A stretch of DNA of 55,435 nt. Origin: a virus. Taxonomy: Duplodnaviria; Caudoviricetes. The stretch is from positions 1 to 55,435 of IMG/VR virus record IMGVR_UViG_3300042934_000351; one strand, 5' to 3'. Both the position numbers and the translations under genes were made by a program. Each line of letters begins with the position of its first letter. Position 1 is the stretch's first letter. Under the pieces are notes generated by a model that saw only the letters and a program-made list of their open reading frames with translations, had not been told where the DNA came from and did no database searches. Below are positions 1-55,435 of the stretch, one piece after another.

Positions 1-127
1 TGCTTCCGGGTTCGGAATGTGCTGCATCTTCTCGCTGGGGCTCCACGGGTCCCGCTCGAACGTGGTACGTACCACGTCGGAGCCGTCGCACCAGTAGCGT
101 CGCGGCGGCTCGAACTTGACGTCGACC
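1..127. repeat. Terminal direct repeat, copy 1 (probable assembly overlap of a circular or circularly permuted genome)
   Basis: 1-127 is identical to 55309-55435. 127 is a common maximal assembler k-mer, and an ORF reads through the junction. Confidence 0.95.
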
Positions 128-189
128 TGCCACTCGTGCTGGTCGTGTGCGTGCTCCGTGAAGCAGTGAAGCGGGTTGCGGTCAGTCAT
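1..189 (-). CDS. 5' part of the DUF6378-like gene that continues across the junction into 54826-55308
   Basis: ATG at 189 overlaps the end of whiB (ATGACTGA). It reads MTDRNPLHCFTEHAHDQHEWQVDVKFEPPRRYWCDGSDVVRTTFERDPW, in frame with ORF 54826..55383. Confidence 0.8.
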   Translation of the reverse strand, partial: MTDRNPLHCFTEHAHDQHEWQVDVKFEPPRRYWCDGSDVVRTTFERDPWSPSEKMQHIPNPEA

Positions 190-514
190 TGGTTCCATCC
201 TTCTTCTTGGTCTGTTCGTCCAGCACCTTCTGCAGTGCTTCGCGTTCCTTCGGGTTGAGGCCTCCGTACATACCGAAGCGGTACGTCTTCTGCCCTTCTT
301 CTTTTGGCTTCTCCTTAGCCATGACAAACGCCAGGCACTTGAGCCTGACGGAGCAATGCTTCTCGCAGAACTCCTTGGCGTCAGCCATCTCGCGCTTAGT
401 CTCGGGGAAGAACTGTTCAAGGTCCTTCCCCACGCAGGCGCTCTTGTCCATCCACTCATGCTTGAGTGGAGGTTCGAAGCCGTCGGCTCTGTCTACATAG
501 AGACGAGTGACCAC
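182..514 (-). CDS. whiB: WhiB-family Fe-S transcription factor
   Basis: W..SAC...D.EQFFPE...AKEFCEKHC.VR.KCL...FGMYGGLNPKER: four Cys plus a G(I/V)WGG-like turn. Confidence 0.9.
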   Translation of the reverse strand: MVTRLYVDRADGFEPPLKHEWMDKSACVGKDLEQFFPETKREMADAKEFCEKHCSVRLKCLAFVMAKEKPKEEGQKTYRFGMYGGLNPKEREALQKVLDEQTKKKDGTND

Positions 515-1038
515 GGCTCTCCTTCCACATTGTCGAGGATGAACTGATACAGGATCTCGTTGAGGACCGGGATGCTGATCCCGACCTTGAGCGCCACCCG
601 AGAGGCGCTCACGAGGTCTGCGTGGTTGGTGCTCTCGTTGAAGCGAGCGACACCGAACAGCTTGAGCATGTCGCGCGTCACCACGTTCTTGATGCCCGTG
701 TTGTCGACGACCATGCTACCAGGCATGAGCTTGTGTGTCTTGTCCACCATGTACAGCATGTCTTGGTCCTGCCGCACGTTGTTACCGCGCTGGCGATAGC
801 CCTCGACTCCACTGAACGTGGGTGCGTTGCTCTCCTCTTGCTTGAGGAAGAGCGGCAGACCGATGGTGTAGGCAGGGTCCAGCTCCGTGATGGCCCTGGT
901 CTTCTCGTTGCGACGCGGAACGTCAGCCCACACCTGGTGTCCTACGCTCCACGTCTTCTCCCTGGAGTCGAAGCGGAGCGCCACGAGTCCAGTGTCCTTG
1001 ATACCGGGGTCCACCCCGATGAGTGTCATCTTGGTCAT
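493..1038 (-). CDS. RuvC-like Holliday junction resolvase
   Basis: N-terminal IGVDPG..DTG, central VEGY, C-terminal HADLVSA. ATG at 1038 follows AGGAG. Confidence 0.8.
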   Translation of the reverse strand: MTKMTLIGVDPGIKDTGLVALRFDSREKTWSVGHQVWADVPRRNEKTRAITELDPAYTIGLPLFLKQEESNAPTFSGVEGYRQRGNNVRQDQDMLYMVDKTHKLMPGSMVVDNTGIKNVVTRDMLKLFGVARFNESTNHADLVSASRVALKVGISIPVLNEILYQFILDNVEGEPWSLVSM

Positions 1039-1052
1039 GATTCTCCTTGGTC

Positions 1053-1088
1053 CAGTGGCGGGGAGGGAGTCACCACTCCCCGCCACTG
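1053..1088. terminator. 13-bp intergenic stem-loop between the polymerase and resolvase genes, no U-tract
   Basis: CAGTGGCGGGGAG / CTCCCCGCCACTG. Confidence 0.5.
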
Positions 1089-1092
1089 TAGC

Positions 1093-3345
1093 CTATTTGA
1101 TGTAGCGGTACGCCGACTTGACGTCCACTGCGAGGGGAAAGTCCTTGAGCACGGTGTAGCTCATGTTCTTCCGAACGAGGTCCATGACCTCTTCCTTGGT
1201 CTTGTTGCTCGTGGGCTGCCAGTCCACGTTGAGCTCATCATGGAACTGTCCCATGATAGGAGCGTCACGGACGGTCTGCATGTCACGCCGCAGACCTCCG
1301 AGGCTGTCGAAGAACATCTCTCGACACAGCGACTGGGTGAAGATGCCCGCGAGCTTCCCACCATAGATGCTGTAGTACGTCTCCTTCTTCGTCTTCGGGT
1401 GAATGTAGGTTGCAACCCACAGGTCTCCGTTGAGCCGCTCCGCAGGCTTGTAGTAGCAGAGCTTGTCTCCACGGAAATAGCATCCGTGTACGAAGCGCGT
1501 GACGTATGGAGTACCGTCAGGCAGCAGGAGTTGGAGGCACAGCGACACCGAGCCGGGGTGCTGTGCTGCCATGCTCTCGACCTGGAAGGGCGTCGAGCGA
1601 GCGATCATGCCGTGCCCGATCTGGACCTGCAAGGGCGTGTTGCCTCGCACAGAGTCCTTGAGCAGGTCATCGAGCGTACGCCAGAACGCCACGATGTTCG
1701 GGTTCGCCGCACGCCAGTTCGACACGTCCTCCAGCGCCGTCTCGATCGTGACGCTGAATCCCAGACGGAACATGAAGTCCTGCACCGCTGCTGCCGATGC
1801 CTGGTACCCACAGCTCAGCTCCGAGTACTTACCTCGGGGTCGCTGAGCAGGGGTGACGTCGTCATAATCGACGTTGAAGTACTTCGAAGCGAGTACCTTA
1901 TACACGTCCTTACCCTCACGATAGGCGTCGAGCTTCCACTCTTCGCCTGCCAGGTAAGCGAGACCTCGTGACTCAACTGCAGAGAAGTCTCCGACGATGA
2001 TCTCTCCCTGAGGATGACGAGCAGTGAACACCTGCCGAAGCTGGCCTGCCATGTCACCGTTGGACCACGGCTCCTGGAAGTCGTAGACCGTCGAGATGTC
2101 CTTGACATACTCGTTACCCTCCTCGTCCTTCATCATCTTGAGCTTGCCGAGGTTCTGCATCTGCACGCCCCGACCTGTGGTACGGAACGTCTGACCAGCA
2201 CCGACGTGCATGTACTGGTCACGGAGGATGTCATCATCCGACACGAGGTCGAGGATCTTCGGCAGCTTGCTGAGCGTGCTGCCTCCGATTTCCTGCTTGG
2301 TTTCCAGCAGAGACTGGACCTCACGCAGACGACCGACCTGACGGAGAGTCTCAGGCGTGAGAGTCATCAGAGCCTCATCGTCCCAGACCCAGCTGTCACC
2401 ATCCATTCGCATGGGCAGGACGTTGATGTCGTCCTTCTGGTTCTTGCTGATGACCTCGGCGATCTGCTTGCGCACCTTCTCCAGTGCGATGGGCAGATGG
2501 TACTTGTCCAGGCTCCCGACCTTGAAGCCACGCTCCTCACAGTAGCGCTTGAGCTGAGCAGGCGAGTTGAAGTTGATCTCGTCTCCTGTCTCAGTGAGGA
2601 ACACACGCTTGGCGATGATGTTGTTCGCCCACGCCCGCTGCTTCATCTTGAGAATGAGCGGACGATCGATGTGCCAGCCCGCCTGGTTCTGCTCCCACGT
2701 CGACTGCTCGTCGTAGGCCTCGTTGATGAGGAGAAGCGGATCGAACAGGTCGAGGATGCGCTTGGCGGTGAGACGAATCTCACGACTGCCCTTCGCATCC
2801 ATCTCGCAGTACTTGATGAACAGCTTCCACAGGTCCATGTGCCCGTGCTTCTCGATGAGCTCAGGTGTGGGGCCGTCCGGGTACTTCTCGTTCGGCACAC
2901 AGAACAGCATGACGAGGTCGTTGCCTTCCTCCAGCTTGTGGCTGTTGGTCAGCTGTCGTGACGCCACGATGAGCTTGGACTCCGCGCCGAGACAGCGTGC
3001 GTCCACTGCACTGTCCTCGAACCGGAACGGGTCGAAGTCCGGCAGGAGCCAGTGTGTCACGGCACGCTCGAACGGGGCGTTGTGCGCCATGATCGGAGCC
3101 TTGTCGTGGTCTGTCAGCCAGCCCATGAAGTGCGGCGTCACGTCTAGGATTGAGCGCGCCTCTGCAACACCGTGTTCCCAGATGGTCTTGAACACCCAGT
3201 CGTATGTGTGCTCTCCCTCATCGGTCGCCACACTGGCCAGGAGAATCTTGAACTCCGGGTCAGCGACGTAGTTCGCCAGGCCCCGCACCGGCAGGTTGGT
3301 GCGGGACCAGGTCTCGTAGTCGAGACCGCTCGTCTCAGATGTCAT
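1093..3345 (-). CDS. polA: Family A DNA polymerase with 3'-5' exonuclease domain
   Basis: Exo I LDYET, Exo II HNAPFE, Exo III YCEMD. Motif A GDFSAVESR, motif B RPRGKYSELSCGY, motif C FHDEL. Confidence 0.95.
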   Translation of the reverse strand: MTSETSGLDYETWSRTNLPVRGLANYVADPEFKILLASVATDEGEHTYDWVFKTIWEHGVAEARSILDVTPHFMGWLTDHDKAPIMAHNAPFERAVTHWLLPDFDPFRFEDSAVDARCLGAESKLIVASRQLTNSHKLEEGNDLVMLFCVPNEKYPDGPTPELIEKHGHMDLWKLFIKYCEMDAKGSREIRLTAKRILDLFDPLLLINEAYDEQSTWEQNQAGWHIDRPLILKMKQRAWANNIIAKRVFLTETGDEINFNSPAQLKRYCEERGFKVGSLDKYHLPIALEKVRKQIAEVISKNQKDDINVLPMRMDGDSWVWDDEALMTLTPETLRQVGRLREVQSLLETKQEIGGSTLSKLPKILDLVSDDDILRDQYMHVGAGQTFRTTGRGVQMQNLGKLKMMKDEEGNEYVKDISTVYDFQEPWSNGDMAGQLRQVFTARHPQGEIIVGDFSAVESRGLAYLAGEEWKLDAYREGKDVYKVLASKYFNVDYDDVTPAQRPRGKYSELSCGYQASAAAVQDFMFRLGFSVTIETALEDVSNWRAANPNIVAFWRTLDDLLKDSVRGNTPLQVQIGHGMIARSTPFQVESMAAQHPGSVSLCLQLLLPDGTPYVTRFVHGCYFRGDKLCYYKPAERLNGDLWVATYIHPKTKKETYYSIYGGKLAGIFTQSLCREMFFDSLGGLRRDMQTVRDAPIMGQFHDELNVDWQPTSNKTKEEVMDLVRKNMSYTVLKDFPLAVDVKSAYRYIK

Positions 3346-3964
3346 CGATCGTTGTCTCCTTGTTCTTCTTCACGATGAGGATCTCGTACTCATCCGGATC
3401 GTACTCCTTGTTGAGAGGCAGGCCTTCCCAGTACTTGCCACCGAACGTGTGCATGATCCAGTCGTTGCGACGAAACCACTCGCGGTTATACGCGTCAATC
3501 TCTGCGTGCTCTTCGAGTGTGGCGTAGCGGTGTTCTCCGAGTTCCTCGTCGTAGAACCAGGTACTCTTCGGATTGCCGATGACGCCACGGAGTTTCCAGA
3601 AGACGTCATTGAGGATGAGACCTTCACCCTCCCGCATGAGATGGATCGCCGCGCGCTCCAGCCCTGCTCGCGTGAGCAGTTCGAAGTGAGGGCCCTTGGT
3701 CCACAGGGTGTAGAGCACCCACGCCTTGGCGTACTCGTAGCGGGTGTGCTTGACAGGCTTGCTGTCCTTGTCCCACACCCACTGCTGGGTCTTCCGATCC
3801 CAGTGACCCTTGCGCTCCTTGATGAAGTCACGCACACGACTGAGCCTGCCACGTGCCCCGTTGCGGGTCTCCGTGTAGACCTCGTGTACGATTTCCTCGT
3901 AGTCAGGGTCTGTGGCGAAGGGGAGTTCCTTCTGCCACGGTACCGTGACCTTCCGTCTGGTCAT
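3335..3964 (-). CDS. Hypothetical protein, 209 aa
   Basis: Phage-like codon usage; overlaps both neighbours as in an operon. Confidence 0.75.
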   Translation of the reverse strand: MTRRKVTVPWQKELPFATDPDYEEIVHEVYTETRNGARGRLSRVRDFIKERKGHWDRKTQQWVWDKDSKPVKHTRYEYAKAWVLYTLWTKGPHFELLTRAGLERAAIHLMREGEGLILNDVFWKLRGVIGNPKSTWFYDEELGEHRYATLEEHAEIDAYNREWFRRNDWIMHTFGGKYWEGLPLNKEYDPDEYEILIVKKNKETTIDDI

Positions 3965-4365
3965 ACGTACTCCAGCATCTTGTTGACGAGGGACTTCTTG
4001 TCCTCGATGGCGATGTAGTCGGTGGCGGTGGAGAGCAGCCAGAACAGCGCCGACTCCTGGACGTCGTTGACGGAGAGACCGGTGAACGGCTCCAGCCAGT
4101 GACGCTCGCTGACCTGCATACGCACCACAGGGGGTGCTTCCATCTGGTCAGGTGCGAGAACGACTCGCGTGAACTCTTCGTAGGTCATGGAGGCTGTGGC
4201 GTCGCTGAGCGCACTGCCACAGAACTCTGCCTCGAAGTCGTAGTAGCCGACGTAACCGTCGACCTCCCACATGGCTGCGACCGGCTTGTCAGCCAGTTCC
4301 CAGATGTAGACGGTGCCGGACTCCTGCACCTGGGTACCGTAACGGTACCTCGGGTCTTCACTCAT
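3961..4365 (-). CDS. Hypothetical protein (MSEDPRYRYG...), 134 aa
   Basis: ATG at 4365 directly after the Cas4-like stop, with GAAGGAG RBS; ATGA overlap with the next gene. Confidence 0.75.
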   Translation of the reverse strand: MSEDPRYRYGTQVQESGTVYIWELADKPVAAMWEVDGYVGYYDFEAEFCGSALSDATASMTYEEFTRVVLAPDQMEAPPVVRMQVSERHWLEPFTGLSVNDVQESALFWLLSTATDYIAIEDKKSLVNKMLEYV

Positions 4366-4366
4366 C

Positions 4367-5602
4367 TTAGTCTCCTTCCAAGACATCGATGTCGGATTGC
4401 TGCTCGTCTCGCTCACCATAGAGCATGGTGAGCATGGCAGGACAGGCCTTGCTGCCCTTGTCACTGCGTGAGTGGGGGTTGGCCGGACAGAACGTGCAGT
4501 GCCCTCCGGGTGTGAGCTTCTTGTCTCCACCCAGGATGGCGCGCTCGCTCTCTTTCATCTCGTTGCTCCACTCGTGGAGCTTAGCGAACGAGATGGTCCA
4601 GTCGTTTGTGTTGTTGCGCTGCATGATGTGCAGCTTGACCTCGGGGTAGTTGACACCGCCGAACGTCCACGCGTAGTACATGAGTTGCGTGTTGTTCGTT
4701 GCGTCGATCTCGATCTCACCCATCTTAAGGTCCAGCACGTGCATGACGTACTTGTCCTTGATGACGAGGTCGACCGTGGTCTTGGGCTTGGTGCTCAACC
4801 ATTCGGCTGTTGCCTTGACCTCCACGAGAATCTCGAGAGAGTCCTCGTCCATCGTGTCGATGAGGTCTGCCACGTACTCGATGGCCTCAGCCATAGCAAC
4901 CACGTAGCGAGGTTCGACGGCCTTGTCACGGGTACCCGTGACGCTGCCCGACGCATCCTTGACAGGGACCTGGTAGACCAGAGCGACGGCGATCTCGTAT
5001 GCGATGGGCGGTGCCACCTTGTAGAGCATGAACCACCACACGATGTACGCCTTCTTGTCAGACAGGAGCTTGATCCTGTCCCGGCGCTCGCTGATCTCTC
5101 TCAGAAACTTGGCTTTCTCCCTGAGACCTTCGCCCGGAGAAACGGCATCCGCGAAAATTTCGTGGAGTTGCGTACCGACCCCCTTCCAGCCGTCGTCGTT
5201 GCGTTCCGGGTACTGGAAGCCTGGGATGGCCTCCTCCAGGTTCGCAGAGCCGTGGCACTTGTGGTACCTGTTTGCGTATGATGCGCTGAACCGGAACTCG
5301 TGACTCATCGGGATCACGTCGTTCTCGTCCAGGACATCGAGTACTTCTGTTGTCATCGGCATCCTCAGCTTTCCCGTGTCTGTGCTCATGAGTCTTGTTG
5401 GCTCTGCTCCGTATGCTCGGAGCAGGGCCGTGTGCTTCTTGCACGTCGTGTAGATGGTCTCGACCCAGTTGTTGCAGTCCTTGAGCTCACACCTGTAGAG
5501 CGACGTGCAGGCGTAGCATGTGGTGTAGCCCTCCCAAGCGTAGCGCTTGACAAGGTGCCCACAGCTACTGCACAGGCTGCGGGTCGCTGGGAGCGTCGAC
5601 AT
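4367..5602 (-). CDS. Cas4-like / PD-(D/E)XK exonuclease (DUF2800 type); start either 5602 (with Cys-rich leader) or 5356/5362
   Basis: FSAS...KCHGS, GTQLHE, E.LVE, VDL, DLKMG, QLMYYA and C-terminal HCTFCPA...CP (1+3 Cys Fe-S pattern). Confidence 0.85.
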   Translation of the reverse strand: MSTLPATRSLCSSCGHLVKRYAWEGYTTCYACTSLYRCELKDCNNWVETIYTTCKKHTALLRAYGAEPTRLMSTDTGKLRMPMTTEVLDVLDENDVIPMSHEFRFSASYANRYHKCHGSANLEEAIPGFQYPERNDDGWKGVGTQLHEIFADAVSPGEGLREKAKFLREISERRDRIKLLSDKKAYIVWWFMLYKVAPPIAYEIAVALVYQVPVKDASGSVTGTRDKAVEPRYVVAMAEAIEYVADLIDTMDEDSLEILVEVKATAEWLSTKPKTTVDLVIKDKYVMHVLDLKMGEIEIDATNNTQLMYYAWTFGGVNYPEVKLHIMQRNNTNDWTISFAKLHEWSNEMKESERAILGGDKKLTPGGHCTFCPANPHSRSDKGSKACPAMLTMLYGERDEQQSDIDVLEGD

Positions 5603-5777
5603 GCTTGTCCAGGTTCCGATGCGCACCCTTGCAGACGCACATGCAGATACCGCCCTTGTGGCCCTTCGGGAACTGACACCCGTGCCTGCGCCCGTTGATC
5701 TTGTCACCGTTCTTAGCGGTGTCGTGCGTCGACCACATGGTCGGACACAGGTTGGCGATTGCTTCTTGACGATCCAT
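5565..5777 (-). CDS. Small Cys/His-rich hypothetical protein
   Basis: 70 aa, GAGGG RBS, C..HGC..PKGH.G.C.C.C..H pattern. Confidence 0.65.
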   Translation of the reverse strand: MDRQEAIANLCPTMWSTHDTAKNGDKINGRRHGCQFPKGHKGGICMCVCKGAHRNLDKHVDAPSDPQPVQ

Positions 5778-5807
5778 TTGCCCTCGATCTTGTTGTGAAG
5801 TGTGCGT

Positions 5808-5844
5808 AGAAAAGGCGGGGTACCTGCTAACAGGTACCCCGCCT
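5808..5844 (-). terminator. Intrinsic terminator after the SSB-like gene
   Basis: 14-bp stem AGGCGGGGTACCTG/CAGGTACCCCGCCT, 4-nt loop, followed by a T run on the minus strand. Confidence 0.8.
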
Positions 5845-5871
5845 CAAGGAAGCGGTCCTGTAGTTACAGGA

Positions 5872-6621
5872 TTACTCTTCCCAGTCGTCCCCGTCTTCGA
5901 GGACTGCGGCGTCGCCCGCTCCGCCCGTGACCGGCAAGCCGAGATGCGGGAGCAGGTAGAGCGCGTTGCCGTACGCCGTGACAGCGCCGTTGCCCGCCGC
6001 GTTCTCGAACGCGTTCATGCGGAGCGACGTGCGGAAGTGCCAGTTGGCACCCCACCACAGGGCGTCCGGGTCCTTGCGCTCGTCCGGCAGCTCGATCTGG
6101 CTGAGCGGGACGGTGACCTGCACGCCGTCCTGCTTGATGATCGCCTTCTTCGGGAAGTCCTTCTCGAACGGCCCGGAGAACTTGATCTTGTACTCGTAGC
6201 CGTCGGGCGCGTTCTCACGGTCCTTGGGCGTGAGGTAGCGGAGCGGGAGGTTGGGCTTCTCCTTGCGCCCTTCCGCCACGGTCCACTTCTCGTCCGAGAC
6301 CTGCTTGATGAGCTCGTCGACGAGGTCGGCGTCGAGCGCCTTGCTCCGACCGAACTCGTCCTTGAGACGACGTGCGAAGGGCAGGTACGTCTCAGCGAGG
6401 TACGTCACCGCCTTGCGGTAGTTGTCCTCGGTGAGCAGGAGGTTCGCACCGATCTTGTCCGGGTACTCCGGCGGGTTGATCTTGCGACGCGTGCGCCACT
6501 CGGTGAGGGCCTCCAGGTCCGCCTCACTCGTGATCGGGAAGGACAGGAGTCCCTCGATGACGAGGTTCTTGGGCCAAGGGATCTCGATCTTGGACGGTGC
6601 TGCTTTGGTTGAGGTTGCCAT
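5872..6621 (-). CDS. Probable single-stranded DNA-binding protein (gp2.5/DUF2815-like)
   Basis: G.LSFP near the N-terminus, acidic/aromatic tail EDGDDWEE, strong codon bias, position next to the Cas4-like and polA genes. Confidence 0.65.
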   Translation of the reverse strand: MATSTKAAPSKIEIPWPKNLVIEGLLSFPITSEADLEALTEWRTRRKINPPEYPDKIGANLLLTEDNYRKAVTYLAETYLPFARRLKDEFGRSKALDADLVDELIKQVSDEKWTVAEGRKEKPNLPLRYLTPKDRENAPDGYEYKIKFSGPFEKDFPKKAIIKQDGVQVTVPLSQIELPDERKDPDALWWGANWHFRTSLRMNAFENAAGNGAVTAYGNALYLLPHLGLPVTGGAGDAAVLEDGDDWEE

Positions 6622-6659
6622 GCTGGCTCTTTCTCTTGTGATGGTTGTTGTCTGCTTGA

Positions 6660-6929
6660 CTAGGCTGCTTGACTGAGTTGGTCGATGAGGTCGTTGATCC
6701 GCTGGGGCTGGAAGCCAGCCCAACCGCCTGACTCGCCTCCGTCGATGAGAACGACGGGAGCAGACAGGTGCCCGAGTTCCTTGAGGGTGTTGGTCGTTGT
6801 CTCGTCCATGACGATCCGCTCATACGGAACGCCCTTCGTGGTCAGGACCTTTTCGGTCATGATGCACTGACGACACTCGATCTCACCCCTCTTCGTGGGC
6901 TCGGGCTTGACGTAGACTGTGACCTTCAA
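6660..6929 (-). CDS. nrdH: NrdH-like glutaredoxin
   Basis: VTVY.KP...CRQC..T...L...GVPYE...SAPVV...WAGFQP.RI; AAGGAGG RBS before a TTG start. Confidence 0.88.
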   Translation of the reverse strand: MKVTVYVKPEPTKRGEIECRQCIMTEKVLTTKGVPYERIVMDETTTNTLKELGHLSAPVVLIDGGESGGWAGFQPQRINDLIDQLSQAA

Positions 6930-6938
6930 TGGGCCTCC

Positions 6939-7133
6939 TTAGCGTGTCAGCAAGAAGCGGAAGTGCTCCTTGCTTCTGGTCCTCTTGGCTCCACACTTGC
7001 ACTGCCAGGTGTAGTACTTGTCTGACAGATGTGGACGCTTCCGAAGTCTCATGCGGTGCTTGTGCACCTTCATCTCTTTGGCCTCGACTTGCTCGTTGCC
7101 AACGGTGTAGTGCATGGTGCAGTCCTTACACAT
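6939..7133 (-). CDS. Small basic Cys/His protein
   Basis: 64 aa, CxxC...HKH...CKCG; overlaps the upstream stop. Confidence 0.55.
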   Translation of the reverse strand: MCKDCTMHYTVGNEQVEAKEMKVHKHRMRLRKRPHLSDKYYTWQCKCGAKRTRSKEHFRFLLTR

Positions 7134-8127
7134 TGACAGCTTCGAGCGCGAGGTTGGCAGCGTCGAACAGTACCCTGTCCGGCGTCAGCATCTGCCGCTT
7201 GAAGCGCGTGATCTTGGACGTGGCTGCACGCACGTGACCCTGGTACGAGGACGCTGCCTCGAAGAGTCCGAGTGCCGTGCCACGCACGCCGTCACTGAAC
7301 CCGTTGAACATCTCGATCGTGAGTTCGGCTCGCGCCATCTTCACGTTCTCCTGCACACGGTCGCTGATGACAGCCGTGTTGGGCATCGGGATGAACTGGT
7401 CCACGAACCAGACTGTCTGGTCCATGTTGACCTTGAGGTTGGCCATCGCCTCCTTCATGTCCTTCCAGAGGTCGATGCCACGCCGCCACTCACCGAGGAA
7501 CTCGGTGATCTCCTCGATGCGCTCGCGCATGTTGGTCGTGTGCGCCAGAGACAGCGACATGTTCTGCATGTCGGCCATGAAGTCCGCGTAGGAGCTGGTG
7601 TTCCAGCACTGGATGCGGACGTTCGTGTTCTGGAAGCGGCACGCCTTGCCAGGCACATACGAGTTCTGCAGTGCCTGATACGAGAACGACGTACCCTGCG
7701 GGTCGCCCTTGATCGTGATCTCCTCGTCGAGCTTGAGCAGGATCCAGATGTCTCGCCCGTCTCGGAGCGAGCCTGCCGTCTCGATGAGCACGCCCTTGTT
7801 GCGGCGCTGAATCTCTTCGACGATGTCCCAGAGTTCGGACGGCTGAATCTCCGGGCGGTCACGCGGAACAGGTGCGAGCACCATGTCCGTGTCGGACCGC
7901 ACGTTGATCTGCTCGTCTTCGATGAGCTGGAACTGGTGCGTCAGCTCGCCGGTCGGTGTGATGACCGGCACGCGACGGTAGATGTCCTCGCGCAGAACGC
8001 TGAACGGGTGTACGAGCTTCTCCGCCTCTTCCCGAGTCGGGTACTCGCTAAGAAGGTCCTCTAGTCCGTGCCACATGGGCTCGCGTACTGAGAGGACCTT
8101 GTCGGTCTTTCTGATTTCGTGCGCCAT
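7126..8127 (-). CDS. DUF932-family protein
   Basis: MAHEI...REPMWHGL...ETAGSL..GR.IW...VRIQCWNT...HT...GTALGLFEA matches the family pattern; GGAAGGA RBS. Confidence 0.8.
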   Translation of the reverse strand: MAHEIRKTDKVLSVREPMWHGLEDLLSEYPTREEAEKLVHPFSVLREDIYRRVPVITPTGELTHQFQLIEDEQINVRSDTDMVLAPVPRDRPEIQPSELWDIVEEIQRRNKGVLIETAGSLRDGRDIWILLKLDEEITIKGDPQGTSFSYQALQNSYVPGKACRFQNTNVRIQCWNTSSYADFMADMQNMSLSLAHTTNMRERIEEITEFLGEWRRGIDLWKDMKEAMANLKVNMDQTVWFVDQFIPMPNTAVISDRVQENVKMARAELTIEMFNGFSDGVRGTALGLFEAASSYQGHVRAATSKITRFKRQMLTPDRVLFDAANLALEAVNV

Positions 8128-8157
8128 ACTGGTTCCTTCCATCGACGCGATCCAACC

Positions 8158-8166
8158 ATTATACCA
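8158..8166 (-). promoter_or_regulatory. Extended -10 promoter (TGGTATAAT) for the DUF932-to-replication operon
   Basis: TGn-TATAAT about 30 nt upstream of ATG 8127. Confidence 0.75.
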
Positions 8167-8339
8167 CGTCTCGGCGAGGCGTGGGTTTCCCTTGTGACGG
8201 GAGTTATTGAAGTGATTTCGAGAGGTGCCCGCCTCTGGACCCGGCCTGCCACCCGAATGGGGGAGGCTACGGTCGCCCCAACGGGGCGCAGAGGCGGGCA
8301 CACGGCCACGGTGCGGGGGTCACCCGCGCCGGGCCACCC

Positions 8340-8606
8340 TCAGTGGTGGGTCTCCAGGCAGTCGGCGTTGTCGGTCTCCAGAGCGAGGACCTTGAAGCGC
8401 TCGATCTCTGCCTTGACGCGGTCGATCTCCTCTTCGGTGTGATCGTCAGCGTGGTGGGCGAGGTAGTCCTCGCCTGCCTCAGCCTGCTTCCGGAAGATCT
8501 CCGCCTGCGTCCGATGCCAGGCCAGATGCTCCCGATGGTTCTTCGCCTTGAGGCTGTTGTTCATCATGCGCGTCGCCTGCCGGGAGCGCTTGATAATGAG
8601 ATGCAC
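8340..8606 (-). CDS. Hypothetical protein, His-rich and helical
   Basis: GGAGG before a GTG start; coding-like codon usage. Confidence 0.6.
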   Translation of the reverse strand: MHLIIKRSRQATRMMNNSLKAKNHREHLAWHRTQAEIFRKQAEAGEDYLAHHADDHTEEEIDRVKAEIERFKVLALETDNADCLETHH

Positions 8607-8829
8607 TGCTAACCTCCATGATGGTCATGATCTCGCTACCAGGGTCGAGATGTGCGATGAGTGCGAACTTGAGAGCTTCAAGAGCGCATGGTCCCAGCTG
8701 CCGACCCTGTTTCAGGTCTGCAGCCAGGTCCTTGATGACGACTTCGATGTACTCCATGTTGACGTTGTGCAGCTCGATCAAGTCCCCGCAAGCAGGGCAG
8801 TCGAACTGCACGATGCGAGCTGCGGGCAT
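8479..8829 (-). CDS. Hypothetical CxxC protein (MPAARIVQFDCPACG...)
   Basis: TAATG coupling with the upstream gene and GGAGG RBS. Its 3' end overlaps the next gene by ~128 nt. Confidence 0.6.
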   Translation of the reverse strand: MPAARIVQFDCPACGDLIELHNVNMEYIEVVIKDLAADLKQGRQLGPCALEALKFALIAHLDPGSEIMTIMEVSSASHYQALPAGDAHDEQQPQGEEPSGASGLASDAGGDLPEAG

Positions 8830-9149
8830 TAGTCCTCCGGACGGTTGAGCGCCTCGTCGAGAGCGAGCTCGCAGAAGATGACGCCGAGCGGGACGGTGTT
8901 GTGATACACCTTGAAGTACATGCTCGACACGTTGCCGATGGGTGTGGCGAAGACTCGACGCAGTCGCTTCTCGCCCTTGAGCAGGATCATGTACGGAGTC
9001 TGACGCTCCGTGTACGGTCCCTTGAACTGTGCTGCCTTGGTGGTGTTGTTCTCGACACGCTCGACGCGCTCGATCGCATCGTGCTTGAGCTTCCAGGTGT
9101 CGGTGACGATGCAACGTTCCCGCATCGGTGTGATGTCGTGCTGGCTCAT
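8829..9149 (-). CDS. Hypothetical protein, 106 aa
   Basis: AAGGAG RBS; ATGA coupling. Confidence 0.75.
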   Translation of the reverse strand: MSQHDITPMRERCIVTDTWKLKHDAIERVERVENNTTKAAQFKGPYTERQTPYMILLKGEKRLRRVFATPIGNVSSMYFKVYHNTVPLGVIFCELALDEALNRPED

Positions 9150-9442
9150 GCTAGCTCCTTGAAGAATCTCGTAAGCTTCTGACGAAGCAATACGTCGGGG
9201 AACTCCGAGATGCTAGTAGCCTTCATCATACCCGAGGGCATGATGATCAGGCGCACGTTACCTCCCTCAAGAGGGACGAGAGTAACGAGCAGGACGGGGC
9301 GTCCTGGTCCTAGCTTAACCTCGAAGGGTCGTGTACTGCCGATGTACATGCGAATGAACGGCAGATTGTACTCAACAAGGACATCGAAGAGATCCTTGTT
9401 GTAGGCGATGATACGCCTGAGCGTGTCGAGCTTAGTACCCAA
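9146..9442 (-). CDS. Hypothetical protein, 98 aa
   Basis: Fills the operon; GAAGGTG RBS; TTG start. Confidence 0.6.
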   Translation of the reverse strand: MGTKLDTLRRIIAYNKDLFDVLVEYNLPFIRMYIGSTRPFEVKLGPGRPVLLVTLVPLEGGNVRLIIMPSGMMKATSISEFPDVLLRQKLTRFFKELA

Positions 9443-9614
9443 TGTTCACCTTCTCAGGTGTGTGGACAGGGCACTCCGGATTCCACTCACCTTCGATGTA
9501 GCTAGGAATGTGAGGTTCTCCAGGTATCCGTGCCTCATAGAGAAAGCACGTACAACCTGGACAGAAGTGCGTCATGTAGTGCGTGTTCTCAGCACCACAG
9601 AAAGGGCATGTCAT
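9432..9614 (-). CDS. Small Zn-finger-like protein
   Basis: CPFC...HFCPGCTC...CPVH. Confidence 0.55.
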   Translation of the reverse strand: MTCPFCGAENTHYMTHFCPGCTCFLYEARIPGEPHIPSYIEGEWNPECPVHTPEKVNIGY

Positions 9615-9623
9615 GATGTGGCA

Positions 9624-9659
9624 CAGCCCCTGCCTCTCTCGGGTGAGAGGCAGGGGCTG
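9624..9659 (-). terminator. 15-bp stem-loop downstream of the 9692 gene
   Basis: CAGCCCCTGCCTCTC / GAGAGGCAGGGGCTG. Confidence 0.6.
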
Positions 9660-9691
9660 CTATCCCTGGTAGCGGGACTGTTGCCGACGAC

Positions 9692-10162
9692 TCAGAGCTC
9701 GACGCCCTGGGCCTTCAGCAGCTCGGCGAGCGCCTGCAGGTCCTCGGGCGAGGCGGAGGCGATGATGTCCTCGGCCTTCTCCTTGACCGTCTTGACGACG
9801 CGCGGCTTCTTCTCGCGCAGCTTCTCCTCGAAGGCCTCGGCGTCGAACACGAAGTTCGCGTAGCCGTTCTTCGCGTCCTCGTTGGTGAGGGCCTTGATGG
9901 CGAGGTTGAGCTGGGTCTCGTCGCTCTTCTTGCGGAAGACCTCGACGGGGTTGTCGACGCGGTCGGCGACCTCGGCGAGCGCCGGGACCTGGTTGCCGAA
10001 GAGCTCCTCGACCCGGTCGGGTGCGAGGTCCGAGATGATGTTGAAGTACTCGACGAAGCGCTTGACGCTCTGTCGGGGCCGGTCGCCGATGGCGGCACGC
10101 GTGGCGGCGGCGGCCTCGCTGATCTCGGTCGAGGTCTCTTCGGGAGTGGTGGCCTTAGCCAT
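9692..10162 (-). CDS. Hypothetical protein, probably highly expressed (MAKATTPEET...)
   Basis: Very strong C/G third-position bias; GGAAGGAAG RBS; own -10 element upstream and hairpin downstream. Confidence 0.85.
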   Translation of the reverse strand: MAKATTPEETSTEISEAAAATRAAIGDRPRQSVKRFVEYFNIISDLAPDRVEELFGNQVPALAEVADRVDNPVEVFRKKSDETQLNLAIKALTNEDAKNGYANFVFDAEAFEEKLREKKPRVVKTVKEKAEDIIASASPEDLQALAELLKAQGVEL

Positions 10163-10299
10163 GATGTTCTTCCTTCCGGATGGTTTCAGCGGGTGCACCC
10201 GCTACTGAGTGTTCGTACTCAGTGTGCGAGGGCCGGTCCCGAGACGCCAGAGTCGGGACCAGCCCCCACGCACCGAGGGCGGTGGTTGGGCGTACTACT

Positions 10300-10308
10300 A
10301 TTATGCCC
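10300..10308 (-). promoter_or_regulatory. Putative -10 element GGGCATAAT
   Basis: Intergenic; resembles the GG-TAnAAT motif seen elsewhere in the genome. Confidence 0.45.
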
Positions 10309-10330
10309 TGTTCCGCCGCCCCACGCGCGC

Positions 10331-10597
10331 CTAGTTCGTGTCGATCACGAATAAGCCGGGCGTGTTCGTCGGTTTGATCTTGCCGATCAGCGTCAGGTGC
10401 TTGCCGATTACTGCTCGTGCGTGGATGAGTTCACTTGGCGTGACCATTACCACAACGCGCAGATCGATCGTGCCCGCTTCCAGCTCAGCGAGCAAGGTCA
10501 GTAGCTCCACGAAGAAGCCTGGCTTCTCGCTCGTGGTGCACTCCCTATACGCTATGAGAACTGGGTTCGGGACAGCGCCTAGCATGGTGCTGTTCAT
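10331..10597 (-). CDS. Hypothetical protein, 88 aa
   Basis: ATGA coupling within the early operon. Confidence 0.6.
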   Translation of the reverse strand: MNSTMLGAVPNPVLIAYRECTTSEKPGFFVELLTLLAELEAGTIDLRVVVMVTPSELIHARAVIGKHLTLIGKIKPTNTPGLFVIDTN

Positions 10598-10911
10598 TGT
10601 GAGATCACCATGATCGGGAAGCCGAGCGGGTTCTGCAGCATGACTGCTGTCCAGTAACCGCCGAGCTCCTTGATGTTGGTCTCTCGAAGCTCTTCAGGCG
10701 TGTTGCGAAGAGCATCGTTGATGAGGACGGTGAAGTCTGTCCACTTGTCGGGCTTGGTCATGACCACGTAGTCCGTGTACTTCCACTTGCCTGACGGCGT
10801 GAAGAAGTCGATCTGCCACGTGTTCGACGTTGCACCCATGCCGTCGATCAGGGTCTCTCGACCCTTCATGATCTCGATGGCCGCCTTCTGCACAGCGAGA
10901 GGCGCGCTCAT
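10594..10911 (-). CDS. Hypothetical protein (MSAPLAVQK...), 105 aa
   Basis: ATGA coupling; FFTPSGKWKYTD segment. Confidence 0.7.
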   Translation of the reverse strand: MSAPLAVQKAAIEIMKGRETLIDGMGATSNTWQIDFFTPSGKWKYTDYVVMTKPDKWTDFTVLINDALRNTPEELRETNIKELGGYWTAVMLQNPLGFPIMVISQ

Positions 10912-11009
10912 TTCAGCACTGCCCCTGCTACCATGAGCATGCCTGCCATGACGCAAGCGCCGCCAGCGAACATGCCGATGATGAGGTGCTTGAACTCTGC
11001 TCGGGTCAT
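10908..11009 (-). CDS. 33-aa single-pass membrane peptide
   Basis: MTRAEFKHLIIGMFAGGACVMAGMLMVAGAVLK fills the gap between two genes exactly. Confidence 0.6.
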   Translation of the reverse strand: MTRAEFKHLIIGMFAGGACVMAGMLMVAGAVLK

Positions 11010-11011
11010 GG

Positions 11012-11542
11012 CTAGCCCTGCAACTCGCCGATGGTGGTGTACGCCTCCTTGAGCTCGCGCTCTCGGGCTTCGAGCTGCGCCTGCAGGTCGTTGACTCGCA
11101 GCTGTGACTCCGTCAACTGCTCGACGACCGAGTTCACCTGCTCCTTGATCGCGTACGGGTCGATCTGCTCGACGCCCTCGATCTGAAGCATCTCCAGACC
11201 CTGATTGAAGAGCAGGGCCACGATGGCGTACGAGTAGCTCGCGTCCTGCGCCCGCTGAACGCTGCCGAGCCACGTCTTCGCCTCGATCGAGGCTTCGATG
11301 CCGAGCTTGTCGATGAGACTGGCGACGTTACCCTCCCACCCGCTCTTGTACTTGAGGCCGAGCGAGTCGATGACGGCCACGCCGAACAGGCATGCCCCGT
11401 CCTGACCGTTGGCGGAGTACTGGCACACCTCGGTGTGGGTGTAGTCGAGTCCACGCCACAGGATCGCGGCGCGAGCGGCCTCGATGAACTGCTTGAGCGT
11501 GATGGTGATCTGAACGGGCTGAATGGTGTTGTTGAGGTTCAT
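11012..11542 (-). CDS. Hypothetical protein with C-terminal coiled coil
   Basis: 176 aa; C.Y......CLFG motif; heptad-like tail. Confidence 0.8.
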   Translation of the reverse strand: MNLNNTIQPVQITITLKQFIEAARAAILWRGLDYTHTEVCQYSANGQDGACLFGVAVIDSLGLKYKSGWEGNVASLIDKLGIEASIEAKTWLGSVQRAQDASYSYAIVALLFNQGLEMLQIEGVEQIDPYAIKEQVNSVVEQLTESQLRVNDLQAQLEARERELKEAYTTIGELQG

Positions 11543-11566
11543 GTTCTTCTTTCTCTGTGTGGTGTA

Positions 11567-11935
11567 CTACTCGTTGGGACAGCCGGGAATGTGCGGATCG
11601 CAGAAGCACTCGGAGCACGTGGCTCGCATGCGATCGTGGATGATGCGGTACGTGACGTTGGTCTGTTCAGCCCGACGCCAGCGCTCGACCTCGTGAATCT
11701 CGGTGAGCGTCAGGCCTGACTCGATCATGCGGTTGAGGACGACACGACGCTGTGAGACAGCGAGCTGTGTCCGACCGATGGCGACGGCGATGTCGACATC
11801 AGATGTCGGCTTGCCATTGATCGTGCGAGACAGGACGATCTCGTCTTGATGAGAGGTCCAGAGCTGACGGTGGTTGTCAGCGGTCTTGAGCGTGTACTGC
11901 CGTGTGGCCTCACGCTTCTTGTCGTCACTGCTCAT
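11567..11935 (-). CDS. Possible HTH DNA-binding protein with C-terminal Cys cluster
   Basis: LWTSHQDEIV...DVDIAVAIGRTQLAVSQRR and CSECFC.PH..GC; GGAGG RBS. Confidence 0.65.
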   Translation of the reverse strand: MSSDDKKREATRQYTLKTADNHRQLWTSHQDEIVLSRTINGKPTSDVDIAVAIGRTQLAVSQRRVVLNRMIESGLTLTEIHEVERWRRAEQTNVTYRIIHDRMRATCSECFCDPHIPGCPNE

Positions 11936-12413
11936 TGAAGTACGCCTCCACGATCTTCTCCAGCTTGGCGAGGTCGGTCTCGAAGCGGTTGAGCAGGTCG
12001 TTGAGACGCTCCTCACTTGCTTCGGCGTGTGCACGTGGTGCTTGCACGCGTACCATCTCACGCTGTACCTGGTTCGGGTCCCAGCCGATCGAGTCGCGAT
12101 GCGCCTTGCGAGCGGTCTGTACCCAATCCCACTTGAGGTCGTAGGCCTCGTACTTGTCCACGATCTCGTTGATCGTGAGCGTCGGGTTCTCGAAGTCATG
12201 ACGAAGCTCGGTCATGTTGAGACCGGACGTGGTGATCTCATCGAGAAGAGGCTTGCGCCCCTTACGGAGCGGTTCGAGCCCGTGGAGTCGACGCCACTTG
12301 GCACGATTGCGAACGACCCAGTCATAAGCGAGATTGAACTGTTCAGATACCTGCCAGTTCGTGAGGCTGTCGTTGGCAAACGCAGCCGTCAGCTCGGGTG
12401 AGAGCTGGTTCAT
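11925..12413 (-). CDS. Hypothetical protein, possibly with HTH repeats
   Basis: AAGGAG RBS; two similar segments LTNWQVSEQF.LAYDWV and LTINEIVDKY..LKWDWV. Confidence 0.75.
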   Translation of the reverse strand: MNQLSPELTAAFANDSLTNWQVSEQFNLAYDWVVRNRAKWRRLHGLEPLRKGRKPLLDEITTSGLNMTELRHDFENPTLTINEIVDKYEAYDLKWDWVQTARKAHRDSIGWDPNQVQREMVRVQAPRAHAEASEERLNDLLNRFETDLAKLEKIVEAYFNEQ

Positions 12414-12438
12414 GCTGTACTCCTTTTGTAGTTGTGGA

Positions 12439-12476
12439 CGTGTGCCGCACCAACGGGGAAGAGGGTGCGGCACACG
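12439..12476. terminator. 13-bp intergenic stem-loop, no U-tract
   Basis: CGTGTGCCGCACC / GGTGCGGCACACG. Confidence 0.5.
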
Positions 12477-12480
12477 CTCC

Positions 12481-12852
12481 CTAGCCGATTGACAGGGAGT
12501 TGTTGATCAGGTTCAGCGAGATGTACTCACCGCTGGCCTTCCTGACCTTGAGGAACAGGTCGTACTGCGAGTTGTAGAGCTGGCAGTACGCGAGAGCCGA
12601 GTAGAGGTCGTCGCCGAACCTCTTGGTCTCGATGAAGTCGCCCGAGACGGAGTCGTGGAGGGTGACGGTGACGAGCTCAATGTCCAAGCGACTCTTGAGA
12701 GAGTCGAGCTCGGTCTGGAGGCGTTCGAGCTTACGCTCGTAGCGCGACCCCATGAGCATGAGGATGATCAAGCCGGATGCGCTCGCTCCAAGGAGCATGG
12801 CACCGAGAGCTATGGTCATCAACTGCTCTGTCGTGATGATGAGAGATCCCAT
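12481..12852 (-). CDS. Membrane-anchored protein with coiled coil; first gene of the leftward operon
   Basis: AAAGGAG RBS; N-terminal hydrophobic helix. Confidence 0.75.
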   Translation of the reverse strand: MGSLIITTEQLMTIALGAMLLGASASGLIILMLMGSRYERKLERLQTELDSLKSRLDIELVTVTLHDSVSGDFIETKRFGDDLYSALAYCQLYNSQYDLFLKVRKASGEYISLNLINNSLSIG

Positions 12853-13051
12853 CTCTTCTTCTCCTTTGATTTAGTTATGAATAAACTAATTGTCTATTCT
12901 TCTACCAGAAAACATTCTATTGTAGATGGCGATAGCAATCGCCTGAGCATAGCTATGCTCTCTACACATTGTGATAACGAATTTCTAGTGCTGAGCACGA
13001 AGTGCTAGCTGTATATTGCAATTCTCGGCGGAGCCCTCTGTCCTAGCGTCC

Positions 13052-13057
13052 ATTATA
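13052..13057 (-). promoter_or_regulatory. Putative leftward -10 (TATAAT)
   Basis: Consensus hexamer 200 nt upstream of ATG 12852; no clear -35. Confidence 0.45.
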
Positions 13058-13119
13058 GCTCTCCTCGTCCAGCGCCGCCTACGCCTGCGACCGGAGGTGT
13101 AGCAGGCGAGAGACTAAGT

Positions 13120-13485
13120 GCTTCTATTCCCGTATCGCGGGGTATTTGGCGCTATTAGAAGCTGTATTAGAAGCGACCCCCCATGCGAGACATGGTGAGT
13201 TGGGCTCTAAATATCTTCGTAGACTACCGTAGACTCAAAAGTATCATTCTTCAGTTGCGTGAGATGATTACACGAGTGAGATCATAGATAGATCTCACTA
13301 CCTACAAGAATTTGGAAAAGAAAAATGTAGTATACGATTGTGTAATCATTCACTATTCTACCATGACTGGGTAGTTTTGGGTCTACGGGTCTACGGAGGT
13401 AATTCGCTCATGTCTCGTATGGGAACCCGCTTCTAATCTACCCCTGATACGGTGATTAGAAGCAGTTGCTACGGTGAATAGAAGC
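13120..13485 (+). repeat. Long nested imperfect inverted repeat (candidate structured ncRNA or origin)
   Basis: Arm pairs 13120-13144/13439-13463, 13166-13194/13409-13437, 13216-13240/13375-13398 and 13264-13273/13340-13349, plus inner hairpins. Confidence 0.85.
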
Positions 13486-13554
13486 TCGATGGCAGCCCCC
13501 TATAGCTGACGTTTAGCTACTCAGCCTGCCACATGGCTTGTTACGTATTGTGAA

Positions 13555-13592
13555 GGGCAGACTAGTAGTTACTAGTCTGTTCTCTTTATGTT
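13555..13592 (+). terminator. Terminator-like hairpin on the plus strand with no upstream CDS
   Basis: GGGCAGACTAGT-AGTT-ACTAGTCTGTTC followed by TCTTTATGTT. Confidence 0.55.
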
Positions 13593-13703
13593 ATCGTCAT
13601 TTCCTCGTTTGGTTGTGGGTCTCGTCACTGTCCAGTGACGCAGGCGCAATAAGCTAGAACTGAGACATGGACGTGCATTATTGTTCGTCTATTGTCGTTA
13701 GAT

Positions 13704-13735
13704 AAAAAGAAACAGAGCTAGGCTCTGTCCCTTTT
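13704..13735. terminator. Bidirectional terminator-like hairpin ending the 13749 gene
   Basis: AAAAAGAA-ACAGAGC-TAG-GCTCTGT-CCCTTTT. Confidence 0.6.
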
Positions 13736-13748
13736 AGCCGATGCCGTG

Positions 13749-14093
13749 TTACGGCTTGGCTGTTGCAGTCTGCTGCGTGAACGCGTGCAGAGCTGCTGTG
13801 ACGGCCTGTGCCACGATCGTGGCGATGTCCGTCTGTTGTGCGGCTGGCTGTGCCTTGCCGACGTTGTTGATGTCCATGATGGCGAGAGCCTTGCTGCGTG
13901 CAGCGTCGTCTTCGCGTACCTGGATGCGTCCGGTGTTGTCGACGTAGAGCAGTGCTCTGGTCGCGAGATCGCTGCCCTGGATGGCGAGCTGGGTCTCGTT
14001 GTATGCCTTGGTGGATTCGCTGTCCACCATCTTGTTGACCAACCTGTTCGTGGGATCGAACATGTTGCTGACAAGCTGCTCCTGGAAGCTCAT
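13749..14093 (-). CDS. Isolated hypothetical protein, 114 aa
   Basis: AGGAG RBS; GC-rich coding island inside the AT-rich centre; own terminator. Confidence 0.75.
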   Translation of the reverse strand: MSFQEQLVSNMFDPTNRLVNKMVDSESTKAYNETQLAIQGSDLATRALLYVDNTGRIQVREDDAARSKALAIMDINNVGKAQPAAQQTDIATIVAQAVTAALHAFTQQTATAKP

Positions 14094-14520
14094 TGTGACT
14101 CCTAGTGTCTAGTGTAGTACCTTAGTTAGTACCGATTAACCTATTTGATTTGTGTAGCCTTGGGCTACTTGTTTGTGACGTTAAAGTCACTTATTTACTA
14201 CTATATACATAGTAGGGGGGTATAGTGTGTTGTTATTGTTTAATTGTATAATATCGATCTGCTCCGAAAGAAATTCCAAATTCTTGTAGCCAGGTTGCTA
14301 CAGACCCATGTAACACATGGAAACGAGGATAGTCTCCTCTCGACCTCCCGATTTAGCCAAAACCGGTACAGGCTACTGGGCTAGTCTCCAGGTCTGGAGG
14401 CTTGTCTCCCGGCAGCTCCCGAAAGCGGCCAGAACGCGGTGCGCGCAGCCCGGTTAGCCACATGCTCCAGAAGATCGTGATCCACGGCGAAACGCGGCGG
14501 CCAGCGGATGGGGTGCCGGG

Positions 14521-14531
14521 CGGGGTAGAAT
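14521..14531 (+). promoter_or_regulatory. Putative promoter CGGGGTAGAAT for the giant gene
   Basis: The identical 11-mer occurs at 44884-44894; both precede operon starts. Confidence 0.6.
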
Positions 14532-14561
14532 TAGAGCGTTGCCCCTCATGCTCTCGGAAAG

Positions 14562-17500
14562 TTGGTCCTCGTGGCTCGCGACTGGTCCTCGTTCGGCGGT
14601 ACGAGCAACGACGACGCCCAGGATGTTGCGCCCGCGAAGGGAACCGACTGGTCGCGCTTCGGCGGTACGGGAGTCAGCAACAAGCCGTGGGAGCAGGGTG
14701 TCGGCTGGCAGGCCGGTGGCCAGATGGGCTCCACGGCCAACGCCTTCGACAACGAGTTCTACGACAAGTGGAACCAGGACATCGAGAAGGCTCAGAAGGA
14801 GAACCAGCTTCTCGACCTGTACGACAAGAACCGCAAGTTCACTGGCATCGTCACCCGCGACGACGCAAAGCACGGTGTCAAGTTCGGTGACGTCTATCGA
14901 GACGGCGAGAAGCAGTTCAACATGCTCGACGACGCGGACATCCCGCGCGCTGAAGCGTACCAGATGCTCGCCCGTGTCACGCTCAGCGACGATGAGCTGG
15001 CTCACGCGCAGAACCAGGACCGTCTCGAAGAGATGGTCGAGGACAAGCGACGCGTCAGTGAGAACGACGCGCGTAAGGGCCGCTCAGCCAAGGCGTTCGA
15101 CGACAAGGTGCAGTCCCGGCAGGAGGAGTTCGTCGCCGGTCAGGGTGACGAGGCGCTCATTGTCGGTGCCAGCGCGGGAGGCGCCGCAGCTGCTCTTGGT
15201 ATCGCCGCCACCGCTGCAGCAGCAACTGGTGTAGGCCTCCCGGTTGCTGCACTGCTCGGTATCGGCGCACTTGGTGTCGGCATCGGTGCTACCGGTGGGC
15301 TCATGAACAAGGACCTGCTCAGCGAGAACGCCGCTCGACAGCAGATTCTCATCGAGGAAGCGAACCGGCGCAAGGACGGTGCCGGAGTCGCTCAGTTCCT
15401 TCGGAGCTTCGGTGAGGTCTACGGCCAGTCGATCCAGCCTGCTACCAACATCGTCATGGGTGGTCAGGACCTCATCGCGGGTGGAGGGAAGTGGAACAAT
15501 GAGTCGGACTGGTACGCCACGGACCCCGAAACCGGAGAGTCTCTTCGGCACGGCTTCTGGGACGCTGCTCGGTTCGGGGCAGGCGCTGTCGACGCTTTTG
15601 GAAGCTCAGCCGGAGCAGGTCGAATCGCGTACGTGGGAAGCATCGGAGCTTCCCTACTGGGCCAGGGCACACAGCTCGGGTACCAGGGCGAGATCTTCAA
15701 CGACCGGTCCGGGGAGTTTCAGAGTATCTACACCAACGAGCAGGGCGAAGCGGACCCGTTCCGCGCCGCCAGCGCGTGGGGAGCGTTCGGCATCGACGCC
15801 GTCCAGTCCCTCGGAGTGCAGGGGATGCTCTCATCTTCGATTCGGCGAGGTCAGGGAACCACTGGTCTGGCCAACGAGAGAGTCACAGCTGGTGGTCGGT
15901 CGTTCACGCTTGACGCCGATGGAAGAGCTACAGGTCGAGCTGGCTTCGATGTATCCTTCCTGGCTCCTTCTGAGGCCTTCCGAGGTGTCACAGCTGCAAG
16001 CCTTCTCCGACTCAAGAACCGCGGCAATGTCGTAACCGCAGACGAGCTCTACCGTGCCGTCCGGAACATCGAGAACAAGGCTGGTGCTGGCTGGGGCGCG
16101 ACTCTGACGACCGGCCTCGCGGAAGGCTACGAGGAAGGCGTGCAGGCCCTGCTCAACCAGTGGGCGACCGGTGAAGAGTTCGACCTCGACGAGATCGTTT
16201 CCGGCGCGACGCAGGGTCTGAGCGCAGGTCTCGGTATGGGTGCTGCAGGCGCGCTCATGGCGAGGGGTGGAGACAAGAGGCTCCGCGACCAGGCCAATGC
16301 TGCCCGCGTCGTCACTGCTCGCCCGGACGAGATGGATGCTCTCAAGCCCATCTCGGACGAAGAGTGGAGCAACATGACGGACACGCAGAAGCGCGTGGCC
16401 GCCAACCTCAACACGGTCGAGACCGCGGCCATGCAGACCGCGCTCGGCAACGTGAGTCTCCAACAGGCGAAGACGATCCTGCTCAAGGACCCTGCTGCTC
16501 AGCAGCGCCTGGACATCGCGCGCATAGCGCTCAGCGAAGCAGAGATGCGGAACGCTGCTCCCAACACCAAGTCCTACATGCGCATCACAGCGTTCGAGGA
16601 CACGAAGATTCCTGGCGACAAGGTCCAGGCCTCGTTCGCTCGTGTCGGTGAGCTCATCGAGGACCAGCGCGTGGCCCTGGAGCTCATGGCTCGTGGCGGC
16701 GCGGCTGACCAGCAGATCGACCCCGAGACCGTGCAGATGGCCGGAGAGGCCGTCGCCGAGCTCGACCAGCTGGTGCCCTGGATGCAGAACCAGATGGTCG
16801 CGTTCTCTCGAAGCAACCGTCGCGAGCGCGCATTCATCATGGACCAGATCAATGCGGTGCTGGACCACTGGGGCTCGGGCACGCCGGTCGACACGAACCT
16901 CAGCCTCCCGGAAAACCTCGTCACGACGGACCCCGCGCTGGCTCTGAGCCGTGCTTACGCGGTCAGCATCAACTTCGCTCGTGACCCGATCGACCAGAAC
17001 ATCTCGTTCCAGCTGCTCGTCCCCACAGTCTCGCAGACGATGACTGAGATGAACGCGAACCAGACGATTCAGGTCTCGTACTCCATCCTCGACGCGATCG
17101 GCGGAGACTTCGACGGTGACCGTATCCGGTCCGTCCAGCGTCTCGCCACGAGCCCTGCCGAGTTCCGCCGTGCTCGTTCGGGTCAGCGCTCTCTCATGAG
17201 CGACCGGACCAGTGCCATCGCTGAGCGCCACTTCGAAGAGGCCTGGCTCGACAACTACCGCCAGGCAGCACAGTCGCAGCAGATGCAGGACCTTCTCCTG
17301 CGCACACGCGCGAACGTGCGCTTCGCCATTCGTGATCAGGTCGACGCCGACCCCATCCTGCAGCAATACATCTCTCAGGCCTTCGCCCAGATCGAAACGG
17401 GGTCGAAGACAGCGATCAAGGACTTCGTGACTGCCGTCATGAAGGACACTCGCATTGCACCGAGGCTGCTTGCTAAGGGAGCCGACGGCCTGTTCAACGT

Positions 17501-20500
17501 TCCGGAGAGGCTCAACCGCCTCTTCAGCAATGCGATGGCGGACTTCAGTCAGCGACTCAGTGTCGTGACGGCTCCCGACCCCATCGTGTACGATGTCAAG
17601 GACCCCATCCCCATGAAGCAGGGTGGGCCTGTCATTCGTGAGCGGCGCGCGGTAACGGCTGGGCGCACCATGTTCCAGGAGAGCCCGGCAGCTCAGATCT
17701 TCCGGATCTTCCAGGAACTTCGTTACTCGCCGCTCCGAACCCCGGTGGAGGCACGCCACCTCGTCGACCGGGAAGAGCCTCTCCTGGCCGACCTGCAGGC
17801 TCTGTACCTGCAGATCGGCCAGGGTGAGGTTGAGAGTGTTGTCGAAGCGGCGTACGCCGACTCCGAGGTCAACGCTCGCGTGATCGCTTGGACGCAGCAG
17901 ATGTCCGACGAGAGCGCTCGTCAGGGTGAGCGCATCCCCGTGGCGGTCCTGGCCTCGATGGCTGTGCCTCACTTCGGTCAGGACGGTCGCTTCGACGGCT
18001 ACGTGACGCTGACGCAGTCCCTGCTGGAGCGCTCGATCGCCATCGACGAGTCCAAGTACGGGCCACTCATCTCGGGTGACCCGAACCTGCAGGCTCGCTT
18101 CACCAAGCTCCGTGAGATGACGAAGCCGCCTCGCTCGGACTCGAAGGCCCCGGTTCACAAGAAGCGTGCCGGTGCGGCGTTCGTGTATGTCTACGGCCAG
18201 ATGTCGGTCCGTGACCTGACCGAGGTCCACGGTTCGATCCTCAACGACCAGGCCACGATCGACGAGCTCTACCGCTCGTACCGTGACCAGGACTACCACG
18301 GTCGCCACTCGTGGATGAAGTCGGCTAAGACCAGTGGACAGTACCCCGAGTTCATTCGTGAGGGCGACCTGCCCTACACGGAAGAGACGGCACTCTCCGC
18401 AGGCGTGTCGCCCTACCGGGTGCTCATCGACTCCATCGAGGAAGCTGGAAACTTCGACCTGAGTGTCGACGAGAACGGTAACCCGACAGGTATCGTGGCT
18501 CGCCAGAGCGGGCAGGTCTCGACGGACATGCAGGCCATCGTGACGGAGATTCAGGAAGGCATCAGCCTCGCGGCTCTTCCTGAGAACCGAGAGCTCACGC
18601 TGGAGAACCTGCAGCTCTTCCTGGCTCAGAACCCTCAGATCAGCCAGGCAGTGATCGGCCTCGCGGCGTACGATCCCAAGATGGCAGCTGTGTTCGCTGA
18701 TCTCAACGCAGCAAACCCGCGCATGGCCCCCTGGCTGTACGAGGCCCTGCTCCTGCCGCCCAAGACGGCTGAGCTGAACATCCTGATGAACACGGCGATC
18801 CTCTCGTACCGCGCCCTCGACATTGCCCCGCAAGAGGTGAGCGACCTTGACGATGACCCGACTGGTCACGTGCGTGACTACGAGAAGCTCGATGACCGCT
18901 TCCACCAGCTCTTCTTCAAGCTCGCCGCAGCAGACCGCTCTGGCATGCGTATCGCTCAACTGTTCCGTGACGTGGAATCGATCACGAACCGTGGTGGCGG
19001 GGTAGACGAGTTCATCCGTCTCCTGAACAACAAGTACCGTGGCAACCAGGCACCCTTCGTGGCCTGGTACCGTGACGTGGCGTCCTTCGACGCCTCTGCC
19101 ATGATGCGCTTCGGTGCGCCGGTCGCAGGTACCGAGCAGCGCAAGAGCATCAGCGAGCTCAAGATGGCAACCGCAGGTATCGCTCAGACGATCCAGAAGG
19201 AGCGCGAGGCTCAGGCCGCTGTGACGGACCTGCTGGCGAAGGCTCGTGAAGAGCGCCGTCAGGGAGTCGAGACGCAGAACGGCCCACGCATGGCGCTCCG
19301 CGAGGCCATCGAGTTCGTTCGTAAGTTCGAAATCGGCACCGGCCCGAACGAGATGATCGACTCGCTGACCGCCTCGCTCGAAACCTTCTTCGCGAAGGCG
19401 GCAGACAAGGGCGTCGGACCCGACGAGTTCGCCCCCGCCGCCGCTCTGGAAGTCATGTTCCATGAGTTCGCGATCAACTACTCTCGTGTGGACACCAGCA
19501 CCGGCACGATCGACCTGGATACGGTCATCCGTAACCCCTCGATCCTGCTGCGCGGTCCGATCACGATCATGGATAACTCGGGCAACGAGTTCGAATGGCT
19601 TCCTGAGGACCCCAGCCTCACGGACGAGGATGCAATCGAAGATCGCATCCTGACTCAGATCGAAGACTTTGTTCTCGACAACTGGGATGGGACGACTCGG
19701 GCTGACAACATGCCCCAACTGTCTCAGGGCGTCGCGCAGAGCGTGATCCGCCGCATGCTTGAGCCTTCGGTCTGGCAGATGACTGCTGACGGACGGGGCT
19801 TCCAGCAGAGGAGCCTGGTCGACGACAGCCTCGCAGGCATGCTCTCGCGCGACGCCTACAGCCGACTGTACGGTGACAACAACGCTCCGATCAGTGAGAG
19901 GGACAATGGCTCCATCATGGAGTGGCTGGCCCTCGTCAACTCGTCCAGTGGAGCGTACGGCGGCAACGTCGAGGTTCAGCGCTACCTGAGCAAGTACCTC
20001 GCTCACGCCGCGTCCAGCCTCAAGTCCCTCAGCCCCAGCGACGCGCAGAAGCTCGTGTCGCAGACGATGCACGAGCTCGGCTTCATGCTCCAGAAGGTTG
20101 GCGACATCGTCAACCAGTACGCAGACGACGACTGGAACCTGCCCGCTGACGAGACCGACCCTGACGGTCGCCCGGTCGACATCCTGACCAGTGCCCGTCT
20201 CTCGGCTCGTGCAGAGCGGTCTGACCGCTGGCTCCGGTCCCGCTTCGGGTCGAGCCTGCCGGACGGCACCACGCGAGAGATCGTGGACCAGTGGATGCTG
20301 CAGGAGATCAACGCCCTGACCTCAGCAGCAGTCAGCCAGAACCTGCGTGACACGTGGATGAAGGCTGTCCAGGACCAGGACGACGCAGCTGCTCGTGTCG
20401 CGATGGACCAGATCCAGTCGGCCCTCTCAGACAAGAGCATCCAGGACAAGGTCAGCGAGGCGCAGTTCGTTCGGGACGTGTACCTCAACAAGGAGCCTGT

Positions 20501-23500
20501 CAAGGCCCTCATCGAGATGTACGGCTACCCGCCCTCGGGCGATGGAGATGCCGCAGCAGCACGCCGTACCCTGCTCAGCAACTACGTCAAGACTCTCGGC
20601 ACAGACCTCACGAACCGTGCGCGCTGGGCCGACGCGTCGATCCACCGTGTCGCCAACGCTACTGGTCGGATGATCGGTCGTCGTGAGGACCCTGGCACCA
20701 CCGCCGCCTCGGAAGAGGACTGGAACGCTGTCTCGCGCGCGGTCATCTCCTACGAGCTCATCCGTCTCGCGGGCCAGCAGGGTGCGAGCGAGATTTCGGC
20801 GTCGGAGTTCCCGAAGCTGGAGTACAAGGGTGATGGCGAGCTCACCGACGAGCTGAAGAACTGGGACCCGAGCCAGCAGTACGTCTTCGATGACCTGCTC
20901 GACATCAAGAGCCCGATGGTTCGTGCGGCGGCGTACATCAGCCGTCAGTCGCGTCGTGACAACGACGTGACGATCGGCGACCTCGGTCGTACTCTCGACA
21001 CTGGTCTCGGTGACGAGTACCGCCTGCGGCAGTGGACGATCTTCATCCCGCCGACCGCCAAGGAAGCCAGCGACCGCTTCGACTCGAACGCCGCTCAGTA
21101 CCTCGTCGCGATGGCTGGTCAGCCGCAGGACGTGGTCGGTATCGCTGCCGCCACGCCGTCTGACCCCGACATCGGCAAGGTCGCTCAGGTCGGCGGGCTG
21201 GATGCCAACCTGGTGTCTGTCTCGCTCGCCAGCGAGAAGGGCAACACGCCTCCTCTGACGGTCGGTGACCTCGTCTTCGGCAACCCGTTCCGTTTGCGGC
21301 TCAACACCAGCAGAGTCGTCGGTGGCAAGGTGACTGCAGGCACGATGATGCCGCTGGCGAACCTGCATGGTCGCTTCGTCAAGACCTTCAAGGTTGGCGG
21401 CGTCGAGTACCCGATGGAGCACATCGCGGTCTTCCACGAGGCCAGCCAGTACTGGGTGCTTGACCTCGACCGTGCTCGCGAAGTCTTCAAGCACATGCCT
21501 CGGTCCACGGTCATCGAGATGGAGATCGTGACGCAGGCTGAGAAGATCGTCATCAAGGATGACACGGTCACAGGCCTCGCGCACAGCCAGTACTTCGACG
21601 GTGTCATCGACCCTGTCACCGACATCGACTCGCCTCGCTCTCTCATCGGCGCTCAGCTCAGCGCTGCAGGCGGCTCGGGTCGTATGGAGCAGCAGAACGC
21701 TCTGCAGGCGGCGAAGAAGGGCCTCCGCGCCCTGCTCCGTGCAGACCTGTTCTCTCGCCGCGAGCGGGCCGTGATGGAGACGCGCTGGGCAACAGACCTC
21801 TCCTACGTCCTGCACCTCAAGGCGATGGGTGTCGCTCAGAAGGGCAAGAACCTCGTCGAAAACGACTGGCGCTTCTACAACTCGTTCTACAAGACCGAGG
21901 AAGTCCGTCACTTCGTAGCTTCGGAAGAGGGTCTCTGGTCGGCAGAGCGCGTCATTCAGTGGCAGCGCGAGAACCCCGGCCTCCCGATCACGGATGAGAA
22001 GGGCCTCGGCCCGACCGCTCGCCTCGTCGTGCCGCCACAGGCCAAGCTCCGTGCCATGTACGGTGACTTCGGTCCCAGCGCGCGTACTCTGCCCAACGGC
22101 CAGGTGTGGACCGGAGACCCTGCAGACATCCCCGTCTTCGACGGTGTCACGACTGCTCGCCTCATCGAGCAGATTCCGGGTGTCTTCAACAAGACCAAGC
22201 TCAACCTGCTCGGTACTGAGTTCGGTGCACGTCGCCCCTTCACCAAGTACTCAGGCACTCGGTTCATGGACTACGAGAAGGTCAAGGAGAGGGCCAACCG
22301 TCTCGTCGTCCGTGACCAGAAGCGTGCACGCCTCGACGCTGACCGTCAGACGAGCCTGACCTTCAACGCCGCAGAGGTGTCGAAGCCCGGTATCGACCTG
22401 CTGAACAAGAGTATTCGTCTCAGCCCGATCTTCGACTGGCGTCGTTACGGCATCCCGATCGATGCCAAGACCGACCCTGGCACGCAGTTCATGGCAGCAC
22501 GTGCAGCAGCAGACCTCACGGCCTCTATGAACCGCGACGGTCGGAAGGTCGTCCTGGAGTTCCGCGAGGTCGACACATCGCGCACGCCTGGCGATGGAGT
22601 CCTGACCGCAGCAACGTGGGGCGACACCCGCGTTCCGGGTCTCGAAGCCGGTCCTGGCGACCTGCTCGTGGTCGATGTCGACTCCTGGACCGACGAGCAG
22701 CTCAACACGATCGCGTTCCGTCGTCTGGAGCAGTTCATGGAGAGCGGCGCGGACATCTTCCTCGCCACGACCGAGAGCACCACGAACCTCGGCATCCTCT
22801 CGCGCTACATTCAGCAGAGCCAGCGCTACGAGCAGATTCCAGGTTCGCCGAACCACTTCCGTGAGCGTGACTACGCACAGCCCCGGAGTGCAGACATGGA
22901 GGCGCTGGCAACCACGCTGACGTCGACGAACCCCATCTCGGGCGAGAACAAGACCCTCCTGTTCCACGGCTTCAACGTGGACATGGACGAGAACACGGCC
23001 AAGGTCAAGGACCCGGAGTACTTCAAGAGCCGCGAAGTCGCGATCGTCACGAACATCGTTCCGTCTCGCACCTACCCGGGCTTCGCTCTGCCGAAGACCG
23101 CGAAGACGCAGACTCAGGTCGTCCGCAAGGTCGCTGAGCTCACGATCAACCGTCCTGACTGGATGACGGACAGCGAGCACCGTGCCGTCACCCGTCTGAA
23201 CGACAAGTACAACAAGATGCGCGGCGGCGGGGAGTTCCCGTCCGGCGAGCTCCGCAAGGGTGACTTCATCCCCCAGGTGAAGGCAAAGCCCAACGGTGAA
23301 ATCCAGATCTACTTCCACCGCTACAAGCACAAGGACGTGCCGTGGTCACAGGTACAGGACCAGCTCGAAAAGCAAGACGGGATCGCGCGTACGACCAAGA
23401 GTGTCGATGCGAACTTCACTGGCTTCGAGGGCGAGGTCACCAACCTGGAGGCCTCGACCAAGCACGGTGCCCGTGTACGCCTGCGTGTCTCGCTCGGAGT

Positions 23501-26500
23501 GCTGGGCGACAAGAAGCAGGTCGCCCTCGCTGGTATGAAGTACACCATCTCGTCGGGTACTGGCTACACGCCTACCACGCGGCTCACTCCCGATCGTGAC
23601 ATCGACCTTGAGTCGGACTACGCGAGCCTGAGCGGCAAGAACGCCTGGCAGGGAACGATGTACAACCACCGTTCGGCGATCGTCGCCTTCGGCTGGGACA
23701 TGCGCGGGAAGCTGCTGGAGGCCTTCCGAGAGGCGACCGGCAACGTCGACATGACGGATGCTCAGCTCCGTCAGATTCTGCAGGACTTCTCGCGTCGTGC
23801 CGAGAAGCTGCCCGCCTCGTACCTGCGCGAGATCATCAGCGATCGTGGCCAGCTGGCCAACATCATGTCGAACAACGGCTCGCCTGTCGACTTCAACCAG
23901 CCTGGTCCTCTCGCGGGCTACGTTGAAGCGACGCTCGTCTACCTGATGGGGGCCGAGACCGCGGGTCCGGGCGACAACCCTGTCAACCACATCATGGGTC
24001 CGTTCGGAGGGCTCGTGCAGGGGCCTTCCTTCATGGGCGCGACAGGCCAGGAGCTCCCTCGCCTCTTCACAGAGTACTTCGACAGCCTGCCGCCCACGCA
24101 CGAGACGCGCAAGGACATCATCGCCACGATGCAGCAGAAGCTGGGTCGTGACAAGAACGGGTACTACATTCTGAACCCGGACTTCACGATCACGGCTGTC
24201 ACGCTCAAGAACGGCAAGATCGTTCGCTCGGAGACCGGTCGTCTTCAGATCGCAGAGGTCAACAGTACGGGTGACAACCCGACCTTCGACCGCTTCGCTG
24301 AAGACTCTGCAGGCAAGTACGAAGACTGGTCGCCCCACACGGCGGCGCTCTCGACCACTGCTCTCGGCACCACGCTCGCCCGCTCGAAGGACCTGCTCAG
24401 CTCGATCTTCCGTACCGTGACCGCAGAGCAGGTCCCGGAGATCACTCAGGCAGGCAAGAGCGGCGCTTCGATCCTCGATACCATGATGGACATCGGCAGT
24501 ACGACCGACAACGGCGCGTACCGCTGGTCGATGGACACGCCGTCGCAGGAGTGGTACCGCCAGGTGTCGCGCAACCTCGGCTGGGCGTACCGCGTCCCTG
24601 TCGATCCTGCCAAGTGGGCGTACCCAGACGACGAGGCCGGTAAGCAGACCGACCGTGAGCGCAAGTGGGACGAAGGTGTCAAGGAGATTCTCTCGGTCCT
24701 GCACCTCAAGGAGAACCAGTCGAGCCTGGTGCACTACTGGGTTCGCCAGACCATCGGACAGTTCGGGGACAAGGACCCCGAGAGCAAGGATGGCGACGTC
24801 ACCTTCGACCTCGCCATGCAGGCTCTGGCCGACATCACTTTCAATGTCAAGGCAAACGTGCTCCCGGTCGTCGACGCCGACGTTCCGATGCTGCATCGTG
24901 ATGACCTCGCCGCGATCTTCGAGGCGAACCGTTCACACCCGAAGCCGTGGCTTCTCCGTGAAGGTGTTGACATCCACACGCCGGTCCTGCAGTCCAAGAC
25001 AGTCATTCCTTCCGACTGGTCGGGCTTCGTGCACGTTGCCCTCGGGGTTGCAGAGACCGGGCAACGCAACTTCGACGCTATGAACCTCACGGCTGTCGAT
25101 GGCCTCCTGCAGTCCTACGCTCTCGGTGAGGACGCTCTGCGCGGCCTGCCGATCAGCCGCTCCGACCTGGTCGAGGCGAAGCTGTGGGACCCGCAGACCT
25201 CGCGCATCGTGATGAGCATCGACCCTCGGAAGAACGCGTACGCCAAGGAGCCGTCCATCCTGGACCCCGCGACGGCCACGCTCAGCACCATGTTCGGAGT
25301 CCAGCGTCAGGGCTCCCGCTGGCAGGGCGCTCGTAACCTGTCTCCCGAGCGCCGTCGTCGTGACCAGTACCGTGCGCGCTACCGCCGTGAGCGCGGTCTC
25401 TCCACCCCGGTCGAGACCGGCGTGCGGAACTTCCGACAGACCGGCGCACAGTACGTCAACGAGTCCACGACCAAGAACGGTGTGGTCCTCGCAGTTCACG
25501 ACCTCCGACACTTCACTACGCTGTTCAACCCGTTCCTGTGGCTCGGTGCAGGTGTCGAGATGACTGTGCGTAACGTGCAGGATGACCTCATCGGAACGCT
25601 GATGGGCACGGCGACAGGCGGAGCCTCTCGCCTCAACCCGATCAACTGGAGCAAGGAAGGTCAGCTGCGTCTCGCACAGTTCGCCAACACCCGCAAGGCC
25701 CTCGCAGAGAATCCCGCCTTCGCGAGCATGATGTACGGCGACATGCAGTTCAAGGACCCGCACATTCGCCGTAACTTCGTCACGAAGTTCACGGGCTTCC
25801 TCGGTCGTTCTGGCGACTGGATGCAGGATCCTACGTACGGCCAGCCGCAGAACACGATGGCTCGTCGATACGTCGAGGCTGTGCTGGACTCGTTCTCCAG
25901 CACTCCCGGCGTGGAAGTCAGCGAAGCGGCCCTGCTCTACAACCTGGAGAAGGACCCTCAGTACGTCAAGAAGAACTTCGCCGACGCGCACCGGTCCGCC
26001 ACTGCTCGTGTAGCCAACATGCGTTCACTCAAGATGACCTCGCTCGGCCTCCTTCTTCGGAGTGTCTACGAGATTCCGGGGTCCTCGCAGAACGGCGGCG
26101 TGCGCATGTTCGGCGACCTGTTCCTCAAGACCCCTCTCATGTACAGCGGGTACCTGGCGAACGTAGCCACCAACATGCTTGGCCTCAACACCGCCAATAA
26201 CCTGATCCTGATGTACCTCAACGGGCGGCGCGCAGGCAAGTTCGCTCGCCGTGCTCTCGGGGAGGCGTACACGAAGGATGGTATCATCGACCTGTCGTCG
26301 ATGATTGACACGCTGGACCTGACCCGCTCGATGGTCGCAGACGGTATCTCGGTCTCGTCCCTGTTCATGGCAGCGGCGTTCGCAGGCTCGACAGGTATGG
26401 CCAGCGGTGAGGACGAGGAGGAGCGTCGTCGTCGCAAGGCTATGCAGTACCAGGGTGGCGGAATCATCTACGACCCCCGTCAGATCGAGAACGACTGGCG

Positions 26501-28151
26501 GTCGAGCGAGTCCCTGTACCTGGACCAGTGGCCCGCTCTCGCTCAGCTCCTGCAGGTCGCAGAGACTGGCGGCGTGCCTCACTGGATCATCAAGCAGTTC
26601 ACGTCGCCCTTCCTCGGCGTCGCTCGGGCGGTCGAGACCGGTAACATGGAGCACATTAAGTGGGGCTTCCAGGACGTTCTCGGCTCGATGCCCCTGTTCA
26701 ACGAGACGATGGCGATCGAGGCGTCGCAGACCTTCGACATGCTCACGGCCCAGGCTGACGAAGAGCAGTACAAGGGCACGGACTCCGCCTCCATGAAGGC
26801 TCTCGGATTCTTGACCAAGGCTGTCATGGCCTACGAGTCGATGGTGCTTGAGTCGTCCTTCGCCAACATGATCTACCAGCAGGCCGACAAGTACGACCGC
26901 GATCCCTTCGTCATCCCCGAGAAGATGGCTGACGGCTCCTACGTTCGCGATCGTATGGACGTGCCGCGTCCGACTCGTGCGCTGGAAGACTTCTACGACC
27001 CGGAGACCGGCGAACTCCTGTCGGCCTACGCGGGTCGGGACTGGTTCCAGAGTACGACGGCAGGCTTCACTGAGAACCGCGCAACGTTCGCGTTCCTCAT
27101 GAGTCTCGGTACAGGCCTCCAAGGCTCGCAGTACTGGCGTAACAACATGGTGGCGAAGACCCGTACCATCGACAAGGAAGAGATGTCGCTGGACAACGCG
27201 GCGTCACTGGCGATGGGCCTCTTCCAGTCTCAGGGCTTCGCAGACGACCTGACGCGTCTGGAGAACGGTGAGGGCATCGACCAGTCCTGGCTGCTCTCGA
27301 CCTACGCAGAGGATGGTTCTGAAGAGCTCACCACTCTCGGTGCAGAGGCCGTCATCCGAGGCGTCTGGAACGGCTCGGTCAAGCTGGGCGACAAGTCCCT
27401 CGAAGGCCTCTACATTCCTTACGAGATGCGCGAGCAGCTACAGGACATGTTCCTGGATCAGTTCACGCAGGAGGGCGTTGACCTCGGTCTCAGCCAGGAG
27501 GATGCAGTCAAGCGCGCCAAGCTCATCGGATACGGCCCGTATAACGATAGCAGCGTCCCCGGCCTGTTCGACGCAATCTGGACGGACGAGCTGTCCTACG
27601 TGAAGAGCAACCGGTACTACCAGCTCAACACGACCTACGTGAACGGCCCGGACGGTAAGCCGTGGGCGACGGCGGTTCAGCGTAACACCTTCTTGGGTGC
27701 TATGAGCTTCCTGACCCCGTACTACAACGATGAGACCGGTCGCGGCCTGCCCACAGACCAGGTCCTGAACTCTGTGGACTATGGCTCGAACCTCAACACT
27801 GGCCTCCGCGCTCTCGAAAAGACTGACGAATCGTGGGTCATCCCGACCCCCGAGGAAATCGGCGAGAGCATCGAGAAGGCGATCGAGAAGCTCGGTAACA
27901 AGAACTTCACGCAGAGCCCCACTTACGACCAGTACTCTGGGTACGGGCGTCGCGGGTACGGCGGTGGTGGCGGTGGTGGCGGTGGCCGCAACTACGCCAA
28001 CAACTCCCTGATGCCGTTCCTGAACGGTATGAAGGCTCCGTACCTCGACAACATCCCCCAGCTGTACATCAACAACATCAACCCGCGTCGCTCTGACATC
28101 AGGCGTGAACGGTTCTCCAGCGAGCGAGGAAGGCTGAACCAGTGGCAGTAA
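14562..28151 (+). CDS. Giant virion protein (4,529 aa), putative single-chain two-barrel virion RNA polymerase / ejection protein; start may be GTG 14571
   Basis: Uninterrupted 13.6-kb ORF. Beta'-like RDP (aa 807) and IQVSYSILDAIGGDFDGD (D849-D853). Beta-like GENKTLLFHGFNVDMDE (aa 2794) and VRLRVSLGVLGDKKQVALAGMKYTI (K2984-K2993). Hydrophobic N-terminal helices; no Cys seen. The CDS is certain; the function is inferred. Confidence 0.8.
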   Translation: MVLVARDWSSFGGTSNDDAQDVAPAKGTDWSRFGGTGVSNKPWEQGVGWQAGGQMGSTANAFDNEFYDKWNQDIEKAQKENQLLDLYDKNRKFTGIVTRDDAKHGVKFGDVYRDGEKQFNMLDDADIPRAEAYQMLARVTLSDDELAHAQNQDRLEEMVEDKRRVSENDARKGRSAKAFDDKVQSRQEEFVAGQGDEALIVGASAGGAAAALGIAATAAAATGVGLPVAALLGIGALGVGIGATGGLMNKDLLSENAARQQILIEEANRRKDGAGVAQFLRSFGEVYGQSIQPATNIVMGGQDLIAGGGKWNNESDWYATDPETGESLRHGFWDAARFGAGAVDAFGSSAGAGRIAYVGSIGASLLGQGTQLGYQGEIFNDRSGEFQSIYTNEQGEADPFRAASAWGAFGIDAVQSLGVQGMLSSSIRRGQGTTGLANERVTAGGRSFTLDADGRATGRAGFDVSFLAPSEAFRGVTAASLLRLKNRGNVVTADELYRAVRNIENKAGAGWGATLTTGLAEGYEEGVQALLNQWATGEEFDLDEIVSGATQGLSAGLGMGAAGALMARGGDKRLRDQANAARVVTARPDEMDALKPISDEEWSNMTDTQKRVAANLNTVETAAMQTALGNVSLQQAKTILLKDPAAQQRLDIARIALSEAEMRNAAPNTKSYMRITAFEDTKIPGDKVQASFARVGELIEDQRVALELMARGGAADQQIDPETVQMAGEAVAELDQLVPWMQNQMVAFSRSNRRERAFIMDQINAVLDHWGSGTPVDTNLSLPENLVTTDPALALSRAYAVSINFARDPIDQNISFQLLVPTVSQTMTEMNANQTIQVSYSILDAIGGDFDGDRIRSVQRLATSPAEFRRARSGQRSLMSDRTSAIAERHFEEAWLDNYRQAAQSQQMQDLLLRTRANVRFAIRDQVDADPILQQYISQAFAQIETGSKTAIKDFVTAVMKDTRIAPRLLAKGADGLFNVPERLNRLFSNAMADFSQRLSVVTAPDPIVYDVKDPIPMKQGGPVIRERRAVTAGRTMFQESPAAQIFRIFQELRYSPLRTPVEARHLVDREEPLLADLQALYLQIGQGEVESVVEAAYADSEVNARVIAWTQQMSDESARQGERIPVAVLASMAVPHFGQDGRFDGYVTLTQSLLERSIAIDESKYGPLISGDPNLQARFTKLREMTKPPRSDSKAPVHKKRAGAAFVYVYGQMSVRDLTEVHGSILNDQATIDELYRSYRDQDYHGRHSWMKSAKTSGQYPEFIREGDLPYTEETALSAGVSPYRVLIDSIEEAGNFDLSVDENGNPTGIVARQSGQVSTDMQAIVTEIQEGISLAALPENRELTLENLQLFLAQNPQISQAVIGLAAYDPKMAAVFADLNAANPRMAPWLYEALLLPPKTAELNILMNTAILSYRALDIAPQEVSDLDDDPTGHVRDYEKLDDRFHQLFFKLAAADRSGMRIAQLFRDVESITNRGGGVDEFIRLLNNKYRGNQAPFVAWYRDVASFDASAMMRFGAPVAGTEQRKSISELKMATAGIAQTIQKEREAQAAVTDLLAKAREERRQGVETQNGPRMALREAIEFVRKFEIGTGPNEMIDSLTASLETFFAKAADKGVGPDEFAPAAALEVMFHEFAINYSRVDTSTGTIDLDTVIRNPSILLRGPITIMDNSGNEFEWLPEDPSLTDEDAIEDRILTQIEDFVLDNWDGTTRADNMPQLSQGVAQSVIRRMLEPSVWQMTADGRGFQQRSLVDDSLAGMLSRDAYSRLYGDNNAPISERDNGSIMEWLALVNSSSGAYGGNVEVQRYLSKYLAHAASSLKSLSPSDAQKLVSQTMHELGFMLQKVGDIVNQYADDDWNLPADETDPDGRPVDILTSARLSARAERSDRWLRSRFGSSLPDGTTREIVDQWMLQEINALTSAAVSQNLRDTWMKAVQDQDDAAARVAMDQIQSALSDKSIQDKVSEAQFVRDVYLNKEPVKALIEMYGYPPSGDGDAAAARRTLLSNYVKTLGTDLTNRARWADASIHRVANATGRMIGRREDPGTTAASEEDWNAVSRAVISYELIRLAGQQGASEISASEFPKLEYKGDGELTDELKNWDPSQQYVFDDLLDIKSPMVRAAAYISRQSRRDNDVTIGDLGRTLDTGLGDEYRLRQWTIFIPPTAKEASDRFDSNAAQYLVAMAGQPQDVVGIAAATPSDPDIGKVAQVGGLDANLVSVSLASEKGNTPPLTVGDLVFGNPFRLRLNTSRVVGGKVTAGTMMPLANLHGRFVKTFKVGGVEYPMEHIAVFHEASQYWVLDLDRAREVFKHMPRSTVIEMEIVTQAEKIVIKDDTVTGLAHSQYFDGVIDPVTDIDSPRSLIGAQLSAAGGSGRMEQQNALQAAKKGLRALLRADLFSRRERAVMETRWATDLSYVLHLKAMGVAQKGKNLVENDWRFYNSFYKTEEVRHFVASEEGLWSAERVIQWQRENPGLPITDEKGLGPTARLVVPPQAKLRAMYGDFGPSARTLPNGQVWTGDPADIPVFDGVTTARLIEQIPGVFNKTKLNLLGTEFGARRPFTKYSGTRFMDYEKVKERANRLVVRDQKRARLDADRQTSLTFNAAEVSKPGIDLLNKSIRLSPIFDWRRYGIPIDAKTDPGTQFMAARAAADLTASMNRDGRKVVLEFREVDTSRTPGDGVLTAATWGDTRVPGLEAGPGDLLVVDVDSWTDEQLNTIAFRRLEQFMESGADIFLATTESTTNLGILSRYIQQSQRYEQIPGSPNHFRERDYAQPRSADMEALATTLTSTNPISGENKTLLFHGFNVDMDENTAKVKDPEYFKSREVAIVTNIVPSRTYPGFALPKTAKTQTQVVRKVAELTINRPDWMTDSEHRAVTRLNDKYNKMRGGGEFPSGELRKGDFIPQVKAKPNGEIQIYFHRYKHKDVPWSQVQDQLEKQDGIARTTKSVDANFTGFEGEVTNLEASTKHGARVRLRVSLGVLGDKKQVALAGMKYTISSGTGYTPTTRLTPDRDIDLESDYASLSGKNAWQGTMYNHRSAIVAFGWDMRGKLLEAFREATGNVDMTDAQLRQILQDFSRRAEKLPASYLREIISDRGQLANIMSNNGSPVDFNQPGPLAGYVEATLVYLMGAETAGPGDNPVNHIMGPFGGLVQGPSFMGATGQELPRLFTEYFDSLPPTHETRKDIIATMQQKLGRDKNGYYILNPDFTITAVTLKNGKIVRSETGRLQIAEVNSTGDNPTFDRFAEDSAGKYEDWSPHTAALSTTALGTTLARSKDLLSSIFRTVTAEQVPEITQAGKSGASILDTMMDIGSTTDNGAYRWSMDTPSQEWYRQVSRNLGWAYRVPVDPAKWAYPDDEAGKQTDRERKWDEGVKEILSVLHLKENQSSLVHYWVRQTIGQFGDKDPESKDGDVTFDLAMQALADITFNVKANVLPVVDADVPMLHRDDLAAIFEANRSHPKPWLLREGVDIHTPVLQSKTVIPSDWSGFVHVALGVAETGQRNFDAMNLTAVDGLLQSYALGEDALRGLPISRSDLVEAKLWDPQTSRIVMSIDPRKNAYAKEPSILDPATATLSTMFGVQRQGSRWQGARNLSPERRRRDQYRARYRRERGLSTPVETGVRNFRQTGAQYVNESTTKNGVVLAVHDLRHFTTLFNPFLWLGAGVEMTVRNVQDDLIGTLMGTATGGASRLNPINWSKEGQLRLAQFANTRKALAENPAFASMMYGDMQFKDPHIRRNFVTKFTGFLGRSGDWMQDPTYGQPQNTMARRYVEAVLDSFSSTPGVEVSEAALLYNLEKDPQYVKKNFADAHRSATARVANMRSLKMTSLGLLLRSVYEIPGSSQNGGVRMFGDLFLKTPLMYSGYLANVATNMLGLNTANNLILMYLNGRRAGKFARRALGEAYTKDGIIDLSSMIDTLDLTRSMVADGISVSSLFMAAAFAGSTGMASGEDEEERRRRKAMQYQGGGIIYDPRQIENDWRSSESLYLDQWPALAQLLQVAETGGVPHWIIKQFTSPFLGVARAVETGNMEHIKWGFQDVLGSMPLFNETMAIEASQTFDMLTAQADEEQYKGTDSASMKALGFLTKAVMAYESMVLESSFANMIYQQADKYDRDPFVIPEKMADGSYVRDRMDVPRPTRALEDFYDPETGELLSAYAGRDWFQSTTAGFTENRATFAFLMSLGTGLQGSQYWRNNMVAKTRTIDKEEMSLDNAASLAMGLFQSQGFADDLTRLENGEGIDQSWLLSTYAEDGSEELTTLGAEAVIRGVWNGSVKLGDKSLEGLYIPYEMREQLQDMFLDQFTQEGVDLGLSQEDAVKRAKLIGYGPYNDSSVPGLFDAIWTDELSYVKSNRYYQLNTTYVNGPDGKPWATAVQRNTFLGAMSFLTPYYNDETGRGLPTDQVLNSVDYGSNLNTGLRALEKTDESWVIPTPEEIGESIEKAIEKLGNKNFTQSPTYDQYSGYGRRGYGGGGGGGGGRNYANNSLMPFLNGMKAPYLDNIPQLYINNINPRRSDIRRERFSSERGRLNQWQ

Positions 28152-30163
28152 AGATGGAGTTCGACGAGATCGAGGAGTTCTCCGACTGGTATACCGAATA
28201 CCGAGTCGACCACCGGGGTGCCCTCATTCCCAACTCGTTCACGGACTGTGCGGCTCGCAAGCTGCGTATGTACCAGGCATACAAGACTGAGATGGACGCT
28301 CGTGTCGCTCAGTACGAGAAGTACGAGAAGCAGGCCAACGCGGAGGTCGTGTCCCGCAAGCCGGACCTCGCCAACATCTCGTCGGGCGAGTCTGCAGGCT
28401 TCATCCGCCGCATCTCGCGCAATGTCGTACAGCACACGCCGAACGTGTACATCAACAACGAGTTCGATGATGAGAGCATCCCCGGAGTCCTCTCCCGCTA
28501 CATGCTCAAGTCGAAGATCATCGGCGACGACATGTACTCGAACAACATGCAGCAGAACCTCATCACGACGTTCCGTCGTGCCGCCGCCCTCGGCTTCGAC
28601 TGCGTGATCCCTGTCCTGGTTCAGGACAATCGCAAAAAGTGGTTCATGAAGTACGACACGATCTACTACCGCGATGTGTTCCCCGAGCCGGGCGTGAAGG
28701 ATATTCGTCAGGCAACCAACGTGTTCGTCCGTCGCTACCTGACGCGCGGCGAGGTCCATCAGCTCGCCAAGAACCTGGTTCCCGGTTGGGACCACGCGGC
28801 TCTCAAGTACCTCCTGGGCACCATGCCTGCCAGTCGTGAGTACACGGACTACGAGAACCGCAAGCACAGCGTGAACCACGAGGCCTACGAGGTCATCACC
28901 TGGTACAACTCTGCGGGTGAGGCGTTCCTCACGTGGGCGGCATCCTCGAAGATCCTGCTCCGCATCGAGAAGAACAAGCACCCCGCGAAGGAGCACCCGG
29001 TCTTCTTCTTCATCCCGGAGAAGGATGACCAGCAGCCTCTTGGCAAGAGCCTGCTGTCGCTGACCTATGGTCGGCAGGAGTTCCAGGACCTCTTCATGAA
29101 CGGCGTCATGAAGATGCTGGTGCGGAACATCAACCCGCCCATCATCGGATACGGCACGGTCAACGCCTTGCCGAACCTCTCTCCTGGCAAGTACACGGAG
29201 ATCAGCAATCCTCAGGCCCGCATCGAACCCTTCGAGGTTAACACGCAGGCCATGATGATGTTCGGTCAGACGAGCCAGCAGAACGCGGCCAACATGACTC
29301 AGCTCATCGGTGCTGCGGATCAGCAGATGGCAGCGCAGTCCACGGGTGGGCTGATGAGTCAGACGCCCCAGGGTGTCGAGGCTCAGCAGCAGATGGTCGA
29401 CATCACGACCAACAACTACCAGAAGGCGATGGAAGAGTTCTTCTCTCGCTACTGCTCCTATGCTCTGACGATCTATTTCCAGGAGCTCAAGAACACGAAG
29501 AGCGTCACGGTCACTGCTGACGTGCGCAAGGAGCTGATCAACGAGGGCGTCCCGCCCGAAGCCTTCCGTCACGAAGAGTACACCGACGAGGACGGCGTCA
29601 AGCACGAGGCCGACGGTACTGGTCTCAAGGACGGCTCCCTCAAGATCGACTTCTCCGAGATGGCGATCGAGTACTTCGTGCAGTGCGTTCCGGGCTCTCT
29701 CGTTGAGCTTGAGGATGAGAAGCAGATGCGTCTGCTCAAGGAGGTCTTCGTCCCGCTCTCGCAGGCGATGCCCGCCATCGCCCAGACCGGCGACAAGGCG
29801 GCTCTGGACAGCGCGTCCAAGGCGATGCAGTACATCGTCCAGAAGACCATCGAGCTCTCCGGCTCTGCTCACAGCACCGAGATCAAGAAGATCTTCTCGG
29901 GCGACAGCGAGGGTGCTGAGGAGAAGGATGACCGTGTCGAACAGCTGGAGCAGATTCTCGGCGGGACGCTTAGCGAGAACGGTGAGCAGTCCGAACTCTT
30001 CGCGGAAGCCTTCAAGCAGCAGCAGGAGCAGATTCGTGTCCTCACCGAAGGCATGACCGCGATCATGCAACGGATGGCTCCGGGAATCACCGGGGGCCAA
30101 ACCGATCCACTCGCGGCGGGGGCCGGGGCCGCGCCCGCCCTCCCATCACCCGTATCGGCCTGA
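28142..30163 (+). CDS. Probable portal protein
   Basis: 673 aa, helical, directly before the capsid gene; size and P.GKSLL...NPP spacing fit a podovirus-type portal. Largely a synteny call. Confidence 0.7.
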   Translation: MAVKMEFDEIEEFSDWYTEYRVDHRGALIPNSFTDCAARKLRMYQAYKTEMDARVAQYEKYEKQANAEVVSRKPDLANISSGESAGFIRRISRNVVQHTPNVYINNEFDDESIPGVLSRYMLKSKIIGDDMYSNNMQQNLITTFRRAAALGFDCVIPVLVQDNRKKWFMKYDTIYYRDVFPEPGVKDIRQATNVFVRRYLTRGEVHQLAKNLVPGWDHAALKYLLGTMPASREYTDYENRKHSVNHEAYEVITWYNSAGEAFLTWAASSKILLRIEKNKHPAKEHPVFFFIPEKDDQQPLGKSLLSLTYGRQEFQDLFMNGVMKMLVRNINPPIIGYGTVNALPNLSPGKYTEISNPQARIEPFEVNTQAMMMFGQTSQQNAANMTQLIGAADQQMAAQSTGGLMSQTPQGVEAQQQMVDITTNNYQKAMEEFFSRYCSYALTIYFQELKNTKSVTVTADVRKELINEGVPPEAFRHEEYTDEDGVKHEADGTGLKDGSLKIDFSEMAIEYFVQCVPGSLVELEDEKQMRLLKEVFVPLSQAMPAIAQTGDKAALDSASKAMQYIVQKTIELSGSAHSTEIKKIFSGDSEGAEEKDDRVEQLEQILGGTLSENGEQSELFAEAFKQQQEQIRVLTEGMTAIMQRMAPGITGGQTDPLAAGAGAAPALPSPVSA

Positions 30164-30219
30164 CAAGGCAGGATATACCCATAGGACGGTTCGTCCTCTG
30201 AACAGAAAGGAACCCTAGA

Positions 30220-31884
30220 ATGGCTGCACCGGTCGTTCAGAAGGACACCCTGACCAAGCATCAGCTCGTCCTTCACAAGGTGATGGGGATCAAGTCCCCC
30301 ATCAACGGAATGTTCTCGGCATCCGAGCTCAATCCCGGCGAGTTCATGAACTCGCGCGTGGTGGCCGTGCCGGACATCCGCGTCGACGACTACATCGTCG
30401 ACTCCGACATCGCGCGCATCGGCGCCGATCACTACTCCGGCTCGGAGTACACCCAGAAGTGGAAGAACGGCATCCCGCCGATCGAGTGGCGCTACTACTC
30501 GACCTCGCGGCACCGCAGCTTCGGCTACACGGTGTTCAAGGAGCAGGAGCAGTTCACCCCGATCAAGAACCTCCCGCAGGAGTACCTGGCCCGGAAGATG
30601 GCGACGACCGTCCTCCGCGACCACGACAAGTACCTCCTGCTCGCGATCGTCCTCGGCCGCATGACCGGCAAGCTGGTCGCCCGCACGTCGAACGACACCT
30701 ACACGTCGGTCATCGAGAACTCGACCGGCATCAGTGCCGCCGAGGTCGCGTGCACCGGCAACGCGGCGGACTACAAGTGGGTCGCCCAGCCGGGCGAGAC
30801 CTCGGACAACGAGATCCAGCCCACGTTCGCCACGATCAAGGGCATGGTCCTCGACGCGGCCGACCCGCTCAAGACGCTCGACGCCCTGACGACGATGTTC
30901 TCCGAGAACTGGTTCGACTCGAACCTCCCGAACTCGGATCGCTTCTTCCTCATCACGTCGGCGCTGGAGCTGTCGTTCCGCGACGCGCTCATCAAGGCCG
31001 GTACCTACGTGGATGGCGGCTTCGACACCTATAAGAACGCGGACACCTCCGGCGTGGTCGGACCCGCGTTCTTCGGCAAGCTGCGCGGCTGGACCTTCGT
31101 GAAGATCCACCCCGAGTTCATGCCGAAGGTGTTCGTCGACGCGAGCAACATCGTGGACCCGTCCCCGACGCTGACCGGTGTCGGCACCGCCGCTTCGCGC
31201 TCGCTGAAGCAGGTCGTCGCCCTCGCCGCCTACAAGGGCGCGGCGCAGACGCACGACTTCTTCGCGGACAAGAAGCAGGAAGAGGGTGGCGTGCGCGGTG
31301 ACTTCACCGAGTACGTCCAGCACATGTCGTACGACGCCTGGGTCATCGACCAGATGTCCGATGGCATCGTGCCGATCTTCCTCCCCGCCGACCTCGACGG
31401 CAACGGCACGACCGACGTCAACTACACGCCGGTCAACGACTCGTTCACGCGCGTCGCAGCCGCTCTCGCCACGGCCCGTGCTCAGCTCGGCACTGCCGGT
31501 TCGTTCTACCCGGCCTCCGGCCCGGTGGTCAACCCGGCGCGTCCCGGCTGGTACGAGCAGCCTTACGACCGCACCAACGCGATCAACCAGGCGCTGGCTG
31601 TCAAGGAGGCTGGAGACTCCGCGAAGAACTACCCGGCACTGCCTGGCGACACGGCGGTCGATGTCAACGACCTCAACGGTGTCATCACGGCGGTCACGGC
31701 GGCGGCGACGGCTCGCACCAACTCGGCTGCAGTCACGCTCGGCGCGGTCATCAAGTACAGCAACAACCAGCTGTACCAGGTCACCACGGCGGGTACGACC
31801 GCAGGTGCCCAGCCCAGCACGGTCGGCGTGGACATCGGCGAGACCATCGCCGACGGCACGGCCCAGGTCAAGCGCATCCTCTAA
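30220..31884 (+). CDS. Major capsid protein with C-terminal extension
   Basis: Very strong codon bias, AGAAAGGA RBS, follows the portal gene, hairpin downstream; SYDAWVI resembles the end of an HK97-type core. Confidence 0.75.
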   Translation: MAAPVVQKDTLTKHQLVLHKVMGIKSPINGMFSASELNPGEFMNSRVVAVPDIRVDDYIVDSDIARIGADHYSGSEYTQKWKNGIPPIEWRYYSTSRHRSFGYTVFKEQEQFTPIKNLPQEYLARKMATTVLRDHDKYLLLAIVLGRMTGKLVARTSNDTYTSVIENSTGISAAEVACTGNAADYKWVAQPGETSDNEIQPTFATIKGMVLDAADPLKTLDALTTMFSENWFDSNLPNSDRFFLITSALELSFRDALIKAGTYVDGGFDTYKNADTSGVVGPAFFGKLRGWTFVKIHPEFMPKVFVDASNIVDPSPTLTGVGTAASRSLKQVVALAAYKGAAQTHDFFADKKQEEGGVRGDFTEYVQHMSYDAWVIDQMSDGIVPIFLPADLDGNGTTDVNYTPVNDSFTRVAAALATARAQLGTAGSFYPASGPVVNPARPGWYEQPYDRTNAINQALAVKEAGDSAKNYPALPGDTAVDVNDLNGVITAVTAAATARTNSAAVTLGAVIKYSNNQLYQVTTAGTTAGAQPSTVGVDIGETIADGTAQVKRIL

Positions 31885-31891
31885 CCAGGGC

Positions 31892-31924
31892 GAGGCGGGG
31901 TATGATGGTTCCATACCCCGCCTC
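31892..31924 (+). terminator. 13-bp stem-loop after the capsid gene
   Basis: GAGGCGGGGTATG / CATACCCCGCCTC. Confidence 0.6.
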
Positions 31925-31952
31925 ACTCCGGTCCTAGTTTAAGGAGAAGCAC

Positions 31953-32114
31953 ATGGACCCCGTAACCGCACTCGAAGAGATCCTTCGCCAGATCGTCGAA
32001 CTGGGTGGTGCAGGTCTCGACCTCATCAGCCAGGCCGCAGGCGGCAATGGCGGAGCCCCGGCTCCCGCTGACGGCGGCGGCGGCGGAGAAGCCCCGCCTG
32101 CACCGCCTCAGTAG
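31953..32114 (+). CDS. 53-aa protein absent from the ORF track
   Basis: AAGGAG RBS; MDPVTALEEILRQIVELGGAGLDLISQAAGGNGGAPAPADGGGGGEAPPAPPQ; flanked by two hairpins. Confidence 0.8.
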   Translation: MDPVTALEEILRQIVELGGAGLDLISQAAGGNGGAPAPADGGGGGEAPPAPPQ

Positions 32115-32123
32115 GAACGCGCT

Positions 32124-32163
32124 GGAGCGGGGGTGTCGTCTTCCTTCCCGACGCCCCCGCTCC
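32124..32163 (+). terminator. 15-bp stem-loop
   Basis: GGAGCGGGGGTGTCG / CGACGCCCCCGCTCC (one G-U pair). Confidence 0.55.
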
Positions 32164-32180
32164 AATCATGAAGGAGGATC

Positions 32181-33038
32181 ATGTACCTCGGCAATGGCCC
32201 CAAGGACGTCACCGTCCTCATGCTCCAGGCTCGCAAGTCGTATGCCCTGAGCCTCTTCATGGTCGACAAGAATCGCAGTCCCCTCGACATCACAGGGTGC
32301 TCCTTCCGCCTGGTGGTTCGCAAGAATGTCCCGGCAGGTACGGTAGACGACACTGCGAACCTCATCACCAACTCGTTCGCGACTCTGGTCCAGCCCGTTC
32401 TCGGCTGGGCTCGCTTCGAGCTCCAGGCGTCTGACCTCGACTTCCCCGCTGGTGACTACGGTTACAGCATCGTGATGAGCTACCAGGGCTACACCACGAC
32501 CATCGTCAAGGGTGACCTCCAGCTGCAGCAGAACGAAGAGTTCGCCAGCGTCAACGAAACTTACTCGATCGACCAGGCGCTCTCGTCAGCGCTGTCGGTC
32601 GTGCTCTGGGAAGACCAGGCCATCGAGGTCATGACCGGCCCGACCCTTGCTCCGGGTCAGGCAGTGTTCACGGTCGCCGATCGCACCAAGCTCGATGAGC
32701 TTTACGGCGGTGCCGTCGCCGCGGGCCAGACGCTCACTGCTGACGACATCACAGACGGCGTGACGCATGTCATGATGACCGTTGCGGAGCGTGAAGCAAT
32801 CGCGAACTTCTCGACCGACTGGGCAGACATCACTGGAAAGCCTGCCTTCGGCGACATCATCACCCACGACGCCGACGAGTTTATCCCTAAGTTGGGAGTA
32901 CGTGCAGACCTCGATGTCACGTCGGGCGTTCTCAACAACGCCCGTGTTCCGAAGGTCGTGGAGCTCCGCGGCATCAGCGCGGGCACCGCCGCCCCTGCTT
33001 CCGGCAACCCGTTCACCCTCTATCTCAAGCACCCGTAG
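32181..33038 (+). CDS. Minor tail / fibre-attachment protein
   Basis: BppU-like N-terminus (PLDITGCSFRLVVRK...AGDYGYSI) and WADITGKP fibre motif. Confidence 0.65.
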   Translation: MYLGNGPKDVTVLMLQARKSYALSLFMVDKNRSPLDITGCSFRLVVRKNVPAGTVDDTANLITNSFATLVQPVLGWARFELQASDLDFPAGDYGYSIVMSYQGYTTTIVKGDLQLQQNEEFASVNETYSIDQALSSALSVVLWEDQAIEVMTGPTLAPGQAVFTVADRTKLDELYGGAVAAGQTLTADDITDGVTHVMMTVAEREAIANFSTDWADITGKPAFGDIITHDADEFIPKLGVRADLDVTSGVLNNARVPKVVELRGISAGTAAPASGNPFTLYLKHP

Positions 33039-33045
33039 GTGAGTC

Positions 33046-34791
33046 GTGGCCACCTGGGATCATAGAGCAGGGACTGGGAGTAGTGCGTATCAGCTCTACC
33101 TCACTGTCCAAGAGGATGCGTTCGACGAGACGACACCTCTGACGCGTACGCGGCTCGATGGTCAGATCGGCATCATCAAGGTCGCAAGCTCTGGAGGCAT
33201 TGGCTCCAGTGACGGCGCGGTCGAGTGGGAGATTCGCATTGGATCGGGCGTCTGGTCCGGCACAGCTGCGTTCTCTATCGCGGCTGGGGCAGCAATCGGA
33301 ACCCGTGTTCAGCTCGGGAGCTTCAACGACGCGTGGTTCGACCACGCGGGCGATAGCACAGGCACCCTCGTCCTCTCGACGATGGGCAAGGCGACGTTCG
33401 CGAACTCGATCGGCTCTCCGCAGATCGGTCCCGGCAACATCGCCTACACGTCGCTGGCTCGACCCGCTGACGCTGCTCCAACACCGGAGTTCGTGTCTCG
33501 TCAAAGTGACACTGCTGTTACGCTCAGAGCGTACAACAGCGGTGACTGGGGTGTCGGCACCGATGCTCCGGCGCACAACCTCGACATTGATGACTCCAGC
33601 AACTTTGCCAGCATTCTGGAAGTGCTCCCGTACCCGACGACTGGCGGGCTCGCGGCTCACACGATCAACCTGCTGAGCCAGACCGCTCACAAGACTTACT
33701 ACTACCGTTCCGCCAACCGAGGGCGTAACGGTGTCTGGTACTACTCAGGCACGCTGACAGTCCATGCCCGACCGAACAAGCCGCCTACACCAACTGTCGG
33801 TTCGAAAACTGCAACCACGGTCAATCTTACGACCGCAAACCCCTCGTACACCGGCGCTGGCATCACTGCGCGCGAGACGCAACTGCTCGCCAGCAACGGA
33901 ACAACGGTTCTCCAGACGAGCACGCACCTGACGGCTCCGAGCTTCACAGGCATGTCGAGGACGACGGCGTACAAGGCGAAGACGCGTGTCCAGAACGCTG
34001 TAGGCTGGAGTGACTGGAGCGACCTCACCAGCTTCACGACGACCGGCACTCCACCCTCTGCTCCGACAGGCTACTCCGTCTATGACCTCGCGGCAACGTC
34101 GTGGAAGGTCACGACAGGCTCGCTGTCTGACAATGGCGGCGCTGTCCCGACGCAGGTTCGACTCAAGGTCAGCACGACCGCGAGTGACGCGGGGCTCGTT
34201 CAGACCATCACGCAGGCAAGCTGGAACCCAATCCGGGTCAGCGGTCGCACCGAGAACACCACGTACTACGTCGCTCAGGCGGCGTTCAACACCGTGGAGG
34301 GTGGCGGCTGGGGGCCTTACGGCGCGTGGGTCGCTCTCACGACCAAAAACACTGTGCCCAACGCCCCTGCTCTGAGCATCAGCGGCATCACAGGGACGAC
34401 GGCCACTGCGACGTGGGTCGCACCGACAGACCTCAACGGTGCTGTCATCGCTGCTTACCAGCTCCGAATCTCGACCGACCCCGCTCAGACTCAGGGAATC
34501 AAGAGCTTCGCAACAGACCAGCTGAGCCAGGTCATCACAGGCCTCACAGCCGGAACAGTGTACTACGCATCGATCTGGACTGACACTGATCAGGGCCTTG
34601 GCTCGTCGTCTGCTGTTATCTCGTTCACCACGACAGGTGGCGGCGGCGCAACAAGCGGAATCTGGTACTCGGGTGCTGACGGCATCCCGAAGTTCTCCGA
34701 GGTCTGGTACTCGGGCGCTGACGGCATTCCCAAGCTCTGCGAAGTCTGGTACTCAGGTGCCGACGGCATCCCCAAGCTCTGTTCAAGTTAG
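33046..34791 (+). CDS. Minor tail protein with fibronectin type III-like repeats
   Basis: Thr-rich; repeated P..P...W...Y...A.N..GW..WS modules. Confidence 0.75.
   Translation: MATWDHRAGTGSSAYQLYLTVQEDAFDETTPLTRTRLDGQIGIIKVASSGGIGSSDGAVEWEIRIGSGVWSGTAAFSIAAGAAIGTRVQLGSFNDAWFDHAGDSTGTLVLSTMGKATFANSIGSPQIGPGNIAYTSLARPADAAPTPEFVSRQSDTAVTLRAYNSGDWGVGTDAPAHNLDIDDSSNFASILEVLPYPTTGGLAAHTINLLSQTAHKTYYYRSANRGRNGVWYYSGTLTVHARPNKPPTPTVGSKTATTVNLTTANPSYTGAGITARETQLLASNGTTVLQTSTHLTAPSFTGMSRTTAYKAKTRVQNAVGWSDWSDLTSFTTTGTPPSAPTGYSVYDLAATSWKVTTGSLSDNGGAVPTQVRLKVSTTASDAGLVQTITQASWNPIRVSGRTENTTYYVAQAAFNTVEGGGWGPYGAWVALTTKNTVPNAPALSISGITGTTATATWVAPTDLNGAVIAAYQLRISTDPAQTQGIKSFATDQLSQVITGLTAGTVYYASIWTDTDQGLGSSSAVISFTTTGGGGATSGIWYSGADGIPKFSEVWYSGADGIPKLCEVWYSGADGIPKLCSS
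34661..34781 (+). repeat. Three tandem 42-bp (14-aa) repeats, WYSGADGIPK
   Basis: Units begin at 34661, 34703 and 34745; differences are mostly synonymous. Confidence 0.9.
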
Positions 34792-34801
34792 GAAGGAAAT
34801 C

Positions 34802-36571
34802 ATGTCACGTCTGCCTATGCCATTCAGCAATCCGCACACCTACGACGGCCATTCCGGTGTCGACTTCCCTGTTCCCAAGGGCACGATCTTCCGTGCATCG
34901 GGTCACGGGCAGGTCAAGACCCGGAGCCGGAACGCTCGTGGTGGCTTCTACATCTGGGTGCAGTACGACACCGGCGCACTCGTCGGCTACCACCACATGA
35001 ACAGCCACAATGGCTGCCCGAACGTCGGCGACTGGGTCAACGAGTCCAGCCAGCTGGGCTTCGTCGGCGACCTCGGCGAGCGTGTCACCGGCCCGCACCT
35101 GCACTCGGAGGTTGCCGGTCACGCCACGACGGCTGGTTACTGGAAGTTCTTCGACCCGTCGCGCGTCATCGGTGGCGGCACCGGCTCCAGCATGTGGTCG
35201 GACACCGACAAGCAGAACTTCCTGGTCTCGCTCGGCTACGACACCGGTGGCGTGGGCAACGGCTGGGGTCCGATGTCGGACGCCGCGACGCGCTCCTTCC
35301 AGAGCTCCGTCCAGCTTCCGAGCGACGGCGTCTTCGGTCCGAACACGACCTCGGTCGCTGTGGAGATCAAGGCGGGTCGCAAGCTCGACTCGGTCACGCG
35401 CTCCGTCGAAGAGATCCAGAAGCGGATCAACGCCAAGGTCGACGGCGCGTGGGGCAATGAGACCTCTTGGAAGACGTACATCGCGCAGCTGGCCAACGGT
35501 CTCGACCCGGACGCCATCTACGGTCCGGCGACCGACTCCAAGCTGTTCCTCTCGTCCACCCCTGCTCCCGGCACGCCCGCGTTCCCGCTGCAGGCGCACC
35601 AGTACTTCGGACCTGAGCAGGGTGGCGACGACTCCATCTCCGGCTGGTACTCGTTCAACGCCGAGCTCAAGCAGTGGCAGGCGCAGATGATCGCCAAGGG
35701 CTTCGACCTCGGTCCGGACGGTGCGGACGGCTACTACGGTCCCAAGGGTTCGAACTCGACCGACACCTACACGGGTCGCGCGGCGAAGACCCTGCAGACC
35801 ACCACCGGTCTGGCAGCAGACGGCAAGATCGGGCCGCTCACGTGGGCCAAGGCGTGGACGGACATCGTGCCGCCCGTCGTCAAGCCGGACCCGACCCCGC
35901 CCAGCGGTGACGAGGCCTCTGCCACGCCTGCTCTGGTCGAGCCGACCTTCGAGCACTTCCCCTCGTGGATTCGCTACGAAGAGAAGTTCGACCAGCAGTT
36001 CCTCTCGGCGTCGGCCTGGAACCTCAACCTCCAGAACTACTACAAGGTGCCGTACAACCCGATCGAGGGTCACCTGCACTGGTGGGGTCTGCCGGGTCAG
36101 GCGGGCTCGCACGACGGCAACGTGGACTACCTCAACCGGACTCCGGACGTGGGAGCCAACTTCGTCGGGTCGGCGGGGCGCATCACGAAGACGATGCCTC
36201 TCACCAAGATCGCTCTCACGACCGGTCAGCGCAACCCGTACGCCTGGAAGTGTGAGACCGACCCGCTCATCACGACGAGCGTGTCGAACCACGGCTACAA
36301 GACCATCGGCTTCCTGGTGTACATCATCGAGCACCTGAACCCGTCTCTCCGCGCTGAGGCTCTCCGACTCCACAAGGAGTTCTACGCGACCTCTTGCTCG
36401 GAAATCAAGGTGGACATGGTCCGGCAGTATGCTGAGATGTTCCACTCCGGTGCTCTCGACCCTGCAACGGGTGAGCCGCCTGTGGTGGAGCCTCCGGTCG
36501 ACGACACGGTGCTGATGTCGCGAGCCGACTACGACGAGCTTGTTTCGATCCTGGACAAGTACGGGAACTAA
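34802..36571 (+). CDS. Endolysin: M23 peptidase, peptidoglycan-binding repeats, amidase-2-like domain
   Basis: HSGVD and GPHLH (M23). DGVFGPNT, DGAWG, DAIYGPAT, DGYYGP, DGKIGPLTW (PG-binding). HLHWW...E...HKEFYATSC (amidase). GGAAGGA RBS. Confidence 0.9.
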   Translation: MSRLPMPFSNPHTYDGHSGVDFPVPKGTIFRASGHGQVKTRSRNARGGFYIWVQYDTGALVGYHHMNSHNGCPNVGDWVNESSQLGFVGDLGERVTGPHLHSEVAGHATTAGYWKFFDPSRVIGGGTGSSMWSDTDKQNFLVSLGYDTGGVGNGWGPMSDAATRSFQSSVQLPSDGVFGPNTTSVAVEIKAGRKLDSVTRSVEEIQKRINAKVDGAWGNETSWKTYIAQLANGLDPDAIYGPATDSKLFLSSTPAPGTPAFPLQAHQYFGPEQGGDDSISGWYSFNAELKQWQAQMIAKGFDLGPDGADGYYGPKGSNSTDTYTGRAAKTLQTTTGLAADGKIGPLTWAKAWTDIVPPVVKPDPTPPSGDEASATPALVEPTFEHFPSWIRYEEKFDQQFLSASAWNLNLQNYYKVPYNPIEGHLHWWGLPGQAGSHDGNVDYLNRTPDVGANFVGSAGRITKTMPLTKIALTTGQRNPYAWKCETDPLITTSVSNHGYKTIGFLVYIIEHLNPSLRAEALRLHKEFYATSCSEIKVDMVRQYAEMFHSGALDPATGEPPVVEPPVDDTVLMSRADYDELVSILDKYGN

Positions 36572-36587
36572 TTACCGGAGAGTAGGC

Positions 36588-36908
36588 ATGACTGATGTGA
36601 ACGAAGACACTACAACCCTCGCCATCCTCGCGACCAAGATGGACCACATGGCCAAGGACATGTCAGACATCAAGTCGTCACTGGCAACGAGCACTACTGT
36701 TCACGTCACACGTGCAGAGTGGGAGCTCCGCAACCAGAACACCGACGAACGCTTCGTCAACGCAGCGGCGGATCGGAAGAATCTTTGGGACGAGTTCCGC
36801 CGTCTCGAAGCTCGCCGAGCGCCGTGGTGGACGATCCTAGCCGCCATCGGTAGTGCCGTAGCCATTGGAGCTCTCCTGCTCCAGTGGGTCCCCAATATCG
36901 TCAACTAA
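36588..36908 (+). CDS. Lysis-cassette membrane protein (coiled coil plus C-terminal TM helix)
   Basis: WWTILAAIGSAVAIGALLLQW; follows the endolysin gene. Confidence 0.7.
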   Translation: MTDVNEDTTTLAILATKMDHMAKDMSDIKSSLATSTTVHVTRAEWELRNQNTDERFVNAAADRKNLWDEFRRLEARRAPWWTILAAIGSAVAIGALLLQWVPNIVN

Positions 36909-36917
36909 GGAGAAGAC

Positions 36918-37205
36918 ATGACGAACACCACCCCGCCCGCGTTGACGCCCAACGTCCGCATCGAAGACCCGAAGGCCCGCAAGGTCATCGGCAACACGAT
37001 CGGATGGGCAGGTGTCGCGATCACGGCGGCGACCATCGTCGACGCAGCAGTTCCCGCGATCGACATCACCGCGATCACGGTCCCTGCGACGCAGATCGTC
37101 CTGGGCTTCCTGGCCTTGTTCCAGACCCTCATCACGTCGCCCAACGTCCCGACGTACCAGGCACCGACACAGGTTCCGCTCGGCGGAGAGCCCAGCGGAC
37201 TCTAA
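36918..37205 (+). CDS. Putative holin
   Basis: 95 aa, two hydrophobic helices, AAGGAG RBS. Confidence 0.7.
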   Translation: MTNTTPPALTPNVRIEDPKARKVIGNTIGWAGVAITAATIVDAAVPAIDITAITVPATQIVLGFLALFQTLITSPNVPTYQAPTQVPLGGEPSGL

Positions 37206-37291
37206 GGAGATCGTGCACGAAAGGAGGCATGCGCCTCCGGGCGCGTATCTAAGCCAAGCATAGCACGGCCCGCCCCGCGCCAGCGGAAACG

Positions 37292-37300
37292 CGGTATAAT
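37292..37300 (+). promoter_or_regulatory. Promoter -10 CGGTATAAT
   Basis: Intergenic, 21 nt before ATG 37322; same 9-mer at 51180-51188 on the minus strand. Confidence 0.7.
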
Positions 37301-37321
37301 TCGCATAGAAAGGAGAGGGCG

Positions 37322-38620
37322 ATGGCTTTCTGGGATGACATGATCCGCAACATCTTCGGCGGCGGAGAGAAGCAGTCGGCTCCAAAGCCGTCGCCCTCTC
37401 CGGCGAAGGCTCAGGCCCGGCCTCGTCAGAACTACCAGCATGCTCAGCGGGCACAGCCTGTTCGTCAGCAGCAGCCCGTCCAGCAGCAGCCCGTCCAGCA
37501 GCAGTTCAGCGGTGGTGGAGGAGGCGGCGGTGGCACGAGGGGGATGAGTCGTGCAGCCGCTCCGATTCGGCAGGAGCAAGAGCCGTCGCCTCTCGACCAG
37601 ATGGTCAGCACTTCTCGCAACGTGCGGAACGACTTCGGCAAGGGTTGGGAAGACTTCTGGGGCGGTGTCGGTGAGGTGCTCAACGGTCCCGCCGACAAGC
37701 GCCCCACTCCTGCTCCTGGAGACGCACCCACGCCGCACGAGGCCTGGCTGCAGGGTGGTGCACCCAGTCCCTTCGGCGGAGTGTCGACCGTAGCCCCTGA
37801 GCAGGCTGAAGAGCTCGTTCGCAAGACGGATCGCGAGCAGTACCAGACGTCTCTCGGTAGCCAGAACTTCACCGGAACGTCTCGGCAGATCAGCCCGGAA
37901 GAGTGGGCGACGTACTCCCCTGAGAAGCAGCAGGGCATCATCGCCAACTACGCGCTGTACCAGGCGGTTCAGGCTGACCGCGCTCTGGAACAGCGTGTGG
38001 CCGACGTGGACGAGGAAGAGAGCGCAGGCTACCTCGACCTCGTCGATTCGATCTTCGGTGCGGAGGGTGGGAGCGACACCTATGCTCCCAACACCATCCG
38101 CGTGCTGGAACAGCTCGGCTACCAGGACAACACCGTGGGTGACCTCGACCTGTTCCTCAACGGCGGCGCGATCTCGACTTCCGCTGACCTGGACTACGGC
38201 AAGAACGAAGCACGCGCTTCAGTGTTCGAGCAGCTGTCGAAGGCTCCGGCGTTCACCGAGAACGAAGACTACCGCGCTCAGCTCGACAAGGGTGCTGCGA
38301 TCCTGGAGGCGCTCCGTGACAGCGGAACGTTCTCCATAGAGGTAGCGACCCTTGGTGGCGTGCCGCTCACCGCCGCAGAGCAGATTCCCGAAGAGCGGCG
38401 TGCCCCTCTCGATGACATCCTCCGAGGGATGGCAGATCAGGGTGTCTGGGACACGATCACGAACGACGCCGCCCGCAATGAGGAGTTCACGCAGATCCTC
38501 AACCAAGCGACGACCGGTCTCGACCCGACGATCGTCTCGAACTACTTCAAGGAGCAGTACGGCACTCTGCAGGGTGCCATGCCGTTCGAACAATTCTCGC
38601 AGTACTGGCTGAAAGGCTAA
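37322..38620 (+). CDS. Probable internal virion (ejection) protein, 432 aa
   Basis: Q/G/P-rich disordered N-terminus, no Cys, located in the structural arm. Confidence 0.6.
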   Translation: MAFWDDMIRNIFGGGEKQSAPKPSPSPAKAQARPRQNYQHAQRAQPVRQQQPVQQQPVQQQFSGGGGGGGGTRGMSRAAAPIRQEQEPSPLDQMVSTSRNVRNDFGKGWEDFWGGVGEVLNGPADKRPTPAPGDAPTPHEAWLQGGAPSPFGGVSTVAPEQAEELVRKTDREQYQTSLGSQNFTGTSRQISPEEWATYSPEKQQGIIANYALYQAVQADRALEQRVADVDEEESAGYLDLVDSIFGAEGGSDTYAPNTIRVLEQLGYQDNTVGDLDLFLNGGAISTSADLDYGKNEARASVFEQLSKAPAFTENEDYRAQLDKGAAILEALRDSGTFSIEVATLGGVPLTAAEQIPEERRAPLDDILRGMADQGVWDTITNDAARNEEFTQILNQATTGLDPTIVSNYFKEQYGTLQGAMPFEQFSQYWLKG

Positions 38621-38624
38621 GAAC

Positions 38625-39674
38625 ATGGGCTACATGGGAGTCGCGATTCCTGACGGCGGTGTGGGCATGTCCCAGGCCGAGCGCATCCGCTTCATCAACC
38701 AGGCAAAGGCTCGCCAGGCGGCACTGAACGCGCCGCCTGCACCGCCGCCGTTGGTCAATCCGGGTGGCGGACTCAACGCTCCGCCGCGGGTCCGAAGCGT
38801 CCCTCAGCAGACCGGTCCGTCCGCAGCAGACATCGCCGCCGCGAATGCTGCTGCTGAGACTGCCAAGGCCAAGAAGGCTGGCAAGGACCAGACGGCCAAG
38901 GAGAACGCCGCGACGCAGTCGATCATCGACACCCTGCTCAAGACCCTCGGCGGGTACGCACAGGGCCGCGACACGGCCAACGCCAACGCTCAGACCACGC
39001 TGGACACGACGCTCGAAGGCATCCTCGCCAACTACCAGGCGGCTCTCACCGACTACGAGGCGTCGGCGGCGACCAACACGCAGGACGAGAGCAGCAAGAG
39101 CGCGGCCAACGTCGTGAACCGTGCCCGTGAGCGCATGGGCAACCTTGCCCAGGTGCTCAGCCAGGGCGGCGGCGAGACCGACGCTCTGCGCGCTCTGCTC
39201 ACCGTGTTCCAGAACTACGACGCGAATCAGCTGGACGTGACGCGCTCGTTCTTCGACACAGAGCGTGGCATCAACAGCCAGATCGCTGGTGCCAACAGCC
39301 AGGCGGCGACCAACCGTCAGTCGGCCTGGCAGCAGTACCAGGAGGCACGAGGCCAGGCGGAGAACGACTACCGGAAGAACTACATGGACGTGTGGACGAA
39401 CGCTCAGCGAACGGGCGCTCAGAACACGAACGTCGAGAGCGACTACTCGACGGGCTTCACTGCCAACTACGGCGGCAAGAACCCCGAAGAGGAAGCCGCA
39501 CGCTACGCGGGCCAGCAGTACACGCAGGAGGACAAGGACGAGAAGTGGTACCGCGAGTTCGAAGGCAAGAAGGAGGGTAAGACCTCCACCGTCACGTCGA
39601 CGAACCGAGCGGGCTCCGCGACCATCAAGGCCCCCAAGGCAGCTGAGGGCGCGACGCTGAGGAACAAGAGCTAA
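38625..39674 (+). CDS. Probable internal virion (ejection) protein, 349 aa, helical
   Basis: A/N/Q/T-rich long helices, no Cys. Confidence 0.6.
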   Translation: MGYMGVAIPDGGVGMSQAERIRFINQAKARQAALNAPPAPPPLVNPGGGLNAPPRVRSVPQQTGPSAADIAAANAAAETAKAKKAGKDQTAKENAATQSIIDTLLKTLGGYAQGRDTANANAQTTLDTTLEGILANYQAALTDYEASAATNTQDESSKSAANVVNRARERMGNLAQVLSQGGGETDALRALLTVFQNYDANQLDVTRSFFDTERGINSQIAGANSQAATNRQSAWQQYQEARGQAENDYRKNYMDVWTNAQRTGAQNTNVESDYSTGFTANYGGKNPEEEAARYAGQQYTQEDKDEKWYREFEGKKEGKTSTVTSTNRAGSATIKAPKAAEGATLRNKS

Positions 39675-40471
39675 TGGCCAACTCCGAACTCGCCACCACG
39701 CTCGATGACGCTGTCGCCGAGGTCCTCGGCTCGCTCACCGGCCTGGACCTGTCCTGGGTGCCGGAGCTCGACAAGTACCAAGCGGTGACTCGCGCTCTGA
39801 ACAAGGCTCTCCGCCTCAATGCCACCGAGCTCAACTGGTCGTTCTATGCATCGGTCGAAGACGTGGGTCCTGCGCGTGCGGGCGAGCGCCTGGTCGTGCT
39901 CCGCAACTCTGTCCGGCCCCGTATCATCAAGGACGACGCTGTGCGCCTGGTGAACACTGAGGGCCGTGCTCTGGTGTGGGCGTACTTCCTGCCGCGCGAC
40001 TCGCTCCACAAGTACCCCGTTCAGCAGGGCCTGTGGTGCTCGGTGACCGGGCAGAACCTGGAGTTCTCGCGACCGTTTCACAACGGCGAAGAGGGGCTCA
40101 ACATCCAGATTCCCGTCATGCGGGAGCCGACCATGTTCCGTCTGCCGAAGCAGCCCGAAGACGTGAACGAGCCGCTGGTCGAGGTTCCTGCCGACGTGCG
40201 CGAGCAGCTGGTCGACTTCAACTACCCCGACCTGATCATCGCCCGTGCCTCGTACCTGTACGCGCAGACGAACCCGCTGTGGCAGCCTCGCGTGCAGACG
40301 CTGGAGGCCAACTACAAGGACCTGTTCTACTCTCTCAAGGAGCGGGACGAGGCGAACACCGACACGCCGTACCAGAACGAGTGGAACATCGGCATCGAGT
40401 CAGATATCACGTCCACCCAGATGTACACCGGTCGGCCCATGGCTGATCCCTTCCAGACACGAATGTTCTAA
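39674..40471 (+). CDS. Probable head-tail adaptor (tail tubular A-like)
   Basis: Size, ELNWSFY segment and position before an ~800-aa beta-rich gene. Synteny inference. Confidence 0.5.
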   Translation: MANSELATTLDDAVAEVLGSLTGLDLSWVPELDKYQAVTRALNKALRLNATELNWSFYASVEDVGPARAGERLVVLRNSVRPRIIKDDAVRLVNTEGRALVWAYFLPRDSLHKYPVQQGLWCSVTGQNLEFSRPFHNGEEGLNIQIPVMREPTMFRLPKQPEDVNEPLVEVPADVREQLVDFNYPDLIIARASYLYAQTNPLWQPRVQTLEANYKDLFYSLKERDEANTDTPYQNEWNIGIESDITSTQMYTGRPMADPFQTRMF

Positions 40472-42882
40472 TGGCTAAGCAGACCATCCAGGCACCGATC
40501 GACAAGCCGCTCGCGCGGTCTTACCTTCGCGAGTTCTCTGGCTGGTCTACGGCGTACCCGCCAGGCATGAGCGACCCGACCTCACTGCGGACGATGGAGA
40601 ACATCTACGTCACGCGTGAGGGCGCAGCACGCATTCGTCCTGGCACCCGCTCAGTCTTCACTGCCAACTGGTGGCTGGGTAACACCGGTGAGAACATCGT
40701 CGGGTCGTTCGAACACTTCGTCTATGACGCTACTGGACGTGTCGCTCTGCTGTTCGCCGTGCGTGGGACCAGCGGCACCGTCTCGTTCCGAGTGGTCGTG
40801 TACAACGAAGCGACCAACCGTTACGACGACCAGCCGGGTGTCTTCAACCCGATGACCTTCGGTGCAGACACAACCTTCGTCAAGTACCTCCAGATCGACA
40901 ACAAGATTCTCGCGCTGTCCGACGACCCCGACGAGGGCGCGATCCTGTTCTTCGTGGGCGAGACGAAGAGCGCGAAGAAGGTCAGCGTCAGCGGGCTCAC
41001 GCACACGATCGGCGTGCAGAATCCTACGGTTGTTCACCCGGACGCGGCCTGGATCAACACTGCAACGAAGATCACTCGCCCTGCGGGAGAGACTCCCACA
41101 ACAGGCGTAAACGGAACGCTGATCAGCAGCACTGCGGCAGACAACACTCACTCCTTCGGGTTCTTCGTGACCTACGAGACAGAGTTTGGCGAGAGCATGG
41201 CGACAGAGGTGATCGTCGTCAAGGCTCAGCGTGGCTGGAGCCAGTGGAAGTTCAACGTGCCGGATGCGTCCGGCAACTCGACGACGACCATCGCCACTGA
41301 CCCCGAGCGCGCGATGGACCAGCTAGTCATCCTTCTGAACACGTCGCGCTATGCTGCTCTCAAGGCAGTCGGCATGATCAAGTGGAACGCGTACATGTTC
41401 GCGTGGAACGACACGTCGCCCGTGCCGTCTGTCGCAACGCTCGTTGCAACTCGTGACATCACGACTGCTGGAACAGAAGCCACAGAGAGCTGGGCCATCT
41501 GTACTGCTGCTCCGCCGTCCGAGTCGTACATCGTCCCGACGCCGAATGACGACAACAGGGCCAACTACTCTGGTGCACCGCGCAACCGTAACGGTATCGC
41601 GGCTGGCGACCGGCTCATCCTCGTCAACGACGGAGAGAACCAGGCGCGCATCAACTGGTCCTCGAACATTCCTGGCGAGTACACGAACTTCTCACCGTCC
41701 AAGGGCGGTGGACGAAAGACTCTGAGCTCGGGCAACCTCCTGGTGCCCATCAACGTCCAGCTGTGGCAGAACCCACAGTCAGTCGATACCCTGTCAATTC
41801 TATGTAAGGGGCTCAATGGCCAGCACGCTGCCTACTACATGGCACCCGCTTCTGTCAGCGGTCAAAGCGACTCGACCGTCATCATGGGTTTCGAAGAGAC
41901 GACGGCGACCCCAGGCACGGTCTCGCCGTACGGCGTAGAGGTTCTCAATAACGCCCTTTACCACCCGCTCGGCGCTGAGCTCATGAAGAGCACTGCTCAG
42001 AACTACAACATCAGCCATAAGACGATGACGACAGACATCGCCAACAAGTGGCAGGCTCTCGCGCTCAAGGACAACATCATCTCGTCGCAGTTCGATGGGC
42101 GGCTATACTACATCGTGAACAACCCTGACGGTGAGCCGCTCGAAGACGACTGTATGGGCAACGAGGTCTGGGTGCTGGACGTAGCAGGCGACGCTCCCGT
42201 GTGGAGTCGCTGGCTGGTGCAGGGCATCTCTCTCAAGAAGCTGCAGATCGGTGACAAGCTCTATATGGCGATCATCCGCCCTGACGCGATCTTCATCTTC
42301 GATGAGATGAGCTACCAGGATGAGTACGCCGTCGGTGCAGGCACTGAGCGGAAGAACATCTCGTGGAAGCTGGAGACCAACACCCTCGGAGCCAACCGTC
42401 AGCACGACATGTATGCTCTGCTCTATCAGGCAAACGTCCATGTTGGCGACTTCATCGGGAGCATGGAGTGGGGCATCAAGGGCGTCGATGTCAATGGCAT
42501 GACCGTTGACCTCCACAAGCGTACACACGCGCAGCAGGATGACACGGGTATCGTTCTGACGAACGGTATCGTCAGTGGTGGCGTCGACCTGGGTGATGCG
42601 ATGGATTACAGGATGGTCCAGCGCGACATGATGGAATGGACGTTCTATGCTCACTCCGTCGAGGATGTCCTGCCTGGCGGCTCTGTTCCCGAGACATGGA
42701 TGAGCTTCGGTCAGCTCGACTACGTGCAGTTCATGCTCATGCAGCAGTCCGCCAACATCGGTACCGAGCGTGGCTCTGTCGAGTCCTTCGAGTACCGTCG
42801 CAACGCGTACCGAGGTATCGAGAGCGGCACTCAGATCACCCGCAATGGCATCCCGATGCCGATGGACATGGCAAGGCCCTAG
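40471..42882 (+). CDS. Probable podovirus tail nozzle (tubular B / P22 gp10-like)
   Basis: 803 aa, beta-rich; N-terminal FSG...ENIY..REGA..RPG and later VWSRW. Confidence 0.6.
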   Translation: MAKQTIQAPIDKPLARSYLREFSGWSTAYPPGMSDPTSLRTMENIYVTREGAARIRPGTRSVFTANWWLGNTGENIVGSFEHFVYDATGRVALLFAVRGTSGTVSFRVVVYNEATNRYDDQPGVFNPMTFGADTTFVKYLQIDNKILALSDDPDEGAILFFVGETKSAKKVSVSGLTHTIGVQNPTVVHPDAAWINTATKITRPAGETPTTGVNGTLISSTAADNTHSFGFFVTYETEFGESMATEVIVVKAQRGWSQWKFNVPDASGNSTTTIATDPERAMDQLVILLNTSRYAALKAVGMIKWNAYMFAWNDTSPVPSVATLVATRDITTAGTEATESWAICTAAPPSESYIVPTPNDDNRANYSGAPRNRNGIAAGDRLILVNDGENQARINWSSNIPGEYTNFSPSKGGGRKTLSSGNLLVPINVQLWQNPQSVDTLSILCKGLNGQHAAYYMAPASVSGQSDSTVIMGFEETTATPGTVSPYGVEVLNNALYHPLGAELMKSTAQNYNISHKTMTTDIANKWQALALKDNIISSQFDGRLYYIVNNPDGEPLEDDCMGNEVWVLDVAGDAPVWSRWLVQGISLKKLQIGDKLYMAIIRPDAIFIFDEMSYQDEYAVGAGTERKNISWKLETNTLGANRQHDMYALLYQANVHVGDFIGSMEWGIKGVDVNGMTVDLHKRTHAQQDDTGIVLTNGIVSGGVDLGDAMDYRMVQRDMMEWTFYAHSVEDVLPGGSVPETWMSFGQLDYVQFMLMQQSANIGTERGSVESFEYRRNAYRGIESGTQITRNGIPMPMDMARP

Positions 42883-42889
42883 GAGAATC

Positions 42890-44527
42890 ATGGTCAATGT
42901 TCCGTACCCCAGGTACACGACTGAGGCCGATGCCGTCATCGACATCGCCAACAGCCTTCGGCGTATCTCAGAGATCATCGGCTGGAACACCGCCACGACC
43001 GGTGTCATCGACAGCCAGCCGACGGCCTTCCGAGAAGTCGCATTCAGGATCGCAGAGTACCTCGCCGCGCTGGAGGAAGGCGTGGCAGAGCCTCCTGCTG
43101 CAGTCGGCCCTCCGGGTGAGACCAACGAAATCACCATCGGTGTGGTCGACACGCTTGCTCCCGGCTCTCCTGCTACAGCCTCGCTCACGGGGGTCTCGCC
43201 CGCGCAGGTCCTGAACCTCGGCATCCCTGCCGGTGCCAACGGTATCGATGGAATCAACGGCGAGGACGGCGAGGACGGTGCTGGCGGCGGTGGCGATATG
43301 TTCAAAGTCACCTACGACCCGACCAATGTCAACGGCAATGCCTTCGACATGGAGAAGATGGTCGAGGGCGCGACCAAGAAGATCCTGACCCCTGCTGAGC
43401 GAACCAAGATCGGAACCATTCCGGGCACCGGCTTCGCGACAGTCGCAGAGACCGGCATGGCGACAGACGTCCAGACCGAGAACCTGAGCGGTTACTGGAT
43501 CGGTGGAACGGTCGAGCATGCTCTGGAGAACATCGGTGACGTGCTCTACGGCGGGACGGCGGGTCCTGTCGCGTTGGCCCCTCTGGCGAGCCCTGCACTC
43601 ACCGGCAACCCGACTGCTCCGACACCGGCAACTTCCGACAACGACACGAGCATCGCGACCACCGCGTACGTGAAGACGAACCTCGCGAACGCTCTCGCCA
43701 GCCCTGCCTTCACCGGCAACCCGACTGCTCCGACGCCCTCCACCTCCGACAACGACACGAGCATCGCGACGACGGCCTACGTCCAGGCCAACCTGGCGAA
43801 CGTCATTGCCAAGGGCCTCGTCGATGCCAAGGGCGACCTGATCGTCGCTACTGCTGACAACACCCCGGCACGGCTCGCTGTCGGAACCAACGGTTTCGTT
43901 CTCACCGCCGACAGCGCAGAGGCGACGGGCCTGAAGTGGGCGGCTGCTGCAGGTGGTGGCGGCAGCATGGACGGGATAATCCCCAAGGTGGGGCAGTACC
44001 TCATCCCTGCGATCATCGGCACGAGCTGGTCAACGTCCACAGACGCTCTCCCGTTCGGGACTGCCGCTGCTGCCACGCCGATCATCAACCCCAAGGAATT
44101 CACCGCAGATGCGCTCACCTGCAACGTCGTGACCCTTGAAGCCGTCGCTGTCCGAGTGCTTCTCTATTCCTCGGACGCTGATGGACACCCTGCAACTCTC
44201 GTTGCGACGGCGACAGGAACGCCGAGCGGAACGGGCGGGCTCCTGGTTACGCTCGCATCGGCAGTCGTTCTCCCTGCAGGAGTGTACTGGGCTATCGTTC
44301 GCAGCGACGGCGGTAGCACTCTTCGCTTCTCTGCAGGTGGTGGCGGGCTCATCAACTCTCTCATGAGCACCGTGTCTACGAGCGTTGGGACCCCGTCACG
44401 AAACACCCTGCCTGCACTTACTGTCGGTGGGACGTTCGCGTCACCGAACACGACGCCGACAGTCACTTCCATCAGTGCTGTCACCGCCAACGACGCACCC
44501 TACGTCGGCATCCGGAGGTCCGCATGA
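42890..44527 (+). CDS. Tail fibre / receptor-binding protein
   Basis: Short collagen-like GxY run, GGGDM.K..YD, SPALTGNPTAPT repeats, AKGDLIVA...RLAVGTNG.VL motif; AGGAG RBS. Confidence 0.85.
   Translation: MVNVPYPRYTTEADAVIDIANSLRRISEIIGWNTATTGVIDSQPTAFREVAFRIAEYLAALEEGVAEPPAAVGPPGETNEITIGVVDTLAPGSPATASLTGVSPAQVLNLGIPAGANGIDGINGEDGEDGAGGGGDMFKVTYDPTNVNGNAFDMEKMVEGATKKILTPAERTKIGTIPGTGFATVAETGMATDVQTENLSGYWIGGTVEHALENIGDVLYGGTAGPVALAPLASPALTGNPTAPTPATSDNDTSIATTAYVKTNLANALASPAFTGNPTAPTPSTSDNDTSIATTAYVQANLANVIAKGLVDAKGDLIVATADNTPARLAVGTNGFVLTADSAEATGLKWAAAAGGGGSMDGIIPKVGQYLIPAIIGTSWSTSTDALPFGTAAAATPIINPKEFTADALTCNVVTLEAVAVRVLLYSSDADGHPATLVATATGTPSGTGGLLVTLASAVVLPAGVYWAIVRSDGGSTLRFSAGGGGLINSLMSTVSTSVGTPSRNTLPALTVGGTFASPNTTPTVTSISAVTANDAPYVGIRRSA
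43583..43801 (+). repeat. Two tandem 111-bp (37-aa) tail-fibre repeats
   Basis: LASPA(L/F)TGNPTAPTP.TSDNDTSIATTAYV..NLAN at 43583 and 43694. Confidence 0.9.
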
Positions 44528-44868
44528 GCATTCAGATTTTCCACCCCAACGGTCAGCTCGCGAAGTACTGGAACGACGTAGCAAGTAGCTACACAGAGTA
44601 CAACACGAGCGGCGTGCAGACCAGCACTCGCCCGTATACCTCTGAGGAGACCGCTCGCGCCGTCGCAGAGGCTGCTCTGAGAACAGAGACTGTCAACAAG
44701 GGCGCGATCGAGGCGAACATCATCCAGGACCTCGCGGCCATGCAGACGATCATCGACACGAGTAATAGCGTGCTCAATGACACACCTGCGAGCGCGATCA
44801 AGGACGTCGCCCGTGCGATCCGTCGCCTCGACAGGATGATGCTCGCCAAGTTCGACGGCACCAACTAG
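44524..44868 (+). CDS. Small protein after the tail fibre (possible assembly chaperone)
   Basis: ATGA coupling; TRPYTSEE motif. Confidence 0.65.
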   Translation: MSIQIFHPNGQLAKYWNDVASSYTEYNTSGVQTSTRPYTSEETARAVAEAALRTETVNKGAIEANIIQDLAAMQTIIDTSNSVLNDTPASAIKDVARAIRRLDRMMLAKFDGTN

Positions 44869-44883
44869 CGGTCGCGGCGGTTC

Positions 44884-44894
44884 CGGGGTAGAAT
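44884..44894 (+). promoter_or_regulatory. Putative promoter CGGGGTAGAAT
   Basis: Intergenic; identical to 14521-14531. Confidence 0.65.
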
Positions 44895-44940
44895 GGCGTG
44901 AGTGGGCCGAAATGGCCCCCATCCGACCTAGGGAGGAACC

Positions 44941-46077
44941 GTGGCGACCCTGCCGCTGAAGACAAAATTGTATCGTGAGCTCAAGCTCGCGATCGAATCG
45001 GGAGCCACCATCCCCGAGTTCGCCGAGAAGGACTATGTGTACTGGAAGGAAGAGGAGCTCCAGGAGCTTCACAACCGGTACCTGAACCCCGACTACGTCG
45101 CTGCCCCGCCCGAAGAGCCCGAGGACGACGCCTACGACCTGGACGCCGCCGTCGCTGCGATGACCTACGACGAGTCTGATGTCGCCTTCGCTCTCGAAGC
45201 GGCGCCGAAGATCGTTCCGGACGAGGTCGTCGTGACTCAGGACAAGCCGAACGTCAACCCGGCCCTGAACCACGCCGCCTACGAGGCGGCGCAGGCATCC
45301 AAGCCTCAGAACGAGAAGCAGACGTACACCGATTGGGTCAGCGAGGTCGTCAGCGACCCGGCAGTGCAGGCCGCGATGGCCGCATACGCTCAGCAGACTG
45401 CGGCCCCCGCCACCGCTCCGGACGCCGCTGGCCTGCCGGATGGCCTGGGGATGGGTGACCCCTCCCAGGCCCAGAGCGGGGCACCTGTGGGTAAGCAGTA
45501 CGCAGTCCCGCGCGAGCAGTGGTCGCAGGTCCCGCCTCGTGAGCTCGCTCGCCTGCTCAAGGTGCCGTTCAGTGACAAGGCCGCAGACCGTGCCGGACTC
45601 ACGTTCAACACGCACGGTCCTGACGACATCCTCCGGATCGACTCCCGTGGCATGGTCTGGTTCAAGGACGAGGTCCCGAAGCCCGCGATCCCGAAGCGTC
45701 GCATGCGTCGCAAGGTCAAGACCATTGTCGGCGAGATCGAGCAGGTTCAGACCTACCGCCCCGACGGCGGACTCGACGAGACGTTCGAGGTCGATGGCGG
45801 TGAGAAGCACGAGATCGAGATCAAGATCAGCATGCCTGCCTCGCAGGTCGGCATCTACCTCGACCCGCGCATGCCGTTCAAGATCCATCAGTACAACGGT
45901 CGTCGGGCCTTCGACTACGACGAGGTCATGCGCTACTACGGTGGCAGCGAGCTCGTCCCGTCGTCGATCAAGACGATCTACATCGACATCGATCTCTGCT
46001 TCGAGATCAAGTCCGTGCGCGACACCATCGAGCGCGCATACCGTGAAGAAGTGCTTGGAAGGAGCATTCTGCGATGA
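44941..46077 (+). CDS. Hypothetical protein, 378 aa
   Basis: GGAGGA RBS, GTG start, strong codon bias. Confidence 0.85.
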   Translation: MATLPLKTKLYRELKLAIESGATIPEFAEKDYVYWKEEELQELHNRYLNPDYVAAPPEEPEDDAYDLDAAVAAMTYDESDVAFALEAAPKIVPDEVVVTQDKPNVNPALNHAAYEAAQASKPQNEKQTYTDWVSEVVSDPAVQAAMAAYAQQTAAPATAPDAAGLPDGLGMGDPSQAQSGAPVGKQYAVPREQWSQVPPRELARLLKVPFSDKAADRAGLTFNTHGPDDILRIDSRGMVWFKDEVPKPAIPKRRMRRKVKTIVGEIEQVQTYRPDGGLDETFEVDGGEKHEIEIKISMPASQVGIYLDPRMPFKIHQYNGRRAFDYDEVMRYYGGSELVPSSIKTIYIDIDLCFEIKSVRDTIERAYREEVLGRSILR

Positions 46078-46742
46078 CCGAATCCACTGCAACCGAAGAG
46101 GCACTGGTTGCCGACCCCGCTCTGGAGGTCGACGAGCAGCTGCCGTTCGACCCGTCCGCGCTCCCCGAAGAGCTGCTCAACAACGAGCTGTTCATGGAGG
46201 CGGCAAAGCGTGCTCACACCGGCCAGTACCAGCACACGTTCTTCGAGGTCTTCGAAGATCAGCTGGAAGGCTCGGTCGCCGCGACCGAAGCCGAGCTGAC
46301 CGTCGAGGTCGCCGACAGCATCCTCAAGGCCTGGCCGTGGCTTCGCTACGTGGACCTGGAACTGTACCTCGTGTACAGGTCCAGGATGCTCCGCGAGCTG
46401 CTCTCGGCCCTGGTCGAGAGCTACCCGCTCGATCGTGAGGTGCTGTTCGCGCAGAACGCCGACGACTGGAAGCTGCACCGTGAGGCCTACATGGAGCTCA
46501 TGGTCCGCTGGACAGCCATCAACAACAAGTGGACCAAGGAGTACCAGGGTCTGCGGCTCGGCGACCGCAAGAAGGCCATCCTCCACTGCGTGATCGCCGA
46601 CCTCACGTACATCACGCTCGGCCCCGACGGCATGGTCGAGAAGTTCAAGTACATCGCGTACTTCGATCACCCGGACTGGGCGATCACGAAGGAAGAGTCG
46701 GACAAGATGCAGGCGCGCATCAAGGAGCTGAGTGATGAGTGA
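46074..46742 (+). CDS. Hypothetical protein, 222 aa
   Basis: ATGA coupling. Confidence 0.8.
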   Translation: MTESTATEEALVADPALEVDEQLPFDPSALPEELLNNELFMEAAKRAHTGQYQHTFFEVFEDQLEGSVAATEAELTVEVADSILKAWPWLRYVDLELYLVYRSRMLRELLSALVESYPLDREVLFAQNADDWKLHREAYMELMVRWTAINNKWTKEYQGLRLGDRKKAILHCVIADLTYITLGPDGMVEKFKYIAYFDHPDWAITKEESDKMQARIKELSDE

Positions 46743-47862
46743 TGGAAACACCAACATCGACCCCGCCGTGGGTGGTGAAGCTCCCGAAGGCACAGCATCC
46801 CTTGCGAACCCCTTCAGTGGTTATGCGATGGATGCAGACTTTGCGTCGGTCTGGAACGAAGTCTACGCTGAAGAAGACCCGGAAGCTGCAGGAGCAGAAC
46901 CTGGCTCGACAGAGGCTGGTTCAGCAGGAGACTCGGCACCTGCTCCTGGTGGAGAAGGAGCTGGAGCAGCAGGTTCGGATGCTGGAGCACAGGCTGGAGG
47001 AGCTCAGCCCGAGGCCGGAGCCGGAGCCCCTGGACCAGCAGGACCTGACGTATCACCTCAAGCCGGATCTACTCAAGCTGGACAGGCTGGACAATCCGGC
47101 ACTGCCGCTGATGGCGTGGCTGGAGCAGCAGGAACGCTCGACGCCCTCGTCGTCATCCCCCAGCTCGCAGTAGCATCTGAGCAGATCAACTCCCGCATGG
47201 AGCAGACGTTCCAGGCGGCGGCGATGGATGAGATCAGGAGTAAGGCCGACCCGAAGTACTTCGAGGCGTTGGCCATGCACCCGTTCAGGCTTGTGGGTCG
47301 GACGGTCCCGTCCATGGTGGAGGGCCAGCCCGACATCAAGCTGCGTGACACGCAGGAGGCGCGTGACTGGCAGGAAGCCACTGCTCAGCTGTTCAAGGAA
47401 GAGGCAGACGCCCTCGTCCGCGAGAAGCAGCAGGAGCTCCAGCCCATCATGGGAGTTCTCCAGGACAGCTTCATGCTGTTCCAGAACAACCCCGACCTGT
47501 TCCCGCGTACCACGCAGTACGACAAGGAGCTCGCCGACCGCGTGATGGAGATCGGGAAGTCCTACGAGTACCGCGTCGGCGGCAAGCTCATCGGCTACCA
47601 CACCAACATGCAGCCGATCATCAACTCGATTCGTGCCGACTTGGCGAAGAGTCGTGGAGTCTCGGGCGAACGGTCCGCTCAGGCTCGGAGTGAACAGCAG
47701 CGACAGCAGGCGGCCGGACAGGCTCGAACCACGGACGGACAGTTCGCTGTCGATGGTCCGCAGGCGGGTATCACCAGCAAGGCTGGTCTGAGCGGCGATG
47801 AGGGCGAGGACTACTCCCCGTTCATCTCGGCGCTAGGACTGCCGTCGAACCTGTTCATCTAG
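46735..47862 (+). CDS. Acidic protein with disordered G/A/P-rich N-terminus (possible scaffolding protein)
   Basis: AAGGAG RBS; composition and helical core resemble scaffolds. Function inferred. Confidence 0.55.
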   Translation: MSDGNTNIDPAVGGEAPEGTASLANPFSGYAMDADFASVWNEVYAEEDPEAAGAEPGSTEAGSAGDSAPAPGGEGAGAAGSDAGAQAGGAQPEAGAGAPGPAGPDVSPQAGSTQAGQAGQSGTAADGVAGAAGTLDALVVIPQLAVASEQINSRMEQTFQAAAMDEIRSKADPKYFEALAMHPFRLVGRTVPSMVEGQPDIKLRDTQEARDWQEATAQLFKEEADALVREKQQELQPIMGVLQDSFMLFQNNPDLFPRTTQYDKELADRVMEIGKSYEYRVGGKLIGYHTNMQPIINSIRADLAKSRGVSGERSAQARSEQQRQQAAGQARTTDGQFAVDGPQAGITSKAGLSGDEGEDYSPFISALGLPSNLFI

Positions 47863-47865
47863 ACC

Positions 47866-47908
47866 GGACGGGTAGCAGGTCCCTCCCCAGTAAGCCTGCT
47901 ACCCGTCC
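47866..47908 (+). terminator. 14-bp stem-loop
   Basis: GGACGGGTAGCAGG / CCTGCTACCCGTCC. Confidence 0.55.
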
Positions 47909-47926
47909 CCTATCAAGGAGAAGCAA

Positions 47927-48142
47927 GTGAACGCAGCAAAGCCCAAGGAGACGGAGAAGGCTCCCGAGCCCGAGGTCGTGGAGGACGAGCCCCAGGAGGG
48001 TGAGGACACCACGCTCGAAGCTCGCTTCGACACTCTCTACACGGAGATCGACGGCACCACGGAGTCGAGCGTCAGCAAGACGCTCATCCTCCGCCAGCTG
48101 GCCGAGCTCAAGTCGCAGGCGCTCGGTCTCCGCAAGGTCTGA
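47927..48142 (+). CDS. Small acidic hypothetical protein
   Basis: AAGGAG RBS, GTG start. Confidence 0.75.
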   Translation: MNAAKPKETEKAPEPEVVEDEPQEGEDTTLEARFDTLYTEIDGTTESSVSKTLILRQLAELKSQALGLRKV

Positions 48143-48241
48143 TCGCCATGACGAAGAAGTACGATGGGCGGAAGGTCTTCCTCTGGGGGGTTCTTCCGCT
48201 CATCGTGCTCTTCGTCCTTACCCCATACCTGGTAGTTATCT

Positions 48242-49732
48242 ATGGCTGAGAAGTTCCCGCTGTTCTATAAGCCCCGCCCGTACCAGGCGGAGCTCCACAA
48301 GATGTGGCAGACCAAGCGCTATGGTGTTGCTGTCATGTCACGACAGTCCGGCAAAGACACGTCCATGTCAATGGAGACAGTGAACGCACGTCTTGCATTC
48401 CCCAAGACCACCGGCGTGTATGTCGGTACCGATGCTCCCTCGATCCGAAACATCCTCTACGACAAGTCGTACTGGGATGATGAGCGTCAGCTGCAGGTTC
48501 GCATGCTGCAGGATAACGTGCCCACCAGTCTTGTGGACTGGAAGGACACGGTCATGGAGGGTCGCTTCAAGAACAAGTCGATCCTCAAGATCGCCGGATA
48601 CTTCCAGACAGGCAAGGGCCAGAACGGTGTTGGTACGTCGTTCGACGACTACTCGTTCACCGAGCTCAGCCTGTTCCACAAGGAAGACCCGATCCCTCGT
48701 CTCCAACCCATCATCGACTCAGAGAACGGTCACAAGCGTCTGATGATCGCGGCCACCCCTCGTGGCAAGCGGCAGAACGCCTTGTGGCAGTTGATGGAGT
48801 CGATCAAGAGCCGTCCCGACGCCCAGATCATCATCCGCGGTATCGATGATCTGAACAACATCATGCGGATGCACGGGCTCCCGGTCCTGCTCCGGCCAGA
48901 TCAGTTGGAACAGATCGAAGACACGTACCTGCGGCGCTTCGGCAATGCTCGTATGTTCGCCCAGGAGTACCACGTCTCGTTCGAAGAGATGGACGCGGCG
49001 GCGGTCTATGGTGAGGCGCTCATGCGGCTCAAGGCTGATCACCGTCACGATGAGTTCTCCTGGGACCGGAGCAAGCCCATCTACGTTGCCTTCGACATCG
49101 GTTCGGCAGGCAAGCACTCGGACGCTACTGCCTGGATCGCGTTCCAGTGGTACAACGAGAAGCTGTTCCTCATCGACTGCGGTGAGGGTCACGGCAAGGC
49201 TCTGCCGGAATATGTCGACGTACTGGCTCAACGACCCTGGTTCAACCAGCTGCAGCAGATCATCCTGCCCTGGGATGGCGACCACCACGTAGCGGCTGTC
49301 ACCACGACCCCTGCTGACATGATGCGTCAGCGGTTCCCCAACGTGGCGGTGCTGGCGAAGGGTACGAACACCTGGACGGTGCGCGGCCTGCCGAACACCG
49401 ACAGCGCTGACGTCATCACGATGGTCCAGCAGGTCCGTCTGACTCTGTATAAGACCTACATCAACGGTCTGCGTCACAACGAGCATAAGTCCACCACGCG
49501 GCCCAACTGTGACCGTGTGCTGGACTGCATGGAGAACTACAAGTACTCGTACAGCGAGTCCACGGGTGAGTACTCCCCGTACCCTGTGCACAACAAGTAC
49601 TCGCACATGATGGACGCACTGCGATACGTGGTTCAGGCTACGAAGGAGCTCAACTTCTTCGGCACGCTCGCGAACACCAACCAGTCGTCGTCCTCCCATT
49701 CCTACGAAGAGAGCTACGAGGGGGCGTACTGA
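48242..49732 (+). CDS. terL: Terminase large subunit
   Basis: PRPYQ, Walker A SRQSGKD, Walker B YSFTE, coupling motif ATPRG, nuclease AFDIG...D and SHMMDALRY. Confidence 0.92.
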   Translation: MAEKFPLFYKPRPYQAELHKMWQTKRYGVAVMSRQSGKDTSMSMETVNARLAFPKTTGVYVGTDAPSIRNILYDKSYWDDERQLQVRMLQDNVPTSLVDWKDTVMEGRFKNKSILKIAGYFQTGKGQNGVGTSFDDYSFTELSLFHKEDPIPRLQPIIDSENGHKRLMIAATPRGKRQNALWQLMESIKSRPDAQIIIRGIDDLNNIMRMHGLPVLLRPDQLEQIEDTYLRRFGNARMFAQEYHVSFEEMDAAAVYGEALMRLKADHRHDEFSWDRSKPIYVAFDIGSAGKHSDATAWIAFQWYNEKLFLIDCGEGHGKALPEYVDVLAQRPWFNQLQQIILPWDGDHHVAAVTTTPADMMRQRFPNVAVLAKGTNTWTVRGLPNTDSADVITMVQQVRLTLYKTYINGLRHNEHKSTTRPNCDRVLDCMENYKYSYSESTGEYSPYPVHNKYSHMMDALRYVVQATKELNFFGTLANTNQSSSSHSYEESYEGAY

Positions 49733-50052
49733 TGGCTAAGCTTTCAAAGCACAAGAGCGTTCGACAGGCCCTGCAGTACGTGGAGAGCGAGCCTGAGTGG
49801 CCCGACACGCCACGGCTCGACATGCCTGTCTGGGAGATCGTGGCTCGGAACCTGTTCGACCACGCCAACAACCCTGACAAGAGTCGCACGTCCATGAACA
49901 GGGCGGTGCGAGCTCAGAAGATCATCCTCGACCGACTGACAGGTACGCGTCGGACAGGCACGAACCCCGCTGTGCGCAATGCTCAGCAGGTTCACCTGGC
50001 TGACCTGACAGCAGGCATCGAGCCCGTCCGCGACCCTGAGCAGGTTATCTGA
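49732..50052 (+). CDS. Hypothetical helical protein after the terminase
   Basis: TGATG coupling; KIILDRLTG motif. Confidence 0.75.
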   Translation: MAKLSKHKSVRQALQYVESEPEWPDTPRLDMPVWEIVARNLFDHANNPDKSRTSMNRAVRAQKIILDRLTGTRRTGTNPAVRNAQQVHLADLTAGIEPVRDPEQVI

Positions 50053-50336
50053 TGAGTACTGAGCTGGTCCACGTTCGGAAGCTCCGCTCGGACATTCCCG
50101 AAGAGCACACGGGCTCTGACGACGAGAGGTTCGAGTGGCTGTGGATGCAGCGGCTCGCGACCGTCGGCAGCATCTACCTGCGCGCAAAGAACCCAAGAGA
50201 CCGCATGGCCGCAAAGGTCGTGCTGGACTCTACGATGTCAGCGAACCTTCCCTCGATCGAGCTTCTGCTTCGACGCCTAGAAGGTGGAGCAGTAGCTGAT
50301 CAGACACTGGTGGAAGAGGAGTCTCTGCCGATCTGA
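50052..50336 (+). CDS. Hypothetical helical protein; last rightward gene
   Basis: TGATG coupling; ELLLRRLEG motif. Confidence 0.7.
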   Translation: MSTELVHVRKLRSDIPEEHTGSDDERFEWLWMQRLATVGSIYLRAKNPRDRMAAKVVLDSTMSANLPSIELLLRRLEGGAVADQTLVEEESLPI

Positions 50337-50580
50337 CGGCCGGTGGAACCGGGCGTGTGTCAAGCCTGACTTGCTTGATAGCCTTAGATACTGCCCCTTG
50401 ACAGCTACCGCACTTGCAGGCTAGTGGGTGCCAGTACGCCTCATCGAGAGCGTACGTCATCGGCATCTTGCGATCAGCAACAGGGATGACGACGATCGGG
50501 TTCTTCTCGTTCTCGATCCGCCAGACCCTCTGCTGCTCGGTGGCCCGCCAGCGTGCGTAGCCTGGGTCAGTCTTCTTCAT
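50230..50580 (-). CDS. Hypothetical protein with H..CKCGSC; last leftward gene
   Basis: Starts within the end of the upstream gene; overlaps the convergent gene by 107 nt. Confidence 0.55.
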   Translation of the reverse strand: MKKTDPGYARWRATEQQRVWRIENEKNPIVVIPVADRKMPMTYALDEAYWHPLACKCGSCQGAVSKAIKQVRLDTRPVPPAVRSAETPLPPVSDQLLLHLLGVEAEARSREGSLTS

Positions 50581-51148
50581 CTTGGTCGAGCACTCCTGCG
50601 TCGTACTCCGGCCACAGGGTCAGGCACGCAGGCTTGCGCCGCTCTACCCTGAATCCCTTGTTCACGGTGTAGGCCTTCCCCACAGGCCGACCCAAGATGG
50701 TGGTCTTCTTCGGTGTCCCGAAGTACTCTTTGAGGATTGCATTGATGTGCCTCAAATGCATATTGGCGCTGCCATTTGCAGCGCCTCCTCTCCAGTTCTC
50801 TTTATCTACCCCTTCGGCCTCGACGATCTCCTTGATCGTCTGGCCGGTTGCCCACTCAAAAATCATGGGCGCGTTGATCTTGTGACCACGATAGCGAGTG
50901 CCAGGACGCAGGGAGCGGATGAACAACCGCACCTGCCTCTCCCACTCTACCCGAGCAGGGTTCTCCTCGACGACGAAGTCCGACCTCGTCAACGGGAGTC
51001 GTCCCCTACTGCTCTTGGGTAGGATCAGTGACGTGACGAGGTCTGCCGTCTCTGCCTCGCCTGCTGTGCTGGGAAAAAGAATGGCGGGGTCGAACTCCTT
51101 AGCGAGAGCTCGCTCCAACTCGGCCATTTCCCTATCTGCCTCACTCAT
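50567..51148 (-). CDS. Hypothetical protein, 193 aa (possibly DNA-binding)
   Basis: GGAAGGA RBS and its own promoter. Confidence 0.75.
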   Translation of the reverse strand: MSEADREMAELERALAKEFDPAILFPSTAGEAETADLVTSLILPKSSRGRLPLTRSDFVVEENPARVEWERQVRLFIRSLRPGTRYRGHKINAPMIFEWATGQTIKEIVEAEGVDKENWRGGAANGSANMHLRHINAILKEYFGTPKKTTILGRPVGKAYTVNKGFRVERRKPACLTLWPEYDAGVLDQDEED

Positions 51149-51179
51149 GGTTTCCTTCCGACACATGGGCTCACGGCCC

Positions 51180-51188
51180 ATTATACCG
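51180..51188 (-). promoter_or_regulatory. Promoter -10 CGGTATAAT
   Basis: 32 nt upstream of ATG 51148, immediately after a terminator. Confidence 0.7.
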
Positions 51189-51190
51189 TT

Positions 51191-51226
51191 AAAAACGAAA
51201 GGAGGGGTGGCCGTAGCCACCCCTCC
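51191..51226 (-). terminator. Intrinsic terminator after the prim-pol gene
   Basis: 11-bp stem, cUACGg tetraloop, then TTTCGTTTTT. Confidence 0.9.
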
Positions 51227-51235
51227 GTGCTTGAC

Positions 51236-52045
51236 TCAGCCGTACTTGAAGATGTTCTCGATGATCGAGTGGATCTCGCTTATCGAGAGCCCGAGCTCTT
51301 CTCCTCGCTCGGTGACACGTATCTCCCAATCAGGATAAGACGTTGCATACATCTGCGTCCCGATTGCGTAGAGACGTTGATTGCGTGTCCCGACCTTAGC
51401 CGGTTGAGCAAGCTGAGTTGCCAGTCTGTCATGGATGATGACAAGCTCATCCTCGTCCAGTCCTTCGGTTCCATGCCTGGTCACCTTCGCGTTGTGTCTG
51501 ATCTGCTTGGCACGAGTCAGCAGGTCGTAGAACGTCATCGGCAGCTCAGCGATCGGCTTGCCGTTCCACTTCTGGTTGTCGTGGTGGTACACGACTCCCG
51601 TACCTCTGATGTCGACACCGGGGATGATCCCGTTGTGATCTTCCAGGTCATCGAACCCTCTCAGCGCATTCCATGTCGCCATCGGGATGCGGTAGAACAG
51701 GTGGTACCCGTTCCCTCCCTTGCTCCGCTCTGCCAGGGTCTCCGGCAGGCGAAGGAGCTGCGCCGTCTGAAGTCCGCCGTTCTTGCCGTCGATGTCGATG
51801 CACACGAACGGGATGCTCCGCATCACGAACGCGAACGGCTGACGGAACTTCGTGAAGGCGTCTACCGAGCGCTTGACGGCGAACCGTCCTGCTTCTCGGT
51901 TGGTGACGAAGTCCTTGGCTCCCCATCCGCTCTCGGTCTTTCCGGAGGGTCCCACTCGAACCAGGGACAGGGTTCCGTACTCCGCGAACTCTGCAGGAAT
52001 AGGTTCCGGATCTGTGTACTGTTCATTGTTCTCGAACCATTGCAT
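51236..52045 (-). CDS. Bifunctional DNA primase/polymerase (prim-pol)
   Basis: CIDIDGKNGG, GNGYHLFY, GVDIRG, and C-terminal GTRNQRLY (PriCT-like). Confidence 0.9.
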   Translation of the reverse strand: MQWFENNEQYTDPEPIPAEFAEYGTLSLVRVGPSGKTESGWGAKDFVTNREAGRFAVKRSVDAFTKFRQPFAFVMRSIPFVCIDIDGKNGGLQTAQLLRLPETLAERSKGGNGYHLFYRIPMATWNALRGFDDLEDHNGIIPGVDIRGTGVVYHHDNQKWNGKPIAELPMTFYDLLTRAKQIRHNAKVTRHGTEGLDEDELVIIHDRLATQLAQPAKVGTRNQRLYAIGTQMYATSYPDWEIRVTERGEELGLSISEIHSIIENIFKYG

Positions 52046-52047
52046 GC

Positions 52048-53439
52048 TTAGCCTTCCGCTACCTGTTGATCCTCTTCGTCGCTCTTCTGGAACATGCCCA
52101 GTGCGTGCAACGTCGTAGGCTTGATCTCTGTGATCAGTCGTCGTGTGGCAGGCTTGCCACCCTCACGACGCGTGACGCGCTTGATTACGAAGTGCTCTCC
52201 CAGCATGTCCCACACATCGTTCGCAGTACGCTCTCCATATCCCTGGTTGTGGAGCCAGGGCTGGAGAATGTCTGCGAGCTTGTCAGCACGGTACTCTCCC
52301 GTGCCGAGCTCCTTGAGGATGCTACCATCCTTACGGATGATGTCCTCCAGGAACGCCAGCACAGGGCTGGTGTCCACGATGTGCGAGACCTGCAGGTTCT
52401 TGCTCTCCTCTGACGGTGCCAGCCTGGAGCTGAGTTCGTCTTCGGGTACCCAGTGCTCCCACAGGAGTGTGAGCAGGGCGTCCATCATCTTCTCGCTCTG
52501 CATGTAGGCGAGGAAGTTCAGGTCGTCCGGGTACTCATTCGGGAAGTTGAAGCGCACGAGACGCTTCTGGAGAGCAGCGCTCTTGTCTCGCGCCTTCGGC
52601 TCCTTGTTGAGAGCCTCGATGAAGAGCGCGTTTGTCTGTACCTCGAAGGGTTCGTTCTCGAACTTGAGTTCGATGATCAGAGGCTCACCTGCCACGATCG
52701 TCTTCTCCGGTCCCGATTCCGGAATATAGGCCTGCGGCCCATCGAAGACGATGTTGGCGAGCTTGTTGTTCAGCGTGTTCAGGATAGGCCGTTGTGCGGC
52801 CATTGCCTGACGCTGAACGCCACTGATGTTGCTCTTGCCCAGAAGCTTCTTGAGCATCTTGAGCAGAGTACCCTTACCGTTACGGCCTTCGCCGAGCAGG
52901 ATGATGTACTTGACGGCTGACCACCCAGGCTGCAGCGCAGTAGCCAGGTGGTACAGGAGGCTCCGTGCTTGTGTTTCCCCGTCGAGCCACTCGACGAGGA
53001 TCTTGAAGAGTTCTTCGACGTACTTGTAGTCAGATGACTCCTTGGGGATGATCGTGTAGGGAATGTAGTTGGCGACGAAGTCACCAACCGTGTGCGGAGT
53101 AAACCCCATGTCCGTCAGACGCCCGAGCTGACCGAACGAGTCCTTGACCAGGACGTTCGGCACTGCGTCGTAGACAGGCGTAGCCTGCTGACGGAGCATG
53201 TACTTGAAGTTGGCGAACTCCACCGGAGCGCTGAAGAGGATGTCAAGCATCTTCGTCCTCTTGTACAGCGCCTCGTTGTTGAGCTCAGTCCAGATCGTGC
53301 GGTCCGGTGCGGGGTTGTCCTCACCGGTCTCGTAATCCACAGGAACATAGATGAGCCCATTGTACAGTCTCATGTCTACGACAGCTGCCATCGCAACTGC
53401 GATGGTAACGAGGTCGGCTTTGCCGTAGACCCTAGGCAT
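52048..53439 (-). CDS. D5-like SF3 helicase
   Basis: Walker A GEGRNGKGT, Walker B NIVFD, K.I..GE...E.K, sensor ALN, ALQKRL..FNFPN. Confidence 0.88.
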   Translation of the reverse strand: MPRVYGKADLVTIAVAMAAVVDMRLYNGLIYVPVDYETGEDNPAPDRTIWTELNNEALYKRTKMLDILFSAPVEFANFKYMLRQQATPVYDAVPNVLVKDSFGQLGRLTDMGFTPHTVGDFVANYIPYTIIPKESSDYKYVEELFKILVEWLDGETQARSLLYHLATALQPGWSAVKYIILLGEGRNGKGTLLKMLKKLLGKSNISGVQRQAMAAQRPILNTLNNKLANIVFDGPQAYIPESGPEKTIVAGEPLIIELKFENEPFEVQTNALFIEALNKEPKARDKSAALQKRLVRFNFPNEYPDDLNFLAYMQSEKMMDALLTLLWEHWVPEDELSSRLAPSEESKNLQVSHIVDTSPVLAFLEDIIRKDGSILKELGTGEYRADKLADILQPWLHNQGYGERTANDVWDMLGEHFVIKRVTRREGGKPATRRLITEIKPTTLHALGMFQKSDEEDQQVAEG

Positions 53440-53575
53440 TGATGCTGGACCTGGTGCTTGTCTGGCCGAGAGCACGTAGCATCCCGACCTTCAGTTCGAT
53501 CTTGACTCGTTCTACTGCAGACAGGTCTTCATAGACCAGCATGCAGAGATACCTCTCGATCTCCGTTTCCAACAT
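53432..53575 (-). CDS. 47-aa protein absent from the ORF track
   Basis: GAAAGAGG RBS; MLETEIERYLCMLVYEDLSAVERVKIELKVGMLRALGQTSTRSSINA; its end overlaps the helicase start. Confidence 0.65.
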   Translation of the reverse strand: MLETEIERYLCMLVYEDLSAVERVKIELKVGMLRALGQTSTRSSINA

Positions 53576-53608
53576 GGCGCCCTCTTTCAGTGCAGTTCCG
53601 TATTCTCA

Positions 53609-53617
53609 ATTATCACA
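53609..53617 (-). promoter_or_regulatory. Putative extended -10 TGTGATAAT
   Basis: AT-rich intergenic gap upstream of ATG 53575. Confidence 0.45.
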
Positions 53618-53626
53618 TGCTTGGCA

Positions 53627-54826
53627 CTAGAAGGTGGCTGTTACGACCAGTCGCGGTCGTGCATCTGCCGCACCTCGTGGGAGGATACGACCGATGAGTT
53701 GACGACGTAGCGACGGGTCACCGTCGATGTCGTCGAGGATCAGCATGGACGTACACACCTTGTCGATGCCATCCATACCTGTTGCGATTGCGGTTGTACC
53801 GATAAGCCAACCGCCCTGCGCGTTGATGAACTCATTCTTGATCGGGTCCACGTTTGTCTTCGGCGTGTCTCCGTCGATGAGCCACGTGTTCCCCGAGAGA
53901 GTCCGCTTCAGCGCCTGTGCCACTGTCTTGTGAGCACAGAACACCATCCACTTCGTTCTGTCAGGGAACCTCGACAGCTCCAGAGAGACCTCATCGAGAA
54001 TCTCTTCTCGGATCAAGCCCTCTTCGTCAATGAAACGGTGGTTGATGCGCGCGTGACGCTTCTCCATCTCACTGTTCATGATGCGCTTCTTGCGACGGTT
54101 GATGTTGTATCGCTCGAAGAGATCATCGTCGAACGCTGGGAGGTACAGGTCCCTCGGCGTCCACGTCGCCGTATCCTCGATGTACGAGACCCACGGCCTG
54201 CTCAACAGGAAGTCGATGGCAGAGTCGTAGTTCTTGAACGGCGTGTCCTTGTCCACGTCAGGGACACGTGAGAACCTGTTCATCTGACAGTTGCAGTTAT
54301 CCCACAACCAGTTGATGTAGTTGCGGCCTGGTGCTTCGTCTCCGATCGCAGTGAGACAGAATACTCTCTCTGCGTCGTTGTAGTTCGGCGTGGCGGAAGC
54401 CAGGACGATGTCGCCCTGGAACGTGCGCATCATGCGGTTGAGCTTCTTCCAGCCCGCCGCGCTGTGTCCACCCATTTGGTGGAACTCATCGATGATCCAG
54501 GCCACGTCAGACTTGGAGTACTTGGTGTTCTCCATCCGGAACTTCTGAACAGAGTCGATCCTGATGTCCAGGCCCAGCGCCTTGGCGTCAGCGATCCAGT
54601 CCCCATGCGTAGCAGGCGGAGCGATGACAACTACACGCTTGTGCCCTCGCGTTGCGATCAGTGCGAGAGCGGTCTTGGTCTTGCCCTTCCCCGTCGGGAA
54701 GAAGAGCAGCTGTCGCTTGAGGGATGCGCCCCACTGGAGGTACGCATCCCTCTGCGACGGAGACCAAGCCTCGAACTTCGGATCGGTGGCCCGAAAGATT
54801 TTCTCAGCTTCGTCCCACGTGACCAT
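53627..54826 (-). CDS. Superfamily 2 DNA helicase
   Basis: PTGKGKT, VIAP, IIDEFH, SATP, TGMDG, QLIGRI. Confidence 0.9.
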   Translation of the reverse strand: MVTWDEAEKIFRATDPKFEAWSPSQRDAYLQWGASLKRQLLFFPTGKGKTKTALALIATRGHKRVVVIAPPATHGDWIADAKALGLDIRIDSVQKFRMENTKYSKSDVAWIIDEFHQMGGHSAAGWKKLNRMMRTFQGDIVLASATPNYNDAERVFCLTAIGDEAPGRNYINWLWDNCNCQMNRFSRVPDVDKDTPFKNYDSAIDFLLSRPWVSYIEDTATWTPRDLYLPAFDDDLFERYNINRRKKRIMNSEMEKRHARINHRFIDEEGLIREEILDEVSLELSRFPDRTKWMVFCAHKTVAQALKRTLSGNTWLIDGDTPKTNVDPIKNEFINAQGGWLIGTTAIATGMDGIDKVCTSMLILDDIDGDPSLRRQLIGRILPRGAADARPRLVVTATF

Positions 54827-55435
54827 CAGAGACGCTCGTCGTGCTCTCCGGGAACGTCGCGCAGCATGTCGCGCTCGGCGTTCTCGTAGGGGTGACGCGG
54901 ACCGGGGTCCGGCATGCGACGACGGACGAGCTTGACGTCGGAACGGTCGAGGATCGCCTGACCACGGGCCAGGAACTTCTCGACGATCGCGCCTTCCTCG
55001 TCGTTCTGCGTCGGCCCCTTCTCCCGACGGATCTTGATCTCCATGTACTCCTTCGCCGTCGCGGCCTCGACCATGTCAGAGCCGATGACCTCCTTGGCGA
55101 TCTGGAGGTAGCCCTCGATGTCGTCGTAGTTGTCCTTGTAGTCCGGCATCTTGCCGAGACGGTGCAGCTTGACGAGCATGAAGATCGCGGGCACGTCGAC
55201 CGGCTGGACCTTGCGGCCCGACAGGTAGGCGTTGATCATCGCCGCCTGCTCCACCTGGTTCTGTACCTTGTCGCCGTAGGCGGCACGCGCATCCAGGATT
55301 TCGATCGTTGCTTCCGGGTTCGGAATGTGCTGCATCTTCTCGCTGGGGCTCCACGGGTCCCGCTCGAACGTGGTACGTACCACGTCGGAGCCGTCGCACC
55401 AGTAGCGTCGCGGCGGCTCGAACTTGACGTCGACC
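54826..55435 (-). CDS. DUF6378-like protein (3' part; starts at 189 across the junction)
   Basis: R..YG....N....A....AYL......DV...MLVKL.R......DNYDDIEGY. Confidence 0.75.
   Translation of the reverse strand, partial: VDVKFEPPRRYWCDGSDVVRTTFERDPWSPSEKMQHIPNPEATIEILDARAAYGDKVQNQVEQAAMINAYLSGRKVQPVDVPAIFMLVKLHRLGKMPDYKDNYDDIEGYLQIAKEVIGSDMVEAATAKEYMEIKIRREKGPTQNDEEGAIVEKFLARGQAILDRSDVKLVRRRMPDPGPRHPYENAERDMLRDVPGEHDERL
55309..55435. repeat. Terminal direct repeat, copy 2
   Basis: Exact copy of 1-127. Confidence 0.95.

What the first reader, a model, noticed from the sequence alone, without database searches (positions are those of the whole stretch)
14562..28151. Giant protein looks like a single-chain, two-barrel virion RNA polymerase
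Seen: two separated motif blocks in the 4,529-aa ORF. One is FARDP(807)...QTIQVSYSILDAIGGDFDGD(853). The other is MEALA...PISGENKTLLFHGFNVDMDE(2794)...GELRKGDFI(2900)...EGEV...VRLRVSLGVLGDKKQVALAGMKYTI...DIDL. Established: cellular RNAPs form the active site from two double-psi beta-barrels, a beta' barrel with NRxP...NADFDGD and a beta barrel with GQN...GYNxED...GDKxxxRHGxKG. N4 and crAss-like phages inject RNAPs with their DNA. Inference: this is a highly diverged, virion-packaged RNAP that transcribes the early arm. No other RNAP gene is present. I recall such giant actinophage genes being left as unknown function, but I cannot verify novelty.
Basis: partly seen in the sequence, partly recalled or inferred. 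Interest (0 to 1): 0.95.

Follow-up and report, generated by a model that had tools for sequence, protein, structure and literature searches.

The report
Giant phage protein hides RNA polymerase
The 4,529-residue gene that fills a quarter of this short-tailed actinobacterial-type phage genome carries both catalytic barrels of a cell-type RNA polymerase, in reversed order and about 2,100 residues apart, so the long-unexplained giant gene of these phages most likely encodes a polymerase carried in the virus particle.

Summary
The ORF at 14562-28151 is real, though it more likely starts at GTG 14571. All quoted motifs are present; one residue number was off.

The gene belongs to the published giant-gene family of Microbacterium cluster EK and Burro podophages, whose function is unknown. 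It is 31% identical to Burro gp27 over its full length, and the portal and capsid genes follow it as in Burro.

- **Conservation.** In 157 family proteins, R807 and P809 are invariant (148 of 148 rows). So is D849-x-D851-G852-D853 (150 of 150 rows). The beta-type residues are nearly invariant: E2810, G2900, K2984, K2993 and K3026.
- **Beta-prime part.** A predicted structure of aa 640-1500 matches only largest subunits of multisubunit RNA polymerases: the top 13 of 48,161 chains, Z 7.2-11.1.
- **Beta part.** A lower-confidence model of aa 2330-3330 matches only second-largest (beta) subunits: the top 50 Foldseek rows, best E 3e-4.

The order (beta-prime then beta), the spacing (2,037-2,286 aa) and the lack of cysteine set it apart from crAss gp66, P23-45 gp96 and the jumbo-phage enzymes. 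Enzyme activity, packaging in this phage and the choice of template are inferred, not shown. I found no paper that makes this assignment. This scan had already reached the same reading on other genomes. In passing, I found tandem hairpins with a conserved AGCA loop upstream of the leftward operon.

The parts
14571..28151 (+). Giant gene. ORF is open from TTG 14562; the likely start is GTG 14571. 4,526-4,529 aa, ~500 kDa, no cysteine.
   Evidence: 31% identity over the full length to Burro gp27
15150..15305 (+). Gly/Ala-rich hydrophobic segment, aa 197-248. It is long enough for two membrane spans.
   Evidence: Kyte-Doolittle window of 19, score >=1.5 only here in the whole protein. Burro gp27 is reported to have two predicted N-terminal transmembrane domains (PMC7302621).
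16560..17561 (+). Beta-prime-like module with a double-psi barrel, aa ~667-1000 (model residues 28-361).
   Evidence: AF2 model m5e843a317674: the 10-residue blocks over residues 31-360 average pLDDT 71-93. In VIA-align the top 13 of 48,161 chains are all RNAP largest subunits, Z 7.2-11.1. The Foldseek top 50 are all beta-prime or largest subunits, E 3.3e-3 to 1.9e-2.
16980..16988 (+). R807-D-P809, counterpart of the NRxP segment of beta-prime.
   Evidence: R and P in 148 of 148 rows; translation checked
17106..17120 (+). D849-F-D851-G852-D853, the putative Mg-binding catalytic loop.
   Evidence: D, D, G and D in 150 of 150 rows. The profile aligns it to the DYDGD of the AR9 beta-prime subunit (7s00_d, 7s01_d) and to phiKZ 7ogp_A, at E 0.2-1.1, not significant.
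22926..24278 (+). Beta-like module, aa ~2789-3239 (model residues 460-910).
   Evidence: AF2 model m8f57dda08201: mean pLDDT 60.8, blocks in this stretch average 30-88. The Foldseek PDB top 50 are all beta or second-largest subunits, 11 with E<=1e-3, best 3.2e-4. In BFVD the EK/Burro giants come first, then RNAP subunits of large DNA viruses.
22989..22991 (+). E2810, at the end of FNVDMDE, proposed counterpart of the acidic pair in the beta GYNxED motif.
   Evidence: E in 128 of 134 rows. The equivalence to the beta motif is recalled, not tested.
23505..23540 (+). G2982-D-K2984 ... G2991-M-K2993, proposed counterpart of the beta GDKxxxRHGxKG lysine pair.
   Evidence: K2984 in 125 of 132 rows, G2991 in 124 of 132, K2993 in 129 of 132; translation checked
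24549..28148 (+). C-terminal third, aa 3330-4529. It is the best conserved part of the family. No known fold or family.
   Evidence: conservation profiles. Pfam and PHROGs find nothing. ESM Atlas gives only unnamed viral clusters, score 0.96, and PF18857 LPD38 at 0.94 as a lead.
28142..30163 (+). Portal gene. It overlaps the end of the giant gene by 10 nt.
   Evidence: 50% identity to Burro gp28, annotated portal
30220..31884 (+). Probable major capsid gene.
   Evidence: 54% identity to Burro gp29, proposed capsid subunit in PMC7302621
12928..12960 (+). Two abutting 6-bp hairpins with loops AGCA and AGCT, 76 nt upstream of the leftward ORF that starts at 12852. Candidate promoter or regulatory element; the link to the polymerase is only a hypothesis.

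Best explanation
The giant gene encodes a roughly 500 kDa, cysteine-free virion protein. Its middle holds a complete two-barrel (cell-type) RNA polymerase core. A beta-prime-like module carries the Mg-binding loop DFDGD (aa ~667-1000). About 2,130 residues downstream lies a beta-like module with the conserved acidic and lysine residues (aa ~2790-3240).

The gene sits at the head of the late structural operon, directly before the portal gene. The protein is therefore made late and packed into the capsid. It is probably ejected with the DNA into the actinobacterial host. The N-terminal hydrophobic segment and the conserved C-terminal third would serve ejection and packaging. Once inside, the polymerase core would transcribe the first phage genes, the leftward replication arm, without the host enzyme.

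Shown here: the conservation, the predicted folds, the family membership and the gene order. Inferred: that the two barrels meet, catalysis, packaging in this phage, ejection and the choice of template.
For: 1. Catalytic residues are fixed in a very divergent family. The exhaustive profile search found 200 representatives at E<=1e-3 and 150 at E<=1e-30, and nearly all listed ones are 4,400-4,900 aa. R807 and P809 are in 148 of 148 rows. D849, D851, G852 and D853 are in 150 of 150. K2984 is in 125 of 132, K2993 in 129 of 132, K3026 in 132 of 134, E2810 in 128 of 134 and G2900 in 133 of 134.

2. Beta-prime fold. For the model of aa 640-1500, the top 13 of 48,161 PDB representatives are all largest subunits of multisubunit RNAPs. 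Examples: 7aoc_A Z 11.1, rmsd 6.9, 254 aa; 2pmz_A Z 10.5, rmsd 4.3, 227 aa; 6rfl_A Z 10.4; AR9 7s00_d Z 9.6, rmsd 4.0, 155 aa; phiKZ 7ogp_A Z 7.6. Designed and natural double-psi barrels follow, such as 7dww_A at Z 6.7. The Foldseek top 50 are all beta-prime or largest subunits.

3. Beta fold. For the model of aa 2330-3330, the Foldseek top 50 are all beta or second-largest subunits, 11 at E<=1e-3. In BFVD, after the family's own members, rows 7-12 and 14 are RNAP subunits of pithoviruses, poxviruses and an algal virus.

4. Sequence link. hhalign of the family alignment against four jumbo-phage beta-prime ORFs gives probability 89%, E 2e-6, over 47 columns at the catalytic loop. Those four ORFs match phrog_2986 at E 1e-60 to 1e-78. 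In 22 control comparisons with neighbouring ORFs the probability was 0.4% or less.

5. The architecture is fixed. The distance from the catalytic D to the first beta lysine is 2,037-2,286 aa (median 2,125) in the 125 members of 4,000 aa or more that hold both blocks.

6. Virion context. The gene overlaps the portal gene, and the portal and capsid proteins are 50% and 54% identical to those of Burro. Burro virions hold a ~250 kDa protein larger than any other predicted product (PMC7302621 section 20).

7. Cysteine. There are 0 Cys in 4,529 residues, against 70 in 11,303 residues of 30 other ORFs (P about 6e-13 at equal frequency). The median is 0 Cys in 133 family members of 4,000 aa or more.

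8. No other recognisable RNAP in the complete genome.
Against: - No curated family matches. Pfam and PHROGs find nothing significant on the whole protein. On the two modules alone, the best is phrog_2987 at E 0.046 for the beta-prime part and nothing relevant for the beta part.
- Profile searches against PDB sequences are not significant for the beta-prime part (E 0.2-1.1). For the beta part they give only three unrelated rows.
- For model 1 no Foldseek row reaches E<=1e-3, and TM-scores are 0.15-0.20. For model 2 TM-scores are 0.09-0.14. Each match covers only part of large chains.
- Model 2 has low confidence: mean pLDDT 60.8, with 330 of 1,001 residues under 50.
- Both folds rest on alignments of only 14 sequences.
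- A bridge helix and a trigger loop were not identified. The 1,330 residues between the modules gave no lead.
- The hhalign link is partly circular, because the four jumbo-phage loci were fetched with a pattern built on the catalytic loop.
- The beta-prime-then-beta order with ~2,100 residues between has no solved precedent among single-chain enzymes, so it is not certain that the barrels meet.
- Nothing was measured for this phage. Virion association is borrowed from a relative with 31% identity.
Confidence: 0.68

Rival explanations
1. The chain is a polyprotein. It is cut into a beta-prime-like half and a beta-like half, which then assemble like the subunits of a multisubunit polymerase. It is not a working single chain.
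For: PMC7302621 says the product is 'likely processed' and reports a ~250 kDa virion band, about half of the predicted 499.5 kDa. The least conserved stretch of the family lies between the two modules, around aa 1860-1980, where the window averages are 0.28-0.34. Jumbo-phage enzymes are built from split beta and beta-prime pieces (abstract of PMC7598289 seen in a search listing).
Against: No cleavage site or protease was identified here. The exhaustive search lists almost only full-length chains.
Confidence: 0.2
2. It is a two-barrel nucleotide polymerase with another task. It might prime DNA replication, copy RNA, or serve as a non-packaged transcriptase for middle or late genes.
For: The two-barrel fold also occurs in archaeal PolD and in RNA-dependent enzymes such as QDE-1 (passages of PMC10770324; abstract of PMC9508822 in a listing). 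The template and the product cannot be read from the sequence.
Against: All top structural matches are DNA-dependent RNAP subunits. Neither PolD nor QDE-1 appears among the 50 rows listed. The phage has its own family A DNA polymerase, a Prim-Pol and a primase-helicase-like gene. The gene stands in the structural operon next to the portal, and its Burro homologue is in virions.
Confidence: 0.1
3. It is a purely structural or ejection protein, an internal core protein or the 'tape measure protein' of some GenBank records. The polymerase-like barrels would be inactive relics.
For: Three of the 11 phage records matched annotate the homologue as tape measure protein. The N-terminal hydrophobic segment, the lack of cysteine and the large conserved C-terminal third fit an ejected protein. 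P23-45 gp96 shows that polymerase and tape-measure roles can share one chain.
Against: [quoted passage not shown] Relics do not keep every metal-binding aspartate in 150 of 150 rows, and the lysines in about 95% or more, at 22-30% overall identity.
Confidence: 0.07

Closest known systems
Giant >13-kb gene products of Microbacterium podophages (Burro gp27; cluster EK gp31 of ArMaWen, TinyTimothy, Akoni) and Arthrobacter phage MissAmericana
   Same: Same family. The window's protein is 31% identical to Burro gp27 over the full length. Eleven phage records match aa 601-1200 at 26-30% identity. The Burro, TinyTimothy and Truong giants are the top BFVD structural matches. The genome plan is the same: a leftward replication arm, then giant gene, portal and capsid rightward.
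   Different: At the DNA level the giant gene shares only a 42-nt match with any phage record. The papers I could read call the function unknown or unclear and note no likeness to N4 vRNAP. The polymerase reading is new relative to those papers.
Virion RNA polymerase gp66 of crAss-like phage phi14:2 (PDB 6VR4)
   Same: A large virion-packaged protein of a short-tailed phage with a DFDxD-type catalytic loop and two double-psi barrels in one chain (abstract of 10.1101/2020.03.07.982082 in a listing; passages of PMC10770324).
   Different: In gp66, QDE-1 and the P23-45 enzymes a connector runs from DPBB-B to DPBB-A, so the beta-like barrel comes first. Here the beta-prime-like barrel comes first and the beta-like one follows ~2,100 residues later. 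gp66 does not appear among the rows listed, which does not exclude kinship.
Tape-measure-fused virion RNA polymerase gp96 of Thermus phage P23-45 (PDB 8H2M)
   Same: A giant virion protein (5,002 aa) that hides a two-barrel RNAP with the very loop DFDGD. It was found by its authors through the same motif logic.
   Different: The active gp96 fragment is compact (residues 327-1124) and holds both barrels. Structural likeness to my beta-prime model is weak: 8h2m_A Z 5.5, rmsd 3.4, 102 aa. gp96 belongs to a long-tailed siphovirus and doubles as a tape measure.
Multisubunit RNA polymerases of jumbo phages (phiKZ non-virion RNAP 7OGP; AR9 non-virion RNAP 7S00)
   Same: These are the nearest in sequence at the catalytic loop (AIGGDYDGD against AIGGDFDGD) and are high structural matches: 7s00_d Z 9.6, 7ogp_A Z 7.6. 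Jumbo phages also pack a virion RNAP (abstract of PMC7598289 in a listing).
   Different: Those enzymes are assembled from several separate polypeptides, while this is one chain. The sequence likeness does not extend beyond about 47 columns.
Virion RNA polymerase of coliphage N4 (Schitoviridae)
   Same: The same way of life is proposed: a giant (~3,500 aa) polymerase packed in a podovirus head and expelled into the cell to start transcription (abstract of PMC13434306 in a listing).
   Different: From memory, the N4 enzyme is a T7-like single-subunit polymerase, a different fold. PMC7302621 states that the giant actinophage proteins share no similarity or motifs with it.

Membership tests
Two-barrel (double-psi beta-barrel) RNA polymerase superfamily | Beta-prime-type barrel with RxP and the metal-binding loop DxDGD | tested here: met
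   R807 and P809 in 148 of 148 rows; D849, D851, G852 and D853 in 150 of 150. The model matches RNAP largest subunits at Z 7.2-11.1 in the top 13 rows, and double-psi barrels as such (7dww_A Z 6.7, 7dvc_A Z 6.1).
Two-barrel (double-psi beta-barrel) RNA polymerase superfamily | Beta-type barrel with conserved acidic residue and lysine pair | tested here: met
   E2810 in 128 of 134 rows, K2984 in 125 of 132, K2993 in 129 of 132. The Foldseek top 50 are all beta or second-largest subunits, best E 3.2e-4. Viral Rpb2-like subunits appear in BFVD. Caveat: mean model pLDDT is 60.8, and the residue-by-residue equivalence to the beta motifs is recalled, not aligned.
Two-barrel (double-psi beta-barrel) RNA polymerase superfamily | The two barrels face each other and form one active site | not testable with these tools
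   This needs a confident full-length or two-module model, or an experimental structure. The protein exceeds the 1,200-residue fold limit.
Two-barrel (double-psi beta-barrel) RNA polymerase superfamily | Bridge helix and trigger loop after the beta-prime barrel | tested here: inconclusive
   Some structural alignments run on to model residue ~460, for example 9mu7_A 29..460 against chain 352..1091. However, model residues 365-430 have pLDDT under 50, and I could not name these elements.
Two-barrel (double-psi beta-barrel) RNA polymerase superfamily | Template-dependent RNA synthesis | not testable with these tools
   Needs a biochemical assay.
Single-chain two-barrel RNAPs of the QDE-1 / crAss gp66 / P23-45 gp96 kind | Beta-like barrel (DPBB-B) first, then a connector, then the beta-prime-like barrel (DPBB-A), within about 800-1,400 residues | tested here: not met
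   Here the beta-prime-like loop is at 849-853 and the beta-like lysines at 2984 and 2993. The separation is 2,037-2,286 aa in 125 members. The order in the known enzymes is taken from passages of PMC10770324.
Giant-gene family of Microbacterium EK/Burro podophages | Full-length homology, more than 4,400 aa, a place before the portal gene, and the divergent two-arm genome plan | tested here: met
Jumbo-phage multisubunit RNAP beta-prime (phrog_2986 / phrog_2987) | A significant match to the family profile | tested here: inconclusive
   phrog_2987 at E 0.046 on aa 640-1000, at the same profile positions (402-449) where true jumbo-phage subunits match. hhalign gives 89% over 47 columns.
N4-like virion RNAP (T7-like single-subunit fold) | Right-hand single-subunit polymerase domain (Pfam PF00940) | tested here: inconclusive
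   No PF00940 match in the genome, but the control rang nowhere, so the search says nothing. The whole-protein Pfam scan shows no such domain. The published comparison found no similarity.
Tail tape measure protein (annotation in 3 of the 11 records) | Sets the length of a long tail; lies among tail genes | tested here: not met
   [quoted passage not shown] The gene precedes the portal and capsid genes.

The most novel reading that the evidence does not exclude
This would be a full-size, cell-type RNA polymerase written as one cysteine-free 500 kDa chain with its two catalytic halves in permuted order (beta-prime before beta). It would be threaded through a podovirus tail into a Gram-positive cell. 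There, possibly after being cut into two ~250 kDa halves, it would start transcription at tandem DNA hairpins with a conserved AGCA loop on the template strand of the leftward operon. That would be an N4-style hairpin-promoter strategy reinvented by an unrelated polymerase fold.
Probability: 0.15. Interest if true: 0.92.

Novelty: new variant of a known kind. Interest (0 to 1): 0.8.

Why it matters
The 13-kb gene takes a quarter of the genome in Microbacterium cluster EK and Burro phages. It was called their most striking feature in 2020. The three papers that discuss it call its role unclear or unknown (2020, 2021) or assign it none (2023); a 2026 EK2 genome announcement does not discuss it.

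A polymerase assignment gives it a testable function in cultured, harmless phage-host pairs. It extends virion-carried two-barrel polymerases from Bacteroidota (crAss-like), Thermus and jumbo phages to small podophages of actinobacteria.

It also adds a new chain topology, beta-prime before beta and about 2,100 residues apart. That bears on how the two-barrel core can be wired and how a 500 kDa enzyme can pass through a tail.

The family is large: at least 200 representatives at 50% identity.

Tried and rejected
- **Pfam and PHROGs.** On the whole protein and on the two modules, nothing was significant.
- **Single-sequence search of PDB sequences** with aa 401-1400 gave only repeat-protein noise.
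- **Profile searches of PDB sequences.** The beta-prime alignment gave non-significant rows, three of seven being phage beta-prime subunits at the catalytic loop. The beta alignment gave three unrelated rows.
- **Complex prediction** on the two modules (A2 residues 30-365 with A3 residues 440-910) returned no answer: score 0.00 twice, and the controls were not run. This is neither for nor against contact of the barrels.
- **ESM Atlas.** The C-terminal third gave unnamed viral clusters, with LPD38 as a lead only. Aa 1001-2330 scored 0.77 or less, so no lead.
- **hhalign against 11 neighbouring ORFs of the jumbo-phage loci**, in search of a beta subunit, found none. I kept these runs as negative controls.
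- **Rfam** found nothing on the non-coding region 12700-14700.
- **Sigma-70-type promoter scan** of the same region found one site, against 1.7 expected.
- **tRNA.** The single ARAGORN tRNA call lies antisense inside a coding ORF, and I take it for a false positive.
- **The idea that the second barrel lies close to the first**, as in gp96, is rejected. The conserved lysine block and the beta-like fold are about 2,100 residues downstream.
- **Paper searches.** Nine searches found no paper that assigns a polymerase to these giant proteins. Subscription journals and supplementary files were not visible and could hold such a claim.
- **Rows dropped before counts.**
  - Duplicate loci (L015, L018, L021, L023, L025) and L009 and L019 were left out of the non-redundant set.
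  - L010 was left out of A2 and A3 because it is too short.
  - P0005-P0008 were left out of A2 and A3 because no DNA reference for sub-ranges could be had.
  - In some searches, rows that do not span a column were not counted.
  - In one search, only members of 4,000 aa or more with both blocks were counted (125).
Full report
**What is there.** The window is a complete phage genome. Its first and last 127 nt are identical, and the tool classes it as a virus record with direct terminal repeats, 100% complete. One frame is open from 14562 to 28151, 4,529 codons. The closest homologues begin MATDWSAFGG, and GTG 14571 gives MARDWSSFGG with a GGAAAG nine bases upstream. The true start is therefore probably 14571, giving 4,526 aa and 499.5 kDa. 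Only the number given for the end of FHGFNVDMDE was off: it is 2810, not 2794.

**Which phage.**
- At the DNA level the giant gene shares only a 42-nt match with any deposited phage.
- At the protein level, aa 601-1200 matches 11 phage records at 26-30% identity. Ten are Microbacterium phages (Burro, Araxxi, Arete, Gshelby23, Hannabella, Casino, DoTi, some with two records) and one is Arthrobacter phage MissAmericana. They are annotated as hypothetical or, in three records, tape measure protein.
- Against Burro gp27 the identity is 31% over the whole length.
- The next two genes are 50% and 54% identical to the Burro portal and presumed capsid proteins.
- The genome has the Burro/EK plan. A leftward arm carries DNA polymerase A, a PD-(D/E)XK nuclease, helicase, Prim-Pol and a primase-helicase-like gene. 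A rightward structural arm includes an M23 peptidase with a peptidoglycan-binding domain.

**What the papers say.**
- Jacobs-Sera et al. [quoted passage not shown] They say the roles are unclear, note no similarity or shared motifs with N4 virion RNA polymerase, and report a ~250 kDa protein in Burro virions that they assign to gp27 or a processed part of it.
- A 2021 genome announcement still calls it a protein of unknown function, and a 2023 one notes only its size (passages of PMC8281081, and PMC10720438). A 2026 announcement does not discuss it (PMC13460095).

**The family.** A word-indexed search found 7 relatives. Scans of viral, metagenome and genome contigs gave 13, 12 and 2 loci. One of them lies on a 51.7-kb contig binned with a Coriobacteriales genome. 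An exhaustive profile search with aa 640-1500 found 200 representatives (clusters at 50% identity) at E<=1e-3, 179 at E<=1e-10 and 150 at E<=1e-30. Nearly all of the 150 listed are 4,400-4,900 aa, with the match at the same place. Subgroups share only about 22-30% identity.

- Beta-prime block: R807 and P809 stand in 148 of 148 rows that span the column, S815 in 144 of 148, D849, D851, G852 and D853 in 150 of 150, and G874 in 149 of 150.
- Beta block: E2810 in 128 of 134, G2900 in 133 of 134, K2984 in 125 of 132 (R in 3), G2991 in 124 of 132, K2993 in 129 of 132 and K3026 in 132 of 134.
- By eye, ARDPIDQNISFQLLVP...IQVSYSILDAIGGDFDGD runs parallel to the bacterial beta-prime NRAPTLHRLGIQAFEP...IQLHPLVCAAYNADFDGD. 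Likewise GDKKQVALAGMKYTIS runs parallel to the beta GDKMAGRHGNKGVIS. The bacterial strings are recalled, not fetched, so this is a lead only.
- The distance between the catalytic aspartate and the first lysine is 2,037-2,286 aa (median 2,125) in all 125 members of 4,000 aa or more that hold both blocks.

**Predicted folds.**
- With a 14-sequence alignment, aa 640-1500 gave a model of mean pLDDT 73.8. Its 10-residue blocks over residues 31-360 average 71-93.
- An all-against-representatives structural search (48,161 chains) put only largest subunits of multisubunit RNA polymerases in the first 13 rows. These are yeast Pol I, plant Pol IV and V, archaeal A', vaccinia, AR9 and phiKZ phage enzymes, Pol III, ASFV, M. 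tuberculosis beta-prime, human Pol I, Pol II and the plastid enzyme. Z is 7.2-11.1 with 155-267 aligned residues. Bare double-psi barrels follow. P23-45 gp96 scores Z 5.5.
- The tool warns that a best Z of 7-8 is common. Here the first eight rows exceed 8 and the first 13 are all one protein kind.
- Foldseek listed only beta-prime or largest subunits in its first 50 rows, but at E 3.3e-3 to 1.9e-2 and TM 0.15-0.20.
- Aa 2330-3330 gave a weaker model, mean pLDDT 60.8. Its first 50 Foldseek rows are all beta or second-largest subunits, 11 at E<=1e-3.
- In the viral library the Burro, TinyTimothy and Truong giants come first (E 1e-27 to 3e-9). Two unnamed proteins and then RNA polymerase subunits of pithoviruses, an algal virus and poxviruses follow.
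- The in-house aligner was not available for this second model.

**Sequence links to known polymerases are weak.**
- Pfam and PHROGs give nothing significant.
- The profile of aa 640-1500 touches the AR9 and phiKZ beta-prime subunits at the catalytic loop at E 0.2-1.1.
- Four loci fetched by the loop pattern encode jumbo-phage beta-prime subunits (phrog_2986, E 1e-60 to 1e-78). hhalign between the family and these four gives 89% probability over 47 columns, against 0.4% or less in 22 control comparisons. Because the loci were selected by the motif, this link is partly circular.

**Other features.**
- The protein has no cysteine, against 70 in 11,303 residues of 30 other ORFs. The family median is 0 in 133 members of 4,000 aa or more, range 0-8.
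- The only strongly hydrophobic stretch is aa 197-248.
- The C-terminal third is the best conserved part and has no known relative.
- The stretch between the modules is the least conserved around aa 1860-1980.

**Reading.** The evidence supports a two-barrel RNA polymerase core inside a virion protein. The order of the barrels is the reverse of that in QDE-1, crAss gp66 and the P23-45 enzymes, where a connector runs from the beta-like to the beta-prime-like barrel (passages of PMC10770324). The spacing suggests that much of the beta-prime C-terminal part and the beta N-terminal part, or replacements for them, lie between.

The likely mode of action is inferred from the gene's place, the Burro virion band, the absence of any other recognisable RNA polymerase and the precedents of N4, crAss-like and P23-45 phages. 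On that reading the protein is packed in the head, ejected with the DNA, and used to transcribe the first genes. Whether the chain works whole or is cut into two halves of about 250 kDa is open.

**Side observation.**
- Seventy-six nucleotides upstream of the first gene after the 900-bp non-coding stretch (the leftward ORF starting at 12852) lie two abutting 6-bp hairpins with loops AGCA and AGCT (12928-12960).
- Arrays of two or three hairpins with the loop AGCA stand at the same place, 72-165 nt upstream of a leftward 108-123-aa ORF, in Burro and in four metagenomic relatives. That is 6 of the 14 genomes scanned.
- The stems differ between phages but stay complementary. On an alignment of four arrays, 36 of 36 cells pair, 5 of 9 pairs show changes on both sides, and 0 of 500 shuffles reach the covariation score.
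- None of 300 shuffles of the window gave a tandem pair.
- The loop is on the + strand, the template strand for leftward transcription. N4 virion polymerase is known (recalled) to use hairpin promoters. That this array is the promoter of the giant polymerase is a hypothesis only.

**Earlier notes of this scan.** After forming my reading I looked them up. Follow-up agents had already reached the same conclusion on other genomes of this family, including the reversed order and the spacing of about 2,100 residues. One note had looked for the second barrel in the N-terminal quarter and could not confirm it there, which fits its true place. These are AI notes, not publications. My conclusions rest on the calls above.

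**Verdict.** Function and packaging remain untested. This is a new variant of a known kind: virion-carried two-barrel RNA polymerases.

Noticed in passing
window 12928-12960; also L001 17821-17869, L002 6286-6319, L003 6248-6279, L016 5045-5076, L004 4610-4661: Arrays of two or three abutting hairpins share the loop AGCA, while their stems differ between phages but stay complementary. They lie 72-165 nt upstream of the first 108-123-aa leftward ORF. They were found in 6 of the 14 genomes scanned, and in 0 of 300 shuffles of the window. On 4 aligned arrays, 36 of 36 cells pair and 5 of 9 pairs show compensatory changes. Candidate promoter or other structure-read signal.
   Followed up: partly
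window 12853-13748: A ~900-bp stretch has no ORF of note and lower G+C (0.53 in the 12-14 kb window). It is rich in repeats: TATTAGAAGC three times, a 29-nt inverted pair 214 nt apart around CATGCGAGACATG, and several perfect palindromic hairpins. Counting hairpins followed by a T-run over 12700-14700, there are 6 against 1.5 expected. Related motifs recur in L002, L003 and L016. It could be an origin or a control region.
   Followed up: partly
window 14154-14215: Three elements lie between the first leftward gene (13749-14093) and the giant gene: a GTAGCC-TTG-GGCTAC hairpin, a GTGAC...GTCAC hairpin and the palindrome CTACTATATACATAGTAG. The last two are kept in L002, L003 (as a variant) and L016.
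   Followed up: no
window 14562-28151: The giant protein has no cysteine in 4,529 residues, and the family median is 0 in 133 members of 4,000 aa or more. The zinc-binding cysteines of cellular beta-prime must therefore be absent.
   Followed up: partly
window 34655-34780 and 43581-43802: There are tandem repeats inside structural genes. Three 42-nt units lie at the start of the M23 peptidase / peptidoglycan-binding gene region, and two 111-nt units lie in the 585-aa ORF 42770-44527.
   Followed up: no
window 45232-45314 (-): ARAGORN calls a tRNA-Thr (CGT) antisense inside the coding ORF 44941-46077. It is probably a false positive.
   Followed up: no
L012 8687-10273, L013 703-2232, L026 7572-9083, L014 3277-6246: The loop pattern also fetched jumbo-phage beta-prime subunit genes (phrog_2986) with AIGGDYDGD. 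One of them lies on a 212-kb contig. In L014 the N- and C-terminal beta-prime parts are fused in one 990-aa ORF.
   Followed up: partly
L027 463-6309: A family member (ORF open for at least 1,949 aa) lies on a 51.7-kb contig binned with a Coriobacteriales genome. This hints that the family reaches gut actinobacteria.
   Followed up: no

Follow-up and report, generated by a model that had tools for sequence, protein, structure and literature searches.

The podophage N4 injects a virion RNA polymerase (RNAP) of 3,500 aa, which has a T7-like single-subunit fold, for transcription of its early genes. Two-barrel RNAPs, by comparison, are recognized by a few invariant residues, which PMC2919709 gives in its treatment of the two barrels as Rpb1 D479/D481/D483, R446 and P448 in barrel A, and as the basic Rpb2 K979 and K987 together with the acidic Rpb2 D837 in barrel B. 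The gp66 protein of crAss-like phage phi14:2 is described as packaged in the virion, as carrying a DFDxD motif and as the likely source of rifampicin-resistant early transcription (10.1101/2020.03.07.982082). [quoted passage not shown] According to section 8 of the latter report, QDE-1, gp66 and the P23-45 enzyme share the order N-terminal domain, barrel B, connector and barrel A in one compact module, with barrel B and then barrel A lying within about 1,100 residues in gp96; sections 3, 8 and 9 present gp96 as a giant virion protein proposed to deliver the polymerase with the DNA.

Here we examine a giant protein encoded by a stretch of 55,435 nucleotides (the window; positions 1 to 55,435 of IMG/VR record IMGVR_UViG_3300042934_000351). 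A first-pass annotation of positions 16570-17135 had read them as a beta'-like catalytic barrel with an intact DFDGD. The follow-up supports this reading by a predicted double-psi beta-barrel (DPBB), by structural matches to RNAPs, by conservation in 125/125 homologues and by a profile match to phiKZ gp55. The stretch is very probably the Mg-binding catalytic barrel of a highly divergent cellular-type RNAP. Our preferred explanation, which we hold with good though not full confidence, is that it forms the beta'/Rpb1-type catalytic DPBB of a very divergent two-barrel RNAP within a podophage protein of 4,529 aa.

The giant protein, its family and its genome

The window is the genome of a Burro/EK-like podophage of Actinobacteria. 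It encodes DNA polymerase A and a primase-polymerase as well as helicase, primase, portal, tail and lysis genes, and its relatives are podoviruses (PMC7302621, PMC8281081). Scans of 30 other ORFs, 20 with Pfam and 10 with PHROGs, found no other RNAP or sigma family. The gene of interest opens the rightward structural block, and the portal gene lies directly downstream. It is preceded by a stretch rich in AT at nt ~12850-14560.

14562..28151, + strand: giant ORF of 4,529 aa with a TTG start, bearing every part described below in the protein

Over its entire length this ORF aligns with gp27 of Microbacterium phage Burro at 31% identity. A word-based homologue search returned only 3 close relatives. 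Used as queries in locus scans, an alignment of the DFDGD region found at least 8 loci and an alignment of the C-terminal part found 21 viral and 11 metagenome loci. Exhaustive searching with phmmer gave 136 representatives of the family, nearly all of 4,400-4,900 aa, and overall identity among homologues is about 20-30%. The family comparison covered 139 proteins, of which 125 contain the DFDGD region; the other 14 are pieces of 116-800 aa and, in one case, a protein of 3,313 aa truncated at its N-terminus. When the whole 4,529-aa protein was compared with Pfam and PHROGs, nothing relevant was matched, and no RNAP family (RNA_pol_Rpb1_* or RNA_pol_Rpb2_*) appeared in Pfam at E≤1.

In cluster EK phages and Burro, which have been isolated repeatedly in teaching laboratories, this gene of ~13.5 kb makes up a quarter of the genome. 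Its function is termed unknown or elusive in passages published from 2020 to 2026 (PMC7302621, section 20; PMC8281081; PMC12022796; PMC13069448). Homologues are labelled tape measure protein in the RefSeq records of Arete and Araxxi and in the GenBank record of Arthrobacter phage MissAmericana. We found no RNAP reading of the protein in the papers searched; note that the 23 family alignments in the supplement of the P23-45 paper may already list the family.

The predicted catalytic barrel and its motifs

The flagged stretch is in frame with the giant ORF and corresponds to aa 670-858. For structure prediction, aa 440-1500 were modelled with AlphaFold2 (AF2; model 1, mean pLDDT 77.5), and a DPBB was obtained at aa 668-860, where means over blocks of 10 residues range from 83 to 96.

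16563..17141, + strand: predicted beta'-type DPBB (barrel A), aa 668-860, from the AF2 model and VIA-align
16635..16964, + strand: predicted helical insertion within barrel A, aa ~692-801 (AF2 helices at model residues 253-362)
16980..16988, + strand: R807-D-P809, with R and P kept in 125/125 and in register with E. coli beta' and phiKZ gp55
17106..17120, + strand: DFDGD (D849-F-D851-G852-D853), putative Mg-binding triad, with D, D, G and D kept in 125/125
17142..17564, + strand: predicted helical region after barrel A, aa 861-1001, aligning with the beta'/Rpb1 portion past the active-site barrel

The predicted strands comprise aa 671-677, 687-690, 803-806, 816-823, 835-838 and 854-857. The weaker suggestion that SYMRITAFEDTKIPGDKVQ might form the first barrel strands, followed by a helical insert, is thus borne out by the model: strands at aa 671-677 and 687-690 precede helices at 692-801, and the barrel resumes at 803. 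The insert is poorly conserved (aa 701-800 are low in the conservation profile). The DFDGD is placed in the loop that connects helix 840-846 to strand 854-857.

All of the best 50 PDB matches of model 1 in Foldseek were bacterial beta' chains (E 1.2e-4 to 2.7e-3). An independent wide search against 48,161 PDB representatives gave multisubunit RNAP largest subunits for all of the best 12 (Z 8.0-12.1). These were followed by unrelated DPBBs, among them a designed DPBB (Z 7.2, 86/86 of its residues aligned) and the N-domains of CDC48, VAT, NSF and PEX1; RDR2 scored Z 6.5 and QDE-1 Z 6.2. By VIA-align, model residues 229..562 align with T. thermophilus beta' 624..947 and with Rpb1 346..661 (Z 11.7-12.9, 199-258 residues aligned), and the barrel itself (model 229/230..421+) aligns to RNAP largest subunits and to the designed DPBB. 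The scores should be read with the low pTM of both AF2 models (0.42 and 0.45 for model 1 and the second model described below) and with TM-scores that reach only 0.10-0.18 against RNAP chains.

At the sequence level, the three aspartates are present at the positions assigned to them in the first-pass annotation (17106-17120, here aa 849-853), and its gapless alignment was reproduced: QTIQVSYSILDAIGGDFDGD shares 8/20 residues with E. coli beta' (I, Q, A and DFDGD), the comparison sequence being translated from NC_000913.3. Also as claimed, the distance from R-x-P to the first Asp is 42 residues here (from R807) and 35 in beta' (from R425). R807-x-P809 is in register with E. coli beta' R425-x-P427 and Rpb1 R446/P448. 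Each of R807, P809, D849, D851, G852, D853 and G874 is kept in all 125 region-bearing family proteins, so that the three aspartates passed the conservation check that had been proposed; position 850 is variable (F 63, Y 32, H 22, N 4, W 2, R 1, T 1). From the composition of the protein, the number expected by chance in 4,529 aa is 0.14 for D.DGD and 0.005 for DFDGD. A lone DFDGD would therefore be only mildly unusual by itself, and it is lifted above chance by its conservation in homologues. The helicase ORF of the window also contains a D.DGD, in the form DIDGD. Of the features of the two-barrel superfamily, a predicted barrel-A DPBB with an invariant DxDxD was found, as were an invariant Arg and Pro.

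The profile search that had been proposed gave a divided answer: the Pfam family RNA_pol_Rpb1_2 was unmatched, while a family profile of aa 796-900 (21 sequences) searched against PDB sequences returned phiKZ gp55 first (E 0.0022), in an alignment that spans R-x-P through DFDGD. The next matches were AR9 beta' (E 0.08-0.09), RPA1 and bacterial beta', and 14/17 PDB hits at E≤10 were RNAP largest subunits. A profile of aa 640-1000 matched coiled-coil noise only, with no RNAP among the PDB sequences. Because the wider and other profiles matched no RNAP among PDB sequences, the sequence support comes down to one marginal E-value.

On this reading, D849, D851 and D853 would be the ligands of the catalytic Mg ion, with R807/P809 placed next to it as in Rpb1. 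The presence of all three aspartates had been taken as an argument for an active enzyme, and their conservation suggests activity to us as well.

Polymerase-like parts downstream of the barrel

A second AF2 model (model 2, aa 2060-3250, pLDDT 77.0) covers further parts of the same chain.

20976..22133, + strand: region resembling the C-terminal half of beta', aa ~2139-2524, from model 2 and VIA-align
22404..22871, + strand: predicted Rossmann-like alpha/beta domain, aa ~2615-2770, containing D2700, from model 2
22935..24275, + strand: beta/Rpb2-like region, aa ~2792-3238, candidate for barrel B and the hybrid-binding part, from model 2
23511..23540, + strand: K2984...K2993, candidate basic pair of barrel B, from family conservation
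26349..28148, + strand: C-terminal ~600 aa, where the conservation profile of the protein is highest

The 10 best rows of the wide search with model 2 were all RNAP large subunits, five of the beta'-C type and five of the Rpb2 type. The first region (aa ~2139-2524) matched T. thermophilus beta' 1031/1084-1465 by VIA-align (Z 8.2-10.3), a range that we take to comprise the bridge helix and trigger loop. In the wide search it also matched the M. tuberculosis (Z 9.5), plastid (8.8) and cyanobacterial (8.3) chains and, among phage chains, phiKZ 7ogp_D (Z 7.3) and AR9 7s00_D (Z 6.0). A family profile of aa 2140-2530 found designed repeat proteins only among PDB sequences. The Rossmann-like domain gave weak, generic methyltransferase-type matches only (Z 4.1-4.8).

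For the beta/Rpb2-like region, the best 50 PDB matches of model 2 in Foldseek were second-largest subunits of RNAPs without exception (E 2e-4 to 5e-3), and its BFVD matches were giant-virus and jumbo-phage RNAPs. Model residues 728/733..1179/1180 matched six Rpb2-type representatives in the wide search at Z 4.8-6.0, a range that could also come from a common arrangement. Among 113 homologues, the position of K2984 holds K in 107 and R in 3, with a gap in 3; K2993 is K in 112/113 and K3026 is kept in 113/113. The spacing of K2984 and K2993 is 9, compared with 8 for Rpb2 K979/K987 as numbered in the barrel-B passage of PMC2919709. Among 92-113 homologues, no Asp or Glu conserved throughout could be assigned as the counterpart of Rpb2 D837; the candidates were D2901 (91/113), E2810 (84/92) and D2700 (88/92), and D2901 was set aside, being kept in only 91/113. 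No PDB sequence was hit at E≤10 by a family profile of aa 2895-3065.

From the models, the giant protein looks like a single-chain RNAP in the order beta' and then beta. One chain would thus supply, in addition to barrel A, the beta'-C-like part and a beta/Rpb2-like part with two near-invariant lysines. About 1,100 aa separate the beta'-N and beta'-C parts and carry no polymerase assignment; aa 1001-2139 gave nothing usable in the ESM Atlas. The N-terminal half of beta was not found in the giant protein, nor were counterparts of alpha and omega. A barrel B upstream of barrel A, the order of QDE-1 and gp66, was looked for in the aa 440-1500 model and not seen, aa 440-667 being helical apart from three short N-terminal strands. 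The protein also has an N-terminal hydrophobic Gly/Ala-rich stretch. Its C-terminal part matches no Pfam family, and aa 3750-4529 showed weak LPD38-like features only in the ESM Atlas, unconfirmed by Pfam.

Alternative readings and comparison with known systems

Presence in virions is known for the Burro homologue alone, as a ~250 kDa protein ascribed to gp27 in section 20 of PMC7302621. By analogy with crAss gp66 and P23-45 gp96, the giant protein is probably carried in the virion too. Ejected together with the DNA, it would transcribe the first phage genes without the host polymerase. Packaging, ejection and early transcription are suggested by analogy, in the case of host-independent early transcription with crAss gp66, P23-45 gp96, and the N4 and phiKZ virion RNAPs.

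Fold and motifs are what the analysis shows, and the protein might be an active two-barrel nucleotidyl transferase with another task: making primers, copying RNA (as QDE-1/RDR), synthesizing DNA (as PolD), or transcribing middle or late genes inside the cell. We regard this as unlikely. The gene does sit in the rightward structural block, and the RDR2 and QDE-1 barrels do match, but DNA-dependent multisubunit RNAPs match better (Z 8-12 over about 160-290 residues, compared with about 103-112). A DNA polymerase A and a primase-polymerase are already encoded in the genome, and the Burro homologue was found in virions (PMC7302621, section 20). No PolD chain was among the matches listed for Foldseek, VIA-align and the wide search.

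We think it rather improbable that the protein serves structurally, in ejection or in an internal core, and that its RNAP-derived fold is an inactive relic. Such a protein would accommodate the large part of the 4,529 aa that has no polymerase assignment, the N-terminal hydrophobic stretch, a C-terminal ~600 aa conserved best of all and the failure to find the barrel-B acidic residue. It would not be expected, at 20-30% identity, to retain three aspartates, the Gly and R-x-P in 125/125 homologues and the two lysines in 110 and 112 of 113.

We think it very improbable that the protein is a tape measure protein, perhaps with an added polymerase as in P23-45 gp96. That name is used in the records of Arete, Araxxi and MissAmericana, and gp96 shows that a fusion of tape measure and RNAP is possible (10.1101/2022.12.01.518664, sections 3 and 8); against this, a 2026 announcement states that there is no similarity to any tape measure protein (PMC13069448), no tape-measure family was matched in Pfam or PHROGs, and the relatives are podoviruses. 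Finally, it is hardly credible that DFDGD arose by chance or is an acidic loop of the Ca-binding type with no relation to polymerases: D.DGD is expected 0.14 times and DIDGD also occurs in the helicase ORF, but the 125/125 invariance, the in-register R-x-P upstream and a predicted DPBB matching RNAP largest subunits contradict it.

If the giant protein is an RNAP, the giant gene of unknown function in cluster EK phages and Burro would be explained, and the 'tape measure protein' labels in public records would need correction. These phages would join the N4, crAss-like, phiKZ-like and P23-45-like phages that bring their own transcriptase and, since their hosts are culturable and harmless, the proposal is directly testable. 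Actinobacteria would have a rifampicin-independent transcription system. The enzyme would represent a new two-barrel architecture, a single chain with beta' before beta and with beta' split by a huge insertion, and would bear on how often phages have captured and remodelled cellular-type RNAPs.

Compared with N4 vRNAP, the window's protein is likewise a giant, predicted polymerase-bearing protein of a podophage, whereas the polymerase folds are unrelated and no T7-type RNA_pol family was matched in Pfam. Section 20 of Jacobs-Sera et al. (PMC7302621) states that N4 vRNAP shares neither similarity nor motifs with the Burro protein. Like phi14:2 gp66, the window's protein is large and has a DFDxD motif. 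It resembles P23-45 gp96 in its size of about 4,500-5,000 aa, in a DFDGD ~800 residues from the N-terminus and in sequence similarity to RNAPs that is otherwise undetectable. It differs in that model 1 (aa 440-1500) shows no second barrel, in that some 2,100 residues separate barrel A from the beta-like part that follows it, and in that the window's phage, judged from its relatives, is a podovirus without a long tail. The crAss gp66 and P23-45 gp96 structures were absent among the matches listed, but the protein may be related to them. In QDE-1, crAss gp66 and P23-45 the compact module has barrel B upstream of barrel A, which is not the order here, and QDE-1 and RDR2 match over the barrel only, while beta'/Rpb1 types extend further at higher Z.

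The multisubunit RNAPs (beta'/beta, Rpb1/Rpb2 and the split phiKZ/AR9 enzymes) are closest. Shared with them are barrel A, R-x-P and a DFDGD in E. coli beta' register, structural matches that run past the barrel (Z 8-12.9), phiKZ gp55 as the best profile match, and a beta'-C-like part and an Rpb2-like one that has two conserved lysines. Unlike them, the window's protein has both predicted barrel-bearing regions in one ORF, beta' and then beta, rather than in separate subunits, has a ~110-aa helical insert in barrel A and about 1,100 residues between beta'-N and beta'-C, lacks a detectable Pfam RNAP domain and spaces its lysines by 9 rather than 8. On this comparison we consider the case evenly poised that the 136 sequence clusters constitute an unrecognised RNAP lineage, injected and with beta' and beta fused, with an insertion of ~1,100 aa in beta' and a Rossmann-like domain between the two. 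Such an enzyme would be complete without alpha or omega, would stand structurally nearer to the multisubunit RNAPs than to the QDE-1/crAss clade, and would give a role to the largest known actinobacteriophage gene.

DFDGD and its conservation in a giant protein family

A beta'-like catalytic barrel with DFDGD had been claimed for nt 16570-17135 in the first-pass annotation. The motif lies where it was placed and is in frame in a giant ORF:

14562-28151, + strand: giant ORF, 4,529 aa, containing nt 16570-17135
17106-17120 (aa 849-853), + strand: DFDGD, by translation of the giant ORF

The ungapped alignment with the E. coli beta' 20-mer (translated from NC_000913.3) was reproduced, with 8 of 20 residues identical (I, Q, A and DFDGD), and R-x-P lies 42 residues upstream, versus 35 in E. 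coli beta'. Because composition alone predicts 0.14 D.DGD occurrences in the giant protein, the single motif is not decisive. A second D.DGD (DIDGD; 53731, − strand), in a DEAD/Helicase_C ORF (53627-54826), was taken as a chance occurrence.

Exhaustive phmmer searching with aa 440-1560 gave 136 homologues as representatives of 50% clusters, nearly all 4,400-4,900 aa long. The family set comprised 139 proteins: 125 include the aa 795-900 core, and 14 lack it, being fragments of 116-800 aa and one N-terminally cut 3,313-aa protein. Most members are 19-32% identical to the giant protein of the window, and gp27 of Microbacterium phage Burro aligns end to end at 31%. R807, P809, D849, D851, G852, D853 and G874 are unchanged in all 125 core-bearing homologues; position 850 is variable (F 63, Y 32, H 22, N 4, W 2, R 1, T 1). 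Pfam and PHROGs gave no match for the whole giant protein.

Outside the polymerase-like parts lie the N-terminal ~660 aa, ~1,100 aa between the beta' parts and the C-terminal ~1,300 aa. The best-conserved part is the C-terminal ~600 aa (aa ~3930-4529; 26349-28148), which holds a GEDEEERRRR run and a QLNTTY motif, has no Pfam match and shows only weak LPD38-like features. Close to the N-terminus, aa ~195-250 (15144-15311) are hydrophobic and rich in Gly/Ala and possibly insert into a membrane; two transmembrane domains are predicted near the N-terminus of Burro gp27 (Jacobs-Sera et al., cited part of PMC7302621). A short direct repeat at the ORF start (14579-14603 and 14645-14669) encodes DWSSFGGT and DWSRFGGT.

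Predicted barrel of the beta'/Rpb1 type

Aa 440-1500 were modelled with AlphaFold2 from a 40-row alignment (model 1; mean pLDDT 77.5, pTM a low 0.42). The model contains a double-psi beta-barrel (DPBB; barrel A, aa 668-860), where pLDDT is 83-96 as 10-residue block means, and DFDGD is placed in the loop preceding its last strand:

aa 671-677, 687-690, 803-806, 816-823, 835-838 and 854-857, + strand: beta-strands, AlphaFold2 model 1
aa 692-801, + strand: helical insert in the barrel, AlphaFold2 model 1

The first strands and helical insert, proposed tentatively from sequence, match 671-677, 687-690 and the helices of 692-801. Using Foldseek against PDB, the best 50 matches were all bacterial beta' chains (E 1.2e-4 to 2.7e-3, TM just 0.12-0.18). 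VIA-align on these candidates gave Z 11.7-12.9 over 199-258 residues, except for one 287-residue row with rmsd 24.6, and paired model residues 229..562 (aa 668-1001) with T. thermophilus beta' 624..947 and Rpb1 346..661, and likewise with the corresponding stretches of RPA1, vaccinia Rpo147 and the ASFV subunit. In a wide structure search of 48,161 PDB representatives, independent of Foldseek, the best 12 were all RNAP largest subunits (Z 8.0-12.1), including AR9 and phiKZ (20% identity over 161 residues). After the RNAPs came a designed DPBB (Z 7.2, 86/86 of its residues aligned) and further unrelated DPBBs, the N-domains of CDC48, VAT, NSF and PEX1; RDR2 (Z 6.5) and QDE-1 (Z 6.2) aligned in the barrel alone. 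Since a DPBB is predicted and the three aspartates are invariant, neither a different fold nor an unconserved motif, two outcomes that would have told against the first-pass annotation, was found.

A family profile of aa 640-1000 found no polymerase among PDB sequences. With a tighter profile (aa 796-900, 21 sequences), the top PDB match was the phiKZ non-virion RNAP subunit gp55 (7ogp_A; E 0.0022), aligned from R-x-P through DFDGD, followed by AR9 beta' (E 0.084-0.09), RPA1 (0.66) and bacterial beta' chains (1.5-1.9); RNAP largest subunits were 14 of the 17 matches at E<=10. This sequence link is specific and marginal, resting on one E-value.

Downstream parts resembling beta' and beta

Due to a conserved Lys pair far downstream in the full-length alignment, aa 2060-3250 were also modelled (model 2; 33 rows, mean pLDDT 77.0, pTM a low 0.45). 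The best 50 Foldseek matches in PDB were without exception second-largest subunits of RNAPs (bacterial beta, archaeal B, ASFV; E 2e-4 to 5e-3), and VIA-align gave two separate matching parts:

aa ~2139-2524 (model 80/119..465), + strand: beta'-C-like part, aligned by VIA-align to T. thermophilus beta' 1031/1084..1465, Z 8.2-10.3
aa 2792-3238 (model 733..1179), + strand: beta/Rpb2-like part, aligned to six Rpb2-type representatives in the wide search, Z a modest 4.8-6.0

In the wide search the best 10 of 48,161 rows were all RNAP large subunits; the beta'-C-like part matched M. tuberculosis beta', the C-terminal halves of plastid and cyanobacterial beta', phiKZ 7ogp_D and AR9 7s00_D (Z 6.0-9.5). 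BFVD returned the protein's own family first, then giant-virus and jumbo-phage RNAPs. The beta N-terminal half was not found in the giant protein. Between the two parts lies an alpha/beta domain (aa ~2615-2770; 22404-22871) with weak, generic Rossmann/SAM-methyltransferase-type matches (wide search, Z 4.1-4.8); its D2700 is kept in 88/92 homologues.

Eight residues are listed as invariant in all two-barrel RNAPs (cited part of PMC2919709): Rpb1 R446, P448 and three Asp, and Rpb2 D837, K979 and K987. All five barrel-A residues are present (R807, P809, D849, D851, D853). In the beta-like part, position 2984 is K in 107/113 and R in 3/113, K2993 is kept in 112/113 and K3026 in 113/113. K2984/K2993 are plausibly the lysine pair of barrel B, the beta/Rpb2-type counterpart (spacing 9, versus 8 in Rpb2); a counterpart of D837 was not identified in conservation counts.

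Genome, proposed role and known polymerases

With 55,435 bases, the window appears to be a complete phage genome. Closest to it among named phages are several of Microbacterium (Burro, Arete, Araxxi and others) and Arthrobacter phage MissAmericana, with 25-30% protein identity (aa 501-1400 of the giant protein).

Leftward block: DNA polymerase A, PD-(D/E)XK nuclease, DEAD-type helicase, primase-polymerase
Rightward block: giant ORF first, then an ORF at the relatives' portal position, then tail, endolysin and tail-fibre genes

Between the blocks lies a 1.7-kb AT-rich region (~12850-14560; GC 36-50% versus ~60%) with six terminator-like hairpins (1.7 expected) and inverted repeats (13166-13194/13409-13437 and 13302-13317/14274-14289); early promoters or the origin may lie in this region. 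ORF 28142-30163, which occupies the place of the portal gene in Burro and Akoni, begins 10 nt ahead of the giant-ORF stop (28142-28151), an overlap that the annotations of both phages share; PHROGs gave this ORF no family. A 657-aa ORF (34598-36571) has endolysin- and metallo-endopeptidase-type PHROG matches, and part of it resembles peptidase segments of tape measure and minor head proteins.

In the proposed mechanism, D849, D851 and D853 would hold the catalytic Mg in the beta'-type barrel and the beta-like domain would provide basic residues contacting NTP and the RNA 3' end. The beta'-C-like part, lying between, would provide the bridge-helix and trigger-loop region; the matched T. thermophilus beta' range presumably contains both elements.

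A ~250 kDa protein of Burro virions is attributed to gp27 (cited part of PMC7302621), and no other RNAP or sigma family was found among 30 other ORFs scanned in the window (20 with Pfam, 10 with PHROGs). The likeliest role is therefore that of a virion-carried polymerase, which would transcribe the first genes after ejection. Note that aa 668-3238 (~2,570 residues) have a mass near that of the Burro band, only a coincidence worth testing.

Names of homologues disagree between public records (loci L006, 13510-26814, and L007, 13339-26823): "tape measure protein" in MissAmericana and RefSeq Arete and Araxxi, "hypothetical protein" in GenBank records. No paper calling the gene a polymerase was found in the literature searched. 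The cited part of Jacobs-Sera et al. 2020 leaves the role unclear and excludes an N4-type polymerase (PMC7302621). PMC8281081 and, in the portion cited, the 2025 KingKamren announcement (PMC12022796) report a protein of unknown function; in the cited lines of the 2026 TicTac announcement (PMC13069448) "the function remains elusive".

Proposed parallels to the virion-polymerase role are phi14:2 gp66, with rifampicin-resistant early transcription (cited part of 10.1101/2020.03.07.982082), and P23-45 gp96. In QDE-1, gp66 and P23-45 gp96, barrel B precedes barrel A (cited part of 10.1101/2022.12.01.518664); unlike these, the giant protein showed no second barrel in aa 440-1500 (model 1). Phage virion-associated two-barrel RNAPs are already known; new here would be the modelled single-chain beta'-then-beta architecture and the phage group.
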